A stretch of 64,000 nucleotides of DNA from Candidatus Zhuqueibacterota bacterium (GCA_049322915.1 JBMOPW010000003.1:1-64000), one strand, 5' to 3'. Numbered from the stretch's first letter, positions 1 to 64,000 are shown. Program-made: numbers and translations. The notes: generated by a model not told the origin, from the letters alone.

Positions 1-184
1 CTAATCGCGGCGCTGACCCACGAGCACGCTGGCTGGGAGTCCCGCTTGCGGGACGGACAGACAGCGCGCGCAGTCGGGTCAAGTGCCATGTTCCGCCGCG
101 CGTCAGCGCGGGGGAGCATGGCACTGACGAAGTCAGCGCCGCGATTCCGCGCGACGCAGTCGCGCGGAACAAGTGATTATATAG
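1..184 (-). repeat. attC-like / REP-like nested palindromic element
   Basis: Minus strand reads GCGGAAC-atggcacTtgacccGac...gtgggtcagcgccgc-GATTAG, an imperfect hairpin with the extra bases on the left arm. A short inverted copy of its ends is at 113-147, a hairpin gcgcgac-gca-gtcgcgc at 149-165, and GTTCCGC at 170-164. Confidence 0.5.
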
Positions 185-303
185 TTTCTGCATATCATCC
201 CGGATGCATTGAAAACGACATAGAACAAATTCTGAAACATCATTGCCTTTGGTGAAATCGTTCGGCGCTCATCTGAAGATGATGCAGACCGTAGCGTAAG
301 ATG

Positions 304-331
304 AATATAACAACACCTCGTAAAAAATCAA
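304..331 (-). promoter_or_regulatory. sigma70-like promoter firing leftwards
   Basis: Minus strand TTGATT-N16-TATATT. Confidence 0.4.
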
Positions 332-685
332 GTCTTTTTTTTCGAATTTAAAAAAATTTCCTGACTAAAATTACCTGGGGAACGCATCGAATCCTTAGCC
401 AGCATTTCACTGAAAGGGAAGTCGTTTCATGGAATGGTATGTGTCGGGGCTTACTCCCTCATCGCCATCGTCATGTCGCCCGTGAACACAAATTCAGGTG
501 ATCTGCATTTAATGCAGCTATCATCACAAAAAGAACGAACGATTATGACTCACTCATTCATTCTCCCGAAAATTCCGTTTTCCGATGAACCAGTACAGGT
601 GGGAAATTTATGGGAGACCATCATCGCACGCGATGACTGGCTGTCTGGTAAGAGTCTTCCGGGTAGCAGTCGCTGTGACTTCGGT

Positions 686-1507
686 TCACTTATTATTGAC
701 GCGAAATAGCTTTTGATTGAGATCCTTCAACAGTAGAGAATCCTTACGTACCGCTTGAAACAGCTTCCGATTTATAATGGACGAATCGCTGCTGAAGAGA
801 TAGGCGTTGGCCTCAATGAATGTCCGCATCAAATTTCGGTCGACGTTGCTGTGATATTCGTAAACCCTGTTTCTGATATTCGAGGGGCTCATTTCGATCA
901 TCACCCCAAAAAAGTTGAATTCATTCCGCGGTGAAACAATTTTTCTTCGAACCAATTTCTTCTCTGTGGCAATGTCTAACAGCTTGTTCAGGTCTTCCAT
1001 TGCCAGATGATGCGTCGTGTCAATGCAGGAATAAATCGTCGTGTCCATGACATCTTCTTTAGCCCATAGTATTTCCAGTATGTCCAGTTCGGCTCGGGAA
1101 GGAATGACATAATCGCGCAATGGCAGCGGCTGAAGGGGCATCATCGGCGTCGGGCTCAGCGGAGTGATAGGCATGAGTAGCGGAATGTTCTCCTGTGGAA
1201 GCGGATAATAATGCTCGCGGTCTGGCAAATTCGAGGCATCCCAGTCCAATGCCTCGTTAGGGTGAGTCGCGCGGTAGTGATTGCCGACGTCAATCTGGAT
1301 CGACTGCTTTGCGCCTTTCAGTCCCGGCAAAAGAGGGATCGGCGAATAATAGCGTGGCTTTACCTGTTTCAAAAGAGGCGACACTCGTGCGCTGTCAGGG
1401 CGGGTCGCGATGCTGTCCTTTTTCACAGCGACCGAATCGACCTGTTGACTCCAACCAATCTGCGCGACCGTGAGCGACGCCAATATGAACGTGACCCGTT
1501 TCGTCAT
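686..1507 (-). CDS. Secreted hypothetical protein with Pro-rich linker and C-terminal BlaI/MecI-like winged helix
   Basis: Likely start MTKRVTFILASLTVAQIGWSQ (signal-like). C-terminal AELDILEILW...LNKLLDIATEKKLVRRK resembles the BlaI wHTH. Confidence 0.6.
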   Translation of the reverse strand: MTKRVTFILASLTVAQIGWSQQVDSVAVKKDSIATRPDSARVSPLLKQVKPRYYSPIPLLPGLKGAKQSIQIDVGNHYRATHPNEALDWDASNLPDREHYYPLPQENIPLLMPITPLSPTPMMPLQPLPLRDYVIPSRAELDILEILWAKEDVMDTTIYSCIDTTHHLAMEDLNKLLDIATEKKLVRRKIVSPRNEFNFFGVMIEMSPSNIRNRVYEYHSNVDRNLMRTFIEANAYLFSSDSSIINRKLFQAVRKDSLLLKDLNQKLFRVNNK

Positions 1508-1749
1508 GGATAGTCCTGATTTTCTGAGTGAGTGACGTGGTTTGTCTGTTAGACGATGCAAAGCTTTTTTTAGTTTCGCTGAAAGCTGGCGAGGCTGAAT
1601 CTTTTTCAGTCGGGGGACATCTAATGTTGTAACCAAAATTGAATGCACAGCGAGCGCTTCGCTCGTGCACAACTTGATTGTTACAATAGTTTTGATGGAA
1701 TTCACAGTGAACATCGTGCAGCACAAGATAATCGTGAAAGGAAATAGTT

Positions 1750-2151
1750 ATGATGATGGAAGTTGTATTCCCGGGTGGGAAAAAAGTGGATGCAAAATAT
1801 AATGGATTCACCATACAGACGGATCAACCGAAAATGGGCGGCGGCGATGGTTCGGCCCCGGCGCCGTTCGATTTATTTTTAGCCTCGATTGGCACCTGCG
1901 CCGGAATCTATGTGCTGGGATTCTGCCAGCAGCGCGGCATTCCAACCGATGGAATTAAGATCGTTCAGTCCATGGAAGTCGATCCGTTTAAGAGACAAAT
2001 TGGAAAAATTAATCTTGAGATACAGGTGCCGGAGACGTTCCCGGCACAATACAAAGATGCAGTGATACGCTCTGCGGAATTGTGCGCTGTGAAGAAACAC
2101 ATGCAGGCTCCGCCTGATTTCAATATCTACACGAAGGTCGTTGCGAACTAA
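1750..2151 (+). CDS. OsmC/Ohr family protein
   Basis: TDQP..GG...PAPFDLFLASIGTC and AELCAVKKH; two conserved Cys. Confidence 0.9.
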   Translation: MMMEVVFPGGKKVDAKYNGFTIQTDQPKMGGGDGSAPAPFDLFLASIGTCAGIYVLGFCQQRGIPTDGIKIVQSMEVDPFKRQIGKINLEIQVPETFPAQYKDAVIRSAELCAVKKHMQAPPDFNIYTKVVAN

Positions 2152-2316
2152 GAAGGAAGTGGCCTCGCGCTGATGAGCTGGGTAAACCTAGTACAGGCGA
2201 AGAGTTGACCCGCCGGGTTGCAAAATCACCGCGGGGAAATTCGCCTGTGCGGTTCGGTCGAGGTGAGCAAAATCATACGTCGGGTTTAGCGGAGAAAAAA
2301 TGAAAAGGAGCCTCGT

Positions 2317-3057
2317 TTGAAAGTTAAAGCGATTCTGTTCGATCTGGATAATACGCTGCTGATGTTCAAGGAACTCACTTTTTTCGAAGCCTATTCAAAA
2401 AAACTTTACCTTGCCTTTCGGGACATCTTCTCCCCGGACGAATTCATCAAGCGACTTATGTTCTCCACACAGAAGATGATTGAGAATGATGGCGCGAAAA
2501 CCAATGCTGAATTCTTCATCGATCATTTCTCCAATGGCGTCAGGTTCAATCGGGAAGACCTCTGGAAACGGTTCGAGGCGTTCTATGCGGATGAATTTGA
2601 CCAGTTCTCTCCGCTGATGTCGCCTCATCCGCAGGCGCGGGAAATCATGGTCGATCTGAAAGCCAGGGGATTGAAACTTGTCATTGCGACCAATCCCATG
2701 TTTCCCATGAACGTCCAGTTGAAGCGCCTGAAATGGGCGCAGCTCGGCGATATTCAATTCGACCTCATCACAAGCGCGGATAATTTCAATTACTGCAAGC
2801 CAGGTCTGGACTATTACCGGGAAATTTGTTCGAAAATCGGAATTGCACCGGAACAATGTCTGATGGTGGGAAACGATGCTTTGAATGATATGGTCGCCGG
2901 TCAGATCGGGATGAAAACCTATCTGACCACGGACGCGGATGAAATGTCCATTGAATTGAGCCGGGACCTGGCCAAAGGCTCGAAGGTCGCCCTGCCCACG
3001 CCGCATTTCACCGGCGCGCTCCGGGACCTGAGCAGGGTGGTCGCGGGACTCGTGTGA
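2317..3057 (+). CDS. HAD-superfamily hydrolase
   Basis: FDLDNTL, IATNP, KP and MVGND..ND motifs; AGGAG RBS before TTG start. Confidence 0.9.
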   Translation: MKVKAILFDLDNTLLMFKELTFFEAYSKKLYLAFRDIFSPDEFIKRLMFSTQKMIENDGAKTNAEFFIDHFSNGVRFNREDLWKRFEAFYADEFDQFSPLMSPHPQAREIMVDLKARGLKLVIATNPMFPMNVQLKRLKWAQLGDIQFDLITSADNFNYCKPGLDYYREICSKIGIAPEQCLMVGNDALNDMVAGQIGMKTYLTTDADEMSIELSRDLAKGSKVALPTPHFTGALRDLSRVVAGLV

Positions 3058-3149
3058 GCCAAACTCATTGCGCGCATTCAGTTGCGTCACAGAGACCTGA
3101 TTCATTCCTGAGTCATCCGGCCGCTCTCCGTCACAATCACCCCTGACCG

Positions 3150-4259
3150 TCAAATTTCTTTTTCATAGATCCGATATTTTTTCACCAGATCGAATCGCAG
3201 TTGTTTCAGCGCGTTATTCATGAGCGCGTTGTCCTCCAATACCCAGTTCGCCTCCACATACGCCTTTTTCGGAGAGAGAATATCGTTCAACCGGCGGAAC
3301 ATCAAAACCGAAATGCCCTTCTTTTGATACGGTTCCAATAGGCCCAGCGCCCAGATGCGATAGCGTCGGAGCTTCTTGAGCCCTCGCATCAATTTGAAAA
3401 TTCCAAACGGAAAGAGCCGGCCATTCATGTTTTTCAAAATCGCATTGACATCCGGCACCGCCAGCAGATAGCCGATTGGCTCGCCGTCGATTTCCGCAAT
3501 GAGCACCACTTCCGGATGGATCACCTGCTTCAAATCAGCGGCAATCTGTTCAGCTTCAGATTCCTCCACCGGGTAATATCCCCAATTTCCGCCGATGGCC
3601 GCGTTGGTCAATCGAAGGATGATCCGCGCATCGTTTACCAGATTGTTCATGTCAATGGCCCGCACCGTGACCCGGTAGCGTTCGGCGATTTTATCGGTGT
3701 AGCTCAGAAATCGCTCCGGCATCTCATAACCTTTAGATATGTCACACGCATAGACGAATAGATCTTTGGCTTTTTTCATCCCGAAATGCGTCATCTGGTC
3801 GTTGTAATACGGCGGGTTGTGGGATGAGAGCACAATGGGCGGGACATCGAATCCTTCCAGAACCAGGCCGATATCCTGGGAGACAAAATTCCACTGGCCG
3901 CGCATGATCGTCATCCCTCGTTCTTTCAGCCATGTTTCGGCAGCGCCCAGCAGCAGTGAGGACGCCTCCGGATGATCGATGCATTCATAATGTCCGAATA
4001 ATCCGATGGACTGCTTCCAGTAATCGTTGGCGATGTGATTTATTGACACGGCAATGCGACCGATAATTTCGTGATTTTGATAAAGCAAAAAAAGCTGATA
4101 ATCGCAGTGCTGCAGGGCAGAATTTTTCGCGGGATTAAAAATGTTCTTTTGATCGAGGCGCAGCGGGGCAATCCAGTTTTGCGTGCGGCGGTGAAGATGG
4201 TACGGAAAGCTGATGAATTGTGTGAGCTCAGATTTTTGAGCGACCGGTTTGATGTACAT
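3150..4259 (-). CDS. YghO / bacterial ceramide synthase (bCerS)-like GNAT N-acyltransferase
   Basis: Start MYIKPV; motifs WIAPL...N, GRI, FGHYE, GLVLEGFD.PP, HNPPYY, NWGY.P, PDVN...NGRLFPFG, WVLEDN. Confidence 0.75.
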   Translation of the reverse strand: MYIKPVAQKSELTQFISFPYHLHRRTQNWIAPLRLDQKNIFNPAKNSALQHCDYQLFLLYQNHEIIGRIAVSINHIANDYWKQSIGLFGHYECIDHPEASSLLLGAAETWLKERGMTIMRGQWNFVSQDIGLVLEGFDVPPIVLSSHNPPYYNDQMTHFGMKKAKDLFVYACDISKGYEMPERFLSYTDKIAERYRVTVRAIDMNNLVNDARIILRLTNAAIGGNWGYYPVEESEAEQIAADLKQVIHPEVVLIAEIDGEPIGYLLAVPDVNAILKNMNGRLFPFGIFKLMRGLKKLRRYRIWALGLLEPYQKKGISVLMFRRLNDILSPKKAYVEANWVLEDNALMNNALKQLRFDLVKKYRIYEKEI

Positions 4260-5253
4260 GACTTTTCTCCTTGAGGTACTGCCTGTACCAGAGGACCGTT
4301 CGTTGGATGGCTTCGTCAATGGAAATGACAGGCGAATAGCCCAACATGGTTTTGATTTTAGCAATGGAAAAATGATAATCCAACCCGAAATTACGGATGC
4401 GGTATCGCGTGACTGGCGGCGCAGTGGGGATTTTGAATATTTTGTAAACCAGTTCAAAAACTGAAGCCAGTCTCTGTGCGAAGGAATTGCTCACGGACCG
4501 GCCGGGCGGCTTAATATCGAGATGGCAGCAAATTTTTTCGATGAACTGACGCCAGTTTATTTCCAGTCCATCGGAGACAATGAAGGTCTCCCGGTTGGCA
4601 TGGGGATGCGTGCCGGCGAGCCATAATGCTTCTGCGAGGTTTTCGACGTAGCTGGGACAGGTGAGTGCAACGCCCTGGCGGATGTAGGGCAGGAATCCGG
4701 TCTCCAGCGCCTGACTGAATTGGAAAAAGAATCTGAGGTCATGGGGGCCAAATACATTGGCCGGCTGGATAATGGTCAGCGGCAGGGAGTTTTGACGACA
4801 AAACTCGTTGAGCCAGGACTCGGCCAGTTTCTTCGACTCGGCGTAATGGTTGCCATCGCAATTATAGCGCTTGGCCTCGGTGGCATCCCGAAATCCGCTG
4901 AGCCCATACACCGCAGTCGAACTGATATAAACGAGCCGTTTGACGCGATTGCTCAGAGCCGCGCGCGCCACATTTTTTGAACCCTCCACATTGATGGCAA
5001 GGAATTGGGAGGCATGCCCCCAGTCGGACACGAGCGCTGCAATATGGTAAACAATGTCCTGATTTTGAAGGCTGGCCTCGAGGAATTCCTGATCCAGAAT
5101 ATCGCCGCACAACAGGCGCAGGTTCAGGTGCTTCAGTTGACCGGAGCTCTCCATGCGGCGAATGGAGCCGCTGACAGCCTGCCCCTTTTCCGTGAGTATC
5201 CGGGCGAGATTGCTGCCGATGAATCCGTTGATTCCAGTAATGAAAATGTTCAC
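4228..5253 (-). CDS. NAD-dependent epimerase/dehydratase (3-beta-HSD-like extended SDR)
   Basis: TGINGFIG, YHIAA, YAESK catalytic motif, VFGPHD. Confidence 0.9.
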   Translation of the reverse strand: MNIFITGINGFIGSNLARILTEKGQAVSGSIRRMESSGQLKHLNLRLLCGDILDQEFLEASLQNQDIVYHIAALVSDWGHASQFLAINVEGSKNVARAALSNRVKRLVYISSTAVYGLSGFRDATEAKRYNCDGNHYAESKKLAESWLNEFCRQNSLPLTIIQPANVFGPHDLRFFFQFSQALETGFLPYIRQGVALTCPSYVENLAEALWLAGTHPHANRETFIVSDGLEINWRQFIEKICCHLDIKPPGRSVSNSFAQRLASVFELVYKIFKIPTAPPVTRYRIRNFGLDYHFSIAKIKTMLGYSPVISIDEAIQRTVLWYRQYLKEKSHVHQTGRSKI

Positions 5254-5359
5254 GTTTTAGTCATTCATTTTGGAATATTTCGAACTTGTTACATAATAAA
5301 AATATAAATCGAGAGAGTCAAGCATAAAATTGCAGGCACGTCATAGATAATTGGTGGTT

Positions 5360-5398
5360 AAAAAGAATCGGCCAGAATTCCCCGGAGTTCTGGCCGAT
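5360..5398 (-). terminator. Intrinsic terminator after the secreted-protein cluster
   Basis: ATCGGCCAGAAtTCC/GGAgTTCTGGCCGAT stem followed by TCTTTTT on the minus strand. Confidence 0.65.
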
Positions 5399-5466
5399 CC
5401 CTTACGTCATCGTAACTTAATAAAAACAATTTTTCCAATGACAGGCAATAAATATTTCCGTGCAGA

Positions 5467-7359
5467 CTACTTCATTAAAATCATTTTTCGGGTTTGTGAA
5501 AATGTATTCTGGTTGGCCTCATCCGGCTCGATGGTAATTCGATAAAAATAAACGCCGGAAGCGACCTTTTGTCCCGATGAATTGCAGCCATTCCAGACTA
5601 GTGAGTACCGGCCGGTCGTTTGCTTTGTCCGGGCCAAGGCTGTTACTTCTTTTCCCTGCAAATCGAAGATTGTCAATTCCACGTTTGCCGGAAGCGGAAG
5701 CTCATATCGGATCGTCGTTTCCGGATTAAAGGGATTGGGATAGTTTTGCGACAGGGAAAACGACGTGGGCGCAACTGAGTTGAATGTCGTTTCCTGATTG
5801 GCCATAAAAACCTGGATGCGCCCGTCGTTCAGGTTCAATGCCTCAATTTTTAGAGTTGACTGGTTATTATTTTTTGGATCAACTACATCAAACGTCAACC
5901 GAATCAATTCATCCGATATTTTTGACGGGCGCGAACCGGCAATGGCAATCGTCAAGACGCCGTCTGCGGTCTGGTATTCCGATAAAAGATCTTCAGAGTT
6001 TACCGGGAGGTTCAGTCCGCGGAACTCCAATATCTCGTCATCGAAAACTATTTTTATTTCTGCTGAAAGAATTTCGTTGGCTTCGGAGAAACAGATCGGG
6101 ATCGTGATTTGCTTCTGTTCGAAGCGCGATATTTCTCCCCATTGAACGGTTGCCGTGCCGATGGTTTCGCGCGGTAGCGAAGCCAGGAGTTGACCCGGCG
6201 GCGACCAGTTGCCGGAAACATCGCCGAGGATAAGCCCCACAAAATTCTGATTCACCTGATCCGAATTCAAAGGCGAATAGAGCAAATGATCCGGCGCAGT
6301 GCTCCAATTGTTCAAATCCATGTGAATAGTTGCCGGGACGAATTTCCAGTCCTCGCCGGTGGGAAAATCCGATACAAGCCCGACCACATATCGCAAAATA
6401 TAGGACGCATCGTAGGCAGTAACCCCGCCATTCGACGTCACGTCAGCCGCGATCATTTGATAGGGCGTCAACGAAATCAGGCTGGCCGCATATTGCAGAA
6501 TCAACGCGGCATCATAAGCGCCAATGCCGTTTCCGAGATCACCGCTTTTTTCCGGAGTCAACTGGTAATTTCCTGCCGGAATATCACTGAAAGAAAACAG
6601 CCCATCCACATTGCTCTGGGTCTGGAATTCGTTCAGATTTAACGTTGCATTCGCTACCGGCTGGCTGTTCGAATAATACGCGATCCCTCCGGAAACGCTG
6701 TAACCACCCGACACTGTGTATGAACCATCCTGGGGCAGCGCGGCCGGTTCGCCTTCATTGAAAAGCACTTCTGCGAAATGGATGGGTAACACCGAATTAT
6801 CAGGAGCCGCAGCGGCGACCTGGTATTGCAGGTTCACTAAAATTCCGCTCCCGGAAAGCGGAATGGTTCCTGCCGCAACGATTTTCAATTTCGTGCCTTC
6901 AATATTTGTCAGAATTGTTGACCACTGGCCGAGCAGTGCACCGGTGTATGAAATACTGAGAGGCAATAAAGACGATTCAGTTTCCACGGTGATTGACAGC
7001 GCCGTGATATTTTTATTGGTCACATCTTCGACATAAAGTGGCACAGCAATCGTAACGCCGGCAGACCCGGAAAGATGCGGCGCGCTTATTATAATTCCGG
7101 AAGCAACATCACCGATGTAACCGCTGGAAACACGGTACGTCGGACTCGATGCGGATCCCACCGGCGACGATTGCCCGATGGCATCCTCCACCGAATAGGT
7201 TGTGGATTGCGCCTGTCCGCCGGCCATGCTAATTGCCGAACGGTGAAGTTTATATTTCTCATCGGAAATTGCTGCCTCTGGAAACATCGCCGCGACCATC
7301 AGAAGGGCGACTATTCCAACAAGCAGTCCGATCCTGAATTTGTATTTGTAAAATTTCAT
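5467..7359 (-). CDS. Secreted protein: Ser/Gly-rich N-module, cohesin, Ig-like domain, dockerin, cohesin, T9SS CTD
   Basis: AGGAGA RBS before ATG 7359; signal peptide; AYDAALILQY...ADVTSNGGVTAYDASYIL dockerin; GDVSGNW; QNYPNPFNP CTD. Confidence 0.8.
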   Translation of the reverse strand: MKFYKYKFRIGLLVGIVALLMVAAMFPEAAISDEKYKLHRSAISMAGGQAQSTTYSVEDAIGQSSPVGSASSPTYRVSSGYIGDVASGIIISAPHLSGSAGVTIAVPLYVEDVTNKNITALSITVETESSLLPLSISYTGALLGQWSTILTNIEGTKLKIVAAGTIPLSGSGILVNLQYQVAAAAPDNSVLPIHFAEVLFNEGEPAALPQDGSYTVSGGYSVSGGIAYYSNSQPVANATLNLNEFQTQSNVDGLFSFSDIPAGNYQLTPEKSGDLGNGIGAYDAALILQYAASLISLTPYQMIAADVTSNGGVTAYDASYILRYVVGLVSDFPTGEDWKFVPATIHMDLNNWSTAPDHLLYSPLNSDQVNQNFVGLILGDVSGNWSPPGQLLASLPRETIGTATVQWGEISRFEQKQITIPICFSEANEILSAEIKIVFDDEILEFRGLNLPVNSEDLLSEYQTADGVLTIAIAGSRPSKISDELIRLTFDVVDPKNNNQSTLKIEALNLNDGRIQVFMANQETTFNSVAPTSFSLSQNYPNPFNPETTIRYELPLPANVELTIFDLQGKEVTALARTKQTTGRYSLVWNGCNSSGQKVASGVYFYRITIEPDEANQNTFSQTRKMILMK

Positions 7360-7455
7360 GGATATCTCCTGTTCGTTCAAATGCGAATAGTATAAAAAAA
7401 TGGTTTCCAGTTATTGGCTTAGTATACTATTTCATAAATTTTTGGAGGTTTCATC

Positions 7456-7529
7456 TGTCATGCCGGTCCCGCATTTGCGGGATTATCGGGCATCCACTGA
7501 ATTCCCTCCAAAAACACGCTGGAATGACG
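7456..7529. repeat. REP-like palindrome of the GTCAT...GGAATGAC type
   Basis: gtcatgccgg-tcccgc-attt-gcggga-...-ggaatgac. Confidence 0.55.
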
Positions 7530-7587
7530 ATCAATGAAAACTCATTCTCAACATTGAAACCCTATATAGATTTGTAAAACGCTGTAC

Positions 7588-9702
7588 TTAGTTCTGCTTT
7601 TTTAAATTGACTTTGGTCTGGGAGTCGATGCCCAACGATTCAGCAACGCCAAGTTCGACCGGGTGTAAATATTTCCCGCGTTCTTCGCCCTGCTTCTCCA
7701 CTTCGACCCGGGTGCGATGGACTTCGGCATACGCGTCTTTCCTGACGCCGGTGACCTGCCAGGATACTTTCATTCCGGCAGAACCGCCGGCAATGCTGAA
7801 TTGGTTGTTGCTTATTTCTTCCGCCACATACAGATTGGGACCCGGCGCGCCAATGGCTGTGAGCTGATAGCGGAAGTCTTTATTCAATGCATCGAACCAT
7901 TCCGGCAACTCGACTCGGGCCTGGCCGCTGGCATCCAGAATTACATTGCCGTTGTAAATATTCATCATGTCCGGTGAAATGACGTTGGAGTGCTGCAGGT
8001 ACTTATTCCCCGGATCGAGCGGATGATCCATTTTTACGGAAGAGCTGGCCGGGGTGAGATTGCCGGTGACGTGCACATCCCCGGAAAAGTAGCCGGCGTA
8101 AATATTGCCTTTGCCGTAAACCCCACTATTGTATGAGCCAAGAACGCCCCAGTGTGTTCCTTCGTCATCATAATTTCCCTGTACGCCCCTGCTGTGGCCT
8201 GCAATGAATCCGGAGGGTCCGTCACTGTTTTTTCCGTACACTCCCTGATCCTCATCGGCGATCTGTCCATAATTGCCGCCGTAATGAGAACCGTAAACGC
8301 CAACCGCATGTGAGCCTAAATAGCCGGTATTGTCATTCGCGTTTTTGCCCAGCACGCTAACCAATGCAGCCCCAAGATAGCCATAGTTGCCATTGGTGAA
8401 GCGGCCAAACACACCGTGCTGCTCTGTGGCAACTTCACCATAGTTGCCATTGCCATGCTCGCCATGAATGGCTGTATTTTCACTATTGACATACAATTGA
8501 GTCGAAGGCGCGAGCGTACCGATTCCCACTTTGCCATCATCTTTTACAACGAACTTTTGTAATTGGTTGGCCGCATTGTAATGAACGGCAAAATCCCCGC
8601 CATAACTTTGGAGATAAAGATTTGCCGGGTTGCCGTTGTTCCGAACCATGATTTCATTGTTATCCAAAACCATATTGATTTGGGACGCATCGCCGGAAAT
8701 CAGATTTCCACCCTCGGTAAGCGTAACATCGACACCGCCGTTAAGGTGTAATCGTGTTAAAGGATCAGATATGCCGACTCCAATATTTCCGTTGTCTTTG
8801 ATAATGATTTTTTGCGCTTCATTCGCTGCGTCTTTATGGATGGAAATATCACCGCCATATCCCTGCAGATATAGATGGTCGGGAGCGCCATTTCTGCGCA
8901 CCATAATTTCGTTGTTGTCAAAAGCCATATTCAGATGATCGGTCGCCCCGGCGATTAAAAAGCCGCCATCATTGAGCGTAACATCTGAGCCGCCGGATAG
9001 ATGGAGCTTTGAAACGGGATGAGGTGCGATTCCGATCCCGACATTGCCACTGATTGCCAAACCGTCTGTGCCATCGATTGTCACAGCTCCGGCATCCGCT
9101 GTTATTGTTCTGCCGGCGCCGGCGCCGCCCTGGTCATAGGCCTGGTCCAGGGTATTTCCGCCCGAGCCTCCGCCTGTCGCGGAAATAGTGATTTTGTGGT
9201 TTGTATTGTCCGGGGTGAGTGTAACATTGGCCCCGGCCTCCAGATCGAGAATACCGCCCAATCCCGGGATGACGCCATTCATTTGCTGAACAAACCCGGA
9301 TGCAGATTTACCGCCGAGAGTATCCGCGTTACTCGCATGAAATGAACGAAAACTATAACCAACGCTGACCAGCTTTTTTCGCGGCGTCATTTCCGGATCG
9401 GTTCCAACCTGCATTGTGATGTATCGGTTCTCTTCATCAAAAGCTGTCAACGGAATTTCCTGAACCGAACCCAGGAGCGCCGTAAAAAAACCGTCGTTGA
9501 TGGAAACGGTCTGAGTTTCCGACCATAGCTCATCGCTGCCGGTCTCCGAACCATAAATAATGAATTTGATTTCGAAGTTTCCGTTTAGTGGCCCGACATC
9601 GTCGGAAATTTTTCCCTGGTAATTGATGAGTTGAGGGATTTGAGCGTTTGTGTTCACTACGAAGAGCAACAGCACTGCACAGATGAGGATTAGTTTTTTC
9701 AT
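7588..9702 (-). CDS. Secreted fibre/adhesin-like protein with QIPQLINYQG N-domain, GNVGIG repeats and conserved DHPLDP C-terminal domain
   Basis: Signal peptide; tandem ~87-aa repeats (LHL.GG.DVTL..GG...DNNEIMVR.NG.P..LYLQ.YGGD); GVYG repeats; C-terminal DHPLDP.NKYL.HS...SPDMMNIYNG. Confidence 0.7.
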   Translation of the reverse strand: MKKLILICAVLLLFVVNTNAQIPQLINYQGKISDDVGPLNGNFEIKFIIYGSETGSDELWSETQTVSINDGFFTALLGSVQEIPLTAFDEENRYITMQVGTDPEMTPRKKLVSVGYSFRSFHASNADTLGGKSASGFVQQMNGVIPGLGGILDLEAGANVTLTPDNTNHKITISATGGGSGGNTLDQAYDQGGAGAGRTITADAGAVTIDGTDGLAISGNVGIGIAPHPVSKLHLSGGSDVTLNDGGFLIAGATDHLNMAFDNNEIMVRRNGAPDHLYLQGYGGDISIHKDAANEAQKIIIKDNGNIGVGISDPLTRLHLNGGVDVTLTEGGNLISGDASQINMVLDNNEIMVRNNGNPANLYLQSYGGDFAVHYNAANQLQKFVVKDDGKVGIGTLAPSTQLYVNSENTAIHGEHGNGNYGEVATEQHGVFGRFTNGNYGYLGAALVSVLGKNANDNTGYLGSHAVGVYGSHYGGNYGQIADEDQGVYGKNSDGPSGFIAGHSRGVQGNYDDEGTHWGVLGSYNSGVYGKGNIYAGYFSGDVHVTGNLTPASSSVKMDHPLDPGNKYLQHSNVISPDMMNIYNGNVILDASGQARVELPEWFDALNKDFRYQLTAIGAPGPNLYVAEEISNNQFSIAGGSAGMKVSWQVTGVRKDAYAEVHRTRVEVEKQGEERGKYLHPVELGVAESLGIDSQTKVNLKKQN

Positions 9703-9789
9703 TGTAACGTACTCCTTTGGTTAAGGGTTTGATTGAATTTTGCTAACTGTATTATATTTTTTGGCATATAGAATCCAAAACCTGTCCTT

Positions 9790-11535
9790 TCATTTCACCA
9801 TTATCATTTTCTTCATTTCAAAATGGTCCCCTGCTTTTATTGTGAACAGGTAAACCCCGCTGCTCACGCGTTGTCCTGATTCGTCCTTTCCATCCCAGGT
9901 GACTGAATGGAATCCCTGCTGCTGGCGTTCCGACACCAGGGTCGCCACTTTTTTCCCGAGAAGATCGAACACAGCCACTTCGACTTTGCCGTCCCCAGGT
10001 ATGGAATATCGAATTTCTGTGCTGGGATTGAACGGGTTGGGATAATTCTGATGCACGACAAAATCTTTCGGCTGAATTGCCTTCCGCTCCAATGGCACCG
10101 CGCTGAACAAGCCGCTGTAGCACACTACCGTTGTATCCGGTTTAATCGTTTTGACAAAAACAGAATCGGAAACAAACTTTGGAGTTCTGTAAGGGCCAAA
10201 CGCCTTCAGGCTAAAAAGCAGGCTGGCTGCGTTGAATGGAATATTTTCGTAGCAGCAATAATCTAATTCATTGAAAGAAGCGAGCAAAATATCCTTGCCT
10301 CCGAAGCCGGCGCTCTCTGTCGTACCGATTGCGATATAACCGTCCGGATAGCCGGGAATTTGGCTGCGGACAACATCATTGGCCATATCAGTTTCTACCA
10401 TATCCAGGATGGGATGCAAGCGCCGGGCACTGATATAGTTACCTGTTGAATCGAACTTCACCAGAAGCATGTCCTGTTTGGGCGGATTGACGGACATGGT
10501 TTCGGTTAGCCCGGCAACGATCAATTCATCATTTTCATTGCGGATGATTGAATGTCCCTCATCGATTTCGGTGGAATCGAATACGACCGGCGAGGTCAAA
10601 ATTGTATTCCAGTTGAATGACATAAGCGATCGTCTAACAGAGAGCACCAACAGGTCAATTTTGGATGAAAGGCTGAGGCTCCTCGTACCGCCGGTGATTA
10701 CATAGGAATCCTGGTTGGGCGCATCAACAATATCGTATCCAATATCAGCCTGCAAAGGTGCGCCGGACGCATCGACAGCGCCAATTTCCCGCGTGGCCTG
10801 GATAATGCCGTTTCCGTTTATTTTGATGAGGAGAATATTTCGTGATTTCAAATTTCCGGTCGTGCCCAAAACGACATAATTTCGTTCGGAATCTTTGACA
10901 ATCGAATAGCCGACGTCCATTGTATCCGGCTTGCCTATGATGTAACCCCATTTAACGCTACCAACAGTATCGATGGCAGCGACGAGCAAATCGCAGGCCT
11001 CGTCCTGGGCTTTTGTGGTTCCGACTAAAATGTAATCGTGAAAATGGCCTTCAATAACCCGCATCACATGATCGTTTTTATGGGCGCCATCAATGTCAAA
11101 ACGTCGGGCAAATTTTAACTGACCCTTTTTATCTATTCGGGCGAAAAGGGCGTCCGTATCCAGAGCATTGGGATCCGGATTTACGGTCGATCCGCAGACA
11201 ATGTAATTTTTATGTGAATCCTGTTTAATGTCATACGCGTGGTCGTCTTTCGTACTTCCAATGACCTGCGCCCATCGGAAATAAAGATAAGGATATACAC
11301 AATCCACGATATAATGAGCGATAAAGGCGTCTGTTCCGCCCAGGCCTTCGCTATCCGTCGAGCCGATTACGGTCAGTGTGCTGTCGTTATTGTCCAGATA
11401 ACTTGCAAACCCGGTTTCCTGGCCGGCGCCGCCGATAGTGTAAACATATTCCTGGGAAATAGCCAATGTAGCGCTCAGGAAAAGGCACAAAGGAATCAGG
11501 GCGAATATGGTTTTTAAATGGATCATTCTTTTCAT
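9790..11535 (-). CDS. T9SS-secreted beta-propeller protein
   Basis: Repeated G.T.S.G.G..D.LL.K.D..G blades; QNYPNPFNP CTD. Confidence 0.8.
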   Translation of the reverse strand: MKRMIHLKTIFALIPLCLFLSATLAISQEYVYTIGGAGQETGFASYLDNNDSTLTVIGSTDSEGLGGTDAFIAHYIVDCVYPYLYFRWAQVIGSTKDDHAYDIKQDSHKNYIVCGSTVNPDPNALDTDALFARIDKKGQLKFARRFDIDGAHKNDHVMRVIEGHFHDYILVGTTKAQDEACDLLVAAIDTVGSVKWGYIIGKPDTMDVGYSIVKDSERNYVVLGTTGNLKSRNILLIKINGNGIIQATREIGAVDASGAPLQADIGYDIVDAPNQDSYVITGGTRSLSLSSKIDLLVLSVRRSLMSFNWNTILTSPVVFDSTEIDEGHSIIRNENDELIVAGLTETMSVNPPKQDMLLVKFDSTGNYISARRLHPILDMVETDMANDVVRSQIPGYPDGYIAIGTTESAGFGGKDILLASFNELDYCCYENIPFNAASLLFSLKAFGPYRTPKFVSDSVFVKTIKPDTTVVCYSGLFSAVPLERKAIQPKDFVVHQNYPNPFNPSTEIRYSIPGDGKVEVAVFDLLGKKVATLVSERQQQGFHSVTWDGKDESGQRVSSGVYLFTIKAGDHFEMKKMIMVK

Positions 11536-11696
11536 GGTAAGCCTCCGCTTCAGTAATGAGATTAATAGTGAAACTCGATTTGAATTTCATGTAAATTTTT
11601 TCTGATGTTTTTTTCCAAGTCCTTCCAGCAATTTAACCAACGATGATAGATAAAATTTAATAATTCCATTCCCTGTTTCAGATTACAAAGTATAAT

Positions 11697-12521
11697 TCAA
11701 CGAGCGCAACGGAATCCAATAACCAGATGACTATTCTTGGGAATTTCACCACTGCGATCCGCGCAACGTAGGTTCCCAGAGGCACTAATCCAGCAGCCGC
11801 CACGCATTACACGATAATCGCCTCTTTCCGGTCCGACAGGATTTTCATAAGGGCTGATCGTGTAATAGCCCGCGTCGTACCAGTCTGCACACCACTCATA
11901 AACATTGCCGCCCATATCATAGAGACCGTAGCCGTTCGCCGTGTATTTGCCCACCGGGGTGCTATCGCCAACATTATTATTATAATTTGCCATTGTGTTG
12001 TTGATTGAATCGCCCCAGGGATATTCCTGTCTTTCTAAACCGCCGCGGGCGGCATATTCCCACTCGGCCTCGGTGGGCAATCGTTTACCGGCCCATTCAG
12101 CATACACTGCTGCGCCATACCATGTTATCAAACCCACCGGGTGATTTTCATAACCGGTCTCGGGGACATATTTGCCATCTAGCTTCCTGATTCGGCAATT
12201 ATTATCTGTAATATTGAGCCATGTTGCACCACCTTCAGATTGATTTCCCTTTTCATTCAGAAACTGACAATACTGTGTACTGGTCACCTCGTATTTATCC
12301 ATGTAGAAGTCATCGAGGTATACTTTATGAACCGGTTCTTCATCGCTTCCACCATTAGTACTTCCCATCATGAATTCCTTCCCGGCTTTGACAAGCACCA
12401 TGGAATCAACTTCTTCGTCCGGTTTTGTCGGTGAATCGTCCGAGCCGCATGAGAAGAATAGCAAAATAATCAGAATTGCCATAAGCGTTACAACGGAATT
12501 GTGTTTTTTGAATAGTAACAT
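11697..12521 (-). CDS. FGE-sulfatase (SUMF1-like) domain lipoprotein
   Basis: Lipobox FFSC; FMMGS, RLPTEAEWEYAARGG, GLYDMGGNVYEW, GFRC. Confidence 0.9.
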   Translation of the reverse strand: MLLFKKHNSVVTLMAILIILLFFSCGSDDSPTKPDEEVDSMVLVKAGKEFMMGSTNGGSDEEPVHKVYLDDFYMDKYEVTSTQYCQFLNEKGNQSEGGATWLNITDNNCRIRKLDGKYVPETGYENHPVGLITWYGAAVYAEWAGKRLPTEAEWEYAARGGLERQEYPWGDSINNTMANYNNNVGDSTPVGKYTANGYGLYDMGGNVYEWCADWYDAGYYTISPYENPVGPERGDYRVMRGGCWISASGNLRCADRSGEIPKNSHLVIGFRCAR

Positions 12522-12647
12522 TCTTGCTCCTCCTTATTAAAAAATAGCCTTGGAATTAATGAAATTTTATTTCCCGAATCTTGTAATAAAATTACGTGGA
12601 TTAAGTTTTATCCAATTTAAAAAGATTCCGGAAAATGTCTATCTCAT

Positions 12648-12676
12648 TTGTCGCAACATATAACAATCTTGTCGCA
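12648..12676 (-). promoter_or_regulatory. Putative AraC/HTCS operator: direct repeat TGCGACAA-N13-TGCGACAA
   Basis: TTGTCGCA at 12648-12655 and 12669-12676 (21-bp period), between the HTCS gene and the downstream genes. Confidence 0.6.
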
Positions 12677-12743
12677 TGTGGAGGAAACTGGGAGAACTAT
12701 GAGGGTTGAAAAGGGATTTAATGGTGAACTACTGTGGAAAGAG

Positions 12744-15700
12744 TTACTTCTTTGAAGAGTTTTTATACTCCGACGGCAACACGCCAAACTGTTCCCGAAA
12801 TCGATTGCTAAAATAGGAGATATTGCTGAACCCAACTTCATAAGCGATTTCAGTGATATTGCCTGATTTTTGCTCTATCAGTCGCGCCGCCCGCCTCAAC
12901 CGCATGAGACGGATGAACTGATTAGGGGCCTGATCTGTGAGTGCCACCAGCTTGCGATGAAGCTGGCTTCGGCTTAATCCAATTTTTTTGGCGAGCATGG
13001 GTGTATCGAATGAGGAGTTCGAGAGGTGATTTTCAACAATTTCCATTAATTTCGTGAGCCATTTCTCATCGGCTGAAGTGACCGTAATATCCTTTGGTTT
13101 CAAGGTCAGTTCACGGGAAAATCGCTCACGAAGTTTTTTTCTTTGGTCGATTAAATTTTTCATTCGCACTAACAGTTCCGCGGCATTGAACGGTTTAACG
13201 AGATAATCATCCGCGCCTTTATCAAGCCCGTCCAGTTTGTTTTCCATGGCTGCTTTTGCAGTGAGCAGAATCAACGGGATGTGGCTGGTTCGTTCGTCGC
13301 GCCTGATTTTTTCGCAGAATTCGAATCCGTCCATGTTAGGCATCATCACATCGCTGACAATCAAATCGGGAATTGATTGAATGGCTTTGTTCAAACCGAT
13401 TTCCCCGTCTTCGGCTTCGAGGATGCGGTATTGATTATCGAGATAGCTTCGGATGTACCAGATAACATCGCGGTTGTCTTCCACAATCAGAACGAGCGGC
13501 AACTCGCTGGATTTTTTAGCAGGAATTTTCTGATGCATTTCGGGCGAATCCGGTATTTGCGTCACTTCCATATTTTCTTCGAAGGCGTGAGTAGCAGCAG
13601 GCAAAACATCCTGTCCCTTTGATAATTCCTTCGTGAACGGCAACAGGACGGAAAATGTGGACCCCTTGCCCGGCTCGCTTTTCACTTCAATGACGCCGCT
13701 GTGTAATTCAACAAGTTCTTTAGTGAGGGCTAGGCCAATTCCAGTCCCTTCGAATTTTCTGTTGGATGAATTATCCGCCTGATAAAATCGATCGAAAATT
13801 TTTCCCAACTGGTCCGGGGCAATGCCGATGCCGGTGTCGGCGACATCAATCTTCAGGCAGTTGTTATTTTGAACCAGTTTCGGTTTTGTGGTTTTAAATT
13901 TTGAAGACATCTCCTCATTCAATTCCGTGACAGAAATATGCACAGAAATGGCTCCATTTTTTTCGGTGAATTTGAACGCGTTCGAAAGAAGGTTCGACAT
14001 AATTTTTTCGAGTTTATCTTTGTCAAAATTGAATTCAATGTCTTCAAGCTGGCAATTGAATTGCAAACTTATCTTTTTTCGCTCCGCCAGCGACATAAAC
14101 GAAAAAACAATTCCCCGCAGAAAATTCACCACATTGCCCTGTTTAATTTGAAGGGACATTTCCTCGGCTTCCAGCTTCGAAAGATCCAGCAATTGATTGA
14201 TGAGTTGCAGGAGCCGTTTGCCGTTCCGTTTCATCATCAAATAAATTTCCCTCGGATCACCGTCGAATTCTTTATTGATGAGTTGATTGAGCGGACCCAG
14301 AATAAGGGTGAGCGGCGTTCTAAATTCATGAGAAATATTGGCGAAGAAATTATTCTTCATCCGATCCATTTCCAGCAATTGCTGCGCTTCGAAACGCTTC
14401 ATCTGCAATTCATTCCTGAGGCTTATTCTTCTGACTTGAAATTTGTAAACTCCGAAAATCAGGAGAGCAATTCCAATCGCAAATAATGAGTATGCCCAAA
14501 TCGTTCTGTACCAGGGCGGTATGATTCTAATTCGAATTTGGGTTTCTTCAACAAGGCTCACATCTTTTGCGTCGAACGCTTTGACACGAAAACTATAGTC
14601 CCCGGGAGAAAGGTGCGTGAAATGAGCCTGCCGGTAATTGCCGGTGAAAATCCAATCGTCGTGGAAGCCTTCCATTTTATACGCATACTGAATATCTGCA
14701 TGTCGGGGAAAATCCAGCGCCATAAAATCGAATGAAAATATTTTCTGATCACTGTTCAATATCAGTAATTTTTTCTCGAAGATAATTGTATCCAACATGG
14801 CCGGTACACCAAACAAATTGAATTGATTGAAAACAACCCGGGATTTCTTACCACCTCCAAACCCACTGTCAGGGTGAAACGACACAAAGCCCCTGTCTCC
14901 GCCGAAATATATTGTTCCGTTCCGACTTTTAAAACATGCATTGCTGTTGAAATTCAAAGCAAGCGAGTGATCTTGATTGAGGTACAATTCGTGATCCTTT
15001 GTAATGTAATTGTACCTCATAATTCTATCCGCGCCGGTTAGCCACAAAAAGGTTGGATAACTCTCTGCAATATTTCGGATAAAATCATGCTTCAATTCCC
15101 TGTATTTGATGACCATTCCCACGTACGGCTCCCTTTCATTCAATCCGCCGCCCAGGGTGCCCATCCATAAATGATCGCGCCCATCCAGAAGCAAAACAGT
15201 GATTGAATCGCATTCCAGGCTCAGGTGGTTTGCGCTATCGTGCTTGTAGTGGACAATTTCGGGAACGCGGCGTGGTTCATTCCCGTACACAGGTTTCGCG
15301 GATAATTCATTCAATCCCGCATCGAGAGTGCCTATCCAGATTCTGTCGTAGGTTCCTTCAACGATGGATGTTATTTTGTTACTGCTCAGGCCATCCCCTT
15401 TTCCGGGATGAGCCGAAGTGTGAGCGATAAATTTTCCGGATTTATCAAAAATTTTTACCCCCTTTTCTTTCAGGACTATCCAAAAATAGTTTTTCGAATC
15501 TCTGAAAATGTGGGTGATGGTATCGAATTCTGAAATTTCCGGGGAGAATTTCGTTCGATATTTTTGCCCGAATTTTCTATGAAAACAATCGAATTCATAG
15601 ATGCCATTTCCTTCGGTTCCCAATAACAAAGAATGACCATCCAATAAAAACATGGCAGTGAGTTTGTTAGACGCCGAACGCCCCGCATCATTCAGATATT

Positions 15701-17171
15701 GAATGTATGCATTCTTCGCCTCATCAAACAGGAAAAGGCCGTGATCGCGGGTAGCAATCCAGATATTGCCCCAATTGTCCTCTGAAAGGCTTTGCACATT
15801 GGCGTCAATTTCTTCCGTATTATTCTTAGACTTAATTTTGTGAAATTGGAATAACGCGGCCGGGACACCTTGTTTTTCACCTGGGTTATCCGGGATCATT
15901 TTCACTTTATCTTCAATTAAGTCTGAAATATTTTTTCCAGCGCGTACCAAGCTGTTTGTTGAAGGGACAGACAGGTTGTAAATATAGGCCGATCCAGCAT
16001 TTTTCGAGACGTCGTCATCGCCGTTGGCGCCGACGAGCATATAATTTCCATAAACAGAAATGTTGGCACCGAAATAATCCAATTTTTGGCCGTCGTAAGG
16101 TATTATTTTTGTGCGTTCCAGCCAGTGGTTTCCCTCATGTTCGAAAATATAAACAGATCCGCATTCTTTTTCATTGTCGTCCAGACCCACACCAATGATG
16201 GCGTTGTTTTCCATGAGCTCAACCTTAAGTCCGAATCGATCGCCTGCATTGCCGTCTTTGGCAACGATTTTAGCCTCCTGCTTCCACTTCTTTCCGGCTT
16301 TCCGGAAAATATAGGCCGCGCCAGACCTGTCGCCATTGTCATCATCAGAGTTAGCGCCGACCAGCAAACAATTCCCCCGAAGCGACACATCAGAGCCAAA
16401 AGAATCGAAAATTTCAATGTCATGCGAGTAAATTTTCTGCTGTTCAATCCATTGCGATCCTTCTCTTTTATACATATATACTGCGCCGGGAATTCTTTCT
16501 TTATCAAATCCCTTGGGAGCGCCGACAGCTAATTGGTCGCCATCCAAATCCAGACCCCAGCCAAAATGAAATTTAGCGAGCTTGTCATGCGGGATTAATT
16601 TGGCATGTTGCAGCCAGCCGGTTTGTTCCCGTTTGAAAATATACACCGCGCCTGTTAGTTTTCGAGTTTCATTGTCGTACACGGCGCCAATAGCGATATA
16701 CTCACCTTCGATATCAACGGACATACCAAACATGGCTCCGGGATGACCATCTATAGGCGCGATTTTTTGTCGCTCGATCCACTGTTCTCCGACTCTCTCA
16801 AAAATGTAAGCCGCCCCGGCATATTTACCATTCTCATTGTCTCCTTCAGCCGTGACAACAATAAAATCGCCATCGATGGCAACCCGGCCAAAGCATTGCT
16901 GCTCCCGTTTATCATGCGGTTGAAGGCGCGTCTGCTGAACCCACGAATCACCCTGTTTTTTGAAAACATAGGCCACGCCCTCGGAATTGTTGGGCACGCG
17001 GGAACCAATCACCGCATAATCGCCGCAAATGTCTACATAGGTCCCGAAGTAGTCGCCGGGTTTTCCATCCAAGGCTGTTATTTTAGTGGCAATTTGTGAA
17101 AAAGCAGGTTTGATGAATAGTGCGAAGGAGATAATGAGAAGAATTTCCCGAATATTCTGAATTGTACCCAT
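12744..17171 (-). CDS. Hybrid two-component sensor/regulator: FG-GAP propeller, Reg_prop propeller, Y_Y_Y, TM, HisKA, HATPase, REC, AraC HTH
   Basis: About 7 'FG..V.I.GD...VGA...G.AYIF' repeats; ANISHEFRTPLT; NAFKFT; DTGIGI; DVMMP; IAYEVGF..ISYFS..F. Confidence 0.92.
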   Translation of the reverse strand: MGTIQNIREILLIISFALFIKPAFSQIATKITALDGKPGDYFGTYVDICGDYAVIGSRVPNNSEGVAYVFKKQGDSWVQQTRLQPHDKREQQCFGRVAIDGDFIVVTAEGDNENGKYAGAAYIFERVGEQWIERQKIAPIDGHPGAMFGMSVDIEGEYIAIGAVYDNETRKLTGAVYIFKREQTGWLQHAKLIPHDKLAKFHFGWGLDLDGDQLAVGAPKGFDKERIPGAVYMYKREGSQWIEQQKIYSHDIEIFDSFGSDVSLRGNCLLVGANSDDDNGDRSGAAYIFRKAGKKWKQEAKIVAKDGNAGDRFGLKVELMENNAIIGVGLDDNEKECGSVYIFEHEGNHWLERTKIIPYDGQKLDYFGANISVYGNYMLVGANGDDDVSKNAGSAYIYNLSVPSTNSLVRAGKNISDLIEDKVKMIPDNPGEKQGVPAALFQFHKIKSKNNTEEIDANVQSLSEDNWGNIWIATRDHGLFLFDEAKNAYIQYLNDAGRSASNKLTAMFLLDGHSLLLGTEGNGIYEFDCFHRKFGQKYRTKFSPEISEFDTITHIFRDSKNYFWIVLKEKGVKIFDKSGKFIAHTSAHPGKGDGLSSNKITSIVEGTYDRIWIGTLDAGLNELSAKPVYGNEPRRVPEIVHYKHDSANHLSLECDSITVLLLDGRDHLWMGTLGGGLNEREPYVGMVIKYRELKHDFIRNIAESYPTFLWLTGADRIMRYNYITKDHELYLNQDHSLALNFNSNACFKSRNGTIYFGGDRGFVSFHPDSGFGGGKKSRVVFNQFNLFGVPAMLDTIIFEKKLLILNSDQKIFSFDFMALDFPRHADIQYAYKMEGFHDDWIFTGNYRQAHFTHLSPGDYSFRVKAFDAKDVSLVEETQIRIRIIPPWYRTIWAYSLFAIGIALLIFGVYKFQVRRISLRNELQMKRFEAQQLLEMDRMKNNFFANISHEFRTPLTLILGPLNQLINKEFDGDPREIYLMMKRNGKRLLQLINQLLDLSKLEAEEMSLQIKQGNVVNFLRGIVFSFMSLAERKKISLQFNCQLEDIEFNFDKDKLEKIMSNLLSNAFKFTEKNGAISVHISVTELNEEMSSKFKTTKPKLVQNNNCLKIDVADTGIGIAPDQLGKIFDRFYQADNSSNRKFEGTGIGLALTKELVELHSGVIEVKSEPGKGSTFSVLLPFTKELSKGQDVLPAATHAFEENMEVTQIPDSPEMHQKIPAKKSSELPLVLIVEDNRDVIWYIRSYLDNQYRILEAEDGEIGLNKAIQSIPDLIVSDVMMPNMDGFEFCEKIRRDERTSHIPLILLTAKAAMENKLDGLDKGADDYLVKPFNAAELLVRMKNLIDQRKKLRERFSRELTLKPKDITVTSADEKWLTKLMEIVENHLSNSSFDTPMLAKKIGLSRSQLHRKLVALTDQAPNQFIRLMRLRRAARLIEQKSGNITEIAYEVGFSNISYFSNRFREQFGVLPSEYKNSSKK

Positions 17172-17370
17172 AACGAAAACCAGTTCAGTTTGAGGCCAAT
17201 GTCCAATATACTTCGAGCAGGGAGTGCCAGTAGGAAGAATCGTTCGTAAATAGTCCTCCCGAAAGAGGGGCTAATCCTATGCCTAAAATCTTTCGGGAGG
17301 AAATAATGTTAATATTCAAGAAAAATAGTGTGTGTCAAAAGACAGTATTTCGAAAACTGCCAGTAACTTA

Positions 17371-19548
17371 TTATTTCAGGAATAACATTTTTTTCATTTG
17401 ATAAAAATCACCAGCTTTGAGGGTGAACAAGTAAACGCCGCTGGTAACTTTTTCATTGGAAGCGTTTCTGCCATCCCAGGTTACTGCATAACGGCCGGGC
17501 TGCTGAAATTCCGAGACTAGGGTCGTCACTTTTTCACCCAACAAATTGAAAATAGCAATTTCGGAATGACACGCTTTGGAAAGGGAATAACGAATCTCTG
17601 TCCTCGGATTGAACGGATTGGGATAATTCTGATTGAGTTCAAAACCCTCGATGGTTGTTTCAGAATTTGTGTATACGACGGCGCTCGGTATTTTAGGCCC
17701 GAAGCGGATGATGATGCCGCCGTAACCGCAGACGAAAACTTTATCATCGTCGGTGACAGCGATGGATTTCATATCTTTGTCAGTAAGTCCGGTAGCAACC
17801 GGCGCCCACATGACGCCAGCGTCCGTTGTCTCGAAAATGGAACCATCTTCGCCGGCAATCCAGCCTGTTGTCTCGCTTATGAAACCAACGCCGCTCAAAT
17901 CAAGACTGGTCGGACTGTTCTTTTTCGCCCAGGTTGCGCCGGTATCGCCGGAGAAGAGAATCGCGCCATCATTGCCAACGGCCCAGCCGTGAGTCGCATC
18001 CAGGAAAAAGAGGTCCGAAATTTTTGTTTCGCCTGGCAGATCGTGCGCAGCTGTTTTCCAATTCAATCCACCGTCCGTGGTGTACAGAAATGAGCTTCTG
18101 TCCCCGGCAATGACCAGTTTATTCTGGTCAATCCCATCGATGTCGTACAGGGTTTGCGTTGAAATTCCGGTCCCCTGAATTGTCCAGTCCGTGCCGCCAT
18201 TTTCAGATTTCAGAATGGTGCCGGACGCGCCGACAATCCAGACCTGATTTTCATCAAATGCATAAACCGCCCGCAGCCATTGCGTCGTGACACCAGCGCC
18301 GGGCAGAAACCAATTCAATCCGCCGTCTGTTGTTTTGGCAATGAAACCACCGGACCCGGCAACCCAGCCGACATTGGAATTCGCATAATCGATGCCCCAG
18401 AGCTGGAGGGAAATGGTATTGTCGGCCACAACGAAATCGGATGCCCAGTTCGCGCCACCGTCTGTGGTCAGGGTCATTGAACTGGCGTATCCAATGCTCA
18501 TGATGCGATCGTTGTCAATGGCGCCGATTTTGTACTGGTATTGGGCGTTGACCTGGCTCAGCGACTGCCAGGTTGCGCCGAAATCTTCTGAACCGTACAT
18601 GGTTCCGGCGCCTCCCATAATCCAGATCCGGTCGCCAACAATTCGCGCCGCTTCATTGGAATTGCCACTGATCCGGGTCAGAGGCGTCCATTCATTGCCG
18701 TCGGTCGTTGTGAACACCCAGCCTTTATGCCCGACAGCCACACCTTTGGTCGGAGAGGTGAAATCAATAGCCCACATATTTTCCATAATCCGGTCGCTAT
18801 TCTCCCAGAGCGTCCAGGTATTGCCGCCATCGGTTGATTTGGCGAAGACAGATTTCAACGCCAGCACCTCAAAACCGTCGCCGACCGCCCACGCGGTGTT
18901 CTGATCGGCCATGGCAACCGCGTTAAAATCTTTGCCGCCGATATTCGGGATGGTCGAAGCTGTCTGCCAGGTCGTTCCATTGGTCGTGTAATAAATCGTC
19001 TGGGCTTCGCCCACGGCAATGCCATGGGTGGCATCGAACATATCAATACCGTAAAAATCACCGGTGGCGCCGGTGGCAATGACTGACCAGTCCACGCCAT
19101 TGATTGTATAAAGCAAGGTTCCGCTGCCGGCAGCGGCATAGGCGACCGTAGCGCTGACAGCACAAACGCCTTTCACGGTGGCCGTGGTCAGTCCCGCGCC
19201 CTGGATTTCCCAGTTCTCACCGCCATCGGATGTGTGAATGATGGTTCCATTGACGCCAACGACCCATCCATTCAATGCATCGAAGAAAGAGACGTCGGAA
19301 AAGGTCGCCGGCGTTACGTTCGTATCGCTCTGGTCGACCCAGTCGGCCCAGCCATTGGTCGTGTGAAGTATCATTCCATAGCCGCCACTGCTACCAATGG
19401 CCCAGCCGGTTTGACCGTCCGGCAACATGCTCAGGCCGTTAATTTCGCCGTCAATATCCGGTTTCGCGGCAAGCGACCATTCCCAGTCTTGTGCAGAAGA
19501 GATGGTCACCAACGCTAACACAAAAAATATGGTTATGATGTATCGCAT
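17371..19548 (-). CDS. YCF48/BNR-repeat beta-propeller protein with T9SS CTD
   Basis: Many 'F.D...GW.VG..G.I..T.DGG..W' repeats; CTD. Confidence 0.88.
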   Translation of the reverse strand: MRYIITIFFVLALVTISSAQDWEWSLAAKPDIDGEINGLSMLPDGQTGWAIGSSGGYGMILHTTNGWADWVDQSDTNVTPATFSDVSFFDALNGWVVGVNGTIIHTSDGGENWEIQGAGLTTATVKGVCAVSATVAYAAAGSGTLLYTINGVDWSVIATGATGDFYGIDMFDATHGIAVGEAQTIYYTTNGTTWQTASTIPNIGGKDFNAVAMADQNTAWAVGDGFEVLALKSVFAKSTDGGNTWTLWENSDRIMENMWAIDFTSPTKGVAVGHKGWVFTTTDGNEWTPLTRISGNSNEAARIVGDRIWIMGGAGTMYGSEDFGATWQSLSQVNAQYQYKIGAIDNDRIMSIGYASSMTLTTDGGANWASDFVVADNTISLQLWGIDYANSNVGWVAGSGGFIAKTTDGGLNWFLPGAGVTTQWLRAVYAFDENQVWIVGASGTILKSENGGTDWTIQGTGISTQTLYDIDGIDQNKLVIAGDRSSFLYTTDGGLNWKTAAHDLPGETKISDLFFLDATHGWAVGNDGAILFSGDTGATWAKKNSPTSLDLSGVGFISETTGWIAGEDGSIFETTDAGVMWAPVATGLTDKDMKSIAVTDDDKVFVCGYGGIIIRFGPKIPSAVVYTNSETTIEGFELNQNYPNPFNPRTEIRYSLSKACHSEIAIFNLLGEKVTTLVSEFQQPGRYAVTWDGRNASNEKVTSGVYLFTLKAGDFYQMKKMLFLK

Positions 19549-19732
19549 GGGTACTCCTCAAATTTCAGATGGAAGTCAAAAACGTTGTTCGAACTGCGCG
19601 GGTTCCGGCATGTTTCACTCATTTCACTTGATGTTAGCTCGCTGGATAAGTTGGATTGAACAGATTGGCGCAATCAAGGAATGGAGGCCATGTTTGACCC
19701 GCATGGCAGTTTTTTTATCCCAAATAATGCAA

Positions 19733-20053
19733 TAGCCACAAGGACACGAAGTCACAAAGAAAAGATTAATAAAAATTTAAAATAGTGTATAGCCTGCATT
19801 ATTCATAGTATTTTTAAAGGAGGCTGGCTAACCTGAATGGTGCTCTTTTTAGAATAAACGTACAAAAACTGAGTTTCAAAATAGCTTAGCTTTTAGCTAA
19901 TTGAAAATCTGAATGTCGACTCAAATTCTGAGCAAGTTCATGAATAATTCAGGATAGATGAATTGCTTGTTTCATTTTTTTTATGAAAAAATAATAAAAC
20001 AGCATTCCCATTTTTTCTTTGAGTCTCTTAATGTCTTGGTGCCTTAGTGACTA
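19733..20053. repeat. Degenerate inverted-repeat element (CCAC..AG.CAC.AAG type) hosting MITE-A
   Basis: tagccacaaaggacacgaagtcacaaagaaaa pairs imperfectly with ttttctttgag...gtcttggtgccttagtgacta. Confidence 0.45.
19793..19953. mobile_element. MITE-A copy 1 (161 bp, IS1380-like ends)
   Basis: TIRs CCTGCATTATTCAT / ATGAATAATTCAGG; 4-bp TSD ATAG on both sides; near-identical copy at 25050-25210. Confidence 0.85.
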
Positions 20054-20139
20054 TAATTTTTTTTCAAATGCATTATCCGGTTTTATTGCCTGATTGAAAA
20101 AGGCGCTCTGAACCGGCAGAGGCCCGCCTGAGCGCCTGA

Positions 20140-20174
20140 AAAAATTAAGGGAGGCGCTTGATGGCAGCCTCCCT
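20140..20174 (-). terminator. Probable intrinsic terminator
   Basis: AGGGAGGC...GCCTCCCT stem followed by TAATTTTTT on the minus strand. Confidence 0.55.
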
Positions 20175-20186
20175 GAGAACTTGAAA

Positions 20187-23100
20187 TTACTTAAGCAATA
20201 TCATCTTTTTAACAGATGTGAAATGCTGAGTTTTAATCTGGTAGAAGTAGACGCCGCTCGCCAGGCGCGCGCCATTGAACTGAATGGAATGGGATCCGGC
20301 GTTCATCGGCCCGTCGACGAGTCGCGCCACCTCTTTGCCTAACAGGTCAAATACGGTGATCGTCACTTTTGAATACTCGGGCAAATCGAATGCGATGGAT
20401 GTGACCGGGTTGAATGGATTGGGATAGTTCTGATTCAACGCATAGCGGGAGGGTAGGGAATTTTCTTTCCCGAATGGCTGCCCGTTGATTTGGATCGAGA
20501 TTGTTCCTTCGTTCAATGTGACATCGTTGAATTGAAGCGGCGAGATTCCCGGAATTTCGTCTTTGACGACTTCGAGATCAATAGTGGCCACGACGCCATC
20601 GCCCTGGATGGGATAGGCATTGGCAAAAGCGAACGCCGCCATATTGTTGGAGACGTTGGAGACGAACTGACAGCCGGCCACTATTTCACCAGCGCGAACA
20701 GCGATCACGCGGTATCGGGAGTTGTCCACGGCAATTTTGAAACCGCCGGAGAGGATAGAACTTTCCTGATCCAGATAGATGTCATAGCTGACGTTGTTTT
20801 TCTTCTCGGTAACCCGGGATAATACATCGATACAGACTGCGCCTTCAATCTTTGCTAATTTCAGTACGCCCCAGTTACCGCTGACATCGCCCAGGGCAAA
20901 GGCTTTGAAATTTTGTCCGGTTTGGTCACCGGCCAGCGGGGAATAGGATATCGAAGTCGGCGCGGTGGTCCAGTTTGTATCGTCCGCCAGAAAATCAGAC
21001 GGCATGAATCTCCAGTCTTTCCCTGATGGGAAGCTGGTTATCGAACCGACGTACAAGCGCAAAATATACGACGCGTCGAACGGAGTGACATCGCCATTGA
21101 TGGTGATGTCGCCGGCAATTTTCTGGTAGGGCGTCAATGTCCCTTCGCCAACGGCATATTGTAAAATAAGGGCAGCATCGTATGGATCGACAGCAGTGCC
21201 AAATCCACCGGTTTTTTCCGGAGCCAGGACGAAGTTTTTATTGACCAGATAATCGATGGTAAATTGACCGGACGCATCGGTCTGGCCGGTGTAAGCGGCA
21301 AAACCGGTCATCTTGACATCCGCTTCGGCGACTGCATTGTCATTGCTATAATAGTTGACAGCGCCTGAAACTGAATAGCTCGCAGCTATAGCCCAGGGCG
21401 TGGGAGCCGGGGTCATTCGGAAATCGTTGCTGCTGTTGTTGGTATCCATCCCCGGTTCTTTGCGCTCAACCGGAATGCCCAGGTAGTTGCTGGCTGGGCC
21501 GGCAGCGTATCCCGCGTCCACGAGGTCGTTCAGTTCAATGGTCGATGGAGTTGCGCCGGCTTTGGCGTACTCGACGCCATCGATGATGGTCTCAACGTCG
21601 ATTCCGTCTTCCCAGTAGACATCCGCCCCGGAGGCGAAGATGAGTTCATCTGATGTGTACGCGTATAAAAATTCAGTTGTATTTTTTAAATTGGTCAGAT
21701 TGGGTACATTTGCGTTATCCAGAGGAATGTGCTCTCCGTCCACGTAGCATTCGAAATCCGCGTTGGACAAATCGAGATGCGTGTAGGTTTTGGCATCGGC
21801 GGTGACGATTTTATACTCGCCGGGATTGATGGGATAGTCGGTCCCTGTCCCCGGAAATTGCCAGATTGAAGAAATTCCATCGATATCCGAAGTCAATCGG
21901 CAGACAATTTTACCATCGAGGTATTCTGTGGTTGCGCCAGCATTGTACAACTCGATGTATTGGCATTCCAATTCGGTCATGGCGTAAGCGTTATAGAAAA
22001 TTTCATTCATCTTCACCATGCTTGTCGTGACATAGGCGTCGTCCACATATTTCAGGATTCTCCCACCATAGGCCGCAGCCCAGAGAACATAATTGTTTTT
22101 GGGAGCGATGCCTTTGATGAAATCACCGTACAAACCGACAGCCTGCAACGTCCAGTTCGTTCCACCGTCCGTCGTGGTGAGAATTGCGCCGTCATCGCCG
22201 ACGATCCAGCCTTCCAATGGATTTTTGAAATAGACAGCTTCCAATTCTTCGGTTGTTGGAGAAGTTTGAAGCGTCCAGGTGGCGCCGCCATCGCCGGAGA
22301 ATTGAATGACGCCATTTTCACCAACAGCCCAGCCATGAGTTGCGTCCAGGAAATATGCGCCATTGATGTCCCTCTCGCCACTCACTGTGAATGTGGATAA
22401 ATTCCATGTTGCGCCGCCATTGGTGGTGTAATACAATGTATTGTCGGCGCCGCCGATGAAGCCGTTGTTTTCGTCCAGCATGAAAATTGTGTACAGCGTC
22501 TCATTGGGCAGGCCAGTCTGCGCAGTCCAGTTGAGACCGGCATCGGTGGTTTTAAAAACTATCCCTTTTGCTGCTATGATCCAGCCAGTGGTATCATTGA
22601 CAAAATCCACTTTGCGCAACCATTCGCCGGTCAGACCCTTACCCTGCAAATGCCAGGTAGCGCCGGCATCCTCAGTCCTGGCAATGAACCCGCCGGTTCC
22701 GACAGTCCAGCCTGTGTCAGAGTTCACGAAATCCATACCCCACAATTGCGTGGCAATGGTGTTGTCCGCGACGAGGTATCGCGATTTCCAGGTGTATCCG
22801 CCGTCTGTGGTTTCCATCAGCGAGCTGTTATAACCCATGGCAATGGTGTGGCCTTCGTCGATGGTATAAATATAATACAGATTATGACCAAAAATATCGA
22901 CCAGTAATTCCCAGGTTTGGCCCAGGTTGTTGCTGTAGGCAATCGTCTCGTACTCGGCGACCCATGCTTGTTGGCCCACCAGAGCGACGCAGTTGGGACC
23001 GATGCCCAAGGCTACAGGTTGTTGAATCCAGGTACTGCCATCGGTCGTGGAAAACACTGTCCCATCATCGCCAACAGCGATGCCCGTGGTGTCATTAGAA

Positions 23101-23891
23101 AAGTCGATATCCCACATATTTTCATAGGTCTCTTCGGTTGGCGTGTACAGTGTCCAGGTATCGCCGCCGTTTTCAGTCCAGGCGAAGACGCTTTTCAGGA
23201 GGGATGTGGGGAAACCATCGCCGACCAACCAGGCTTTCGTGGCAGAGACCATTTTTACCGCATTATAATCTTTTGCCTGAATCTCGGCCACGGTCGTTGC
23301 CGGGGTCCAGGTAGTTCCCCAGTCGGAACTGTGGATAATGGTTTGCGCCTTTCCAACGGCAATGACTTTATCCATGCCAAAGTTGGAAGCGCCGTACAGG
23401 TCGTTGGCAGTGCCGCTTGTCTGCGTCACCCAGGTCTGGCCGTCGGTGGTTGCGCCAATTTTGCCGCCGTCAGCGACAGCGATGGCATGCATTTCATCGG
23501 CGACCACGATGTCGTTCATATCGGCTGTGGCGTCAAACGGCGTTTGGGTGACCCATGTTTCGCCGCCATCCGTGGATTTCAAAATCGTTCCATTTTCTCC
23601 AACGATCCATCCGGTCGTCTCATTAATGAAAACAACTTTGTTCAGGGTTTGGGATGTTCCGGACAGTCCCAATTCCCGCGTGATACCGCCATCCAGTGTT
23701 TTGAGGACCATACCATTCAGTCCTACAAACCAGCCGGTTTTTCCATCGGGCAGGAAAAATACATCGGTCACGGTACTGGGGACATCCGTCCGCGTCTCGA
23801 TTGTCCATGTCCCACCGGCAAAAGAAATTTCCGCGGAAATCAATAATGCTAAACAACTCAAGAGAACAAAAAACGTTAGCCCTCTCTTCAT
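20187..23891 (-). CDS. YCF48/BNR propellers, lamin-tail-like domain, dockerin, cohesin and T9SS CTD
   Basis: GGAGG RBS before MKRGLT; YCF48 repeats; VKMNEI...YIELYN (LTD); DAALILQY..GDITINGDVTPFDASYIL; CTD. Confidence 0.85.
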   Translation of the reverse strand: MKRGLTFFVLLSCLALLISAEISFAGGTWTIETRTDVPSTVTDVFFLPDGKTGWFVGLNGMVLKTLDGGITRELGLSGTSQTLNKVVFINETTGWIVGENGTILKSTDGGETWVTQTPFDATADMNDIVVADEMHAIAVADGGKIGATTDGQTWVTQTSGTANDLYGASNFGMDKVIAVGKAQTIIHSSDWGTTWTPATTVAEIQAKDYNAVKMVSATKAWLVGDGFPTSLLKSVFAWTENGGDTWTLYTPTEETYENMWDIDFSNDTTGIAVGDDGTVFSTTDGSTWIQQPVALGIGPNCVALVGQQAWVAEYETIAYSNNLGQTWELLVDIFGHNLYYIYTIDEGHTIAMGYNSSLMETTDGGYTWKSRYLVADNTIATQLWGMDFVNSDTGWTVGTGGFIARTEDAGATWHLQGKGLTGEWLRKVDFVNDTTGWIIAAKGIVFKTTDAGLNWTAQTGLPNETLYTIFMLDENNGFIGGADNTLYYTTNGGATWNLSTFTVSGERDINGAYFLDATHGWAVGENGVIQFSGDGGATWTLQTSPTTEELEAVYFKNPLEGWIVGDDGAILTTTDGGTNWTLQAVGLYGDFIKGIAPKNNYVLWAAAYGGRILKYVDDAYVTTSMVKMNEIFYNAYAMTELECQYIELYNAGATTEYLDGKIVCRLTSDIDGISSIWQFPGTGTDYPINPGEYKIVTADAKTYTHLDLSNADFECYVDGEHIPLDNANVPNLTNLKNTTEFLYAYTSDELIFASGADVYWEDGIDVETIIDGVEYAKAGATPSTIELNDLVDAGYAAGPASNYLGIPVERKEPGMDTNNSSNDFRMTPAPTPWAIAASYSVSGAVNYYSNDNAVAEADVKMTGFAAYTGQTDASGQFTIDYLVNKNFVLAPEKTGGFGTAVDPYDAALILQYAVGEGTLTPYQKIAGDITINGDVTPFDASYILRLYVGSITSFPSGKDWRFMPSDFLADDTNWTTAPTSISYSPLAGDQTGQNFKAFALGDVSGNWGVLKLAKIEGAVCIDVLSRVTEKKNNVSYDIYLDQESSILSGGFKIAVDNSRYRVIAVRAGEIVAGCQFVSNVSNNMAAFAFANAYPIQGDGVVATIDLEVVKDEIPGISPLQFNDVTLNEGTISIQINGQPFGKENSLPSRYALNQNYPNPFNPVTSIAFDLPEYSKVTITVFDLLGKEVARLVDGPMNAGSHSIQFNGARLASGVYFYQIKTQHFTSVKKMILLK

Positions 23892-24128
23892 AAAAACCTC
23901 CGTTTGTATTGAGTTAAACATAAAAAAAATGAATATATGAGAGTCGCTTCATATATTCAGGTCAAAGTTTAGCTACATAATTAGACAGATAAATGATTTT
24001 TGATAACCGTGATTCACGTTTTGATTTGTCTGAGAGTGGAAGTCATTAAATTTATGTTGAAAAGGAAGCATTAATAATATAAAAATATTATTCATTATGT
24101 CAAGAAGTATTTTTAATCAGGAACAGGC

Positions 24129-24375
24129 TTACACCAAAAGTGGACGCTCATACGTCGGATAAAATAGGCAATTTGAGCATGAAAGGGAAGCTCTGCCCCG
24201 GTGTGCATCAATGTCGGCGATAGATTGTATCAGAATTCGATGCGTGATCCGATCTCCTTTTGTCCGTCCGCCGATGTCATTAAGTGCAGCTGTACCAGCG
24301 ACGTTTTCGAGCGCCAGCCTCAGATCAATGCGCGTACCGGTTGTGGGCTCGATTTGTGCGAACACGTGATTGCGC
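24129..24375 (-). pseudogene. Fragment of a DUF5655-like protein
   Basis: NHVFAQIEPTTGTRIDL.LAL...GG..K.DRITHRI.I.S.ADID resembles the DUF5655 C-terminus; no N-terminus or RBS. Confidence 0.5.
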
Positions 24376-24449
24376 CTGGTGTTGAGTTTAGCATTTAGCC
24401 TGAATTTCTAAGATGAAATGTCAAATGAGCGTACAGCATATTATTTTAG

Positions 24450-24484
24450 TATGGAGTGAATTGACACAATCAATTCACTCCATA
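24450..24484. repeat. Perfect 15-bp inverted repeat
   Basis: TATGGAGTGAATTGA-cacaa-TCAATTCACTCCATA. Confidence 0.8.
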
Positions 24485-24557
24485 TATTTTTAGAAATTAA
24501 ATAGAGTCTGTCCGAAAACTGCTATTATTGACCTCACCCGAACCCTCTCCGAAAAGG

Positions 24558-24933
24558 CTTACCCTTACCCATATCTTTTCTAACGCAGAGACCGCAGAGG
24601 TACGCAAAGTTTTGGTATTGAAAAAAAGCTGTTTGCAAATTTATGAAACCATGTATTTTCCTGGTTATTCTGGTCTTCTGTGACTATGGGTGAACATGAT
24701 TTTCAATGTTTGATTGAAAATTTTAAAATCACTCTGGCCAATTCAACGCGGATCTTTTCTCTGCGCCCTTCGCGACCTCTGCGTTTCATTTGATGTGTTA
24801 ACCCTACTACGTCACATAGATTTTTTATCGTTGTATATTGTATTTTTGATAGATGAAAAACTCAACATAGTGTGATAAATTTACTAAATGACGTTGTAGG
24901 GTTAATATCCCCCAACTTATGGGCAAGGGTAAG
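24558..24933. mobile_element. Nested MITE with 16-bp TIRs and 9-bp TSD
   Basis: CTTACCCTTACCCATA / TATGGGCAAGGGTAAG; flanks CCGAAAAGG / CCCAAAAGG; interrupts a CCTCACCC..CCCTCTCC REP-like element. Confidence 0.7.
24802..24901. mobile_element. MITE-B copy 1 (100 bp, TTAA-flanked)
   Basis: TTAA|CCCTACTACGTCA...TGACGTTGTAGGG|TTAA; inverted copy at 62223-62322. Confidence 0.88.
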
Positions 24934-25049
24934 CCCAAAAGGCGAGGGAGAACAGATGGTCCCCTTCTTGCCCGCAGGGTAAGAAGGGGTTTTGGGGATG
25001 AGCTCTGACGTAGTGAAGTTTGAAAATATCACCCCCATAGCTAATTCAG

Positions 25050-25210
25050 CCTGCATTATTCATAGTATTTTTAGAGGAGGCTGGCTAACCTGAATGGTGC
25101 TCTTTTTAGAATAAACGTATAAAAACTGAGTTTCAAAATAGCTTAGCCTTTAGCTAATTGAAAATCTCAATGTTGACTCAAATTCTGAGCAAGTTCATGA
25201 ATAATTCAGG
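25050..25210. mobile_element. MITE-A copy 2
   Basis: Same TIRs and body as 19793-19953 with a few substitutions; flanks TCAG/TTAG. Confidence 0.85.
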
Positions 25211-25294
25211 TTAGGTGTTTTCGGACAGACTCTATTGAGCTAAACTTGATTATAAAAATCCATTTTAAAAATTTAGGTTTAGTAAAAAATAAAC

Positions 25295-26680
25295 TTATCT
25301 TCGTGCCGAATTGGCTACAGCGGCGAACATCTCTTTTGTGAACGCCACTTCTTTTTTGTGGTCAACAAGGCATGCCGGGTAGTCGGACAGCCCTTTCCCC
25401 GACTCCAGGCCGTGAATGGTCGCCGGGGTAAAATCTGACAATTCAGAGACCCATTTTCGAATGTAGCGGCATTCCCCGTCAAATTTTTTTTGCTGATTCC
25501 AGGGATTGAAAATGCGGAAATAGGGCTGAGCGTCGCAGCCAATGGATGCTGCCCATTGCCAGTTTCCGTTGTTGACGCAAGGATCATAATCCAGCAGGTG
25601 ACGCGCAAAATAGGCCTCGCCCCAGCGCCAGTCAATGCGCAAATCCTTCACCAGAAAGGACGCGACAATCATGCGCAGGCGATTGTGCATGAATCCGGTT
25701 TCATTCAACTCGCGCATGCCGGCATCCACAATGGGATAGCCGGTTTGCCCCTGACACCACGCCTGGAATTTATCAGCGTTGTTTTCCCAGACCAGCCCGT
25801 CGTATTTTCGTTTGAACGCATGCCCGAAGACATGGGGGAAGAAGTACCCGATCAGCGTGAAAAAATCCCGCCAGTAAAATTGCCTGATGAGCGGATGGTG
25901 TTCGCCCAACTGCTGAAAGACGCTGTAGTAGGCTTCCCGGATGGAACAGGCGCCAAATTTGAAATGCACTGAAAGTCGTGTGGTGGCGTCCAGTTCAGGC
26001 ACATCGCGCTCTGTCTCATACTGCCGGAACCGCTCAAGGCCGGATAGAATTTCCATTGCGCGGGATCGCCCTGCCGGAACCGAAGCAAGCTCGCTGTCCG
26101 GGGGTAAAACTTTCCCGAATATTTCGTCGTGAGACTGTCCCGGGCGCTTTGCTGATAAATTGGTAGGCACAGAAGAATTGGGCAACGGCACGGCCAGTTT
26201 CGAGGCATGATTGAAAAATGGCGTGAAGACTGTGTACGGGAAACCATCTTTTTTTAACGCAGCGCCGGGATCTGTCAGCAACGCATCGTGCAAGCCGATG
26301 AAAGGGGTATTTAACTTTTCACAGGCGGCGTTCAACTGCGCGTCGCGCTGCCGGCTGAATGGGGTGTAATCGTGATTGAAAAACACGGCATCGATGGCAT
26401 GCCCGGCCAGAATCTGCTCCAGCACACGGGCCGGGTCGCCGAAGAACAGAGATAAGCCACTGTCCATGTGAGTCAATTGAACATGAAGGTCTTGCAGCGC
26501 TTTCACCATGAAAAGCAGGCCCGGTCTGCTCCGATAGGGATGCGGTTCAACCTGTCGCGGATCAAAAATAAAACAGGGAATCACTTCCCGCGATCGCAGG
26601 AGCGCCTCGCGCAACCCGGAATTGTCTTCGAGCCGGAGGTCGCGTCGGAAAATAAACAGGGAGGTGTTGAATTTTTTCAT
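25295..26680 (-). CDS. phrB: Deoxyribodipyrimidine photolyase (class I CPD)
   Basis: FRRDLRLEDN, TGYPIVDAGMREL..TGFMHNRLRM, NNGNWQW, RIFNP. Confidence 0.95.
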   Translation of the reverse strand: MKKFNTSLFIFRRDLRLEDNSGLREALLRSREVIPCFIFDPRQVEPHPYRSRPGLLFMVKALQDLHVQLTHMDSGLSLFFGDPARVLEQILAGHAIDAVFFNHDYTPFSRQRDAQLNAACEKLNTPFIGLHDALLTDPGAALKKDGFPYTVFTPFFNHASKLAVPLPNSSVPTNLSAKRPGQSHDEIFGKVLPPDSELASVPAGRSRAMEILSGLERFRQYETERDVPELDATTRLSVHFKFGACSIREAYYSVFQQLGEHHPLIRQFYWRDFFTLIGYFFPHVFGHAFKRKYDGLVWENNADKFQAWCQGQTGYPIVDAGMRELNETGFMHNRLRMIVASFLVKDLRIDWRWGEAYFARHLLDYDPCVNNGNWQWAASIGCDAQPYFRIFNPWNQQKKFDGECRYIRKWVSELSDFTPATIHGLESGKGLSDYPACLVDHKKEVAFTKEMFAAVANSARR

Positions 26681-26782
26681 AGTCAGGTCGTACTCCTGTC
26701 GAATCGAGTGGATACTATGACTTGAAATGCAGCATGGATGGGTTCGAAGGAACCATAGCGACGATTGATCGACTCAATGGCA

Positions 26783-26998
26783 TTAAATTTTGTTGCGAAT
26801 GAACCAGGAGATGATCAAATAGCCCAGCCAGAGAATCACAAACAGCCGCATGCCCAGCCAGAGCTGCTGGCCGATGTCTTTGAGGATGCCTTTGAACGCA
26901 CCGGGCTTGAACAATTGGCCTTTTATGGCCAACGAGAGCGCGCGATCGCCAATGACGAACAGGAAAAAGAAGAGAAGCAGGTAAGTCAGAAATTTCAT
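26783..26998 (-). CDS. Small two-TM membrane protein
   Basis: Two hydrophobic helices; co-oriented with neighbours. Confidence 0.55.
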   Translation of the reverse strand: MKFLTYLLLFFFLFVIGDRALSLAIKGQLFKPGAFKGILKDIGQQLWLGMRLFVILWLGYLIISWFIRNKI

Positions 26999-27048
26999 AG
27001 TCCGGTCGATTCAACCTTTTCATTGTTGTGAAGTGACGGGATTTCAAT

Positions 27049-28173
27049 TCAAAACGCCATGCGCACCTGATAGACATTATCTTTCGAAAGGATGGCGGCT
27101 GCATTTTTCTCGATGGTCAATGGAAATATCAGGTCCGGCGTGCCTGCGCCGAAATTCAATGTATCAGCGGGCATTCGGGATAAATTGGTCACCAGACAGC
27201 CGGTGTCAGGATCAAAAGGTCGCAAGTCTTGAAATTCCCTGTTTTGTATGACCGCTTCAATCCTCTCCAAAAAGAACAGATAGCTCTCTCTGGTGATGGT
27301 CGGCCTGGCTTCGCGGATGGCAATGGCCAATTCTGCCACGGTTGCCGTCTCAACCGTCTGTTTCCTGAATGTGGCTGTGTGAAACATGATGCCGTTGCCC
27401 AAAAATTTTGGCCCATAGTGCGGAATCTGTTTTCTCACATCGATGGGCATGGTGAGCGAAACCCTGTCTGAAAAGTGTCCGGCTCGAACCTGTACGGCTT
27501 TTTTCAGGAAAACGGCTGAGAGAAAATCATTGGCGGAAATTTGTTGGCCGGCGTCAGCATTGATGGCATGCACCGCGTTACGCACTTCCTCTCCGGGAAT
27601 TTCCTGGCACTGAACTGTCGCATCATTTTGTGATGGAGGAGTTGGCAAATTCGTTTCCGGGAAATGAAATTTTTTGAGAATCGTACGGTGATAATTCGGC
27701 TTATAAAATGGGCGGATGAGATGCACCTTCAGCGGCATCAAATGGCTGCGGGACAGTGCTGCCCAGGTGGCCAGAAAATAAAAATAGCTGTAGCCGTCCC
27801 CGGCGAGGTGGCGCAACGAAGGGATGATAACCGTGCCATTGGTGAATTGGATGACCGTCACCCGAAACAATCGCGTCATAGCCGAGGAATGGATGTCTTT
27901 GTACTCATTCAAAATTGTTTCAATGGCAGCGCTGGCATCGAATGCTTCCGGGACGATCCTCTCTTCGAAGCAGGCAGCTTCCTCAAATTCAGCGCTGTGG
28001 ATTTTGCCAGCCTGATATGTTCCGAACAATGGCCAGAAGTCCGCTGCGACTTTCGCCAGAGCGGACAGGACTCGCTTCGTTGGGATTGTGTTTTTGAAGT
28101 ACAATAAAAACTCAATGGTATAGCTGCCGTTTGCAAAGACAGCATCGACCTGAGAAATAGATAGCGATTTCAT
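27049..28173 (-). CDS. BAHD/transferase-family CoA-dependent acyltransferase
   Basis: HXXXD (HLAGDG), P.DVR.....GN and C-terminal LNFGAG (DFGWG-like) motifs. Confidence 0.75.
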   Translation of the reverse strand: MKSLSISQVDAVFANGSYTIEFLLYFKNTIPTKRVLSALAKVAADFWPLFGTYQAGKIHSAEFEEAACFEERIVPEAFDASAAIETILNEYKDIHSSAMTRLFRVTVIQFTNGTVIIPSLRHLAGDGYSYFYFLATWAALSRSHLMPLKVHLIRPFYKPNYHRTILKKFHFPETNLPTPPSQNDATVQCQEIPGEEVRNAVHAINADAGQQISANDFLSAVFLKKAVQVRAGHFSDRVSLTMPIDVRKQIPHYGPKFLGNGIMFHTATFRKQTVETATVAELAIAIREARPTITRESYLFFLERIEAVIQNREFQDLRPFDPDTGCLVTNLSRMPADTLNFGAGTPDLIFPLTIEKNAAAILSKDNVYQVRMAF

Positions 28174-28712
28174 CTCTCTTTCAAATTTTGTTTGGAGTCC
28201 ATGCGGCGCGCACCTGGCGAGCCGTCAATGACTGTAATAAGAAAAATGCAAGCCCTGCGTTGTGTCCGTGATTCATCTTTATCAGAAAAAGCGTACGAGC
28301 CATGCCATGAATATCCAGTGATTGCCGATGAAAAAGATGATCCGACAGCGTCATTCCTGGCGCAGGAGGAACAAAGCCCCGGATACTGGCATTTGTCCGG
28401 ATGGGTTGCGTCCTTCAAGTTGCAACGGGTGCAATTTAACATAAATTTATTTTTGAAGCAAGAAGATTATTGCCAGAATTTGGATGCATCTTTCCGCCAG
28501 CCGGGATGTGTGACTTGATTTACGGCTCCCCTTCTCCGCAGCGCAATGGCCGGAGAGACCCAAAGGCCGAATCATCGCGAGGGATCATTCCGGTCGACCT
28601 GTTGAGCGCGGATTTTCCCGGGTCGAAAAGCTCCTGCAGCGGACACAGTCGGATTGTTCGCGCACACTGCGTCCGGGATTTTCAGGACGAACGAACGGAT
28701 TGTGTTCTGTTT

Positions 28713-28970
28713 TTATTTGAAAGAGTCCCTGTTGCGAAAGAGGATGAGCGAATAGACGCCAATGCCAATCCACACGGCATTGACAAACGCTGAAGGGAGG
28801 GCGTGGTAATAGCCGGCATTCAAAACCAGAAACGAGCTCCCGACAATGTTCATCACCTGGTACAGGGTGGATGTCGCTTCGATCCGCTTTGACGAGACCA
28901 GAAAATAGGCGGCCAGCAGCAGCACTGCGCCAAGCCAGCCGAGAATATCAATGAGAAGTTTGAGGTGCAA
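28713..28970 (-). CDS. CBU_0592-like small membrane protein
   Basis: ILGWLGAVLLLAAYFL.S......YQ.MN.VGS..L..NA.Y..A.PS..VN.VW; start uncertain (TTG). Confidence 0.75.
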   Translation of the reverse strand: MHLKLLIDILGWLGAVLLLAAYFLVSSKRIEATSTLYQVMNIVGSSFLVLNAGYYHALPSAFVNAVWIGIGVYSLILFRNRDSFK

Positions 28971-29268
28971 TATCAATTTCCAATTTTGGGATTTAAAAAT
29001 TCTGTCACTGACGGCATGTGATCCGCGAAGCGGCAGGTATCGGCGCAGCCACACGGAGAGCGAATCCCGGATCAACGTTCGTCTTCAAATTTCGGGGAAT
29101 CATCGGCAACGGCGATGCGTCTCAAGGTTATCTACATTTGGGAAGAACTCCATTCCGGGCATGGATCAATTCGAACGCTGCGCCCAGTGAAAGGAAGAAC
29201 CACGCGCTGTTCAGGTCGTGCTGTCGCTGACTTACTTATTTTCATCAGAACTATGGCCGGGTGCGTTG

Positions 29269-31980
29269 TTAATTTGCATGGGAGTCATGGACTCCAATTT
29301 TTTTTCGAAGTTCAATCGCTGCAAAGATGATGACGCCAATTCCGACGGCAATCCCCAAATCCATGAGCGACAACGGAGTGGTTTTAAAGAACGCCTGCAT
29401 CGGACCAAGGTACATCACCAGCAGTTGCAGCCCGGCCACCACAATCACCAGCACCATCATCAGCGGATTGGAGCGCAACCCAATGGTGAAGAGAGAAGCA
29501 TGGCTCGAACGGGCGGCGAGCGCCTGGCCGATCTGGGCAAACGCCAGAGAAGTGAAGACCATCGTTTGCCACGTGGCGCGACCATTGAAATAATACAGGG
29601 CCCCGACGATCAAAACAAGCGCACCGATGAGAGCGCCAATCCAGGCGGTCTGCTTGCCGGCGCCCCGGCTGAAAACTCCCTCCCGCGGTGAGTAGGGCGG
29701 CCGTCGCATAGTATCTTTTTCAGCGGGTTCGACGCACATGCCGAGTCCCAGCAAGCCGTCCGTGAGCAGGTTCAACCATAAAAGCTGAAGTGGCAGAAGT
29801 GGGATGGGCTTGCCCAGAAACGGCGCGAGCACCATGACCAGCACTTTGCCGATGTTGCCGGCGACAGAGAACTGCACGAATTTTCGAATATTGTCGTAGA
29901 TAGTGCGGCCTTCCTGCACGGCCTCCACAATCGTAGCGAAGTTGTCATCGAGCACCACCAGATCCGAGGCCTCTTTGGCCACATCCGTCCCGGTGATGCC
30001 CATGGCCACACCAATATCGGCCTGACGCAGGGCCGGCGCATCATTGACCCCGTCGCCGGTCATGGAAACAATGTCCCCGTTTTCCTGGAACGCCTGAATG
30101 ATGCGAAGCTTATGCTCCGGAGCCACGCGCGCGAAGATATTCACATCGCTCAGTTCTTTGCGCAATTCATCGTCACTGAGTTTTTCGAGATCAGCGCCGG
30201 TCAGCGCCCGACCGTTGTCGGAAATTCCCAGTTGCCGTGCGATTTCGACCGCGGTCAGCGGGTGATCGCCGGTGATCATTACCGTGCGGATCCCGGCGGT
30301 TTTCGTGAGGCGCACCGCATCGCGCACCTCCGGCCGGGGTGGGTCGATCATTCCGAACAGCCCGACAAAGATGAGGTCGCTTTCTTCGTCAGTGCCCGGG
30401 CTATCAGGGAGCCGACTCAGGGTCCGATAGGCCACACCCAGGACGCGCATTCCTTTTCGCGCAAAGCCTTCATTGGTATCCAAAATACGCTTCCGCCACG
30501 TGTCGTTCATGGTTTCAATTTGATCACCTGTCTGAACGCGGTTGGCAATATTCAACAAACCATCGGCGCTGCCTTTGGTGAAAGCGATGTAATGATCGCG
30601 ATGAACATTCACGCCGACCAGATTTTGGAGCCGATCGTGATTCAATTGGTGAATGGTAGTCATCCGCTTGCGCGAAGAGTCGAAAGGCAATTCAGCGATT
30701 CGGGGGAATTCGGCGTCGAGCGATGATTTCCAGTAGCCCATCTGAGCCGCAGCAGCCACCAGCGCGCCCTCGGTGGGGTCGCCGATCGTGTGGTAACTGG
30801 AGTCATTTTTCTCTATCAGACGGGCATCGTTGCAAAGCGCGCCGCCCAACACCAGCAATGAGAGAGGCGACTGGACCGGAATGCCCTGGCTGCGGGAAGT
30901 TTGAACCGAATCGCCTTTCATTTCTTCGGTCAGGTCCAATTCATGGCCGGCGACGTCCAACACGACGACGGTCATTCTGTTCTCCGTCAGCGTGCCTGTT
31001 TTGTCGGAGCAGATGACAGTGACAGAGCCCAGGGTTTCGACGGCCGGCAGTTTGCGGATCAGCGCATTGCGATGCAGCATGCGTTGCGCGCCCAATGCCA
31101 GCGTAATGGTGACGACTGCCGGCAGGCCTTCCGGCACAATGGCAACAGCGACCGAGACGGCCGTCAGCAGCATGTGCTGAATTTGGTCGCCGCGCCAAAT
31201 TCCCAGGATAAAAACAAACGCAGCGATGGCGGCTCCCACGCCAGCCAGCATTTTGCCCAATTGATCGAGACGCCGCTGAAGGGGCGTCTGCTCTTTGCCA
31301 GCCTGCTGAATGAGATTGGCGATTTTCCCCAATTCGGTCTGCATGCCGGTGGCCACCACGAGCGCGCGGCCGCGTCCCTGAGTGACCACGGTGCCCATGT
31401 AGCCCAGATTGCGACGATCGCCAAGGGGAAGGCCATTGCCAATCATCACCTGGGTCTGCTTTTCAACCGGTTCGGACTCCCCGGTCAGCGTGGCTTCCTG
31501 AATTCTGAGATTCACTGCCTCGATCAATCGAACATCGGCCGGGACGACGTTGCCGGTTTCGAGTTGTAACACGTCGCCGGGGACGAGTTCGCGCGCGGAG
31601 ATTTCCAGCAGTGCGCCGTCCCGAGTCACCCTCACTGTGGGCGTGGACATGCGTTTGAGTGAAGCGATCGCTTTTTCAGCCCGATATTCCTGAATGAATC
31701 CGAGAATCGAATACAGCACGACAATGGCGAAAATGGCGATGGCATTTTTAGAATCACCGAGAATAGTGGCGGCGACAGCCGCGGCGATGAGAATCAGCAC
31801 CATAGTGGCCGTGAGTTGTTCCCAGAGAATCCCGAGCGGAGTTCGGCCGCCTTTTTCAATGAGTTCGTTATGACCAAGTTGTGCCAGGCGGGATTGCGCC
31901 TCAGCGGCGCTCAGGCCATTGCGCTCGTGCGAATGTAGTTCGTGGATTGCGTGTCCGATTTCAGTGAGATGCCAATTCAT
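29269..31980 (-). CDS. Cation-transporting P-type ATPase (Ca2+-type, P2A)
   Basis: [31 protein letters not shown]. Confidence 0.95.
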
Positions 31981-32133
31981 TGTGACTCCGGATTTTGTGA
32001 GAATTATCGTGGTCGCTTATATCAGTAACAGGTTGAGGGAGAAAGCGCCCGCGGCTATAGCCCGGGTTCTCTTCGCCAAATCGACTCACCACTCTGAACA
32101 GCGCGCTATTCAGATTATAGCCGAGACAGAAAA

Positions 32134-34020
32134 TCATTTTATGACTGTCAGTTTATACCACTGAGCACCCCTGCAAGTTTCGATGCGATACAGGTAAACG
32201 CCGGAAGCGACAGATTGACCTGCGTTATTTTGCCCGTTCCAGAGCACGCGGTTCCAGCCGGGATTCGCGATGAGATTGGGCCAGGATTTTATCAGTTGGC
32301 CCAGCGGATTGAAAATCTGCACGTTTGCCGGGCCCGGTCGTTCAGCATAAAACTGAATGGTCGTGGCGTTGTTGAGCGGATTGGGATAGTTGAAGCTGGT
32401 CTCATATTTTTCAGGCAAGGCATCAGGAACAATTTCCACGGCCGTTGAATTGGGCAACCATTCCATCAGTTTTTCCCGCTCCATCTCGCCGCCGCTGGAG
32501 CTATTGGCGACATTGTACGTCCACCACATCCCGGTGACGCCGCCGCCGCTGATGGTGGTTGAAAACGCCTGGTTGGACATGGCGCCGAAATAACGCGCCT
32601 GGTTGCCGGGATATTCTTTATCATCCCAGGTGCAGTCAATCGGAACCCATCCGTAATTGGGAAAATAGACCTGCTGCCAGCGATGAAAGATGCGGTCTTC
32701 GTACGGGAGGTCGTCGCGAAGATGCCCGCCAGCTTCCATTCGCGCCGGGATGCCGGCGGCGCGGCACAGCGCCACAAACAAAAACGTGTATTCAGAACAG
32801 GAGCCGGTGCCGCGGCTGAGCACTATCGGAGCGGTGTCCCAACTGCTGTCGTTGATGTATTCGATGTGCGAAATCACGTAATCGTGGATATTGCGCACCT
32901 GCCAGTACAGATTGCTTTCATCGCCAATGGCCTCTTGCGCTGCATTACGAATGACAGGATGGGTTATGTCGTAATACTCGCCGTCCGGCGTGTACATGGT
33001 GATGATGGATTGCGGAATGTCCGTCAATTCGCCAACACTGTCAGGGTGAAGGAAATAGCGGATGTTGTACAGCGTGGCCGGCACAGACCACTGGTACAAT
33101 TTTTCTTCGCCCGCCGGAACGGACTCTTCGTAATAGGCAATTTGTTGACCGAAGTAGTCAGTATAAAAAGTGTGCGGTTCATCCCTGAACTGAAGCGTAT
33201 CTTCCAATTGCTGGTAGACGGCTTCGAACGGGCAGGCTAAGTAGGTCTGCAAATTCATCACGCTGGAGCCGACATTTTTGATGGTGACAGTGTACCTGAT
33301 TTTCACCAGAAATGGATCGGTGATTTGATATTTTTCTGTTCCGGCGATGGAGATTTTATAAATCCGGTCGTGCTCGTAATCGGCATTCCAGAGGAAATGG
33401 CCGTCGAAAGCCAGTCCGTAGGAATAGGTACCCGGCGCATTCAGGATAGTGAAAATCCTGCCGCGATCTGTTTCCAGCCGGTAGATTTCATCTTTATCGT
33501 AATCCGCGCACCATAGATATTCGCCGTCCCAGGCTAATCCGCGATTGTAGCCGCCGGGCGAAATGAGCGTGTCGGCGTAGCTGCCGGTTTCCGGGTTTAG
33601 TTTGAAGATGCGCTTCGCCTGGCTGTCCACGTACCAGAGAAACTCGCCGTCCCAAGTTAGCCCGCGGGGATTTTCGGTTCCCACCGGAACAATTTTGGTG
33701 ATGGAACTATCTTCGACGTCGATTTGGCAGAGCTGGTCGTGCCCGTTATCCGAGCACCAGAGGAACTGGCCGTCCCAGGCCAGGCCGTTTATCGTGGCGT
33801 TTGCCGGGCTGGGCAGGGAATAGAGTACCTGTCCGGTCTGCGGATCGATCTTGTAAATTTGGTTTGTGCCAATATCCGCATTCCACAAAAATTCGCCGTC
33901 CCAGGCTAACCCGGTGGGGCGACTCCCGGGCGAAGGGAAAAAATCCAGGACAGCACCCATCTGGGCGTGACCAGTTGAAAAGAGAAAAAGAATAATCCCG
34001 ATGAGCTTCATTGGTTTCAT
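32134..34020 (-). CDS. GLAWDG-repeat propeller plus transglutaminase-like domain plus T9SS CTD
   Basis: Five GLAWDG repeats; GSCSEY...CRAAGIPAR; HRW; PID; NYPNP CTD. Confidence 0.88.
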   Translation of the reverse strand: MKPMKLIGIILFLFSTGHAQMGAVLDFFPSPGSRPTGLAWDGEFLWNADIGTNQIYKIDPQTGQVLYSLPSPANATINGLAWDGQFLWCSDNGHDQLCQIDVEDSSITKIVPVGTENPRGLTWDGEFLWYVDSQAKRIFKLNPETGSYADTLISPGGYNRGLAWDGEYLWCADYDKDEIYRLETDRGRIFTILNAPGTYSYGLAFDGHFLWNADYEHDRIYKISIAGTEKYQITDPFLVKIRYTVTIKNVGSSVMNLQTYLACPFEAVYQQLEDTLQFRDEPHTFYTDYFGQQIAYYEESVPAGEEKLYQWSVPATLYNIRYFLHPDSVGELTDIPQSIITMYTPDGEYYDITHPVIRNAAQEAIGDESNLYWQVRNIHDYVISHIEYINDSSWDTAPIVLSRGTGSCSEYTFLFVALCRAAGIPARMEAGGHLRDDLPYEDRIFHRWQQVYFPNYGWVPIDCTWDDKEYPGNQARYFGAMSNQAFSTTISGGGVTGMWWTYNVANSSSGGEMEREKLMEWLPNSTAVEIVPDALPEKYETSFNYPNPLNNATTIQFYAERPGPANVQIFNPLGQLIKSWPNLIANPGWNRVLWNGQNNAGQSVASGVYLYRIETCRGAQWYKLTVIK

Positions 34021-34039
34021 GGTGATATCTCAGTTTTAA

Positions 34040-34279
34040 GCCCACGGAACACACGAAAGAGCACGAAAAAATTGACATCAATGGGTTCAATTTAAAAAGG
34101 GGCTAAAGTCCAAAATAACGGAAGAATTCTATTCCCCGACTTAAAAGTCGGGGCTATTCAAATTGTCCAACATTTAAATATTCAATAGAATAGCCACGTC
34201 ATTTATGACATGGAAGCCTTTTAATGCTTTTTAAAGTAGACGCGTAAATCTTCAGCGTTCTTTCGCGTGTTCAGCGGGC
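34040..34279. repeat. Inverted-repeat element (CAC.GAA.ACAC.AAA type) with nested REP-like hairpins
   Basis: gcccacggaacacacgaaagagcacgaa pairs with ttcagcgttctttcgcgtgttcagcgggc; inner CCCCGACTT-aa-AAGTCGGGG at 34134-34153. Confidence 0.6.
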
Positions 34280-34379
34280 AATAATTTTGACTTTAAATTA
34301 AAATCGCCAATTACACACGGTGTGAAAAAGGCTTTGTGCAATTGGCGAATGCGTATTTAGCGTAATACATTCCGGCAAA

Positions 34380-36080
34380 TTACTTCATCAACACCATCCG
34401 CTTGGACTGCGTCATGCTGCCGGCGGTGAGTTGATAGAAATAAACACCGGACGGCAGATTGGCTGCGTTCCAGGTAACGCCTTTGAATCCTGCGTCCATG
34501 GGTTTATCGATCACAGTAGCCACTTCCTGTCCCATTTCATTGAACACCTTCAGCGTCACATGCGCGCGCTCAGTCAGGTCGAATGTTATGCTTGTTGTCG
34601 GATTGAACGGATTGGGGTAGTTCTGATGCAACTGGAAGCTCTCCGGCGTCAGAGTGGTGACGTTCTCTTTCACACGGGTAGCGCGGGCTTTGACGGTGTC
34701 GGTCGGAACGCCAAGATACATTCCCATATCTGCATCCTCTGTATGATGGCGGTAAAGAATGTGCAGTTTATCCGTTGCATATTTTGCCATACCGTTGGGT
34801 GCATGTCCGGACCATTGATCCAATACAGAAACCGGGCCGTGCCAGGTCGATCCGTTATCATCGGAATAGATGACCATGATGTTATAATTGAAATTGGCTT
34901 CGTCGCCCATGGCGCCTGTGGTATCTACTACATCGAAATAAGCGTAGTAGAGCGTCCCGTCCGGGCCGATGGCAGGTTCATTCATTTCATACTCTTCCAC
35001 GTCTGAAGGCCAATCACCCCAGGCTGCTATTCCATTGGGTAGCAATGTTGGAATTGCGATTTTGGTAACATCCCAGGTACTGCCATCGAAACGGAAGTCG
35101 TAGCCATAATAAGGAACCGGGAATGTGCCATCGCTCTCCAATGTATCGTAAGAGACGGCAAAGATGTGCCAGTTACCGGCCCCATCGACCATAGGTGAAC
35201 TGAAATTGCGATAGTTATCGGCATCGGAATTGTATAGAGTTTCTGCTCCGGGGATAACCGCCGGGGCTGTCCAGGTCTGGCCCAGGTCGTCGGAGAAGCA
35301 GTAAATATTGGTCCAAATATCTGTTTCCAATAATTTCGCGCCGGCAGAGACCATCACTGTGTTGTTGGGTCCCATTCCAACTCCTAAACCACGGGAAGAG
35401 AAATCAAAAACATAATTTGATTTGCCCACATCGTCCGTATCTTCGGAAATGGGCACTTTGGGCCGGGACCATGTCATACCGGCATCCTTGGTGACGTAAT
35501 AATACAATCCATCCCCTGGCTCGCCGGTATGCCATCCGCCAACTCCCCAGATATTTTCGTCTTCTGGCGAAACCGCAATGGACAGATAGCTTGAGTGAAG
35601 TACAGTATCTGCCGTGCCAACATCGTCAATAAAATAATTGACGAATGCACCGCCACCCCAACCGGCGACGTCTGTTGCCACCACAGGTATACGAGTTTTG
35701 TTAACAGAGGCATTTCGATCCTCGTAAGCAACAATTGGCGTAGTTGAGATACCACACACCGAAGCGTAACGGGCGTCCATAATAGGACCAACCCCGAAGT
35801 TAAGCATTTCGTGAATCTGCCAAGTGGCTCCGCCATCGATCGAAGTTGCGGCTGTTATTTTTCGTGGATCCGGATCGGTGCTATTATAACGATACCACGC
35901 AACAACCAGGTTTCCTGTTGTCGGATCACAGTAAATCTGATTCTGAACACCCCTGTAAATACCGTTATAGAGTGTAGTGTCCACCCGAACCGGTTCAACG
36001 ATGGGCACAGGTTGTGCCATCACAAAGCCCACGCAGAGCACGCTTAAAACAAAACTGAGGATTGTAACTTTTTTAATCAT
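34380..36080 (-). CDS. Secreted BNR/Asp-box propeller (sialidase-like fold) with T9SS CTD
   Basis: S.DGGATW, T.DAGMTW, SDDLGQTW and SDDNGSTW Asp-boxes; CTD. Confidence 0.8.
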   Translation of the reverse strand: MIKKVTILSFVLSVLCVGFVMAQPVPIVEPVRVDTTLYNGIYRGVQNQIYCDPTTGNLVVAWYRYNSTDPDPRKITAATSIDGGATWQIHEMLNFGVGPIMDARYASVCGISTTPIVAYEDRNASVNKTRIPVVATDVAGWGGGAFVNYFIDDVGTADTVLHSSYLSIAVSPEDENIWGVGGWHTGEPGDGLYYYVTKDAGMTWSRPKVPISEDTDDVGKSNYVFDFSSRGLGVGMGPNNTVMVSAGAKLLETDIWTNIYCFSDDLGQTWTAPAVIPGAETLYNSDADNYRNFSSPMVDGAGNWHIFAVSYDTLESDGTFPVPYYGYDFRFDGSTWDVTKIAIPTLLPNGIAAWGDWPSDVEEYEMNEPAIGPDGTLYYAYFDVVDTTGAMGDEANFNYNIMVIYSDDNGSTWHGPVSVLDQWSGHAPNGMAKYATDKLHILYRHHTEDADMGMYLGVPTDTVKARATRVKENVTTLTPESFQLHQNYPNPFNPTTSITFDLTERAHVTLKVFNEMGQEVATVIDKPMDAGFKGVTWNAANLPSGVYFYQLTAGSMTQSKRMVLMK

Positions 36081-36371
36081 GTCGCTCTCCTTTCAAAAAA
36101 GAATTGTTGCTACCCGGGCCAGATCCGGTTCGACAGTTTGCTGAAACGTCATTCGATGGAATTCGGGATGGATGGCATAATCAAGCTGTTCGAAAATCGG
36201 GCGTGCCGCAATTTTGTTTGACCCGAGAATCAATTTCTTCAATGAACAGAAATTGAAGAAATCCGAATTTACAGTTCGGGCAGCCTGTTTTGAATCCGTT
36301 CTTTGCGTCGATCTGATTTGACCTGGTAGTATGAATTTAAGTGAATTGTTTATCTAAAAAAAATAGACATC

Positions 36372-37784
36372 TCAACTGCCGGCGATGGTTTCATCATCTC
36401 GGATTTTAGGTGCAATAGCAAAGCCGGTGAATCCATAAATCAATGCGAAGATCAGTCCCAGATAACACATAATCGCCCAGGGCGCATAGGCAGTGGTTGG
36501 CACGTCCAGTGTCCCGGCCATAAAAACGCCGGCCATGCTCCAGGGAATGAGCGGCACAACGACGGTGCCGGAATCCTCCGTGGTTCGGGATAAATTTTTA
36601 GCCGCCAATCCTCGCGCCCTGAACGCCGGTGCGAATAATTCACCCGGTATGAGAATTGAGAGGAACGAACTTCCGGTCATCAGAGCGACTGCAATACATG
36701 AACTGACAACAGCAGCGATGAGCGCGCCGGTGCTTCTGGCCACTTTCAACAGGCGATCTAAAATCACATCCAGCATGCCGGCTTTCTGGACGATGCCGGC
36801 GAAAGAAAAAGCGCAGAATGCAATGAGCGTCACATGCATCATCCCGGCCATACCACCTCGGCTGAAAAGATTGTCCACGGATTCCACGCCAGTCCGGGAT
36901 TCATAGCCAATCGTGATGGCCGTTGCGACCTGTTTCAAAGTGATGTCCTGAAAAATGAGGGCCAGGATCGTCGCCAGCAGTGTGACGATGAGCATTCCGG
37001 GGATGGTCGGTTTTTTTCGAATCGCAAAATAGAGAATCCCTATCGGAGGCAACAACAATAGCCAATGAAAATGGAAATGAGTCTGAATGGTATTTGAAAT
37101 CAGATCCATTTGATCGGATTTCAAAATGCCGCTATCGAAAGATCTGCCCAAAAAATAATACACAACGAGACCGATAATCCATGCTGGCGTTGTTGTCCAC
37201 AGCATGTGTTTAATATGATCGAACAGATTGCTCTTCGCGGCAATGGGCGCTAAATTGGTCGTATCAGAAAAAGGCGAAATTTTATCTCCGAAATAGGACC
37301 CGGCGACGATGGCGCCGGCAGCCTGAGCCAAGGGAATGCCCATCCCCTGAGCTATGCCCATGAATGCCACCCCCATGGTCCCGACTGTTCCCCATGATGT
37401 CCCGGTAAGTGCAGAGATAACGCTGCACACGAAACAGGCTGTCACCAGAAATAATTTCGGAGAGATCGTTTTCAACCCGTAATAGACGAGCATGGGAATG
37501 GTGCCGCAGGCGATCCACGAGCCGATGAGCAATCCCACACAAATGACGATTAACATAGCAGGCATGGCTTTGGAAATGCTGACCACGATTCCTTCTTCCA
37601 ATTCTCGCCAGGTATATCCCAGCCGAAGCGCGATCAGTCCCGAGACAAACGCAGCGGCAATGAGGAGTATCTCCGCATTGAGCCTGAATATTCCATACCC
37701 GATTCCTAAAAAAAGTGCTATGAAGTTAAGCGGAAGCAGCGCTTCAAAAAAAGTAGGTTTCCGTTTGGTGCTCGTGGATGTCAT
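36372..37784 (-). CDS. nhaC: NhaC family Na+/H+ antiporter or amino-acid transporter
   Basis: GTSWGT.GT.G, G.YFGDK.SP.SDTTNLA, SRTTEDSGT...LIPW. Confidence 0.9.
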   Translation of the reverse strand: MTSTSTKRKPTFFEALLPLNFIALFLGIGYGIFRLNAEILLIAAAFVSGLIALRLGYTWRELEEGIVVSISKAMPAMLIVICVGLLIGSWIACGTIPMLVYYGLKTISPKLFLVTACFVCSVISALTGTSWGTVGTMGVAFMGIAQGMGIPLAQAAGAIVAGSYFGDKISPFSDTTNLAPIAAKSNLFDHIKHMLWTTTPAWIIGLVVYYFLGRSFDSGILKSDQMDLISNTIQTHFHFHWLLLLPPIGILYFAIRKKPTIPGMLIVTLLATILALIFQDITLKQVATAITIGYESRTGVESVDNLFSRGGMAGMMHVTLIAFCAFSFAGIVQKAGMLDVILDRLLKVARSTGALIAAVVSSCIAVALMTGSSFLSILIPGELFAPAFRARGLAAKNLSRTTEDSGTVVVPLIPWSMAGVFMAGTLDVPTTAYAPWAIMCYLGLIFALIYGFTGFAIAPKIRDDETIAGS

Positions 37785-37815
37785 GAAAATTCCATTTCAT
37801 CTTTGTGAAAGATAC

Positions 37816-39429
37816 TCATTCGAGCGGTGACCATTCACCGTATTGTTCGATGTAAATGCGACATTTATCTTTGGATGTCCATCGATTATTGAAGTTGTAT
37901 GTCCAGTCGAGATAATCGGAGCCCCCGCCGCCAGTGGTAGTAATGATATAGCGGCAGGCGATATTGCCAATGCCGGCTGCCTGTTCGCCGGGTCTGGCTT
38001 TGTCGCCTTTGTTGGCGTCGAAGGGGATCCAGCCGTAATTTGGCAGATACACCTCGCACCATCGATGATAGACTTCGTCGAGGCTGGCGTCGTCGCCCCG
38101 TTGCGATACAGCGCCGACATAACGGGCAGGAAGCCCTGCGGCGCGGCACAGCGCGATGAATGAAAATGAATATTCGGAACAGGATGCCGTGCCTCGTTTC
38201 AAGACGGTCGTTGCAGTGTTCCACCCGCCGACTGGCTTTAAATTGTACGTGAGATTTTCGATGAGATAATTAAAAATCTTCCGCGCCATCCAGTAGGGAT
38301 TCTGCTCGTCCCCAACGATTTTTTTTGCCAGGTTCTGAATGAAGGGTTCGTGGACGTTGAGTTTCTTTCCATCAGCAAGATACGTTTTCAATATTTCAAC
38401 CGGCACACTTTCGAGTGCGCCCACTTTAACCGGATCAATGAAATATTCGGCCGCCCAGATCGTGGCATCAATGGTCATCGTCGCCCGAAAAAATTCCCCG
38501 CTTTTAAGATTTTTCACATTGAAATAAGCGACCTTTTGGCCCCATTGGTCAGTCAGGATTTTTTCCGGTTCAGGGACAAATGTGACGGGGCGAGACAGTT
38601 GCTGGTTATCCCTGTTTTCCGGGATGGCGAGATACACATCTGCCGAGATGACGGTGCCTGGTCCGTAATTTCTGAAATCGATGGTATTCTCCAGCCGTTG
38701 TTTCTTGGGGGACAACTTTGTCAGAAACACCGGATCATCGATTTTTATCCTATAAATTTTGTCCGCTTGATAATCCACATTCCAGAGAAAAGCGCCATCC
38801 CAGGCGAGTCCGCGGGCGTATTGGTCCGGTGCGTGAATGGACCCGATGACCATGCCGCTGTTCCGATCCATGCGATAAATAGCATTCTCGCCCCGATCGG
38901 CGATCCACAAACAGTGCCCGTCAAAAGCCAATCCGTCAGGATCGTCGGCTGGCGATGGGAAATTGTGAATCATCATGCCGTCCTCAGGGTCAAGACTGAG
39001 CACCAGATCCAGTTTGTCATCGACGACCCAGAGCAATGTACCATCCCAGCAAATGTCTTTGGGATTATCGGTGCAGGCTTCGATCACGCGTTCAGCGATT
39101 CCGGTTTCAATATTCATTCTGTAAAGAAATCGCTCCTTATCATCCATCGCCCAGAGATGCGTGCCATCCCAGGCCAAACCCGTCGGACTGAAACCGGGCG
39201 CGGGAAAAGTGTGAATGACGAGGCCATTATTCGGATCGATCTGATACAGATTATCAGTTTTTCGGTCAGCAACCCAGAGGTATTTTCCGTCAAACGCAAG
39301 CCCCGTCGGATGGTCTCCGGGTGAATTCATTGTGTATACGATTTCACCAACAAAAGCAAAACTCACCTGTGAGCAAAGGCTCATCCAACTGAGGAAGCCA
39401 AGCATAAACCATATTCTCAAGGTTTTCAT
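37816..39429 (-). CDS. GLA[WF]DG-repeat propeller plus transglutaminase-like protein (no CTD)
   Basis: Signal peptide; ASCSEY..CRAAGLPAR; HRW; PFD; paralog of 32134-34020. Confidence 0.88.
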   Translation of the reverse strand: MKTLRIWFMLGFLSWMSLCSQVSFAFVGEIVYTMNSPGDHPTGLAFDGKYLWVADRKTDNLYQIDPNNGLVIHTFPAPGFSPTGLAWDGTHLWAMDDKERFLYRMNIETGIAERVIEACTDNPKDICWDGTLLWVVDDKLDLVLSLDPEDGMMIHNFPSPADDPDGLAFDGHCLWIADRGENAIYRMDRNSGMVIGSIHAPDQYARGLAWDGAFLWNVDYQADKIYRIKIDDPVFLTKLSPKKQRLENTIDFRNYGPGTVISADVYLAIPENRDNQQLSRPVTFVPEPEKILTDQWGQKVAYFNVKNLKSGEFFRATMTIDATIWAAEYFIDPVKVGALESVPVEILKTYLADGKKLNVHEPFIQNLAKKIVGDEQNPYWMARKIFNYLIENLTYNLKPVGGWNTATTVLKRGTASCSEYSFSFIALCRAAGLPARYVGAVSQRGDDASLDEVYHRWCEVYLPNYGWIPFDANKGDKARPGEQAAGIGNIACRYIITTTGGGGSDYLDWTYNFNNRWTSKDKCRIYIEQYGEWSPLE

Positions 39430-39966
39430 CCTTCTCTCCTCAAAAAATGAAAATCAAAGCGATTCTTATAACAGGTATTGGGCCATGCGCGTTGCAAAGA
39501 AAGTAGTGAATGAATTATATGTAAATCGAGTTGGTTCACACTCAAAATACAAGTCAATCATCGTATGCGTTTTCAATGATGATGCCAAAATGTATGGCTG
39601 GGTAAAACAAAAAAATATCCAGGGGAAGAAGTCGCTTCGCTAACCGGGAGCTATTAGCGACAACCTGAATCCCATCTCATCCGGATAGTCGAGGTCGAAT
39701 AGTCCAGGTCGGAAATTGGCTGCCTGTATTTAAAATCCAAAGAGCATCATTTCATTCAAAAACGATTCGTATCATTCAAAGGAACGAAAATTTTCAGGTT
39801 TCCCCGGTAAAATAATATTGAAGTGAAAAGTTACCTGGTTGTTGAGATTTTATGCAGGCATTATCAAAAAAAAATAATGCTAAACAAATTGAAATATAAG
39901 CCGATTAATTAATAGTAATACTATATACTTAAATTGGCCCACGATGCGTGCGAAGAAAGGTATTGT

Positions 39967-40842
39967 CTATCTAAAGTAATCGGTGTGCACATCGAAATCA
40001 AAATTTGTCTTGATCCCTTCGAGTGAAGATAAGACTTCGAGAGAATGGGACCGATCTTTTAATCCAATCCCCGTTGCCAATGCGCACACAAATGTTAGAA
40101 TAGCGCTGGCAGTATTGATGAAGACAATATTTTCAGACGAAACTGGAAACACAACATCCGAGAATTCTGCGATGGGTGCGACCAATTTATCTGTAATCGA
40201 AATGACCCTAACGCCTTTTGAATGGGCCATTTCAGCAGCTTCGATCGTGGCTAACGTGTATGGCACCAGGCTGATAGCAATGATGGTATCTTCCTTTTTG
40301 ATGGCGAGAATTTGTTCATGAAAGCTGAATCCACAAGAAGTAAACGCTGCCGCTTTCAAGGTGATCCGATTCAGAAAATAAGCAGTCAGTTGTGATAGAT
40401 GCATGGAAATCCCGGCGCCTATAGTATAAATTTTGGAAGCGGAAACGCACAGATCAACTGCCTTATCAAAAGAGGCTCGGTCGAGTTTATCAAACGTAAG
40501 ACGTATATTTTCTATTTCATTGTTGGCAATGACGGACACAAAATCTGATTTAAGGGGTGCATTATCCAACACGTCCTTGAATTTTTTGGTTGCAGTAAGA
40601 TTATCGCGAAGCCTATCTGAAAGTTCTGCTTTTAATTCAAGGAATCCTTTGTAGCCTAATGCCTGTGCCAAACGAACAATTGTCGCTTTACCAACTTTCA
40701 ATTTATCGGCTATTGTATCGATCGATGAAAAGGCAATTTCTTCAGGATGGTCAATAAGGAACTGGGCGATTTTTTTTTGATTCTTTGTGAGTTGCGAAAT
40801 ATTATTTAGGATGAGTTGCTTATAGGCAGAAATTTCAGGCAT
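39967..40842 (-). CDS. MurR/RpiR family transcriptional regulator
   Basis: LTKNQKKIA.F...ATIVRLAQALGYKGF HTH plus SIS domain (ISITD...P). Confidence 0.92.
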   Translation of the reverse strand: MPEISAYKQLILNNISQLTKNQKKIAQFLIDHPEEIAFSSIDTIADKLKVGKATIVRLAQALGYKGFLELKAELSDRLRDNLTATKKFKDVLDNAPLKSDFVSVIANNEIENIRLTFDKLDRASFDKAVDLCVSASKIYTIGAGISMHLSQLTAYFLNRITLKAAAFTSCGFSFHEQILAIKKEDTIIAISLVPYTLATIEAAEMAHSKGVRVISITDKLVAPIAEFSDVVFPVSSENIVFINTASAILTFVCALATGIGLKDRSHSLEVLSSLEGIKTNFDFDVHTDYFR

Positions 40843-40904
40843 TTAATTCTCTTGAGCTAAACAATTATTTCATTACAAAATTATAATGAAACTATTTTCT
40901 CAAA

Positions 40905-40933
40905 AATGTATTAAATATTTTTTAAAATGTCAA
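40905..40933 (-). promoter_or_regulatory. sigma70 promoter of the RpiR gene
   Basis: TTGACA-N17-TACATT on the minus strand; TGAAA..TTCA-like boxes lie just downstream (40858-40902). Confidence 0.55.
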
Positions 40934-41250
40934 GGTATATTTTTATATTAACAAGAATTTGGCAGTTAACGATCTCGACATGATTGTGAAGTTGTATGAA
41001 TAGGCTTCGTTAGTCTCGTCAAGAATTAAAGAATGAAATAGTTTTAATTATAATTGGAGGAACGTAAGTATTTCAGAAGTGACTATCTGTATTAGATTGC
41101 AAAAAAGTAATCTAAGATTTTGCCATTGAATAAAATTAAGATAATTAAAATTAATTTTTTAGATAATAAACCACCAATGTATTTCAATGAAAAAATGAAT
41201 TCAAAATTCAATATGAGTCTCGGAGGTGAAATAGCCAGCAGACATTTCTC

Positions 41251-41408
41251 TTGACATAGACAAAAAAAATATTTATATTTATCCTTCATCAAATCAGCTG
41301 AATGTGAATGTTTTTTTTAAAGTAAGCTGATAATGCAGGAAGAAATAGTGATGACTTTTACAAAAAATTAATTTTTCTCTTGACAAACGGTGATTTAGTT
41401 TGTATATT
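41251..41408 (+). promoter_or_regulatory. Two tandem sigma70 promoters upstream of the M23 gene
   Basis: TTGACA-N17-TATATT at 41251-41279 and at 41380-41408. Confidence 0.65.
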
Positions 41409-41525
41409 TCTCGTTGCCCAATTTTTAACTCACCAAAATAATTATGTTTCCCTGCCCGGTATGAGGTAATTTATGCTGCTCCCTTTGGTAAAGTCACCAC
41501 TATTAATCAAAACGAGGAGATTGAT

Positions 41526-42449
41526 ATGCGTGACAAGCGTGTAAAGCTGATCTATTTCTCTCTAAGGGGGTCAGAGGTTAAGGACATTGATCTTGGTTGG
41601 AAGAAAGTCTTTCTTTATTTTTCAATGTTATCGGCAATATTGATCATTCTTGTTGCCTTAGCGATTTCACTTTTCACAGATATTTATCATGATACTCGTT
41701 TATCTTCACTCAAAAAGACGAACGAAGTATTGAAATCGCAATTGGGAGAAATGCGTCAGTCGATCGACGTTATCGAAAATAAGGTAAAAAAATTAGAGGC
41801 GAATGCTGACGAAGAGAGAATGATTGCCGGTCTTGACCAAATCGATAAAGAGACGCGGAATTTAGGGGTTGGTGGTCCAAAGGCTGCAATTTTGGATTAC
41901 GAATCGGATGTCCTTCCGCGCGATTTAAGAAAGGATGTTTCTGAAACCCGATCCCTGATTGAGCAGATTGAGAGAAAAATTCAGCTAGTAGAAGAGAATA
42001 AAGAGGAAGTTGAGCATACGCTCGAAACGAAATCTGAAGGCGTCAAACGTCTTCCAACGATCAGACCTGTGCAGGGAGGGAGGATAACTGATCGGTTTGG
42101 AACTCGTATTGATCCTTTTACAGAAAAACCAAGACCCCATAGGGGAATTGATATCGCTGCAAAAATAGGTACTCCAGTTCTTGCAACAGCATATGGGGTT
42201 GTTACAAAAACAGTGCATAGCTATTTACCCAATAAGAATTTTGGGAAATATGTTGAAATTGATCACGGCAATGGTTATATAACGATGTACGCACACCTTG
42301 ACGAGATTTATGTCCGAGTGGGTCAGAAAGTAAAAAGGTGGGAAGAAATTGGAGCAGTCGGTAATACCGGTCGATCGACGGGGCCTCATTTGCATTATGA
42401 AGTAAGAATAAATGATGTTGCGGTTAATCCGTTGAATCACATTTATTAA
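41526..42449 (+). CDS. M23 family peptidoglycan metallopeptidase with TM anchor and coiled coil
   Basis: HRGIDIA, YAHL, GNTGRSTGPHLHYEV. Confidence 0.93.
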   Translation: MRDKRVKLIYFSLRGSEVKDIDLGWKKVFLYFSMLSAILIILVALAISLFTDIYHDTRLSSLKKTNEVLKSQLGEMRQSIDVIENKVKKLEANADEERMIAGLDQIDKETRNLGVGGPKAAILDYESDVLPRDLRKDVSETRSLIEQIERKIQLVEENKEEVEHTLETKSEGVKRLPTIRPVQGGRITDRFGTRIDPFTEKPRPHRGIDIAAKIGTPVLATAYGVVTKTVHSYLPNKNFGKYVEIDHGNGYITMYAHLDEIYVRVGQKVKRWEEIGAVGNTGRSTGPHLHYEVRINDVAVNPLNHIY

Positions 42450-42519
42450 TTCATCATCAGATCAGGCTCTTGACCTTTTTCAACGCCTTTTACCTGGCAA
42501 AAAAAATTTTTGGTGATTC

Positions 42520-42552
42520 GAAAACCCTCTGAATTTTCAGGGGGTTTTTCAT
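42520..42552 (+). terminator. Probable terminator hairpin
   Basis: GAAAACCCTCTGAA-tt-TTCAGGGGGTTTTTC. Confidence 0.55.
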
Positions 42553-42705
42553 TGAATGTTATTAATAACAAGGCTAACTTGAGATTTGCGTTCCGGGTAG
42601 CGGTGCATTCCAGACAATAATCAATGACAGCCTTGCCGGACGATTCGCCAAAGAGAAATATCTGCTTCAATCACAAAAAAAACTATGTTATCCTGATTCG
42701 AGGAA

Positions 42706-44889
42706 ATGATGAAATTGTCAATCTATTCGATCTTTGTAACGTTGACAGTATTACTCGTATTACCAGATGCGAAGGGGAGTTCTATCGATAGTCATGTTAC
42801 AAGGCCTGTTGGCCCGGGGATCTTTTATCATGAAATCTATCAAAATGAAGGCCCATGGAGCATACGGGTTTTGGAGATTGATCTGACAAATCAATTCGTT
42901 TCTTTAGAGACAATTAAAGCGAATAGCATTGTGGCGGGTAGGGAGAAATTATCCCGAATGGCGAAGTCGGCCAGTTCGGATGGGCATTGGGTCGTCGGTG
43001 GTATAAACGCCGATTTTTTCTCGTCTTCAGGGATCCCACATGGCATCCAGGTCATTGACGGGAAACTACTTACCGATCCGTCAGGATGGTCGGTATTTGG
43101 ATTAACCAGGAATAGAAAACCATTCATCGATAAAATGTCATTACAAGCGAGCGTCGTTGCAGATGAAGGCGTATCCCATCCGATCCATCATATCAATAAA
43201 ACGGGTGCCATAAATGAAATGACGTTATTTTCGAGTCACGTGGGGCCGCATCGTGTAGCCGCTGAAAATTCCATCGAACTTATCCTGCGCTCCACCAATG
43301 GGCAGTTGCACTTGTGCAATACCCTTATTGTCGTGGTGGATAGTATCCTGTCCACGTCGAATGGCTTCGCAGTTCCCGAATCCGGATTTATCCTTGCTGC
43401 GGATGGCAGAGCTCAAAAATTTATTGAGAGCTATGCCGCAGTGGGTGACACCTGGAAAATCTTCATTGCCTTTCAGCCTTCGTACGACATCCTTGAAGCG
43501 ATCAGTGGAGGACCACGGATCATCCGGAACGGAGGCATTTCCGTGGAGAACGCGGATGAAGGGATTTCCGATGCGTTTGCAACTGCACGTCATCCTCGAA
43601 GCGCCATTGGTTTTAACAAGGAGGGCACGCATATCTATTTTATCGCAGTGGATGGCCGTCAGCCGGGATATAGCGTAGGAATGTCGCTGTATGAATTGTC
43701 GGATCTTATGATACAGTTTGGAATTACGGAAGCAGTGAATTTGGATGGTGGTGGTTCTACGACCCTGGTCGTGCGCGATTCTGTTGTCAATCGGCCTTCT
43801 GATGATTCAGGCGAAAGGACGGTTGCAAATGCAATACTCGCTGTGAGCACTGCTCCCCTGGGTCCGCTCAGCACGATTGAAATCGAACCGGAACGGGCTA
43901 AGATCGTTGCCAATTCAGAGTTCGATTTTCGCGTGCATGGTTACGATCAATATTTCAATCCAATCCCAGTCGATCAGAAATCAATTGTGTGGGAGGTCAA
44001 GCCTGGCTCATTTGAATCGAGTAAAAACGGGCTTATTTCTTTTAACTCCAATATTGGACCGCACATTATTATTGCCCATAATAATGACTTGGTTGATACA
44101 GCCTACGTCGACCTTGTGAATATCTCAGCGATTGAATTGCAACCGAACCCCATTGTTTTAGAATTGGGAGGGTGCCAGCAAATGCTGATAAACATTTATG
44201 ATAATGAAGGCTTTAAAATTAACCAGAAGTTAAGTTATAACGCGATCGTTTCAAATGCGATCGGGACGCTGGATTCAAATTTTGTTTTTCAGGCTCAGCG
44301 ACCCGGACGAGGCCAACTCAAAGTAACGAAGGGCGACGTGAGCGGCAGTGCGAGCATTATTGTCGGTGACAAATCCACAACTATCATCGAAGATTTTGAG
44401 GACATTTCGGACTGGACAGTGAGCACATTGCGGGCAACTCCAGAAGCCTGCCAGTTTGTTCTGTCAGACTCTTTCTTTTATATTGGAAGTCATTCGGGAG
44501 AGCTTCAATACCATCTGGAATCAGGAGGAACGAGCGCTGTTTATTGTCAAACGTCGATTCCCGTGTTTGGAGAGCCGTATGCAATAAGCCTCAGCGTTTT
44601 GGGTGATGCTAAAAGTCATTGGCTGCGCGGTGAATTTGAAGATAGAAACGGTCATTTGTTTATCATGGATTTTACTGAAAAAATTCATGGCATCCACTGG
44701 AAAAATGAATGGAAGCATCTTCAGGCAACATTATCTTCATCGCAACCAAGTTGGACGAATCCCTCCGCAACGATAAAATTTCCTATCACCTGGAAAAAAT
44801 TATATATCGCTGAAACAGATGAGAAAGCTAAAAATAGCGGTATTATTTATTTCGATAATCTGCAGGCGGAATATATCCAGACGCCATGA
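42706..44889 (+). CDS. Phosphodiester glycosidase (NAGPA-like) with Ig-like and carbohydrate-binding-like domains
   Basis: GINADFF, RHPRSAIG, VDGRQ, AVNLDGGGSTT, ER.VAN. Confidence 0.88.
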   Translation: MMKLSIYSIFVTLTVLLVLPDAKGSSIDSHVTRPVGPGIFYHEIYQNEGPWSIRVLEIDLTNQFVSLETIKANSIVAGREKLSRMAKSASSDGHWVVGGINADFFSSSGIPHGIQVIDGKLLTDPSGWSVFGLTRNRKPFIDKMSLQASVVADEGVSHPIHHINKTGAINEMTLFSSHVGPHRVAAENSIELILRSTNGQLHLCNTLIVVVDSILSTSNGFAVPESGFILAADGRAQKFIESYAAVGDTWKIFIAFQPSYDILEAISGGPRIIRNGGISVENADEGISDAFATARHPRSAIGFNKEGTHIYFIAVDGRQPGYSVGMSLYELSDLMIQFGITEAVNLDGGGSTTLVVRDSVVNRPSDDSGERTVANAILAVSTAPLGPLSTIEIEPERAKIVANSEFDFRVHGYDQYFNPIPVDQKSIVWEVKPGSFESSKNGLISFNSNIGPHIIIAHNNDLVDTAYVDLVNISAIELQPNPIVLELGGCQQMLINIYDNEGFKINQKLSYNAIVSNAIGTLDSNFVFQAQRPGRGQLKVTKGDVSGSASIIVGDKSTTIIEDFEDISDWTVSTLRATPEACQFVLSDSFFYIGSHSGELQYHLESGGTSAVYCQTSIPVFGEPYAISLSVLGDAKSHWLRGEFEDRNGHLFIMDFTEKIHGIHWKNEWKHLQATLSSSQPSWTNPSATIKFPITWKKLYIAETDEKAKNSGIIYFDNLQAEYIQTP

Positions 44890-45047
44890 GAAACACTTTG
44901 TCCATTTAACGCTTGATTGAAAATCCTTGTGTAAGCCCATTCTCTTCTTCTTCGGATACAAAATTCCTGTTGCATTTTAAAATCGATTTTTTTAACATTA
45001 GGTGTTTCTTGGCAGGCAATCATGATGATAAAAACGGAGGTCAAGCA

Positions 45048-45407
45048 ATGCCAATTTATGAATATATTTGTGAGGACTGTGGGAAAAGGATAAATTTTTT
45101 AGTCCTGAACAGGGACACTTTTTTTCCCCAATGCAATCGTTGCAACAGCAAGAACCTTCGGAGGATCATGTCTCGTTTCGCTGCTATCCGGTCCGAAGAA
45201 AGCCGGATGGAAAGTTTAGCCGATCCCGGGAAATGGGGATATCTGAATGAGAACGACCCCAAAAGTATGCTGAACTTTGTCAAAAAGATGGGCAAGGAAA
45301 TGGGCGATGAGCTTGGTGAAAATTATGATGATCTTGTCGCCGAGGCGGAGTCCGAAATCGAGAATAGTGAGTCAAAGAAAAAAAATCAAGATGATGACCT
45401 GGTTTGA
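45048..45407 (+). CDS. FmdB-family zinc-ribbon protein
   Basis: GGAGG RBS; MPIYEY.C..CG...C..C.S. Confidence 0.88.
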   Translation: MPIYEYICEDCGKRINFLVLNRDTFFPQCNRCNSKNLRRIMSRFAAIRSEESRMESLADPGKWGYLNENDPKSMLNFVKKMGKEMGDELGENYDDLVAEAESEIENSESKKKNQDDDLV

Positions 45408-45489
45408 GCCAGAGACTTTCAAGCAAAGTTCCGTTGAAGCGGTTTGAATTTAATGTTAGGCGGCGGCGCCAGCCATTCCTGGTGCAGAA

Positions 45490-46156
45490 TAGATGGACGA
45501 GTACATTGAGTCGAGTCAATAGTGCCGAAAATGCAGGGACGCGCTGGGAGTGGCTCTGTAGAATCAGCGGAGTGGCCGCCCTGACGTTGGGAATACTGTT
45601 CTTGGTCGCAATACTGAGTCTACTCACGGCAAGTCTTCGACCTCGAGCCATAAATGGCTGGTGGTCACTACTTCAGAACAACTAGCTCGTCATACTCTTC
45701 AAACTGAATGCCGGAGACGACAGGGTTCAATTCGATCAATTGTACGGGCCGAATCTCCTCGATCTTGCTATCATGGCGCTCGTGGCTATCATGTACTTCG
45801 GCCTCTACGTTGTGCTCAAGAGAACCAGTAGAATCTGGTCCATCGTTGCTGCGGTCATACCCTTTCTGGGGATGGCGCTCTTCATTGTCACCAAACTGGC
45901 AGGCCGCAGCGGGGTAATGGGTGCGGGAGTAGTAATCTCATTCGTCATGCTGCAGAGCAACATCTTTGGCAAAGTCATTGCCTTTGTGGGGGTTCTGGGA
46001 AGCGTGCTCCTGTTGGTAGGTGACTTTGGCACGACAGCAAACTCTCCCTCGACTGTCGTTGCCATCCTCGTAGGTATTGGGTACGTACTTATGATGACGT
46101 GGTTCTTCTTGATTGCTCGAAGGCTCTTCCAATTGAGGCAGAACACATCTAAGTAG
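45490..46156 (+). pseudogene. Multi-TM membrane protein (DUF4386-like) split by an in-frame TAG; cassette-like
   Basis: ORFs 45404-45685 and 45740-46156 share a frame; they read LQNN*LVILFKL across TAG 45683-45685; 5' boundary approximate. Confidence 0.6.
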
Positions 46157-46225
46157 GATATGCAATCTAACTATCGTGGAAAGGAACGCCGCCCAATACA
46201 AGAATTATCTGTCTGAAGAGTAGGT

Positions 46226-46843
46226 ATGGGATTTACCGAGAAACTGATGGAACAGGGGCGCAAGCCTTACGGTGTGCCGGGCAGAATCATTGGATATTTA
46301 ATGAATCTCAGTCACAGAAGTGTCTACAAATGGGGTCTTGGTTGTATTTCACCCGGGAACAAAGCCATCGTCCTCGATATTGGCTGCGGTGGTGGAGAAG
46401 TAGTCAAATCATTAGCGATGAACACACCAGAAGGGAAAATATATGGGCTTGATCATTCTTCGGAAATGGTAGGTCTGGCGCGGAGAGTGAATCAGACATT
46501 TGTAGACAGCGGCCGGGTTGAAATCAATCACGGTATAGTGTCATCTTTACCATACTCGGATAATAAGTTTGATATTGTTACCGCGTTTGAGACAATACAG
46601 TTTTGGCCGAACCTGGATGCGGATTTAAGGGAAGTGAAACGGGTACTAAAGCCGTTGGGGGAGTTATTGATAGTAAACAGGTATCCTGATTTGGAAGGAC
46701 GGAATGCGGACTGGGCAGAGTTTTTGCAGATACGCTCATCAAAAGAATATCAAGAACGCTTGAATAATGCAGGGTATAGAGATATTTCAATTGATGATGG
46801 TTCGAAAGCGGGATGGATTATGGTGTCAGCGAAAAAGCCTTAA
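46226..46843 (+). CDS. Class I SAM-dependent methyltransferase
   Basis: VLDIGCGGG, GLDHS.EM, FDIVTAFET..FWP. Confidence 0.9.
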   Translation: MGFTEKLMEQGRKPYGVPGRIIGYLMNLSHRSVYKWGLGCISPGNKAIVLDIGCGGGEVVKSLAMNTPEGKIYGLDHSSEMVGLARRVNQTFVDSGRVEINHGIVSSLPYSDNKFDIVTAFETIQFWPNLDADLREVKRVLKPLGELLIVNRYPDLEGRNADWAEFLQIRSSKEYQERLNNAGYRDISIDDGSKAGWIMVSAKKP

Positions 46844-46903
46844 ATGCCGTTTATCGCTGGTATGCATTCTGGTCAGGCCAGGGCGCTGTCTCCCCTCAAG
46901 GCC

Positions 46904-46935
46904 GCCCAACAAGCGTATGCACCCGCCTGCCTGCC
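46904..46935 (+). repeat. Truncated attC left arm
   Basis: GCCCAAC-AAGCGTATGCACCCG (RYYYAAC followed by an L''-like box). Confidence 0.5.
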
Positions 46936-47152
46936 GCCAGATTTATTAAAGGTTCTGCGCCGGCGAAGAAGCTTGTAAGTGAAGGAAGTCTTGCTGGCCT
47001 TGCAACGGAAGCTGCTCACCATGTTGAAATGGGAGCCGCTGAAGCGGCTCAATTCTTGATCGCGTATCTAAAATCACCAAACTGAAGCATGGTTTTGGTT
47101 CAAAATTGTACTAACACCACGATGTATCGTGATGTTTAAAAATCAACCAGAT

Positions 47153-47205
47153 AGCTAACCAGCCGCTTCAGCGGATTCGGGAATACATGAGCTGATTCGT
47201 TATCA
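47153..47205 (+). repeat. Degenerate attC-like site
   Basis: AGCTAAC-CAGCCGCTTCAGCGGA...TGAGCTGATTC-GTTATCA. Confidence 0.5.
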
Positions 47206-47446
47206 TTTTTCCTCAAAAAATTGTGAACAAAATTCATGGTTTTTGAAAGTTAGGCTCTTATATTCATGACACACAAAGGCGGCGGTTTTACGACCCGGAT
47301 CACGCGGGAAGGGCATTGGCCTTCAAATTTAAAACGTTTGTACTCTGACATCGCGCTATCTTTTTTCTTCTCTCAGATAAAAAATTCATTCTCAGACCCG
47401 GATGTATTGTTTCTTTGATGGATTACCGCACCATCCCCACTCCCGA

Positions 47447-48601
47447 TCATTTAATTTTAAACTGCATCCCGGCCATGATAAAATAGTTATCAAACTGATA
47501 GTAGCTGGCATTGGATTCATTCACCAGGTAACCGCCTTCAAGGGACAGGCCGATGTTTTTAACGCCCCAGTTGATGGCAAAGCTTCGGCTCAACCCGCTC
47601 CAGAAAAGAGCTCGCTGGTCTTTGCGCAGGTCGCCGGATACATCCAAATTTCCTTCCAGATCATAAATCTGGCGGCTGTGATAATTTTTCCAATAATAGT
47701 AGGAGCCTATCTCCCATTTAATATAGGCTGGTAAAAAGTGCGTGAAACTTAAAGAAACCTCATGGCCGCTGTAACCGTACCGATCGTCGAACAATTCATC
47801 TTCAGTGAAAAGGTCTTCGCTGTCCATCACCGTCGCGGAGCCGCTCACCAATCCCGGCTTAAATCGGTTCACATAATTGAAACTGATTGATGTTTTCATG
47901 CCCAGGGATTGCGCCAGTTTCACGTTACTCACCAATTGATCCACCGCGGGCATTCTCGAATAATCCACCACCAGGTTTCTTCCTCTCCCCTGCATCGATT
48001 GCAGCGGGATATAATCTTTCAGGCCGTAGTTTACGGACATCGTGATGGACGTTCCTGTTTGAAAAAACGTATTCATCTGAAAATAGACCAGATGCTCCCA
48101 ATAATTGAATTCCGGTAAATTCGAATAACTCCGGTTATTGATGACGTAACCAACGCGTCCGATCAAATTATGATACATGTAAAATTTTGCATTGACGTAC
48201 GCCTGAATTTTGAAATAATCGAACACATCATAATCATCGCGGCCATCGTGCCAATACCAGTTACCGCCAAAAAAATAGGTCGTTCTATGATTCGAAGAAG
48301 CAGCAATGCCATCGTATCCCAGCGATTGGGTATGGTAGAACCGATCCAAATACTTTTTGAATACGTTTAAATCACCCTGGTAATACAACTGGGATTGCAC
48401 TTTTTCACCCTCGATGACATGGCTCAGGGATAATCCCACATTGTCATTCAAATCCGGCAGTTGTTTGTAGTTATAGAATGAATTTGAATAATAGGACATC
48501 TGCTGTGAAACAGTCACCGATGTCTGAGAATGGGCTGTGACACTGAACAGGGCCACTGTGAATAACATCATTAAATAGGAAAGATACCATTGCCGTTTCA
48601 T
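47447..48601 (-). CDS. Putative outer-membrane beta-barrel protein
   Basis: Signal peptide; alternating aromatic strands; C-terminal GMQFKIK. Confidence 0.65.
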   Translation of the reverse strand: MKRQWYLSYLMMLFTVALFSVTAHSQTSVTVSQQMSYYSNSFYNYKQLPDLNDNVGLSLSHVIEGEKVQSQLYYQGDLNVFKKYLDRFYHTQSLGYDGIAASSNHRTTYFFGGNWYWHDGRDDYDVFDYFKIQAYVNAKFYMYHNLIGRVGYVINNRSYSNLPEFNYWEHLVYFQMNTFFQTGTSITMSVNYGLKDYIPLQSMQGRGRNLVVDYSRMPAVDQLVSNVKLAQSLGMKTSISFNYVNRFKPGLVSGSATVMDSEDLFTEDELFDDRYGYSGHEVSLSFTHFLPAYIKWEIGSYYYWKNYHSRQIYDLEGNLDVSGDLRKDQRALFWSGLSRSFAINWGVKNIGLSLEGGYLVNESNASYYQFDNYFIMAGMQFKIK

Positions 48602-48716
48602 TTTATCACCTCTATGCTATTTCTAACCGGGGAAAAAACAAAAGCAGTGACACATTTTATTGGAATCAGGATGTAGTGCCACTGCTTTTGCAACACGTGA
48701 TTTGCTACAAAGAGAA

Positions 48717-49208
48717 TTACTTACCGGAAGCTTTCAGTTGTTTCTGTGCACCTTTGGGGCCTGTTCCGTCGCATACGCCGGTTCCACCATCAACGCCCAG
48801 CTTGCTTCCTCCGAAGCCCAGTTTTTGGCTGTTGAGTCGGTTCAATGCTTTCTGACCATATTTGTTGCCGGTACCATCCTGGGGTTTCACATAATCGGGA
48901 TCCTGGCAATTTGGGATACCATCGCCATCCGCATCCTGCATGCGATCATTGATGCCATCGCCATCTTCATCGATGAAGCCAAAGCGTTTGCCCTGGTCCG
49001 GGTTGACCGGAACATAGTCAGGATCCTGACCATTGGGGATACCGTCGCCATCGCTGTCCGGGGCGTTGTCATTATAGCCGTCCCCGTTTTCATCGACAAA
49101 ACCGATTCCGTGATTCACGGTTTGAGCATAGGTGTTGCCGCTGTAGAACGCGAATGTGAGTACTGCAACCGCGAAGGCTGCGATCGAGAGTTTCAATAAG
49201 TGTTTCAT
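48717..49208 (-). CDS. Small secreted protein with D.DGDG Ca-binding repeats and CDGTGP tail
   Basis: GGAGG RBS before MKHLLK; two repeats GF.DE.GDG.ND...D.DGDGIPN.QDPDY. Confidence 0.8.
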   Translation of the reverse strand: MKHLLKLSIAAFAVAVLTFAFYSGNTYAQTVNHGIGFVDENGDGYNDNAPDSDGDGIPNGQDPDYVPVNPDQGKRFGFIDEDGDGINDRMQDADGDGIPNCQDPDYVKPQDGTGNKYGQKALNRLNSQKLGFGGSKLGVDGGTGVCDGTGPKGAQKQLKASGK

Positions 49209-49282
49209 GGTAAACCTCCAAAAAAGTGTAGTGAATGATGATGATGATTTAGTTACTTTATTTTCAATTTCACATCTGTTCA

Positions 49283-49298
49283 AGCAACTGACGTGCCA
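49283..49298 (-). promoter_or_regulatory. sigma54 (-24/-12) promoter
   Basis: TGGCAC-GTCAG-TTGCT on the minus strand, about 75 bp upstream of ATG 49208. Confidence 0.75.
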
Positions 49299-49538
49299 CT
49301 TTTTATTACACCTACTTAACTTAATGTAATTTCAAATAGCTAAATTAAATTTCGATTTTTTAACTTTGCTCCGTTCCACAAGTTAATTCGACCTGATAGT
49401 CGAATTTGTCGACCATTTTGTTTTGTCGGACAATGGAAACGATGTGAATTTGGGATATTCTGATTTCGGAAGAGATAGAAACATCCTCGAAGGAATGAGC
49501 GCAGGGTGAATATTTAATTCGATATTCATAAAAATAGA

Positions 49539-49586
49539 TTGACACTTTCAGAATTCTTTGCTATATTTGCTTCGACAATTATCGAA
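49539..49586 (+). promoter_or_regulatory. sigma70 promoter plus probable ArsR operator
   Basis: TTGACA-N17-TATATT with extended TG; near-palindrome TTCGACAATTATCGAA at 49571-49586. Confidence 0.65.
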
Positions 49587-49608
49587 CCAATTCACGGAGA
49601 ATCATTAT

Positions 49609-50283
49609 ATGAACGTCGATGAGAGCATACAAATCATGAAAGCCCTGGCGGACAGTTCGCGATTGATGATTGTGAACTCTCTCATGGAGAAGGCGCAATG
49701 CGTTGAGGAGTTAGCCGAGCGATTCAATCTGGCAGCGTCCACTGTGTCGTTCCATCTCAAAAAGCTCGAGAATGCGCGCTTGCTCCACAAAGAGAAAAGG
49801 CAGTACTATGTTTTTTTCTCGCTCAATCCTGAAATTTTTACATCCACCCTGCAACAGCTCATTTCATTCGAGAACATCGGGAAGTACGTGCAAGAAGAAC
49901 GCATTCTAAAATATAAGGAGAAAGTGATTCATACGTTTTTTGAAAAAGGCAAACTGCGTCGATTGCCTTCTCAGCACAAGAAGCGCTGGATTGTACTGGA
50001 GCAGATCGCACAGAGATTCGAGACAGGAAAAGAATACAGTGAGGCCGACGTCAACGCGACGATTTCCACGGTGTTTGATGATTACTGCTCCATCCGCAGG
50101 GAACTGGTTGACGAAGGAATCATGGAGCGCGACGGGCAGCGCTACCGACTCTCCGAGCGAAAATTTGATGAATCGCCAAAACTTCGTCCCAATAGCCTGC
50201 AACATAGTTATCAGCAAAGTATAAGTCACCGTTCCCGACCGGGCAAAACGACGAAAGGAGTTGAGTCGAATGATAGATCGTAA
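49609..50283 (+). CDS. ArsR/SmtB HTH plus DUF2087 protein
   Basis: KALAD.SRL.I...STVSFHLKKL; LP.Q.KKR..VL......F.....YSE..VN..I...FDDY..IRR.LVD. Confidence 0.88.
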   Translation: MNVDESIQIMKALADSSRLMIVNSLMEKAQCVEELAERFNLAASTVSFHLKKLENARLLHKEKRQYYVFFSLNPEIFTSTLQQLISFENIGKYVQEERILKYKEKVIHTFFEKGKLRRLPSQHKKRWIVLEQIAQRFETGKEYSEADVNATISTVFDDYCSIRRELVDEGIMERDGQRYRLSERKFDESPKLRPNSLQHSYQQSISHRSRPGKTTKGVESNDRS

Positions 50284-50623
50284 ACAGGCCAGGCAGCATT
50301 ACAAGCAAACGCCCCGACCCGCCGGGGTTATTCTGATCAAAAATTTAGTCAATGGAAAAATGTTCATCGACAGCAGTCCCAATCTGAACGTCGCTTTTAA
50401 CAAGCACAAAGCCCAACTCAAATTCGGTTCGCACCGGAATCAACGGTTGCAGCAGGATTGGAACCAGTTCGGTCCGGACAATTTTTCATTCGAAATTCTG
50501 GAACAATTGAAACTGCAGGAAGACGTCAATTACAATTACACCGATGATCTTAAAATTTTGCGCCAGATCTGGCTGGATAAATTGCAGCCCTTTGACGACA
50601 GGGGATACAATAAAAAAACATGA
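50270..50623 (+). CDS. GIY-YIG nuclease family protein
   Basis: GV..IKN..NGK..I.SS.N....N.....L..G.H.N..LQ.DW...G...F.FEILE. Confidence 0.85.
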   Translation: MIDRKQARQHYKQTPRPAGVILIKNLVNGKMFIDSSPNLNVAFNKHKAQLKFGSHRNQRLQQDWNQFGPDNFSFEILEQLKLQEDVNYNYTDDLKILRQIWLDKLQPFDDRGYNKKT

Positions 50624-50833
50624 TTGAACCATTGCAGACCGAATGGCTGGCCCGACAAATGCCGATCCAGCCATCTCAATATCCCCGATGTCTTCCACCA
50701 CGCTTTTACTGAAATAATCTGCACCGCTGCGGACTGATGCATACATGCCCCTCATTTTCCCGCCGGCCTGACCGCTGTATTTTTTTAATCAGAAAAAAAA
50801 TTCCCTTGACTTTTTGAAATATTCTTATATATT

Positions 50834-50863
50834 ATTATTGTACTATTCAAATAGTACAATAAT
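50834..50863. promoter_or_regulatory. YtrA-type GntR operator
   Basis: Perfect palindrome ATTATTGTACTATT-ca-AATAGTACAATAAT right after TTGACT...TATATT. Confidence 0.8.
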
Positions 50864-50901
50864 CATCTAACACAAAAATCGTCTTTTGAGAGGGATCTAT
50901 T

Positions 50902-51282
50902 ATGATTGATTTTAAATTGGATCCGAAAAGCGGCGTTCCTTTTTATCGCCAGATCATCGACCAGATTCGCTTTGGGATTGCCACCGGCAGTCTCACCGTG
51001 GGCGAGCAGTTGCCCACCTCGCGGGCGCTGGCAGTGCAATTGAAAGTGAATTTGAACACAGTGACAAAGGCATACAAGGAACTGGAAATCCAGAAGATTT
51101 TGGAGACGCAACAGGGCACAGGCACATTCATTGGCTCTGTCAAAATTCAAATCGCCGCCAAAGAGCGCCAGGGAAAATTGGAAAGTATCTGCGCCGAATT
51201 TTCAAATATAGCATCCAGCTATGGTTTCAGCATCGATGAGCTAATTGACCAATTAAATAAAAGTAAAGGAGTGCAAAAATGA
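50902..51282 (+). CDS. GntR family regulator (YtrA subfamily)
   Basis: P.YRQI..QI...I..G.L..GEQLP..R.LA..L.VN.NTV.KAY..LE; 126 aa. Confidence 0.92.
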   Translation: MIDFKLDPKSGVPFYRQIIDQIRFGIATGSLTVGEQLPTSRALAVQLKVNLNTVTKAYKELEIQKILETQQGTGTFIGSVKIQIAAKERQGKLESICAEFSNIASSYGFSIDELIDQLNKSKGVQK

Positions 51283-52163
51283 ATCTCAGTATTCAGCAAA
51301 AAAACATGTTCAATCCAATCGCATTGACCATTTTTAGCCTCGTCATTCTGATCGATGCCCTTCTCGTTGTGTTCGATATCATCTCGCTCCCGGTCAGCTT
51401 TGCCGGGGTTGTGTTAGCCTCTTTTTTAGCAGCAACCATTAAAATCGCTGACCAATGGGAAAAGGCCGTGGTGTTGCGCATGGGTAAGTTCATTGGTTTG
51501 AGGGGGCCCGGGCCGTTTTTCATCATCCCAATTCTCGACCGCGTGGATAATTACATTGACCAGCGCGTGCGAGTCACCGATTTTAAAGCAGAGGAGACGC
51601 TGACCAAAGATACCGTGCCGGTGAATGTTGATGCTGTTGTTTACTGGATGGTTTGGGATGTGGAAAAGGCGGCGCTGGAAGTTCAGGAATATACCAGCGC
51701 AGTGGCCTACATTGCTCTGACAGGCTTGCGCGACATTATCGGCAAACATGAATTGGCGGACTTGCTGCAGAATCGGGAAAAGATAGCCGAGGCATTGCAG
51801 ACCACACTCGATGAGCACACCAATCCGTGGGGAATTACCTGCCAGAATGTGGGCATCAAAGACATTGTCATCCCTGCGGCATTGGCCGATGCCATGAGTA
51901 AACAGGCTCAGGCTGAGCGGGAGCGGCAGGCCAGAATTATTCTGGGAACCGCTGAGACCGAAATCTCAGAAAAATTCAAAATCGCCAGCCAGAACTATCA
52001 GAACAATCCTGTGGCGCTTCAACTGCGCGGCATGAACATGCTCTTCGAAGGATTGAAGGAAAAAGGCTCACTGATTATCGTCCCTAGTTCGGCGCTGGAG
52101 TCCATGAATTTAGGCGCTATTGGCGGACTTTCCGCGCTGGCGAGGACAGAAGCTGAGAAGTAA
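51279..52163 (+). CDS. SPFH/stomatin (slipin) family protein
   Basis: LTKDTVPVNVDAVVYW, AM.KQAQAERERQAR, ALQLR. Confidence 0.92.
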   Translation: MNLSIQQKNMFNPIALTIFSLVILIDALLVVFDIISLPVSFAGVVLASFLAATIKIADQWEKAVVLRMGKFIGLRGPGPFFIIPILDRVDNYIDQRVRVTDFKAEETLTKDTVPVNVDAVVYWMVWDVEKAALEVQEYTSAVAYIALTGLRDIIGKHELADLLQNREKIAEALQTTLDEHTNPWGITCQNVGIKDIVIPAALADAMSKQAQAERERQARIILGTAETEISEKFKIASQNYQNNPVALQLRGMNMLFEGLKEKGSLIIVPSSALESMNLGAIGGLSALARTEAEK

Positions 52164-52383
52164 CGAGCGGCTTTCCGAGTCAATTCAGTTCTTCAATATA
52201 TGGATAATCCTTGCGAAGGCCCGAAACCTTCGCAGGGATCATTATGTCTCATTTGGAAAACGATTCGGTTCGAGAATATCAATGGACTCGTGCTTTCGGG
52301 CGCGGGCGTTTTTCAAAAACATCTTGCTTTTCTACTAAAAAGGATTTATCATTTATTGATTCAATACAAAGGGGAAGGGACCC

Positions 52384-52611
52384 ATGGATTCATCGAAAAT
52401 TACAGTACATTTGCCGGAAGAATTGAACCGCTTGCTCACAACCTACAGCAACGACATCGGGTGTTCCAAAGCGCGTCTCATTCACAAAATTATTTCAGCC
52501 TATTTCGCAGACATGAAAAATGTTGAGATCAGTTTTTCACCAAAGCTCGATTCATCGGATAGAAATAGCATTCTGAATAATTTCAAGAGGAAAATCGTTC
52601 ATCTGGTATGA
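52384..52611 (+). CDS. Small ribbon-helix-helix-like protein
   Basis: KITVHLPEEL...L..YS...G.SKA.LI. Confidence 0.5.
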   Translation: MDSSKITVHLPEELNRLLTTYSNDIGCSKARLIHKIISAYFADMKNVEISFSPKLDSSDRNSILNNFKRKIVHLV

Positions 52612-52671
52612 TTCCTTAAAATTCCCCCTTGCCACTATTTTGCTCAGGAGTAATTGCGAAGGGATTGTCAA

Positions 52672-54564
52672 ATGATTAAAACGCTAAGACTCGCGCTGCT
52701 GTTCTCTTTGTTAATGGTTCCAGTGTCGCTGGCTCAACTCTCCTCCAGGTATTTCATTGATTATTCAGAAAGTGGAGAACACCTTTTCTTTCACGATGCC
52801 GGCGCCAACCATATTTTCATCGATGTGAATCCGGCGTCGCGGGACAGAGAGTCCATCTTTTTTATCTCGCGGTACGCAGATGTTGATACCGTGCACTTTT
52901 CCGTCTCAACACCATGGCCCCAGCCGCTGTATTCCTATGATAAAATCCACTGGTATCCAATCGACACCGGAAAGAACGCGGACGGGCGTTTTCATTTCCA
53001 ATTCAAATTCAGGAAAGATCATGTCTACGTCGCTCTGAACCCGCCGCCCGGTTACGAGCGTCCCGGCGCGCCGCTCGTCCAGAACCTCCCTACATTTCCT
53101 CCGTACTACACCTACGACAAGATTGTCAATTACGTGAACTCGATTGCCGGCCATCCATTCATCGAGCGGGTGATAGTGGGACAGAGCATTCAGGGTCGCG
53201 ATATTTTTATGCTCACAGTTACGGATCCCTCCATCCCGGACTCGCTGAAGAAATCGGTCTGGCTGCAATTTCGGGTACACGGCGATGAAATGGCGCAGAG
53301 TTATATTTTCGAAGGGCTGGTGAATTACCTGCTATCCGGGGATTCGGCTTCGGTTGCGCCGCAGGCATTGCAGCGCATTGTGTTCAAACTCATCCCGGTC
53401 ATCAACCCGGATGGCGTCGTGAATCGAACCCGCGGCAATTCCAATGGCGTGGACATGAATCGGATCTGGGTGGATTCCACCAATCACGAAGCTGAGGAGC
53501 CGGAAGTGCGTCTCGTGCACGACGTCCTGGACGACTGGATTTTGAATCACGGGCATAAGGTTAATTTTGCGCTCGACAAGCATGGCTGGGGCAGCGGCCA
53601 CGACGGAGGGTACCGCACTCTGGCCAGCGTGGCCGGCAATCCCTACGTTTTCGATCAAGTCACATTTCTCCGGCATTTGATCAATTACGATCCCTGGCAG
53701 CGATGGAACGATTGGACGTTCAGCGAAGGCGCCTGGGGGATGTTTCGGCTGGCCCTGTTCCGGCAGCATGGGCTGAACATCCTCACGTGGGAGACAACCA
53801 GCGGCCTTCGTTACGATGGCTCGGAGACCACCATCGACGATTTGAAGGAAGAAGGCGCGGCGTTCATCGACGCGCTGTATCGGTATTTGTTCCATGTCTA
53901 TTTCATCGATGGGAAGAAAAATGACGTCAGCGTTTACTCGCCGGGGGACTCGGTCTTCATCCGTCTCGAAGAAGCAGACGCCGCCAATCAGATCGAAAAA
54001 GACAAATGCCGCGTCATCCTCACCAGCTCGCTGAATGACACCGAGACGGTCGCGCTCAGTTTTGATCCCGGTGCACCCGGCGTGTATTACAGCCCTTCGG
54101 GGCTTCCGTTGAGCCCGACAACGCCTGTCCCGGAAGACGGCCTGTTGCAGATCGAACCGGAGAAACCCATTCGTGTCACGTACCAGGATGTGGATTTTCC
54201 CGGCGATTCGTGCAGCCAGGATATTCTCGTTTCTGCCTATTCCAGCGTCGCTCCGCGCCATGATTCGCCACTGCCCCAAGCGTTCGCGCTCTTCCAGAAT
54301 TACCCCAATCCATTCAACGGCGGAACGACGATTCAGTGTTACATTCCGGCATGGGCGCAACCCTCTCCGTTCACGCTGGCCATTTTCAATGTGCTGGGAA
54401 AAGAAGTGACGCGGCTTGCTGACCAAACCCTGGCGCCGGGGTATCACACTTTTCGCTGGGACGGCCGCGATGCCAATGGGATCAATGTCGCCAGCGGCCT
54501 CTATTTCTATTCGCTGAGCCACGCGTCCCAAACGTCGGTCAGGAAGCTGCTGCTCATCCGGTAA
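52672..54564 (+). CDS. M14 zinc carboxypeptidase with T9SS CTD
   Basis: VHGDE, NPDG, R.NSNGVDMNR, LDKH, TWE; CTD. Confidence 0.88.
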   Translation: MIKTLRLALLFSLLMVPVSLAQLSSRYFIDYSESGEHLFFHDAGANHIFIDVNPASRDRESIFFISRYADVDTVHFSVSTPWPQPLYSYDKIHWYPIDTGKNADGRFHFQFKFRKDHVYVALNPPPGYERPGAPLVQNLPTFPPYYTYDKIVNYVNSIAGHPFIERVIVGQSIQGRDIFMLTVTDPSIPDSLKKSVWLQFRVHGDEMAQSYIFEGLVNYLLSGDSASVAPQALQRIVFKLIPVINPDGVVNRTRGNSNGVDMNRIWVDSTNHEAEEPEVRLVHDVLDDWILNHGHKVNFALDKHGWGSGHDGGYRTLASVAGNPYVFDQVTFLRHLINYDPWQRWNDWTFSEGAWGMFRLALFRQHGLNILTWETTSGLRYDGSETTIDDLKEEGAAFIDALYRYLFHVYFIDGKKNDVSVYSPGDSVFIRLEEADAANQIEKDKCRVILTSSLNDTETVALSFDPGAPGVYYSPSGLPLSPTTPVPEDGLLQIEPEKPIRVTYQDVDFPGDSCSQDILVSAYSSVAPRHDSPLPQAFALFQNYPNPFNGGTTIQCYIPAWAQPSPFTLAIFNVLGKEVTRLADQTLAPGYHTFRWDGRDANGINVASGLYFYSLSHASQTSVRKLLLIR

Positions 54565-54678
54565 TTCAGGGACTCGGTATTCGGCTGAAGTTCGGAGCGC
54601 TTCATTCATTCGAAATCCGATCCGCTGCACAACCGCGGCAGCAGAAATTTTCATGCCCAAAACAAGCGAGGTGGCTTC

Positions 54679-56658
54679 ATGAATTCAATTCGCTCCCGAC
54701 GAACCGTCTGCGCGGCGATGGTGATTGGTTTTTTTCTCATCCATGCCGGAATCGCCCAGGAAAAACGCTCCCTGCTCAGCAGCGCCTATCCACCGTCTGC
54801 ATTGCCCAATCTGCTGCTTCAGAAATCCGATTGGCTACCATTCCCCACTGCGGCGCAGCGCGATGTCTGGCTCAACTTGCCGGACACGTTGCGCGCGGAT
54901 TTGCTGAAGCGGGGAGAGCGGTTGTTAAATTACCAGTGGCAGGCGCTTCCGGCCACCGTCTTTTTGGAATTCTCCCGAAATGGCAATCGAAGCCATTATC
55001 AGAATTTGCGCGATCAGCGGCGTCATGCGCTGGCCGATCTGGTGCTTGCTGAATGCATCGAACGTGACGGCCGATTTTTGGACGATCTGGTGAATGGCAT
55101 CTGGACAATTTGCGAGGAAACCTACTGGGGTGTGCCAGCCCATCTCAGCATGCAGCGACGCGGCTATGGGCTGCCGGATCCCAACGAGCCAACCGTTGAT
55201 CTGTTTGTAAGCGAGACCGCAGGTCTGCTGGCCTGGACCTATTACCTGCTTCACGAGCCACTCGGGGACTATTCGCCGCTCATTCAGGAGCGGATTGAAT
55301 CAGAAATTCAGCGGAGAATTCTCACACCGTGTCTGGAGCGCGATGACTTCTGGTGGATGGGATTCAAACCGCAGCATGCTGTCAACAACTGGAATCCCTG
55401 GATCAATTCAAACTGGCTGACGTGCGCGCTCATCATCGAAAAAGATGAGCAGAGAAGGCAGCAATCCGTTGCCAAAATCATGCGGAGCCTTGATGTCTTT
55501 ATCGACAGCTACCCGGAGGATGGCGGCTGCGATGAAGGGCCGGCGTACTGGAACCGCGCAGGGGCGTCCCTGTTCGACTGCCTGGAACTCCTCCATTCCG
55601 GCAGCGCAGGCCGAATCGATATTTACGATCAACCGCTCATTCGGGCCATGGCGCGATACATCGTTCACGCGCACATCGCTGAAAATTATTTCATCAATTT
55701 CGCCGATGCCCCGGCGATTGTGAATCTTGAGGCAGACCTCACGTATCGTTTTGGCCGCCGCATTCACGACGACCAGCTTGCCGATTTCGGCGGCTATATC
55801 GCTGACTTGCAGCGAAAGCGCGGGCATGGTATTTCAGGGAGTTTGGGTCGGCAATTGCCGGCCATTTTCAATGATGAAACGCTCGCCAATGCGCTGGCAA
55901 AGCCACCGCTATTGCGGGATGTCTGGATGGAAGGCAATCAGGTGATGGCAGCGCGATCCGAGGCAGGGTCAGCTCGCGGATTGTACGTGGCGGCCCAGGG
56001 CGGGCATAACCAGGAGAGTCATAATCACAACGATGTCGGAAATTTTATTGTCTATCTCAATGGCAAACCCATGATCATCGATGTCGGCGTGGAAACATAT
56101 ACCCGGAAGACATTCAGCGACGAGCGGTATGAAATATGGACCATGCAATCCGGCTATCACAATCTGCCAACGGTCAATGGCGTCATGCAAAAAGATGGTC
56201 GCCAGTTCGCTGCCCGGGATGTCGTTTACGATGCCAATGACGACTTTGCTCAACTGACGCTGGATATTGCCGGAGCGTATCCGGAAGAAGCGGGCGTCAC
56301 GTCATGGATTCGCTCCATCCGTTTGAACCGCGGCGATAATGTCGAGATTACCGAACGCATTGAACTGAACGCGCCGTCCGCCGATGTCGTCCTGAATTTG
56401 ATGACTGTTTGCCGCGTGGAGAACAAGTCCGACGGCGCTTTGGTGTTGTGTCATCCTGATTCGCAGCCACCGAATCACAAGCTTCAGCTCCATCTTGTAT
56501 TCGATGCGGAAAAATGGACAGCCAGTTCCGAGACGATTTCCATAACAGATTCTCAGTTGCAGGCGTTCTGGGGTGACACAATTTCCCGGATTCAATTGAA
56601 GGCGAACCATGCCATCAGCCGGGAAACCGCCGTCTATCGGCTGCGGCCTGTGAATTAG
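54679..56658 (+). CDS. Heparinase II/III-like polysaccharide lyase family protein
   Basis: NNWNPWI, DGGCDEG..YW, GGHN.ESHNHNDVGNF, S.YHNLP. Confidence 0.88.
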   Translation: MNSIRSRRTVCAAMVIGFFLIHAGIAQEKRSLLSSAYPPSALPNLLLQKSDWLPFPTAAQRDVWLNLPDTLRADLLKRGERLLNYQWQALPATVFLEFSRNGNRSHYQNLRDQRRHALADLVLAECIERDGRFLDDLVNGIWTICEETYWGVPAHLSMQRRGYGLPDPNEPTVDLFVSETAGLLAWTYYLLHEPLGDYSPLIQERIESEIQRRILTPCLERDDFWWMGFKPQHAVNNWNPWINSNWLTCALIIEKDEQRRQQSVAKIMRSLDVFIDSYPEDGGCDEGPAYWNRAGASLFDCLELLHSGSAGRIDIYDQPLIRAMARYIVHAHIAENYFINFADAPAIVNLEADLTYRFGRRIHDDQLADFGGYIADLQRKRGHGISGSLGRQLPAIFNDETLANALAKPPLLRDVWMEGNQVMAARSEAGSARGLYVAAQGGHNQESHNHNDVGNFIVYLNGKPMIIDVGVETYTRKTFSDERYEIWTMQSGYHNLPTVNGVMQKDGRQFAARDVVYDANDDFAQLTLDIAGAYPEEAGVTSWIRSIRLNRGDNVEITERIELNAPSADVVLNLMTVCRVENKSDGALVLCHPDSQPPNHKLQLHLVFDAEKWTASSETISITDSQLQAFWGDTISRIQLKANHAISRETAVYRLRPVN

Positions 56659-56676
56659 CCGGACGGGAGAGGCGGT

Positions 56677-58461
56677 TCATCGCGGCCGGGAAGGCTGTTT
56701 TTGTTTCAGGCAAAAATCTTCCAGACCGTTGAAAATTGCCAGCGCCAGTTTATCGAGAAACGCATCGTTCATCAGCAGCATTTCATCTTCCGGATGAGAG
56801 AGAAATGCGCCTTCCACCAAAACGATGAGCATATCGGTCTGACGGGTGACATAATAATCCGATTGGATTCTGCCAAATGGCTTCAGCCCGATTTTCAACA
56901 GACGGGGATAGATGGTCCAGGCGAGGTCCTGATTCTGGGGAATGGTGAAATAGGTGCTTGTGCCGCGCACTGCCAGCGGATCGGACGCGGCGCCGATCGA
57001 ATTGTTGTGCAGCCAACAAAAAATGTGAGCATTGCCTTGCCTGGCAATTTCCATTCGTTTGGCCAGCGTCATAGTCGTATCGACCTGCCGGGTGAGAATA
57101 ACCCGCGCTCCGGCAGAGTCCAGCAACGCCGCCAGTTTCTTTGTGTAGCGCAGGTTTACATCCTTCTCCATCAATCCGGTTGGGCCAATGGCGCCCTCTT
57201 CTTCGCCGCCGTGACCGGCGTCCAGAGCGAATGTCAAACCGGCTACAGGGCTTGCTGGCGGATCTGCTATCTTCGGCGCTTTCCGAATTTCAAGTATCAA
57301 ACGGCCCTGCTCCAGCGAAACGCGATGTCCCCATTGCTGTCTTTGTTTTAAGTCGACCCACAATTTGAACACGCCGGCGGTTGGCTGTGCCCATCGGATC
57401 ATTTTAATTGTCGTATCAAATTCCGGATATGTGATCCACTGGGAGAGCAGATACGCGCCGTAAACGGTCAATTCCAATCCGGGCGGCTCGACGGTCTGCT
57501 GCACCTGAAACGGGCATGCTGTCCGGATCTGCATGGTCAGCCGAATCCAGTCGCCAGCATAGCTTATGGATGGCAGACTGATGCTCGTGTGGGGGATCGG
57601 CGTTCCCTCCGGCAGCACTGTGACAGCGTCGCTCGGGATGTACGCATAATCGCTTTGTGACAGCCGGACTTTATAATGATTCCCGCGCGCGCTGATGATA
57701 TTGACCCGAACTCCTGCCGGCAAAAGGGACATCACGCCCAATCCAAACGGCGATGTTTTCAAATACGTGGGAATTTTTGTTTCCCCAATCATGGGGATAT
57801 TGCCGGTCATCACTGTCACCTTGGCTGTGGAAATTGCTTTCACATGGCTCCCGTCTTTGCCGCGCAATTCAAATTTGACCGGCTTGCTCAGGATTTTTTT
57901 ATCGGGTTCCAATCGAATGATGCCGCCATAAATTCCCTGCATTCCCGATGCATCTTCCGGCGGAAGTTCTATCATCGGGATATTTTTGCACAGCTTATCG
58001 ATGCTGAATTTCGCGGCGCCGCCGGGGCTTCCTTTGAAGCGCACCTCCAGCACTTCGCCTGAAAACAACGTGATGTCCTCGTCCGGCCACATCAGCTGTG
58101 TATCAATTTCCAGAGGCGTTTCCGGACTCACCGCCAACGGCGGGATTCGGTAAATGGTCACTACTTTTTCCTCGGTCCGCGATGTGTCCTTCCCCGCAAT
58201 GAGGATGGAATTCATTCCCGGCGATAAGGCGACACGCCCGACAAACGCGCCGGAAGGGAACACACGGGTGCTGTCCCCGTTAATAGTGACTCGCGCGCCG
58301 GGCTGGGTGCTGCCGGCGATTCGAATTCGGGTCACAGTGACAGAATCTCCATCGACAGGGAAAACGAGTTTAATGAGAGGTTGATTGTTCACATCCGGTT
58401 GCGCAACGATTTGTCCAATGCAAATCAGGACGGCAGCGAAGACAGTTCGCCCGTGTATCAT
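56677..58461 (-). CDS. N-acetylmuramoyl-L-alanine amidase (Amidase_3) with Ig/SH3-like domains
   Basis: LDAGHGG...GA.G..G..EK.VNL, LHNN, LVE.AFLS. Confidence 0.9.
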   Translation of the reverse strand: MIHGRTVFAAVLICIGQIVAQPDVNNQPLIKLVFPVDGDSVTVTRIRIAGSTQPGARVTINGDSTRVFPSGAFVGRVALSPGMNSILIAGKDTSRTEEKVVTIYRIPPLAVSPETPLEIDTQLMWPDEDITLFSGEVLEVRFKGSPGGAAKFSIDKLCKNIPMIELPPEDASGMQGIYGGIIRLEPDKKILSKPVKFELRGKDGSHVKAISTAKVTVMTGNIPMIGETKIPTYLKTSPFGLGVMSLLPAGVRVNIISARGNHYKVRLSQSDYAYIPSDAVTVLPEGTPIPHTSISLPSISYAGDWIRLTMQIRTACPFQVQQTVEPPGLELTVYGAYLLSQWITYPEFDTTIKMIRWAQPTAGVFKLWVDLKQRQQWGHRVSLEQGRLILEIRKAPKIADPPASPVAGLTFALDAGHGGEEEGAIGPTGLMEKDVNLRYTKKLAALLDSAGARVILTRQVDTTMTLAKRMEIARQGNAHIFCWLHNNSIGAASDPLAVRGTSTYFTIPQNQDLAWTIYPRLLKIGLKPFGRIQSDYYVTRQTDMLIVLVEGAFLSHPEDEMLLMNDAFLDKLALAIFNGLEDFCLKQKQPSRPR

Positions 58462-58727
58462 CTTTTTCCTCGATGGATAAAGTGAAAGTCAGGTAATTGA
58501 ATTTGTAAAGAAGATGTCTTGCAGATAGATTTCCGGTTCACATGGAAATTTCGAGTCACATGTACCCCAACCGAAAAAGAGGGAGTTTGAAATCAATGTG
58601 CCGGCGCTGAAGGCAGTCGTGTCAAAGCAGGAAAATCTCTGTTGCCTTTGAAATAAAAACTGGATGAATCAGGATAAGGCAACAGTCACCGCGCCGGCAT
58701 TTTTTATTCAGCAATAAATCAGCTATG

Positions 58728-59066
58728 TTACGCCAACCAGTATAAAATTCGACCGCATCCTTCGCAGTAGAAGACAGTGCTGTCGGTGCGACCCACGGTC
58801 GATATGGACGTCGGAAGTTTGATAAAACAGCCCAGGCAGATATTATCTTCCTGAACCGGAACGATGGCTCGTTTGTAACGTTTTTTCAGTTTCTCGTAAC
58901 TGTACAACAAGGGTTTACTGATTTTAGAGGCCAATTCATCACGAGCCTTCACGAGCTCTTCTTCGCGTTCCGCTACAAACCCAAGACGTTTCACTTCCGA
59001 AATTTCTTCGATCATCATGTCCAGGTCCTGCAACGCAACCAGCTTTTCTATATCTTTTTTTTCCAA
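58728..59066 (-). CDS. C4-type zinc-ribbon (DUF164-like) protein, short form
   Basis: C.GC...LP...C..CGRILY. Confidence 0.85.
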   Translation of the reverse strand: MEKKDIEKLVALQDLDMMIEEISEVKRLGFVAEREEELVKARDELASKISKPLLYSYEKLKKRYKRAIVPVQEDNICLGCFIKLPTSISTVGRTDSTVFYCEGCGRILYWLA

Positions 59067-59070
59067 CGTT

Positions 59071-59532
59071 CTATCCTTTCAAAAGAGTCTCGATGAACTC
59101 AGAATATGAATCCGTTGACATTAGTTTACTTCGGACTTTGGACTTGCTGAGTATTTCCACCATCTTTCCCAGAATAGGCAGATACATATTATTTTCATCC
59201 TGCGGCGGGGCGATGATCATGAAAATGAGGTGCACCGGTTTTCCATCAATGGCATCGTATTCAATGCCGGCCTCGGAACGTCCGAAGGCAATAATGATAT
59301 CTGACGCCGATGTAGTGCGACCGTGAGGGATAGCGATTCCCTTGCCGATGCCAGTGCTACCCAGCCGTTCGCGCTGATAGAGCATTTCAAGCACGATATC
59401 TTTATTTTTAAGATACTTCACATCAACAAAATGCTCGACGATTTCTTCTAACAGTTTATCCTTTGTCTTCGCTTTTAAGTTTGGCAAAAATAGGTGTTCG
59501 TCAAAATAAATCAATAAATCATCCTTATCCAT
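59071..59532 (-). CDS. PTS EIIA (Fru/Ntr-type) domain protein
   Basis: RE.LGSTGIG.GIAIPHGR, DAIDGKPV.LIF. Confidence 0.9.
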   Translation of the reverse strand: MDKDDLLIYFDEHLFLPNLKAKTKDKLLEEIVEHFVDVKYLKNKDIVLEMLYQRERLGSTGIGKGIAIPHGRTTSASDIIIAFGRSEAGIEYDAIDGKPVHLIFMIIAPPQDENNMYLPILGKMVEILSKSKVRSKLMSTDSYSEFIETLLKG

Positions 59533-59554
59533 TTCACCCACCTTAGTTGTACTT

Positions 59555-59809
59555 TTATACGATACTCCCGTCCTCAATTATTTTTCTCAACACAGGACGG
59601 ATATAGATATGGTTTAATTCCATTTGTCTCAGTTCGGCAGCAATGACCTTAATCTTGTTTTCCGTCGGTAGCTTCGCATTGATGATCATGATATTTTTGC
59701 CGGGCATTCGACACAGCCCGCCGGCGAAGTCGCCCTTCTCGTAGCGCAAATCAATCGAGAGGTGCTCAATCAGGTTTTCAAAACCCTCTAAAATGTTTTG
59801 TGGTTTCAT
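59555..59809 (-). CDS. Conserved hypothetical protein
   Basis: RYEKGDF.GGLC......I.IN..L........A.EL......IYIRP..R; operon context. Confidence 0.7.
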   Translation of the reverse strand: MKPQNILEGFENLIEHLSIDLRYEKGDFAGGLCRMPGKNIMIINAKLPTENKIKVIAAELRQMELNHIYIRPVLRKIIEDGSIV

Positions 59810-59985
59810 ACGGTATGACCTGTATTATACAAATGAAATTTTCTTGTGATCTCACTTCAGGAATTGATAGCAAAACATCCGGCCGCACACCGTTCGTCCG
59901 GAGTTCAGATTGGGATTTTCTGAACTCATGAAAAAAATCGCCGTACCCATTTTTCGATCACCGGCAGCACGCCAGCAATCAAACG

Positions 59986-61056
59986 CTACAAATAATCTTC
60001 CATCTGTTTTCGTTTCATGGCATCGACGAGATCTTTTACCTTCTGCGCCATATCTTTCCTGCAGATCAACAAGGCATCCCCGGCGTCCACGATGAGCAAA
60101 TCCTCCACACCGAGCGTGGCGATCATCCGGTAGGGCGAATCGATCAAACAATTGCGCGTGTCCTTGGGGAAATGATCGCCAATGATCACATTGTTGTCTT
60201 TGTCCTTGGGCGAAATTTTGTACACTTCCTCCCAGCTTCCGACATCGTTCCAGTCAAATTCGCCCTTTAATACGCACACATTATTGGAATTTTCCATCAC
60301 CCCGTAATCAATGGAGATGCTTTTAATTTGGCAGTACACTTGATTTATCACTTCTTCCTGCCGATTTGTTCCCGCGTATTTCCCAATCTCCATCAGTCCT
60401 TCATACAATTCAGGGATGGATATTTCGATTTCATTCAATATCGACTCCGCCTTCCACACGAACATCCCGCTGTTCCACAGAAAATCCCCGCTTCGGATGA
60501 AGCCGCTCGCTGTTTCGAGATCCGGTTTCTCGGCAAATGTTTTGACTTTGTAGACCGGAATGGAGTTGACCTCGTCAATCATGCCGTTATATTGGATATA
60601 ACCATAGCCGGTGGATGGATATGTGGGAATGATACCGATCGTCACCAGGCAGCCCCTGTCCTGCGCTACCAGAGAAGCAGCCGCCAGTATTTTTTGGAAT
60701 TCAGCTTCATTCTTGATCCGATGATCCGCCGGTAACACCGCCATCACCGCCTCCGGGTCGCGTTTCTGCAGAATCACTGCGGCCAGACCGATGCACGGCG
60801 CTGTATTTTTCCCCTTGGGCTCAATGATAAAATTTTCCGCTTTCAGAGCCGGCAGTTGCTTCGCCAGTTCTTCCCGCTGCGGCTCTGTTGTTACAATATA
60901 TATTTGATCGTCCGTCACCAATTTTTTCAATCGGCCAACGGTCGCCTGTATCATCGTTTGATCATCCAAAATGGACAGCATCTGTTTGGGACGTTTAAAA
61001 CGACTTCTCGGCCAAAATCTTGTTCCAACACCACCTGCCATTATTACAGCATACAT
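59986..61056 (-). CDS. manC: Mannose-1-phosphate guanylyltransferase
   Basis: MAGG.GTRFWP.SR...PKQ, EP..KNTAP, FAEKP, WNSGMF, SIDYGVME, W.DVGSW. Confidence 0.93.
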   Translation of the reverse strand: MYAVIMAGGVGTRFWPRSRFKRPKQMLSILDDQTMIQATVGRLKKLVTDDQIYIVTTEPQREELAKQLPALKAENFIIEPKGKNTAPCIGLAAVILQKRDPEAVMAVLPADHRIKNEAEFQKILAAASLVAQDRGCLVTIGIIPTYPSTGYGYIQYNGMIDEVNSIPVYKVKTFAEKPDLETASGFIRSGDFLWNSGMFVWKAESILNEIEISIPELYEGLMEIGKYAGTNRQEEVINQVYCQIKSISIDYGVMENSNNVCVLKGEFDWNDVGSWEEVYKISPKDKDNNVIIGDHFPKDTRNCLIDSPYRMIATLGVEDLLIVDAGDALLICRKDMAQKVKDLVDAMKRKQMEDYL

Positions 61057-61538
61057 TCACGTTCCTCCACTATTAACCTCAGGCGAAAACTCGTTTTAAT
61101 TAGAATACCGCCGGTCACAAATCTTTGCATAAAAAAAGCCCCTGGCACCTCACAAATGGTCTGCCAACGGCTCTACAATTTCTCGGAAAATTTTAATCAT
61201 AAAGGTATCTAATGACATACGCCTTGTTTGTCTCAGATAGTTAATTTTTCCCTCCCAGGTCATTCTGCTCATCTCAAAATTTAATATGGACAAAAATATA
61301 GAAAATTTAAATTTAAAAATCAAGTAGATTCTTAAAAAATAATTGTAATTTTCTCTGCGCTGCATGGTCTGCCTGACGCACTTATTCCAAACTTGCCCAT
61401 TCGTCACTGCCGGCATTTTTTCATTCCTGACCATCATAACTATTGCAATTTTATTTTAATTTTTTTATCTTTACCTGCAATCTCGCAACGCGTCTGGGTT
61501 CAGCGAATGATACAGGAATTTGGGTAAAGGGTCAAGCT

Positions 61539-61961
61539 ATGTCTTCGCAAAAATTCATTCAGTTAGACCATACCGGCGATTTAAGGGTGATGGTTTTTGG
61601 AAAATCATTAAAAGAACTGTTTGAAAATTCTGCCATCGCATTGTTCAGCCAGATTACGGACATCTCCCGGGTCAATCACGATTCCACGGACTCACTCCAC
61701 GTCACCGGTATCGATAAAGAAGAACTGCTGGTGAGCTGGCTTTCGGAATTGAATTATATGCATATAACCGAAGGAAAGTTGTTCAGTAAATTCGATATCT
61801 CCCATATCAGCGACACAAAGCTCACAGCCATCGCCTTTGGTGAAAAATATAATCCCTTCCGGCATTCGTCAGGTTTTGAAATCAAGGCGGTGACTTTTCA
61901 CGACCTGCAAATTGAGAAAAAAGACGATCTGTGGCAGACCAGGATCGTATTTGATATTTAA
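61539..61961 (+). CDS. Archease
   Basis: DHTGD, LV.WLSEL, EIKAVT.H, VFDI C-terminus. Confidence 0.93.
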   Translation: MSSQKFIQLDHTGDLRVMVFGKSLKELFENSAIALFSQITDISRVNHDSTDSLHVTGIDKEELLVSWLSELNYMHITEGKLFSKFDISHISDTKLTAIAFGEKYNPFRHSSGFEIKAVTFHDLQIEKKDDLWQTRIVFDI

Positions 61962-62222
61962 GCATTCACCGATTCATCGCGATGTGTTTCTGATCTGAAG
62001 GAAATGTCAGTAATGGGCGGGTCCGCGGCTCGGATATCGCAGCGCGTTCACGGCGCGCCGACTTGAATGCCACAGGCGCTCTTCAGTCGTGCCATCGGCA
62101 GATTGAGCAGCAGGATTGTAAATTTTTCGGCGCCAAGCCCGGTTCGATGGAATCCATCGAAGCAATATACATGCTGGCGCCTGGCGCAAACTAAACTGTG
62201 TGATATTAGAACTGAAAATTAA

Positions 62223-62322
62223 CCCTACAACGTCATTTAGTAAATTTATCACAATATGTTGAGTTTTTCATCTATCAAAAATACAATATACAACGATAAA
62301 AAATCTATGTGACGTAGTAGGG
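62223..62322. mobile_element. MITE-B copy 2 (inverted relative to copy 1)
   Basis: TTAA|CCCTACAACGTCA...TGACGTAGTAGGG|TTAA; one mismatch to copy 1 by manual alignment. Confidence 0.88.
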
Positions 62323-62344
62323 TTAATGTAACAGGGCATACTCC

Positions 62345-63787
62345 ATGTCAGACGTGAAATTGAAAAAGATCAACGATTATCTCTGGGAAATTCCCAAGGA
62401 AGATAAAATGCATGTCCCCGGCCGGATTTACGCGACGCAAAAAATGCTGTCCCATATTCAGGAGGAGGATGCGCCGAAGCAGGTGCAAAATGTCGCGCAT
62501 TTGCCGGGCATTGTGGATTGGTCCATGGCCATGCCGGACATCCATTGGGGCTATGGTTTTCCCATCGGCGGCGTGGCTGCGTTCGATGTCGACGAGGGCG
62601 TGATTTCGCCCGGCGGCGTTGGTTATGACATTAACTGCGGGGTACGGCTGCTCAAAACACAATTGGTACGGAGCGACATTCAATCCAAAATCCAGTTGCT
62701 GGTCGCCAGCATGTTCAAATATATCCCGAGCGGCGTCGGTTCTTCCGGCCCATTGAAAACCAGCGATAGCGAATTGAAAAAGGTCATGGTGAAAGGAGCG
62801 CGCTGGGCGGTTCAGAACGGTTATGGCGACGAGGACGATCTCGATAAAATCGAGGAAAATGGAGAGATGCCGGGAGCTGACCCATCGACTGTCAGCCAGA
62901 AAGCCATCACGCGGGGCCGGCCGCAATTGGGCACTCTGGGCTCTGGCAACCATTTTGTTGAAATTCAATACATCGATAAAATTTTCGACGCGGAGCTGGG
63001 CCAGCGCCTGGGACTTTTCGAAGGCCAGATTACGGTGTCCATCCATACCGGATCGCGCGGATTTGGCTATCAAATCTGCGATGATTCCATTCACAAGATG
63101 ATTCTCGCTTCTCAGAAATACGGCATTGAACTGCCGGATCGGCAACTCTGCGCTGCGCCCATCACGTCGCCGGAGGGCAAAGAGTATTTTGCTGCCATGG
63201 TCTGCGCCGTCAACTACGCATTTGCCAATCGCCAGATCATCTCGCACTGGGTGGAAGAAGCATTCATCCGCTCGTTGAAATCAACTCCCAACCAGGTTAA
63301 ATTCAGCACGGTTTACGAAGTCGCCCACAATATTGCCAAATTCGAAACGCATATCGTGCATGGGAAAAAGCGAATGCTGTGCGTCCATCGAAAAGGCGCC
63401 ACCCGCGCATTTGGACCGGGCCGGGTTGAACTGCCGGAAATGTACCGCGACATCGGCCAGCCGGTGTTGATCCCCGGGGACATGGGCCGCAGTTCCTACG
63501 TGCTGATCGGCACCGAAGCAGCGATGGAACAGACGTTTGGTTCCACCTGTCACGGCGCCGGCCGGCTGATGAGTCGCAATAAAGCCATTCAACTGGCGCG
63601 CGGCCGATCGATCCAGAATGAACTGGCGCAGCAGGGAATTGAAGTGATGGCAGCGAGCCGGGCGACCCTGGCGGAAGAAATGCCCGAAGCCTACAAAGAT
63701 GTTTCCGATGTCGTCGAGGCTGTTGTCGGCGCCGGAATCTCGAAAAAGGTGGCCAGATTGCGCCCTATGGGCGTGATCAAAGGCTGA
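62345..63787 (+). CDS. rtcB: RNA-splicing/repair ligase RtcB
   Basis: MPDIH.GYGFPIGG, GVGYDINCG, GTLGSGNHF.E, HTGSRG, HRKGATR, CHGAGR, EE.P.AYK. Confidence 0.97.
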   Translation: MSDVKLKKINDYLWEIPKEDKMHVPGRIYATQKMLSHIQEEDAPKQVQNVAHLPGIVDWSMAMPDIHWGYGFPIGGVAAFDVDEGVISPGGVGYDINCGVRLLKTQLVRSDIQSKIQLLVASMFKYIPSGVGSSGPLKTSDSELKKVMVKGARWAVQNGYGDEDDLDKIEENGEMPGADPSTVSQKAITRGRPQLGTLGSGNHFVEIQYIDKIFDAELGQRLGLFEGQITVSIHTGSRGFGYQICDDSIHKMILASQKYGIELPDRQLCAAPITSPEGKEYFAAMVCAVNYAFANRQIISHWVEEAFIRSLKSTPNQVKFSTVYEVAHNIAKFETHIVHGKKRMLCVHRKGATRAFGPGRVELPEMYRDIGQPVLIPGDMGRSSYVLIGTEAAMEQTFGSTCHGAGRLMSRNKAIQLARGRSIQNELAQQGIEVMAASRATLAEEMPEAYKDVSDVVEAVVGAGISKKVARLRPMGVIKG

Positions 63788-63922
63788 GCCCGGAACGACG
63801 CGACACTGCTGCGCGTTGATGATGATTTGGAGCTTCGCCGCCGGCGCGTCACTGCTTTGCCAGTCGCCGGGTATACTTTTTCGTCGCACCTGCTTTGGAA
63901 CGAAATGAAATGGAGCCTATCC

Positions 63923-64000
63923 ATGATCCCTCAAGAAATACGCGACCGCGTGCAGAAACTTCGGGATGACATCAACACCCACAACTACCGCTATTACATC
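63923..64000 (+). CDS. ligA: NAD-dependent DNA ligase, N-terminus (truncated by window edge)
   Basis: GGAG RBS; MIPQEIRDRVQKLRDDINTHNYRYYI. Confidence 0.8.
   Translation, partial: MIPQEIRDRVQKLRDDINTHNYRYYI

Follow-up and report, generated by a model that had tools for sequence, protein, structure and literature searches.

Which genes does a hybrid two-component system (HTCS) govern where no glycan-utilisation genes stand next to it, and how would a fibre-like protein encoded downstream reach the cell surface? Both questions are raised by five ORFs that were confirmed on the minus strand between positions 5467 and 17171 of the window, i.e. the whole 64,000-nt stretch of DNA analysed here (features given below are on this strand unless stated otherwise). 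The sequence-only reading of this DNA had described the same five co-oriented genes, as an FG-GAP sensor controlling a surface-fibre and cohesin-dockerin set. We put at about even odds (roughly 0.5) the interpretation that they form an inducible fibre-display cassette, in which a tagged partner protein docks the fibre base. The HTCS would bind a 21-bp repeat and switch on one transcript, reading through from an FGE-fold lipoprotein gene to a terminator; according to the prediction, the fibre, which has no tag, forms a trimer that holds the N-terminal peptide of the protein encoded by the last gene, and the type IX secretion (T9SS) tag of this partner would carry the fibre to, or tie it at, the cell surface, where it may serve in adhesion.

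The HTCS gene (12744..17171, 1475 aa; Pfam, transmembrane and motif inspection) encodes, in this order, a signal peptide, an FG-GAP_2 propeller, a Reg_prop propeller, Y_Y_Y, a transmembrane segment, HisKA, HATPase, a receiver and an AraC HTH. All Pfam domains scored above cut-off on a single chain, with one transmembrane segment at residues ~891-909 and phospho-acceptors H948 (HisKA) and D1274 (receiver). The same one-chain succession of propeller/Y_Y_Y sensor, kinase, receiver and AraC HTH is described for Bacteroides thetaiotaomicron (Ravcheev et al. 2013, PMC3878776; PMC13292587), although we infer that the present host is not a member of Bacteroidota. A further difference lies in the sensor. 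Canonical HTCS display two Reg_prop propellers plus Y_Y_Y, whereas here the first propeller is replaced by an FG-GAP_2 one of seven blades (residues ~25-402, 300 bits in Pfam); residues 444-1469 aligned with residues 374-1395 of a canonical HTCS from genome G018 (44%), the alignment beginning at residue 444. This propeller is probably a lineage-specific swap that alters the ligand sensed, and the locus thereby adds a rare sensor to those known. A variant HTCS sensor is also known in BT1754 (PMC3878776), and no hybrid two-component system with an FG-GAP sensor was found in the literature. Some fibre partners of the same order are peptide, FG-GAP and CTD proteins, and they gave the best FG-GAP matches among 40 relatives. 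Donation of the propeller by such a partner is thus no more than a possibility: a quick tree (46 rows) joined them (SH-aLRT 84), but on a very long branch, and unrelated proteins were equally similar (42% versus 41%).

A direct repeat of 21-bp period had been noticed after the HTCS gene, and it withstood closer analysis. Its TGCGACA half-sites lie at 12676-12670 and 12655-12649 (12649..12676). A motif-free scan was weak on its own, period 21 giving 9/14 matches against 10 for periods 27 and 31, and Tandem Repeats Finder did not report the repeat. Scored with a leave-one-out profile from five other HTCS loci only, it reached 13.6 bits at period 21 and 5.6 at the next best period (0/300 shuffles), and a scan with the operator profile detected a single such site within the whole cassette. 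Predicted Bacteroides HTCS sites are likewise direct repeats 21 bp apart, located beside the gene (PMC3878776); judged by this sequence layout, the present repeat is very probably the HTCS binding site. A likely activator-dependent promoter follows (12614..12641), with a weak -35 box (TAGACA) 7 nt past the second half-site and TAAATT 16 nt further on. A TAnnnT box occurred at the same spacing in 7/8 HTCS-downstream regions against a background of 8%. The operator-promoter layout was common to seven other HTCS loci, three of which precede a fibre gene or a fibre/partner pair. The operator is nonetheless not fibre-specific, since of the five HTCS in this genome, one lacks a repeat and two have one that precedes unrelated CTD genes. 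A repeat match near another FGE gene (C34) was rejected as it sits inside a coding region. With a layout conserved in the phylum and placed ahead of surface-protein genes, the locus extends HTCS biology past glycan utilisation.

Co-orientation alone cannot delimit the gene set because the genes on either side (17371-23921 and 3150-5253) share the minus strand; two hairpins do. A strong one at 17254..17301 (z -4.5, 0/200 shuffles) is the likely upstream boundary between the HTCS gene and a YCF48-repeat gene. At the other end, the terminator that had been reported proved to be a likely intrinsic one (5362..5403; -27 kcal/mol, fold z -4.6, 0/200 shuffles, followed by a U tract), which closes the cassette. 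A fold scan with shuffles revealed no terminator-strength hairpin between the FGE, propeller and fibre genes, and generic promoter and terminator scans stayed at chance level (22 versus 21.1 and 18 versus 17.0). Gaps within the FGE-propeller-fibre-partner run measure 161, 87 and 228 bp and could leave room for separate promoters. Between fibre and partner lies a REP-like palindromic element (7441..7540, no strand; fold z -1.55); with five further full or partial genome copies at 85-97% identity, it is dispersed and not peculiar to this locus.

How far HTCS control extends is the main point at which interpretations diverge. It may stop after the first one or two genes (the FGE lipoprotein, perhaps the propeller), fibre and partner then being an independent, real module lying in a hot spot of secreted-protein genes. 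The gaps of 87-228 bp would suit such a module, as would the abundance of CTD-bearing ORFs in this genome (185-217), the unrelated genes behind HTCS operators elsewhere, and the fact that most fibre/peptide loci have no HTCS, FGE or propeller gene. Against it stands the recurrence of the full order HTCS-repeat-FGE-propeller-fibre-partner in G018, a genome of a different family where only 17 bp separate the propeller ORF from the first fibre ORF. The operator repeat also lies directly ahead of a fibre gene in genome G006 and of a peptide/fibre pair at C36 in G018 (a weak site with 4/300 shuffles). Moreover, among the matches listed, 5/67 HTCS had a fibre gene at most 8 kb downstream against 0.2 expected (2/5 from this genome), and the absence of an internal terminator-strength hairpin points the same way. 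We regard the independent module as unlikely, though as the strongest competitor, and lean towards HTCS control reaching the fibre gene.

The neighbourhood comparison that had been advocated gave a mixed result. G018 was the single genome out of 166 others of the phylum to display the full order, and the same-genus genome G001 gave no fibre, peptide or propeller match. In the G018 cassette the sensor is of the ordinary Reg_prop type and the partner shows no cohesin or dockerin match; because the order recurs there without FG-GAP or cohesin, control of a cohesin-dockerin set by an FG-GAP sensor represents a local variant rather than a conserved system. Likewise, a single FGE protein was found among 158 fibre loci, which had neither an FG-GAP HTCS nor a propeller orthologue, and nothing in them matched the first cohesin. 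Neither sensing by FG-GAP nor scaffolding by cohesin and dockerin, which the sequence-only reading had taken as defining, is therefore supported in that role, and on sequence comparison both appear to be the least conserved parts of the cassette. For each of FG-GAP HTCS, FGE protein and fibre, close relatives occurred on a 38,170-bp contig, probably one and the same. In three DNA runs, one contig from a run that is possibly the source of the stretch spanned 3000-19772 without differences, and a second study yielded short pieces only, so that no independent synteny was obtained.

The last gene encodes the partner protein (5467..7359 from its ATG, ORF to 7380; 630 aa), which consists of a signal peptide, a docking peptide, a cohesin, a carboxypeptidase-regulatory-like domain, a dockerin-like segment, a second cohesin and a T9SS type A CTD. 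It had been described as a cohesin/dockerin T9SS protein; cohesins and CTD were above cut-off, but the dockerin match was not (19.9 versus the Pfam cut-off of 22.9 bits). Since known HTCS mostly control glycan loci (PMC3878776), this composition could suggest a cellulosome-like or cryptic glycan-utilisation locus, in which the HTCS would sense a glycan and the cohesin protein would scaffold dockerin-bearing enzymes; about ten cohesin-like ORFs occur genome-wide. Yet, as previously noted from the sequence, a domain search of the five proteins revealed no SusC/D, glycoside hydrolase or other CAZyme domain, and the FGE protein has no catalytic cysteines. Cohesin is also absent from the G018 cassette and was found in only 2/30 peptide partners examined. 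Cellulosomal scaffoldins are cohesin arrays that bind dockerin-bearing enzymes, usually with a CBM. The partner resembles them in its two cohesin stretches and dockerin-like segment within a secreted protein, but differs in carrying both on one chain with no CBM or enzyme nearby, and is not a scaffoldin by this definition. A glycan locus is thus improbable, and by the association of SusC/SusD with CAZymes the locus does not appear to be a polysaccharide-utilisation locus. SusD had no match and SusC none above cut-off across the whole 96%-complete genome, while the control genome did respond; their absence from the cassette therefore says little about this locus in particular. The same cohesin-dockerin block is found at the end of several unrelated CTD proteins in this genome. 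Between peptide and tag it forms an interchangeable cargo, in whose place other partners carry FG-GAP or other domains, or nothing. What was retained of the earlier proposal is that the HTCS probably drives a surface-fibre apparatus instead of a polysaccharide-utilisation locus, on the grounds of CAZyme absence, shared operator-promoter layout, the G018 order, the HTCS-fibre association and G006; its targets, contrary to the SusC/D and CAZymes of B. thetaiotaomicron, are secreted non-enzymatic proteins.

The fibre gene (7588..9702) encodes 704 aa with a signal peptide, a base domain (residues 21-113), a mosaic shaft and a conserved C-terminal domain (residues 536-704), which belongs to an unnamed conserved family (no named family in an Atlas search). 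A domain search gave no T9SS CTD, lipobox or S74 match and no Pfam family: the protein is fibre-like as had been proposed, but itself bears no T9SS tag. The monomer model had low confidence in the shaft and predicted a beta-sandwich base (best fold match Z 7.4). The best fold matches of the fibre were with phage tail proteins, at an E-value of 1e-11, and with a pyocin fibre, at 7e-4, as expected if the gene were a stranded prophage or tailocin remnant without cellular role. Such an origin is very improbable, however, because the protein carries a signal peptide, its base domain recurs in thousands of chromosomal homologues, its secreted partner is linked to it across phyla, and no phage genes were seen among the ORFs of the 64-kb window. 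A better parallel is provided by the fibres that Caulton et al. (2024, PMC10769870) describe in Bdellovibrio bacteriovorus as mosaic adhesive trimers (MAT). Apparent common features are a signal peptide, a conserved domain just after it that is predicted here to be beta-rich, a mosaic phage-like shaft, which in MAT fibres is trimeric and beta-helical, and a variable tip. The base domain matched Bdello_MAT_N (NF053851) with an E-value of 5e-7 and 29.7 bits against a cut-off of 60, and hits to this model were obtained with 48/49 base domains. It differs by this low score, by its phylum and by its tip, an unnamed domain instead of the C-terminal S74 autoproteolytic chaperone of the MAT S74 subgroup; sister fibres in G018 include the S74 type. 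KSB1 was the commonest taxon among named fibre homologues (6/16).

For MAT fibres, PMC10769870 states that the element at the cell surface to which their conserved N-terminal domain binds awaits identification. Here, the candidate anchor is the adjacent peptide-CTD protein, which opens with a conserved peptide of ~55 residues (7096..7266; profile and predicted complex). Both this peptide and the missing export tag of the fibre had escaped the earlier gene description. In metagenomes, 22/79 fibre loci contained the peptide, adjoining the fibre gene in 21 of these (with a profile grown on the same set); an independent set of 79 GTDB loci had it in 30, and next to the fibre gene in 29. The profile matched 3/19,076 ORFs of this genome, all beside fibre genes (two were seeds). 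At the phylum level, the base domain occurred in 77/80 peptide-positive versus 30/87 peptide-negative genomes, by hand count and with kin that are not independent. At least 98/137 peptide matches were within 8 kb of a fibre match, among the fibre matches listed (150 of 251). Conversely, 57/79 and 49/79 loci of the metagenome and GTDB sets had no detectable peptide, so either other anchors exist or the profile misses peptides. The conserved core thus appears, from these sequence associations, to be a MAT-like fibre lacking a CTD and, encoded next to it, an N-terminal peptide of 55 residues joined to a sorting tag, T9SS here and others in other phyla.

Multimer modelling of the products, which had been recommended, supported this pairing. 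Three base domains and one peptide scored 0.92, the best of three controls 0.02; the score mark was reached by 116/157 solved and 2/215 mismatched pairs, counts only roughly valid for a 3:1 job. Runs agreed in at least 91% of contacts, with a partner pLDDT of 86; the three base domains reached a pLDDT of 94 when folded jointly, the scoring covering the partner only. In the predicted complex one peptide contacts the same face of all three copies. Neither base domain nor peptide had a PDB relative by sequence. On this model we are fairly confident that the peptide binds the fibre base, and the partner is a likely surface anchor of the fibre. A short synthesizable peptide is thus a candidate for the missing MAT-type base binder, for a related fibre family (the gap is that stated in PMC10769870), and the confident 3:1 model, together with the strong linkage of the genes, reduces the anchor question to a straightforward test of binding and structure. 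A literature search that extended to few subscription journals returned no description of the fibre/peptide pair; the MAT and Pam supplements could bear on its novelty.

Partner and propeller protein qualify as T9SS type A cargo, with signal peptides and TIGR04183 scores of 36.7 and 37.4 bits, respectively (cut-off 23). SprA is present in the genome, together with 30 PorV and 2 PorU above cut-off, i.e. the route of such cargo (PMC9251779); of the PorK/N ring and PorL/M motor that mark a canonical T9SS machine, GldN and GldM were searched for and gave no match in the genome, nor in any control genome. Unlike this cargo, the fibre has no CTD and would rely on its tagged partner. If the tag also exports the fibre, this would be a tag-less trimer hitch-hiking through T9SS, of which no description was found in the literature. 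No work was found linking KSB1 with cohesin and dockerin, or with type IX secretion, and in a KSB1 genome paper (PMC9012183) a term search for T9SS, cohesin, pili and adhesion gave nothing. Alternatively, the genes may be co-regulated and the peptide may bind the fibre while acting only as a socket at the surface or as a chaperone in assembly; the fibre would then leave the periplasm by another route, or the complex would be released in soluble or vesicle-borne form. The tails fused to the peptide differ by lineage (T9SS CTD, dockerin-like, PEP-CTERM, choice-of-anchor U, Chloroflexi-type YLPL tails), also in phyla without T9SS, so binding does not imply T9SS co-transport; fibre length may, we infer, also fit poorly with passage through SprA. 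Yet SprA is described as a 36-strand barrel that transports folded proteins (PMC9251779), PorU sortases are present and the cassette has no other exporter gene, which makes this alternative rather unlikely, more so than the independent module. Returning to display through the tagged partner, a broader view is tentatively offered, at slightly less than even confidence: the peptide may be a universal three-fold fibre socket, one chain donating strands to all three MAT-type base subunits and grafted on each lineage's own surface-sorting tail (T9SS CTD, dockerin, PEP-CTERM, Chloroflexi tails, perhaps the CPR Pam tip). It would then supply phage-like bacterial fibres in many phyla with the anchor that has been missing and with a hitch-hiking route of export (~12,000 representative proteins), here sensor-switched, with a newly acquired FG-GAP propeller deciding when the fibre is displayed.

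The Pam comparison is a lead only. PamT is predicted to be the pilin at the tip of the CPR Pam pilus (PMC13278184; NCBIfam NF058579), and a tail-fibre-like gene is consistently found near the pam operon (PMC13278184). The peptide family weakly matched positions ~26-81 of the model (8/23 aligned peptides, best E 8e-6; 13/53 scanned relatives), but at 20-34 bits against a cut-off of 240, without the full length and truncated Ig acceptor domain of PamT. The stretch's own peptide gave no match, no pilins or chaperones were recognised in the cassette, and the model was silent on this genome as well as on controls. In an Atlas search, the best hit of the peptide (0.83, a lead only) belonged to no named family.

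The two remaining proteins were also as predicted. The FGE-fold (C-type-lectin-like) lipoprotein (11697..12521, 274 aa; domain search and G018 orthologue) has the lipobox FFSC, and its aligned C-terminal loop is devoid of both catalytic cysteines (Cx4C) of formylglycine-generating enzymes; judged by its sequence it is likely a binding protein. It scored 124.7 bits with the GldK/PorK equivalog model (cut-off 350) and falls outside that group. No template-repeat copy of its 3' end was found in the genome, hence no sign of a diversity-generating retroelement, and nine neighbourhoods of other FGE relatives contained no fibre, peptide or full HTCS. Its G018 orthologue occupies the same position (79% identical). 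The secreted repeat protein (9790..11535, 581 aa), likely a beta-propeller with its type A CTD, gave a weak SBBP-type match, no enzyme family and no PDB relative. Its orthologue in G018 is 64% identical, and a homologue also occurs in G081.

The five co-oriented genes proposed by the sequence-only reading were recovered as five open reading frames on the minus strand. In Pfam and NCBIfam searches, the hybrid two-component sensor (HTCS; 12744-17171, 1475 aa) displayed seven FG-GAP_2 repeats together with Reg_prop, Y_Y_Y, HisKA, HATPase, receiver and AraC domains. A lipoprotein with a formylglycine-generating-enzyme (FGE) fold (11697-12521, 274 aa) is accompanied by a propeller protein (9790-11535, 581 aa) whose sole recognised part was a T9SS C-terminal export tag (CTD). 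The fibre (7588-9702, 704 aa) gave a weak NCBIfam match to Bdello_MAT_N and no Pfam family, and the last gene product, the partner (5467-7359), carried two cohesin stretches, a sub-threshold dockerin and a CTD. The set is bracketed by strong hairpins at about 17254-17301 (upstream, z -4.5) and 5362-5403 (downstream, z -4.6), the latter being the terminator already proposed for the cassette end.

As had been claimed, none of the five proteins was a CAZyme or SusC/D component in these searches. The set is neither a polysaccharide-utilisation locus nor a cellulosome. The missing SusC/D is not special to the cassette, since the whole genome contained no SusD and no SusC over cut-off. Immediately upstream lie two minus-strand genes for YCF48/BNR-repeat CTD proteins (17371-19548 and 20187-23921), the longer of which shares the partner's terminal carboxypeptidase-like/dockerin/cohesin/CTD block. 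Between them, at about 19790-19930, summed contig depth was very high in DNA run X1, which suggests a multi-copy element.

Behind its signal peptide, the fibre has an N-terminal beta-sandwich (the base domain, modelled at pLDDT above 90), then a shaft of mosaic build and a conserved tip of no named family; no CTD was found. Its fold matches were phage tail and pyocin fibres. The base domain occurred in 119 of 120 homologues (the best 120 of 3502 matches). Of 16 fibre homologues with a named taxon, six came from KSB1, more than from any other, which makes KSB1 the probable host. The cassette is likened to the mosaic adhesive trimer (MAT) fibres of Bdellovibrio bacteriovorus as far as these are described in PMC10769870, and would work like one under a Bacteroides-type HTCS, with 48 of 49 base domains matching the MAT model below its cut-off. 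That paper leaves the binder of the MAT N-terminal domain unidentified. The unnamed C-terminal domain was also recorded in archaea and phages (L154, from a Nitrososphaeraceae archaeon, and Atlas clusters). Two further contigs of the same genome (C15 and C41, 1-4400, minus strand) displayed similar loci, each with two tandem fibres ahead of what is probably a peptide partner, truncated where the contig stops.

The testable finding of this study is a predicted docking peptide and its regulation. After its signal peptide, the partner opens with a 55-residue glycine-rich beta motif. Of 79 metagenome fibre loci, 22 carried this peptide, in 21 cases next to the fibre gene, and an independent set of 79 GTDB fibre loci yielded 30 (29 adjacent); the remaining 57 and 49, respectively, showed none. 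Positive loci ranged over FCB lineages, Chloroflexi, Planctomycetes and Verrucomicrobia. Within the phylum, 77 of 80 genomes with the peptide also had the base domain, compared with 30 of the 87 without it; of the 137 peptide matches, at least 98 lay no more than 8 kb from a fibre match. With E no higher than 0.001, the family comprised 11,956 representatives. According to a scan of 53 among the 150 representatives listed, the peptide is usually followed by a CTD alone, sometimes by cohesin/dockerin (2 of 30 partners), other sequels being FG-GAP, dockerin-like, PEP-CTERM and Chloroflexi-type tails. As a lead only, the N-terminal ~55 positions of the CPR pilus tip protein PamT (NF058579) were weakly matched when its profile was compared with the peptide-family alignment A1; according to the Pam preprint (PMC13278184), a tail-fibre-like gene adjoins the pam operon.

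Three base domains modelled with one peptide scored 0.92, against 0.02 for the best of three controls. Of 157 solved complexes, 116 attained the score mark, as did 2 of 215 mismatched pairs; for a 3:1 job these numbers are only roughly valid. Runs agreed in at least 91% of contacts, with a partner pLDDT of 86, and peptide residues 2-53 contacted one face (residues 6-15 and 75-96) in all three base-domain copies. Neither component had a sequence relative in the PDB, and the top fold comparison for the base domain gave Z 7.4 with an rmsd of 3.4 over 84 residues; the predictor is therefore unlikely to have reproduced a solved complex. The model is a prediction that supports binding of the peptide to a base-domain trimer.

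The 21-bp-period direct repeat noticed earlier after the HTCS was confirmed as two TGCGACA copies 21 bp apart, 155 bases ahead of the FGE start. A motif-free scan did not single it out. With a profile from five other HTCS loci it scored 13.6 bits at period 21, a result seen in none of 300 shuffles. One layout (two half-sites, 7 nt, weak -35) was shared by eight HTCS-downstream regions from four genomes, all picked for showing a repeat, and a TAnnnT box followed the weak -35 by 16-17 nt in seven of them (background 8%). For Bacteroides HTCS, PMC3878776 describes predicted sites in the form of direct repeats with a mean spacing of 21 bp. We infer from this sequence layout that the repeat is an activator site abutting a promoter. 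The motif is common to paralogues and precedes unrelated CTD genes for two of the five HTCS in this genome. A second HTCS cassette (C36, 150004-158009, minus strand) comprised an HTCS, a 21-bp repeat, a 141-aa secreted protein and an aldo-keto-reductase-like fragment, with a 183-aa peptide-CTD partner and a 475-aa fibre further downstream.

In the preferred reading, a single transcript would start near 12610 and end at the terminator. Its main rival, in which the HTCS controls the first genes only, is less likely. The FGE/propeller/fibre intergenic stretches held no hairpin as strong as the bracketing pair, a REP-like dispersed element separates the fibre and partner genes, and the other four intergenic regions contained no site with the HTCS-loci profile. 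In another genome (G006), the repeat stands immediately ahead of a fibre gene.

Gene order was compared across genomes. The order HTCS, repeat, FGE (79%), propeller (64%) and two fibres recurred in G018, from another family of the same order, where a C10 peptidase and a peptide partner come next, then a further pair of fibres and a peptide-CTD partner. Two other propeller homologues and nine FGE relatives stood in contexts unrelated to the cassette. The same-genus genome G001 had no fibre, peptide or propeller match, and the propeller domain occurred in 5 of 167 phylum genomes, the present one counted. A 38,170-bp contig was recorded for close relatives of each of HTCS, FGE and fibre; no propeller or partner cluster member was recorded on it. 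Among 67 HTCS rows (those reaching the AraC end among 150 matches listed from related genomes), five were followed by a fibre gene at a distance of up to 8 kb (0.2 expected), or 3 of 62 with the present genome left out. On these synteny findings, the HTCS-fibre link recurs, but the five genes together form a rare, mosaic set. The proposal of an FG-GAP sensor controlling a cohesin/dockerin set is partly supported. The G018 sensor lacks FG-GAP and its last partner lacks cohesin. FG-GAP and cohesin features are local to the cassette.

The G018 peptidase, directly after a fibre gene, belongs to the C10 family in Pfam (L181:14582-16126, contig C23); a 506-aa ORF after another fibre gene (L250:9885-11405, contig C36) looked similar by eye. 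Reg_prop-type sensor kinases or HTCS also lay few genes from fibre genes in other lineages (L019, L023, L102, L116, L150, L257); in a Saprospiraceae genome, for example, an HTCS gene and an array of fibre-like genes pointed away from each other.

Because HTCS residues 444-1469 align at 44% with residues 374-1395 of the canonical G018 HTCS, FG-GAP substitutes the first of two sensor propellers. Among the best 120 of 1949 matches, this architecture was limited to the query and one 86%-identical relative, whose cluster holds one more member; among 150 matches listed from 40 related genomes, none but the query spanned both parts. Judged from these searches, the fusion is rare. Fibre partners with peptide, seven FG-GAP repeats and CTD, found in three further genera within this order (L221:11691-13424, L223:1404-3140, L215:1408-3144, L222:9511-10857), are candidate donors of the FG-GAP propeller; a tree joined them to it on a very long branch (SH-aLRT 84), and unrelated proteins were equally similar. 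The literature searched, with supplements and most subscription journals outside its scope, described neither the fibre/peptide pair nor an FG-GAP HTCS.

Export may proceed as follows. A ligand would activate the HTCS; the fibre would trimerise after Sec export and clamp the partner peptide, and the partner CTD would take it through SprA/PorV, described in the accessible part of PMC9251779 as transporting folded proteins, or at least tie it to the surface via PorU. The FGE lipoprotein, which lacks catalytic cysteines and is neither an FGE enzyme nor GldK, may serve with the propeller as an accessory binding protein. We give the whole chain, from HTCS activation to peptide-docked fibre display, about even odds (0.5). 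Domain content, the fibre's lack of a tag, the layout of the promoter, linkage and, in one genome, synteny are shown, and the 3:1 complex is a prediction.

The genome (6.25 Mb, 96% complete) encoded SprA, 30 PorV and 2 PorU over cut-off, the PorU pair in tandem. GldN and GldM gave no match here, though the control genomes gave none either; the T9SS is possibly motor-less and PorV-expanded. T9SS-tagged neighbours carry little weight alone, since 185-217 CTD-bearing ORFs make them common in this genome. On contig C14 (289914-309235, plus strand), six co-oriented CTD genes with cohesin or dockerin are followed by one more gene and then a PorV-like gene.
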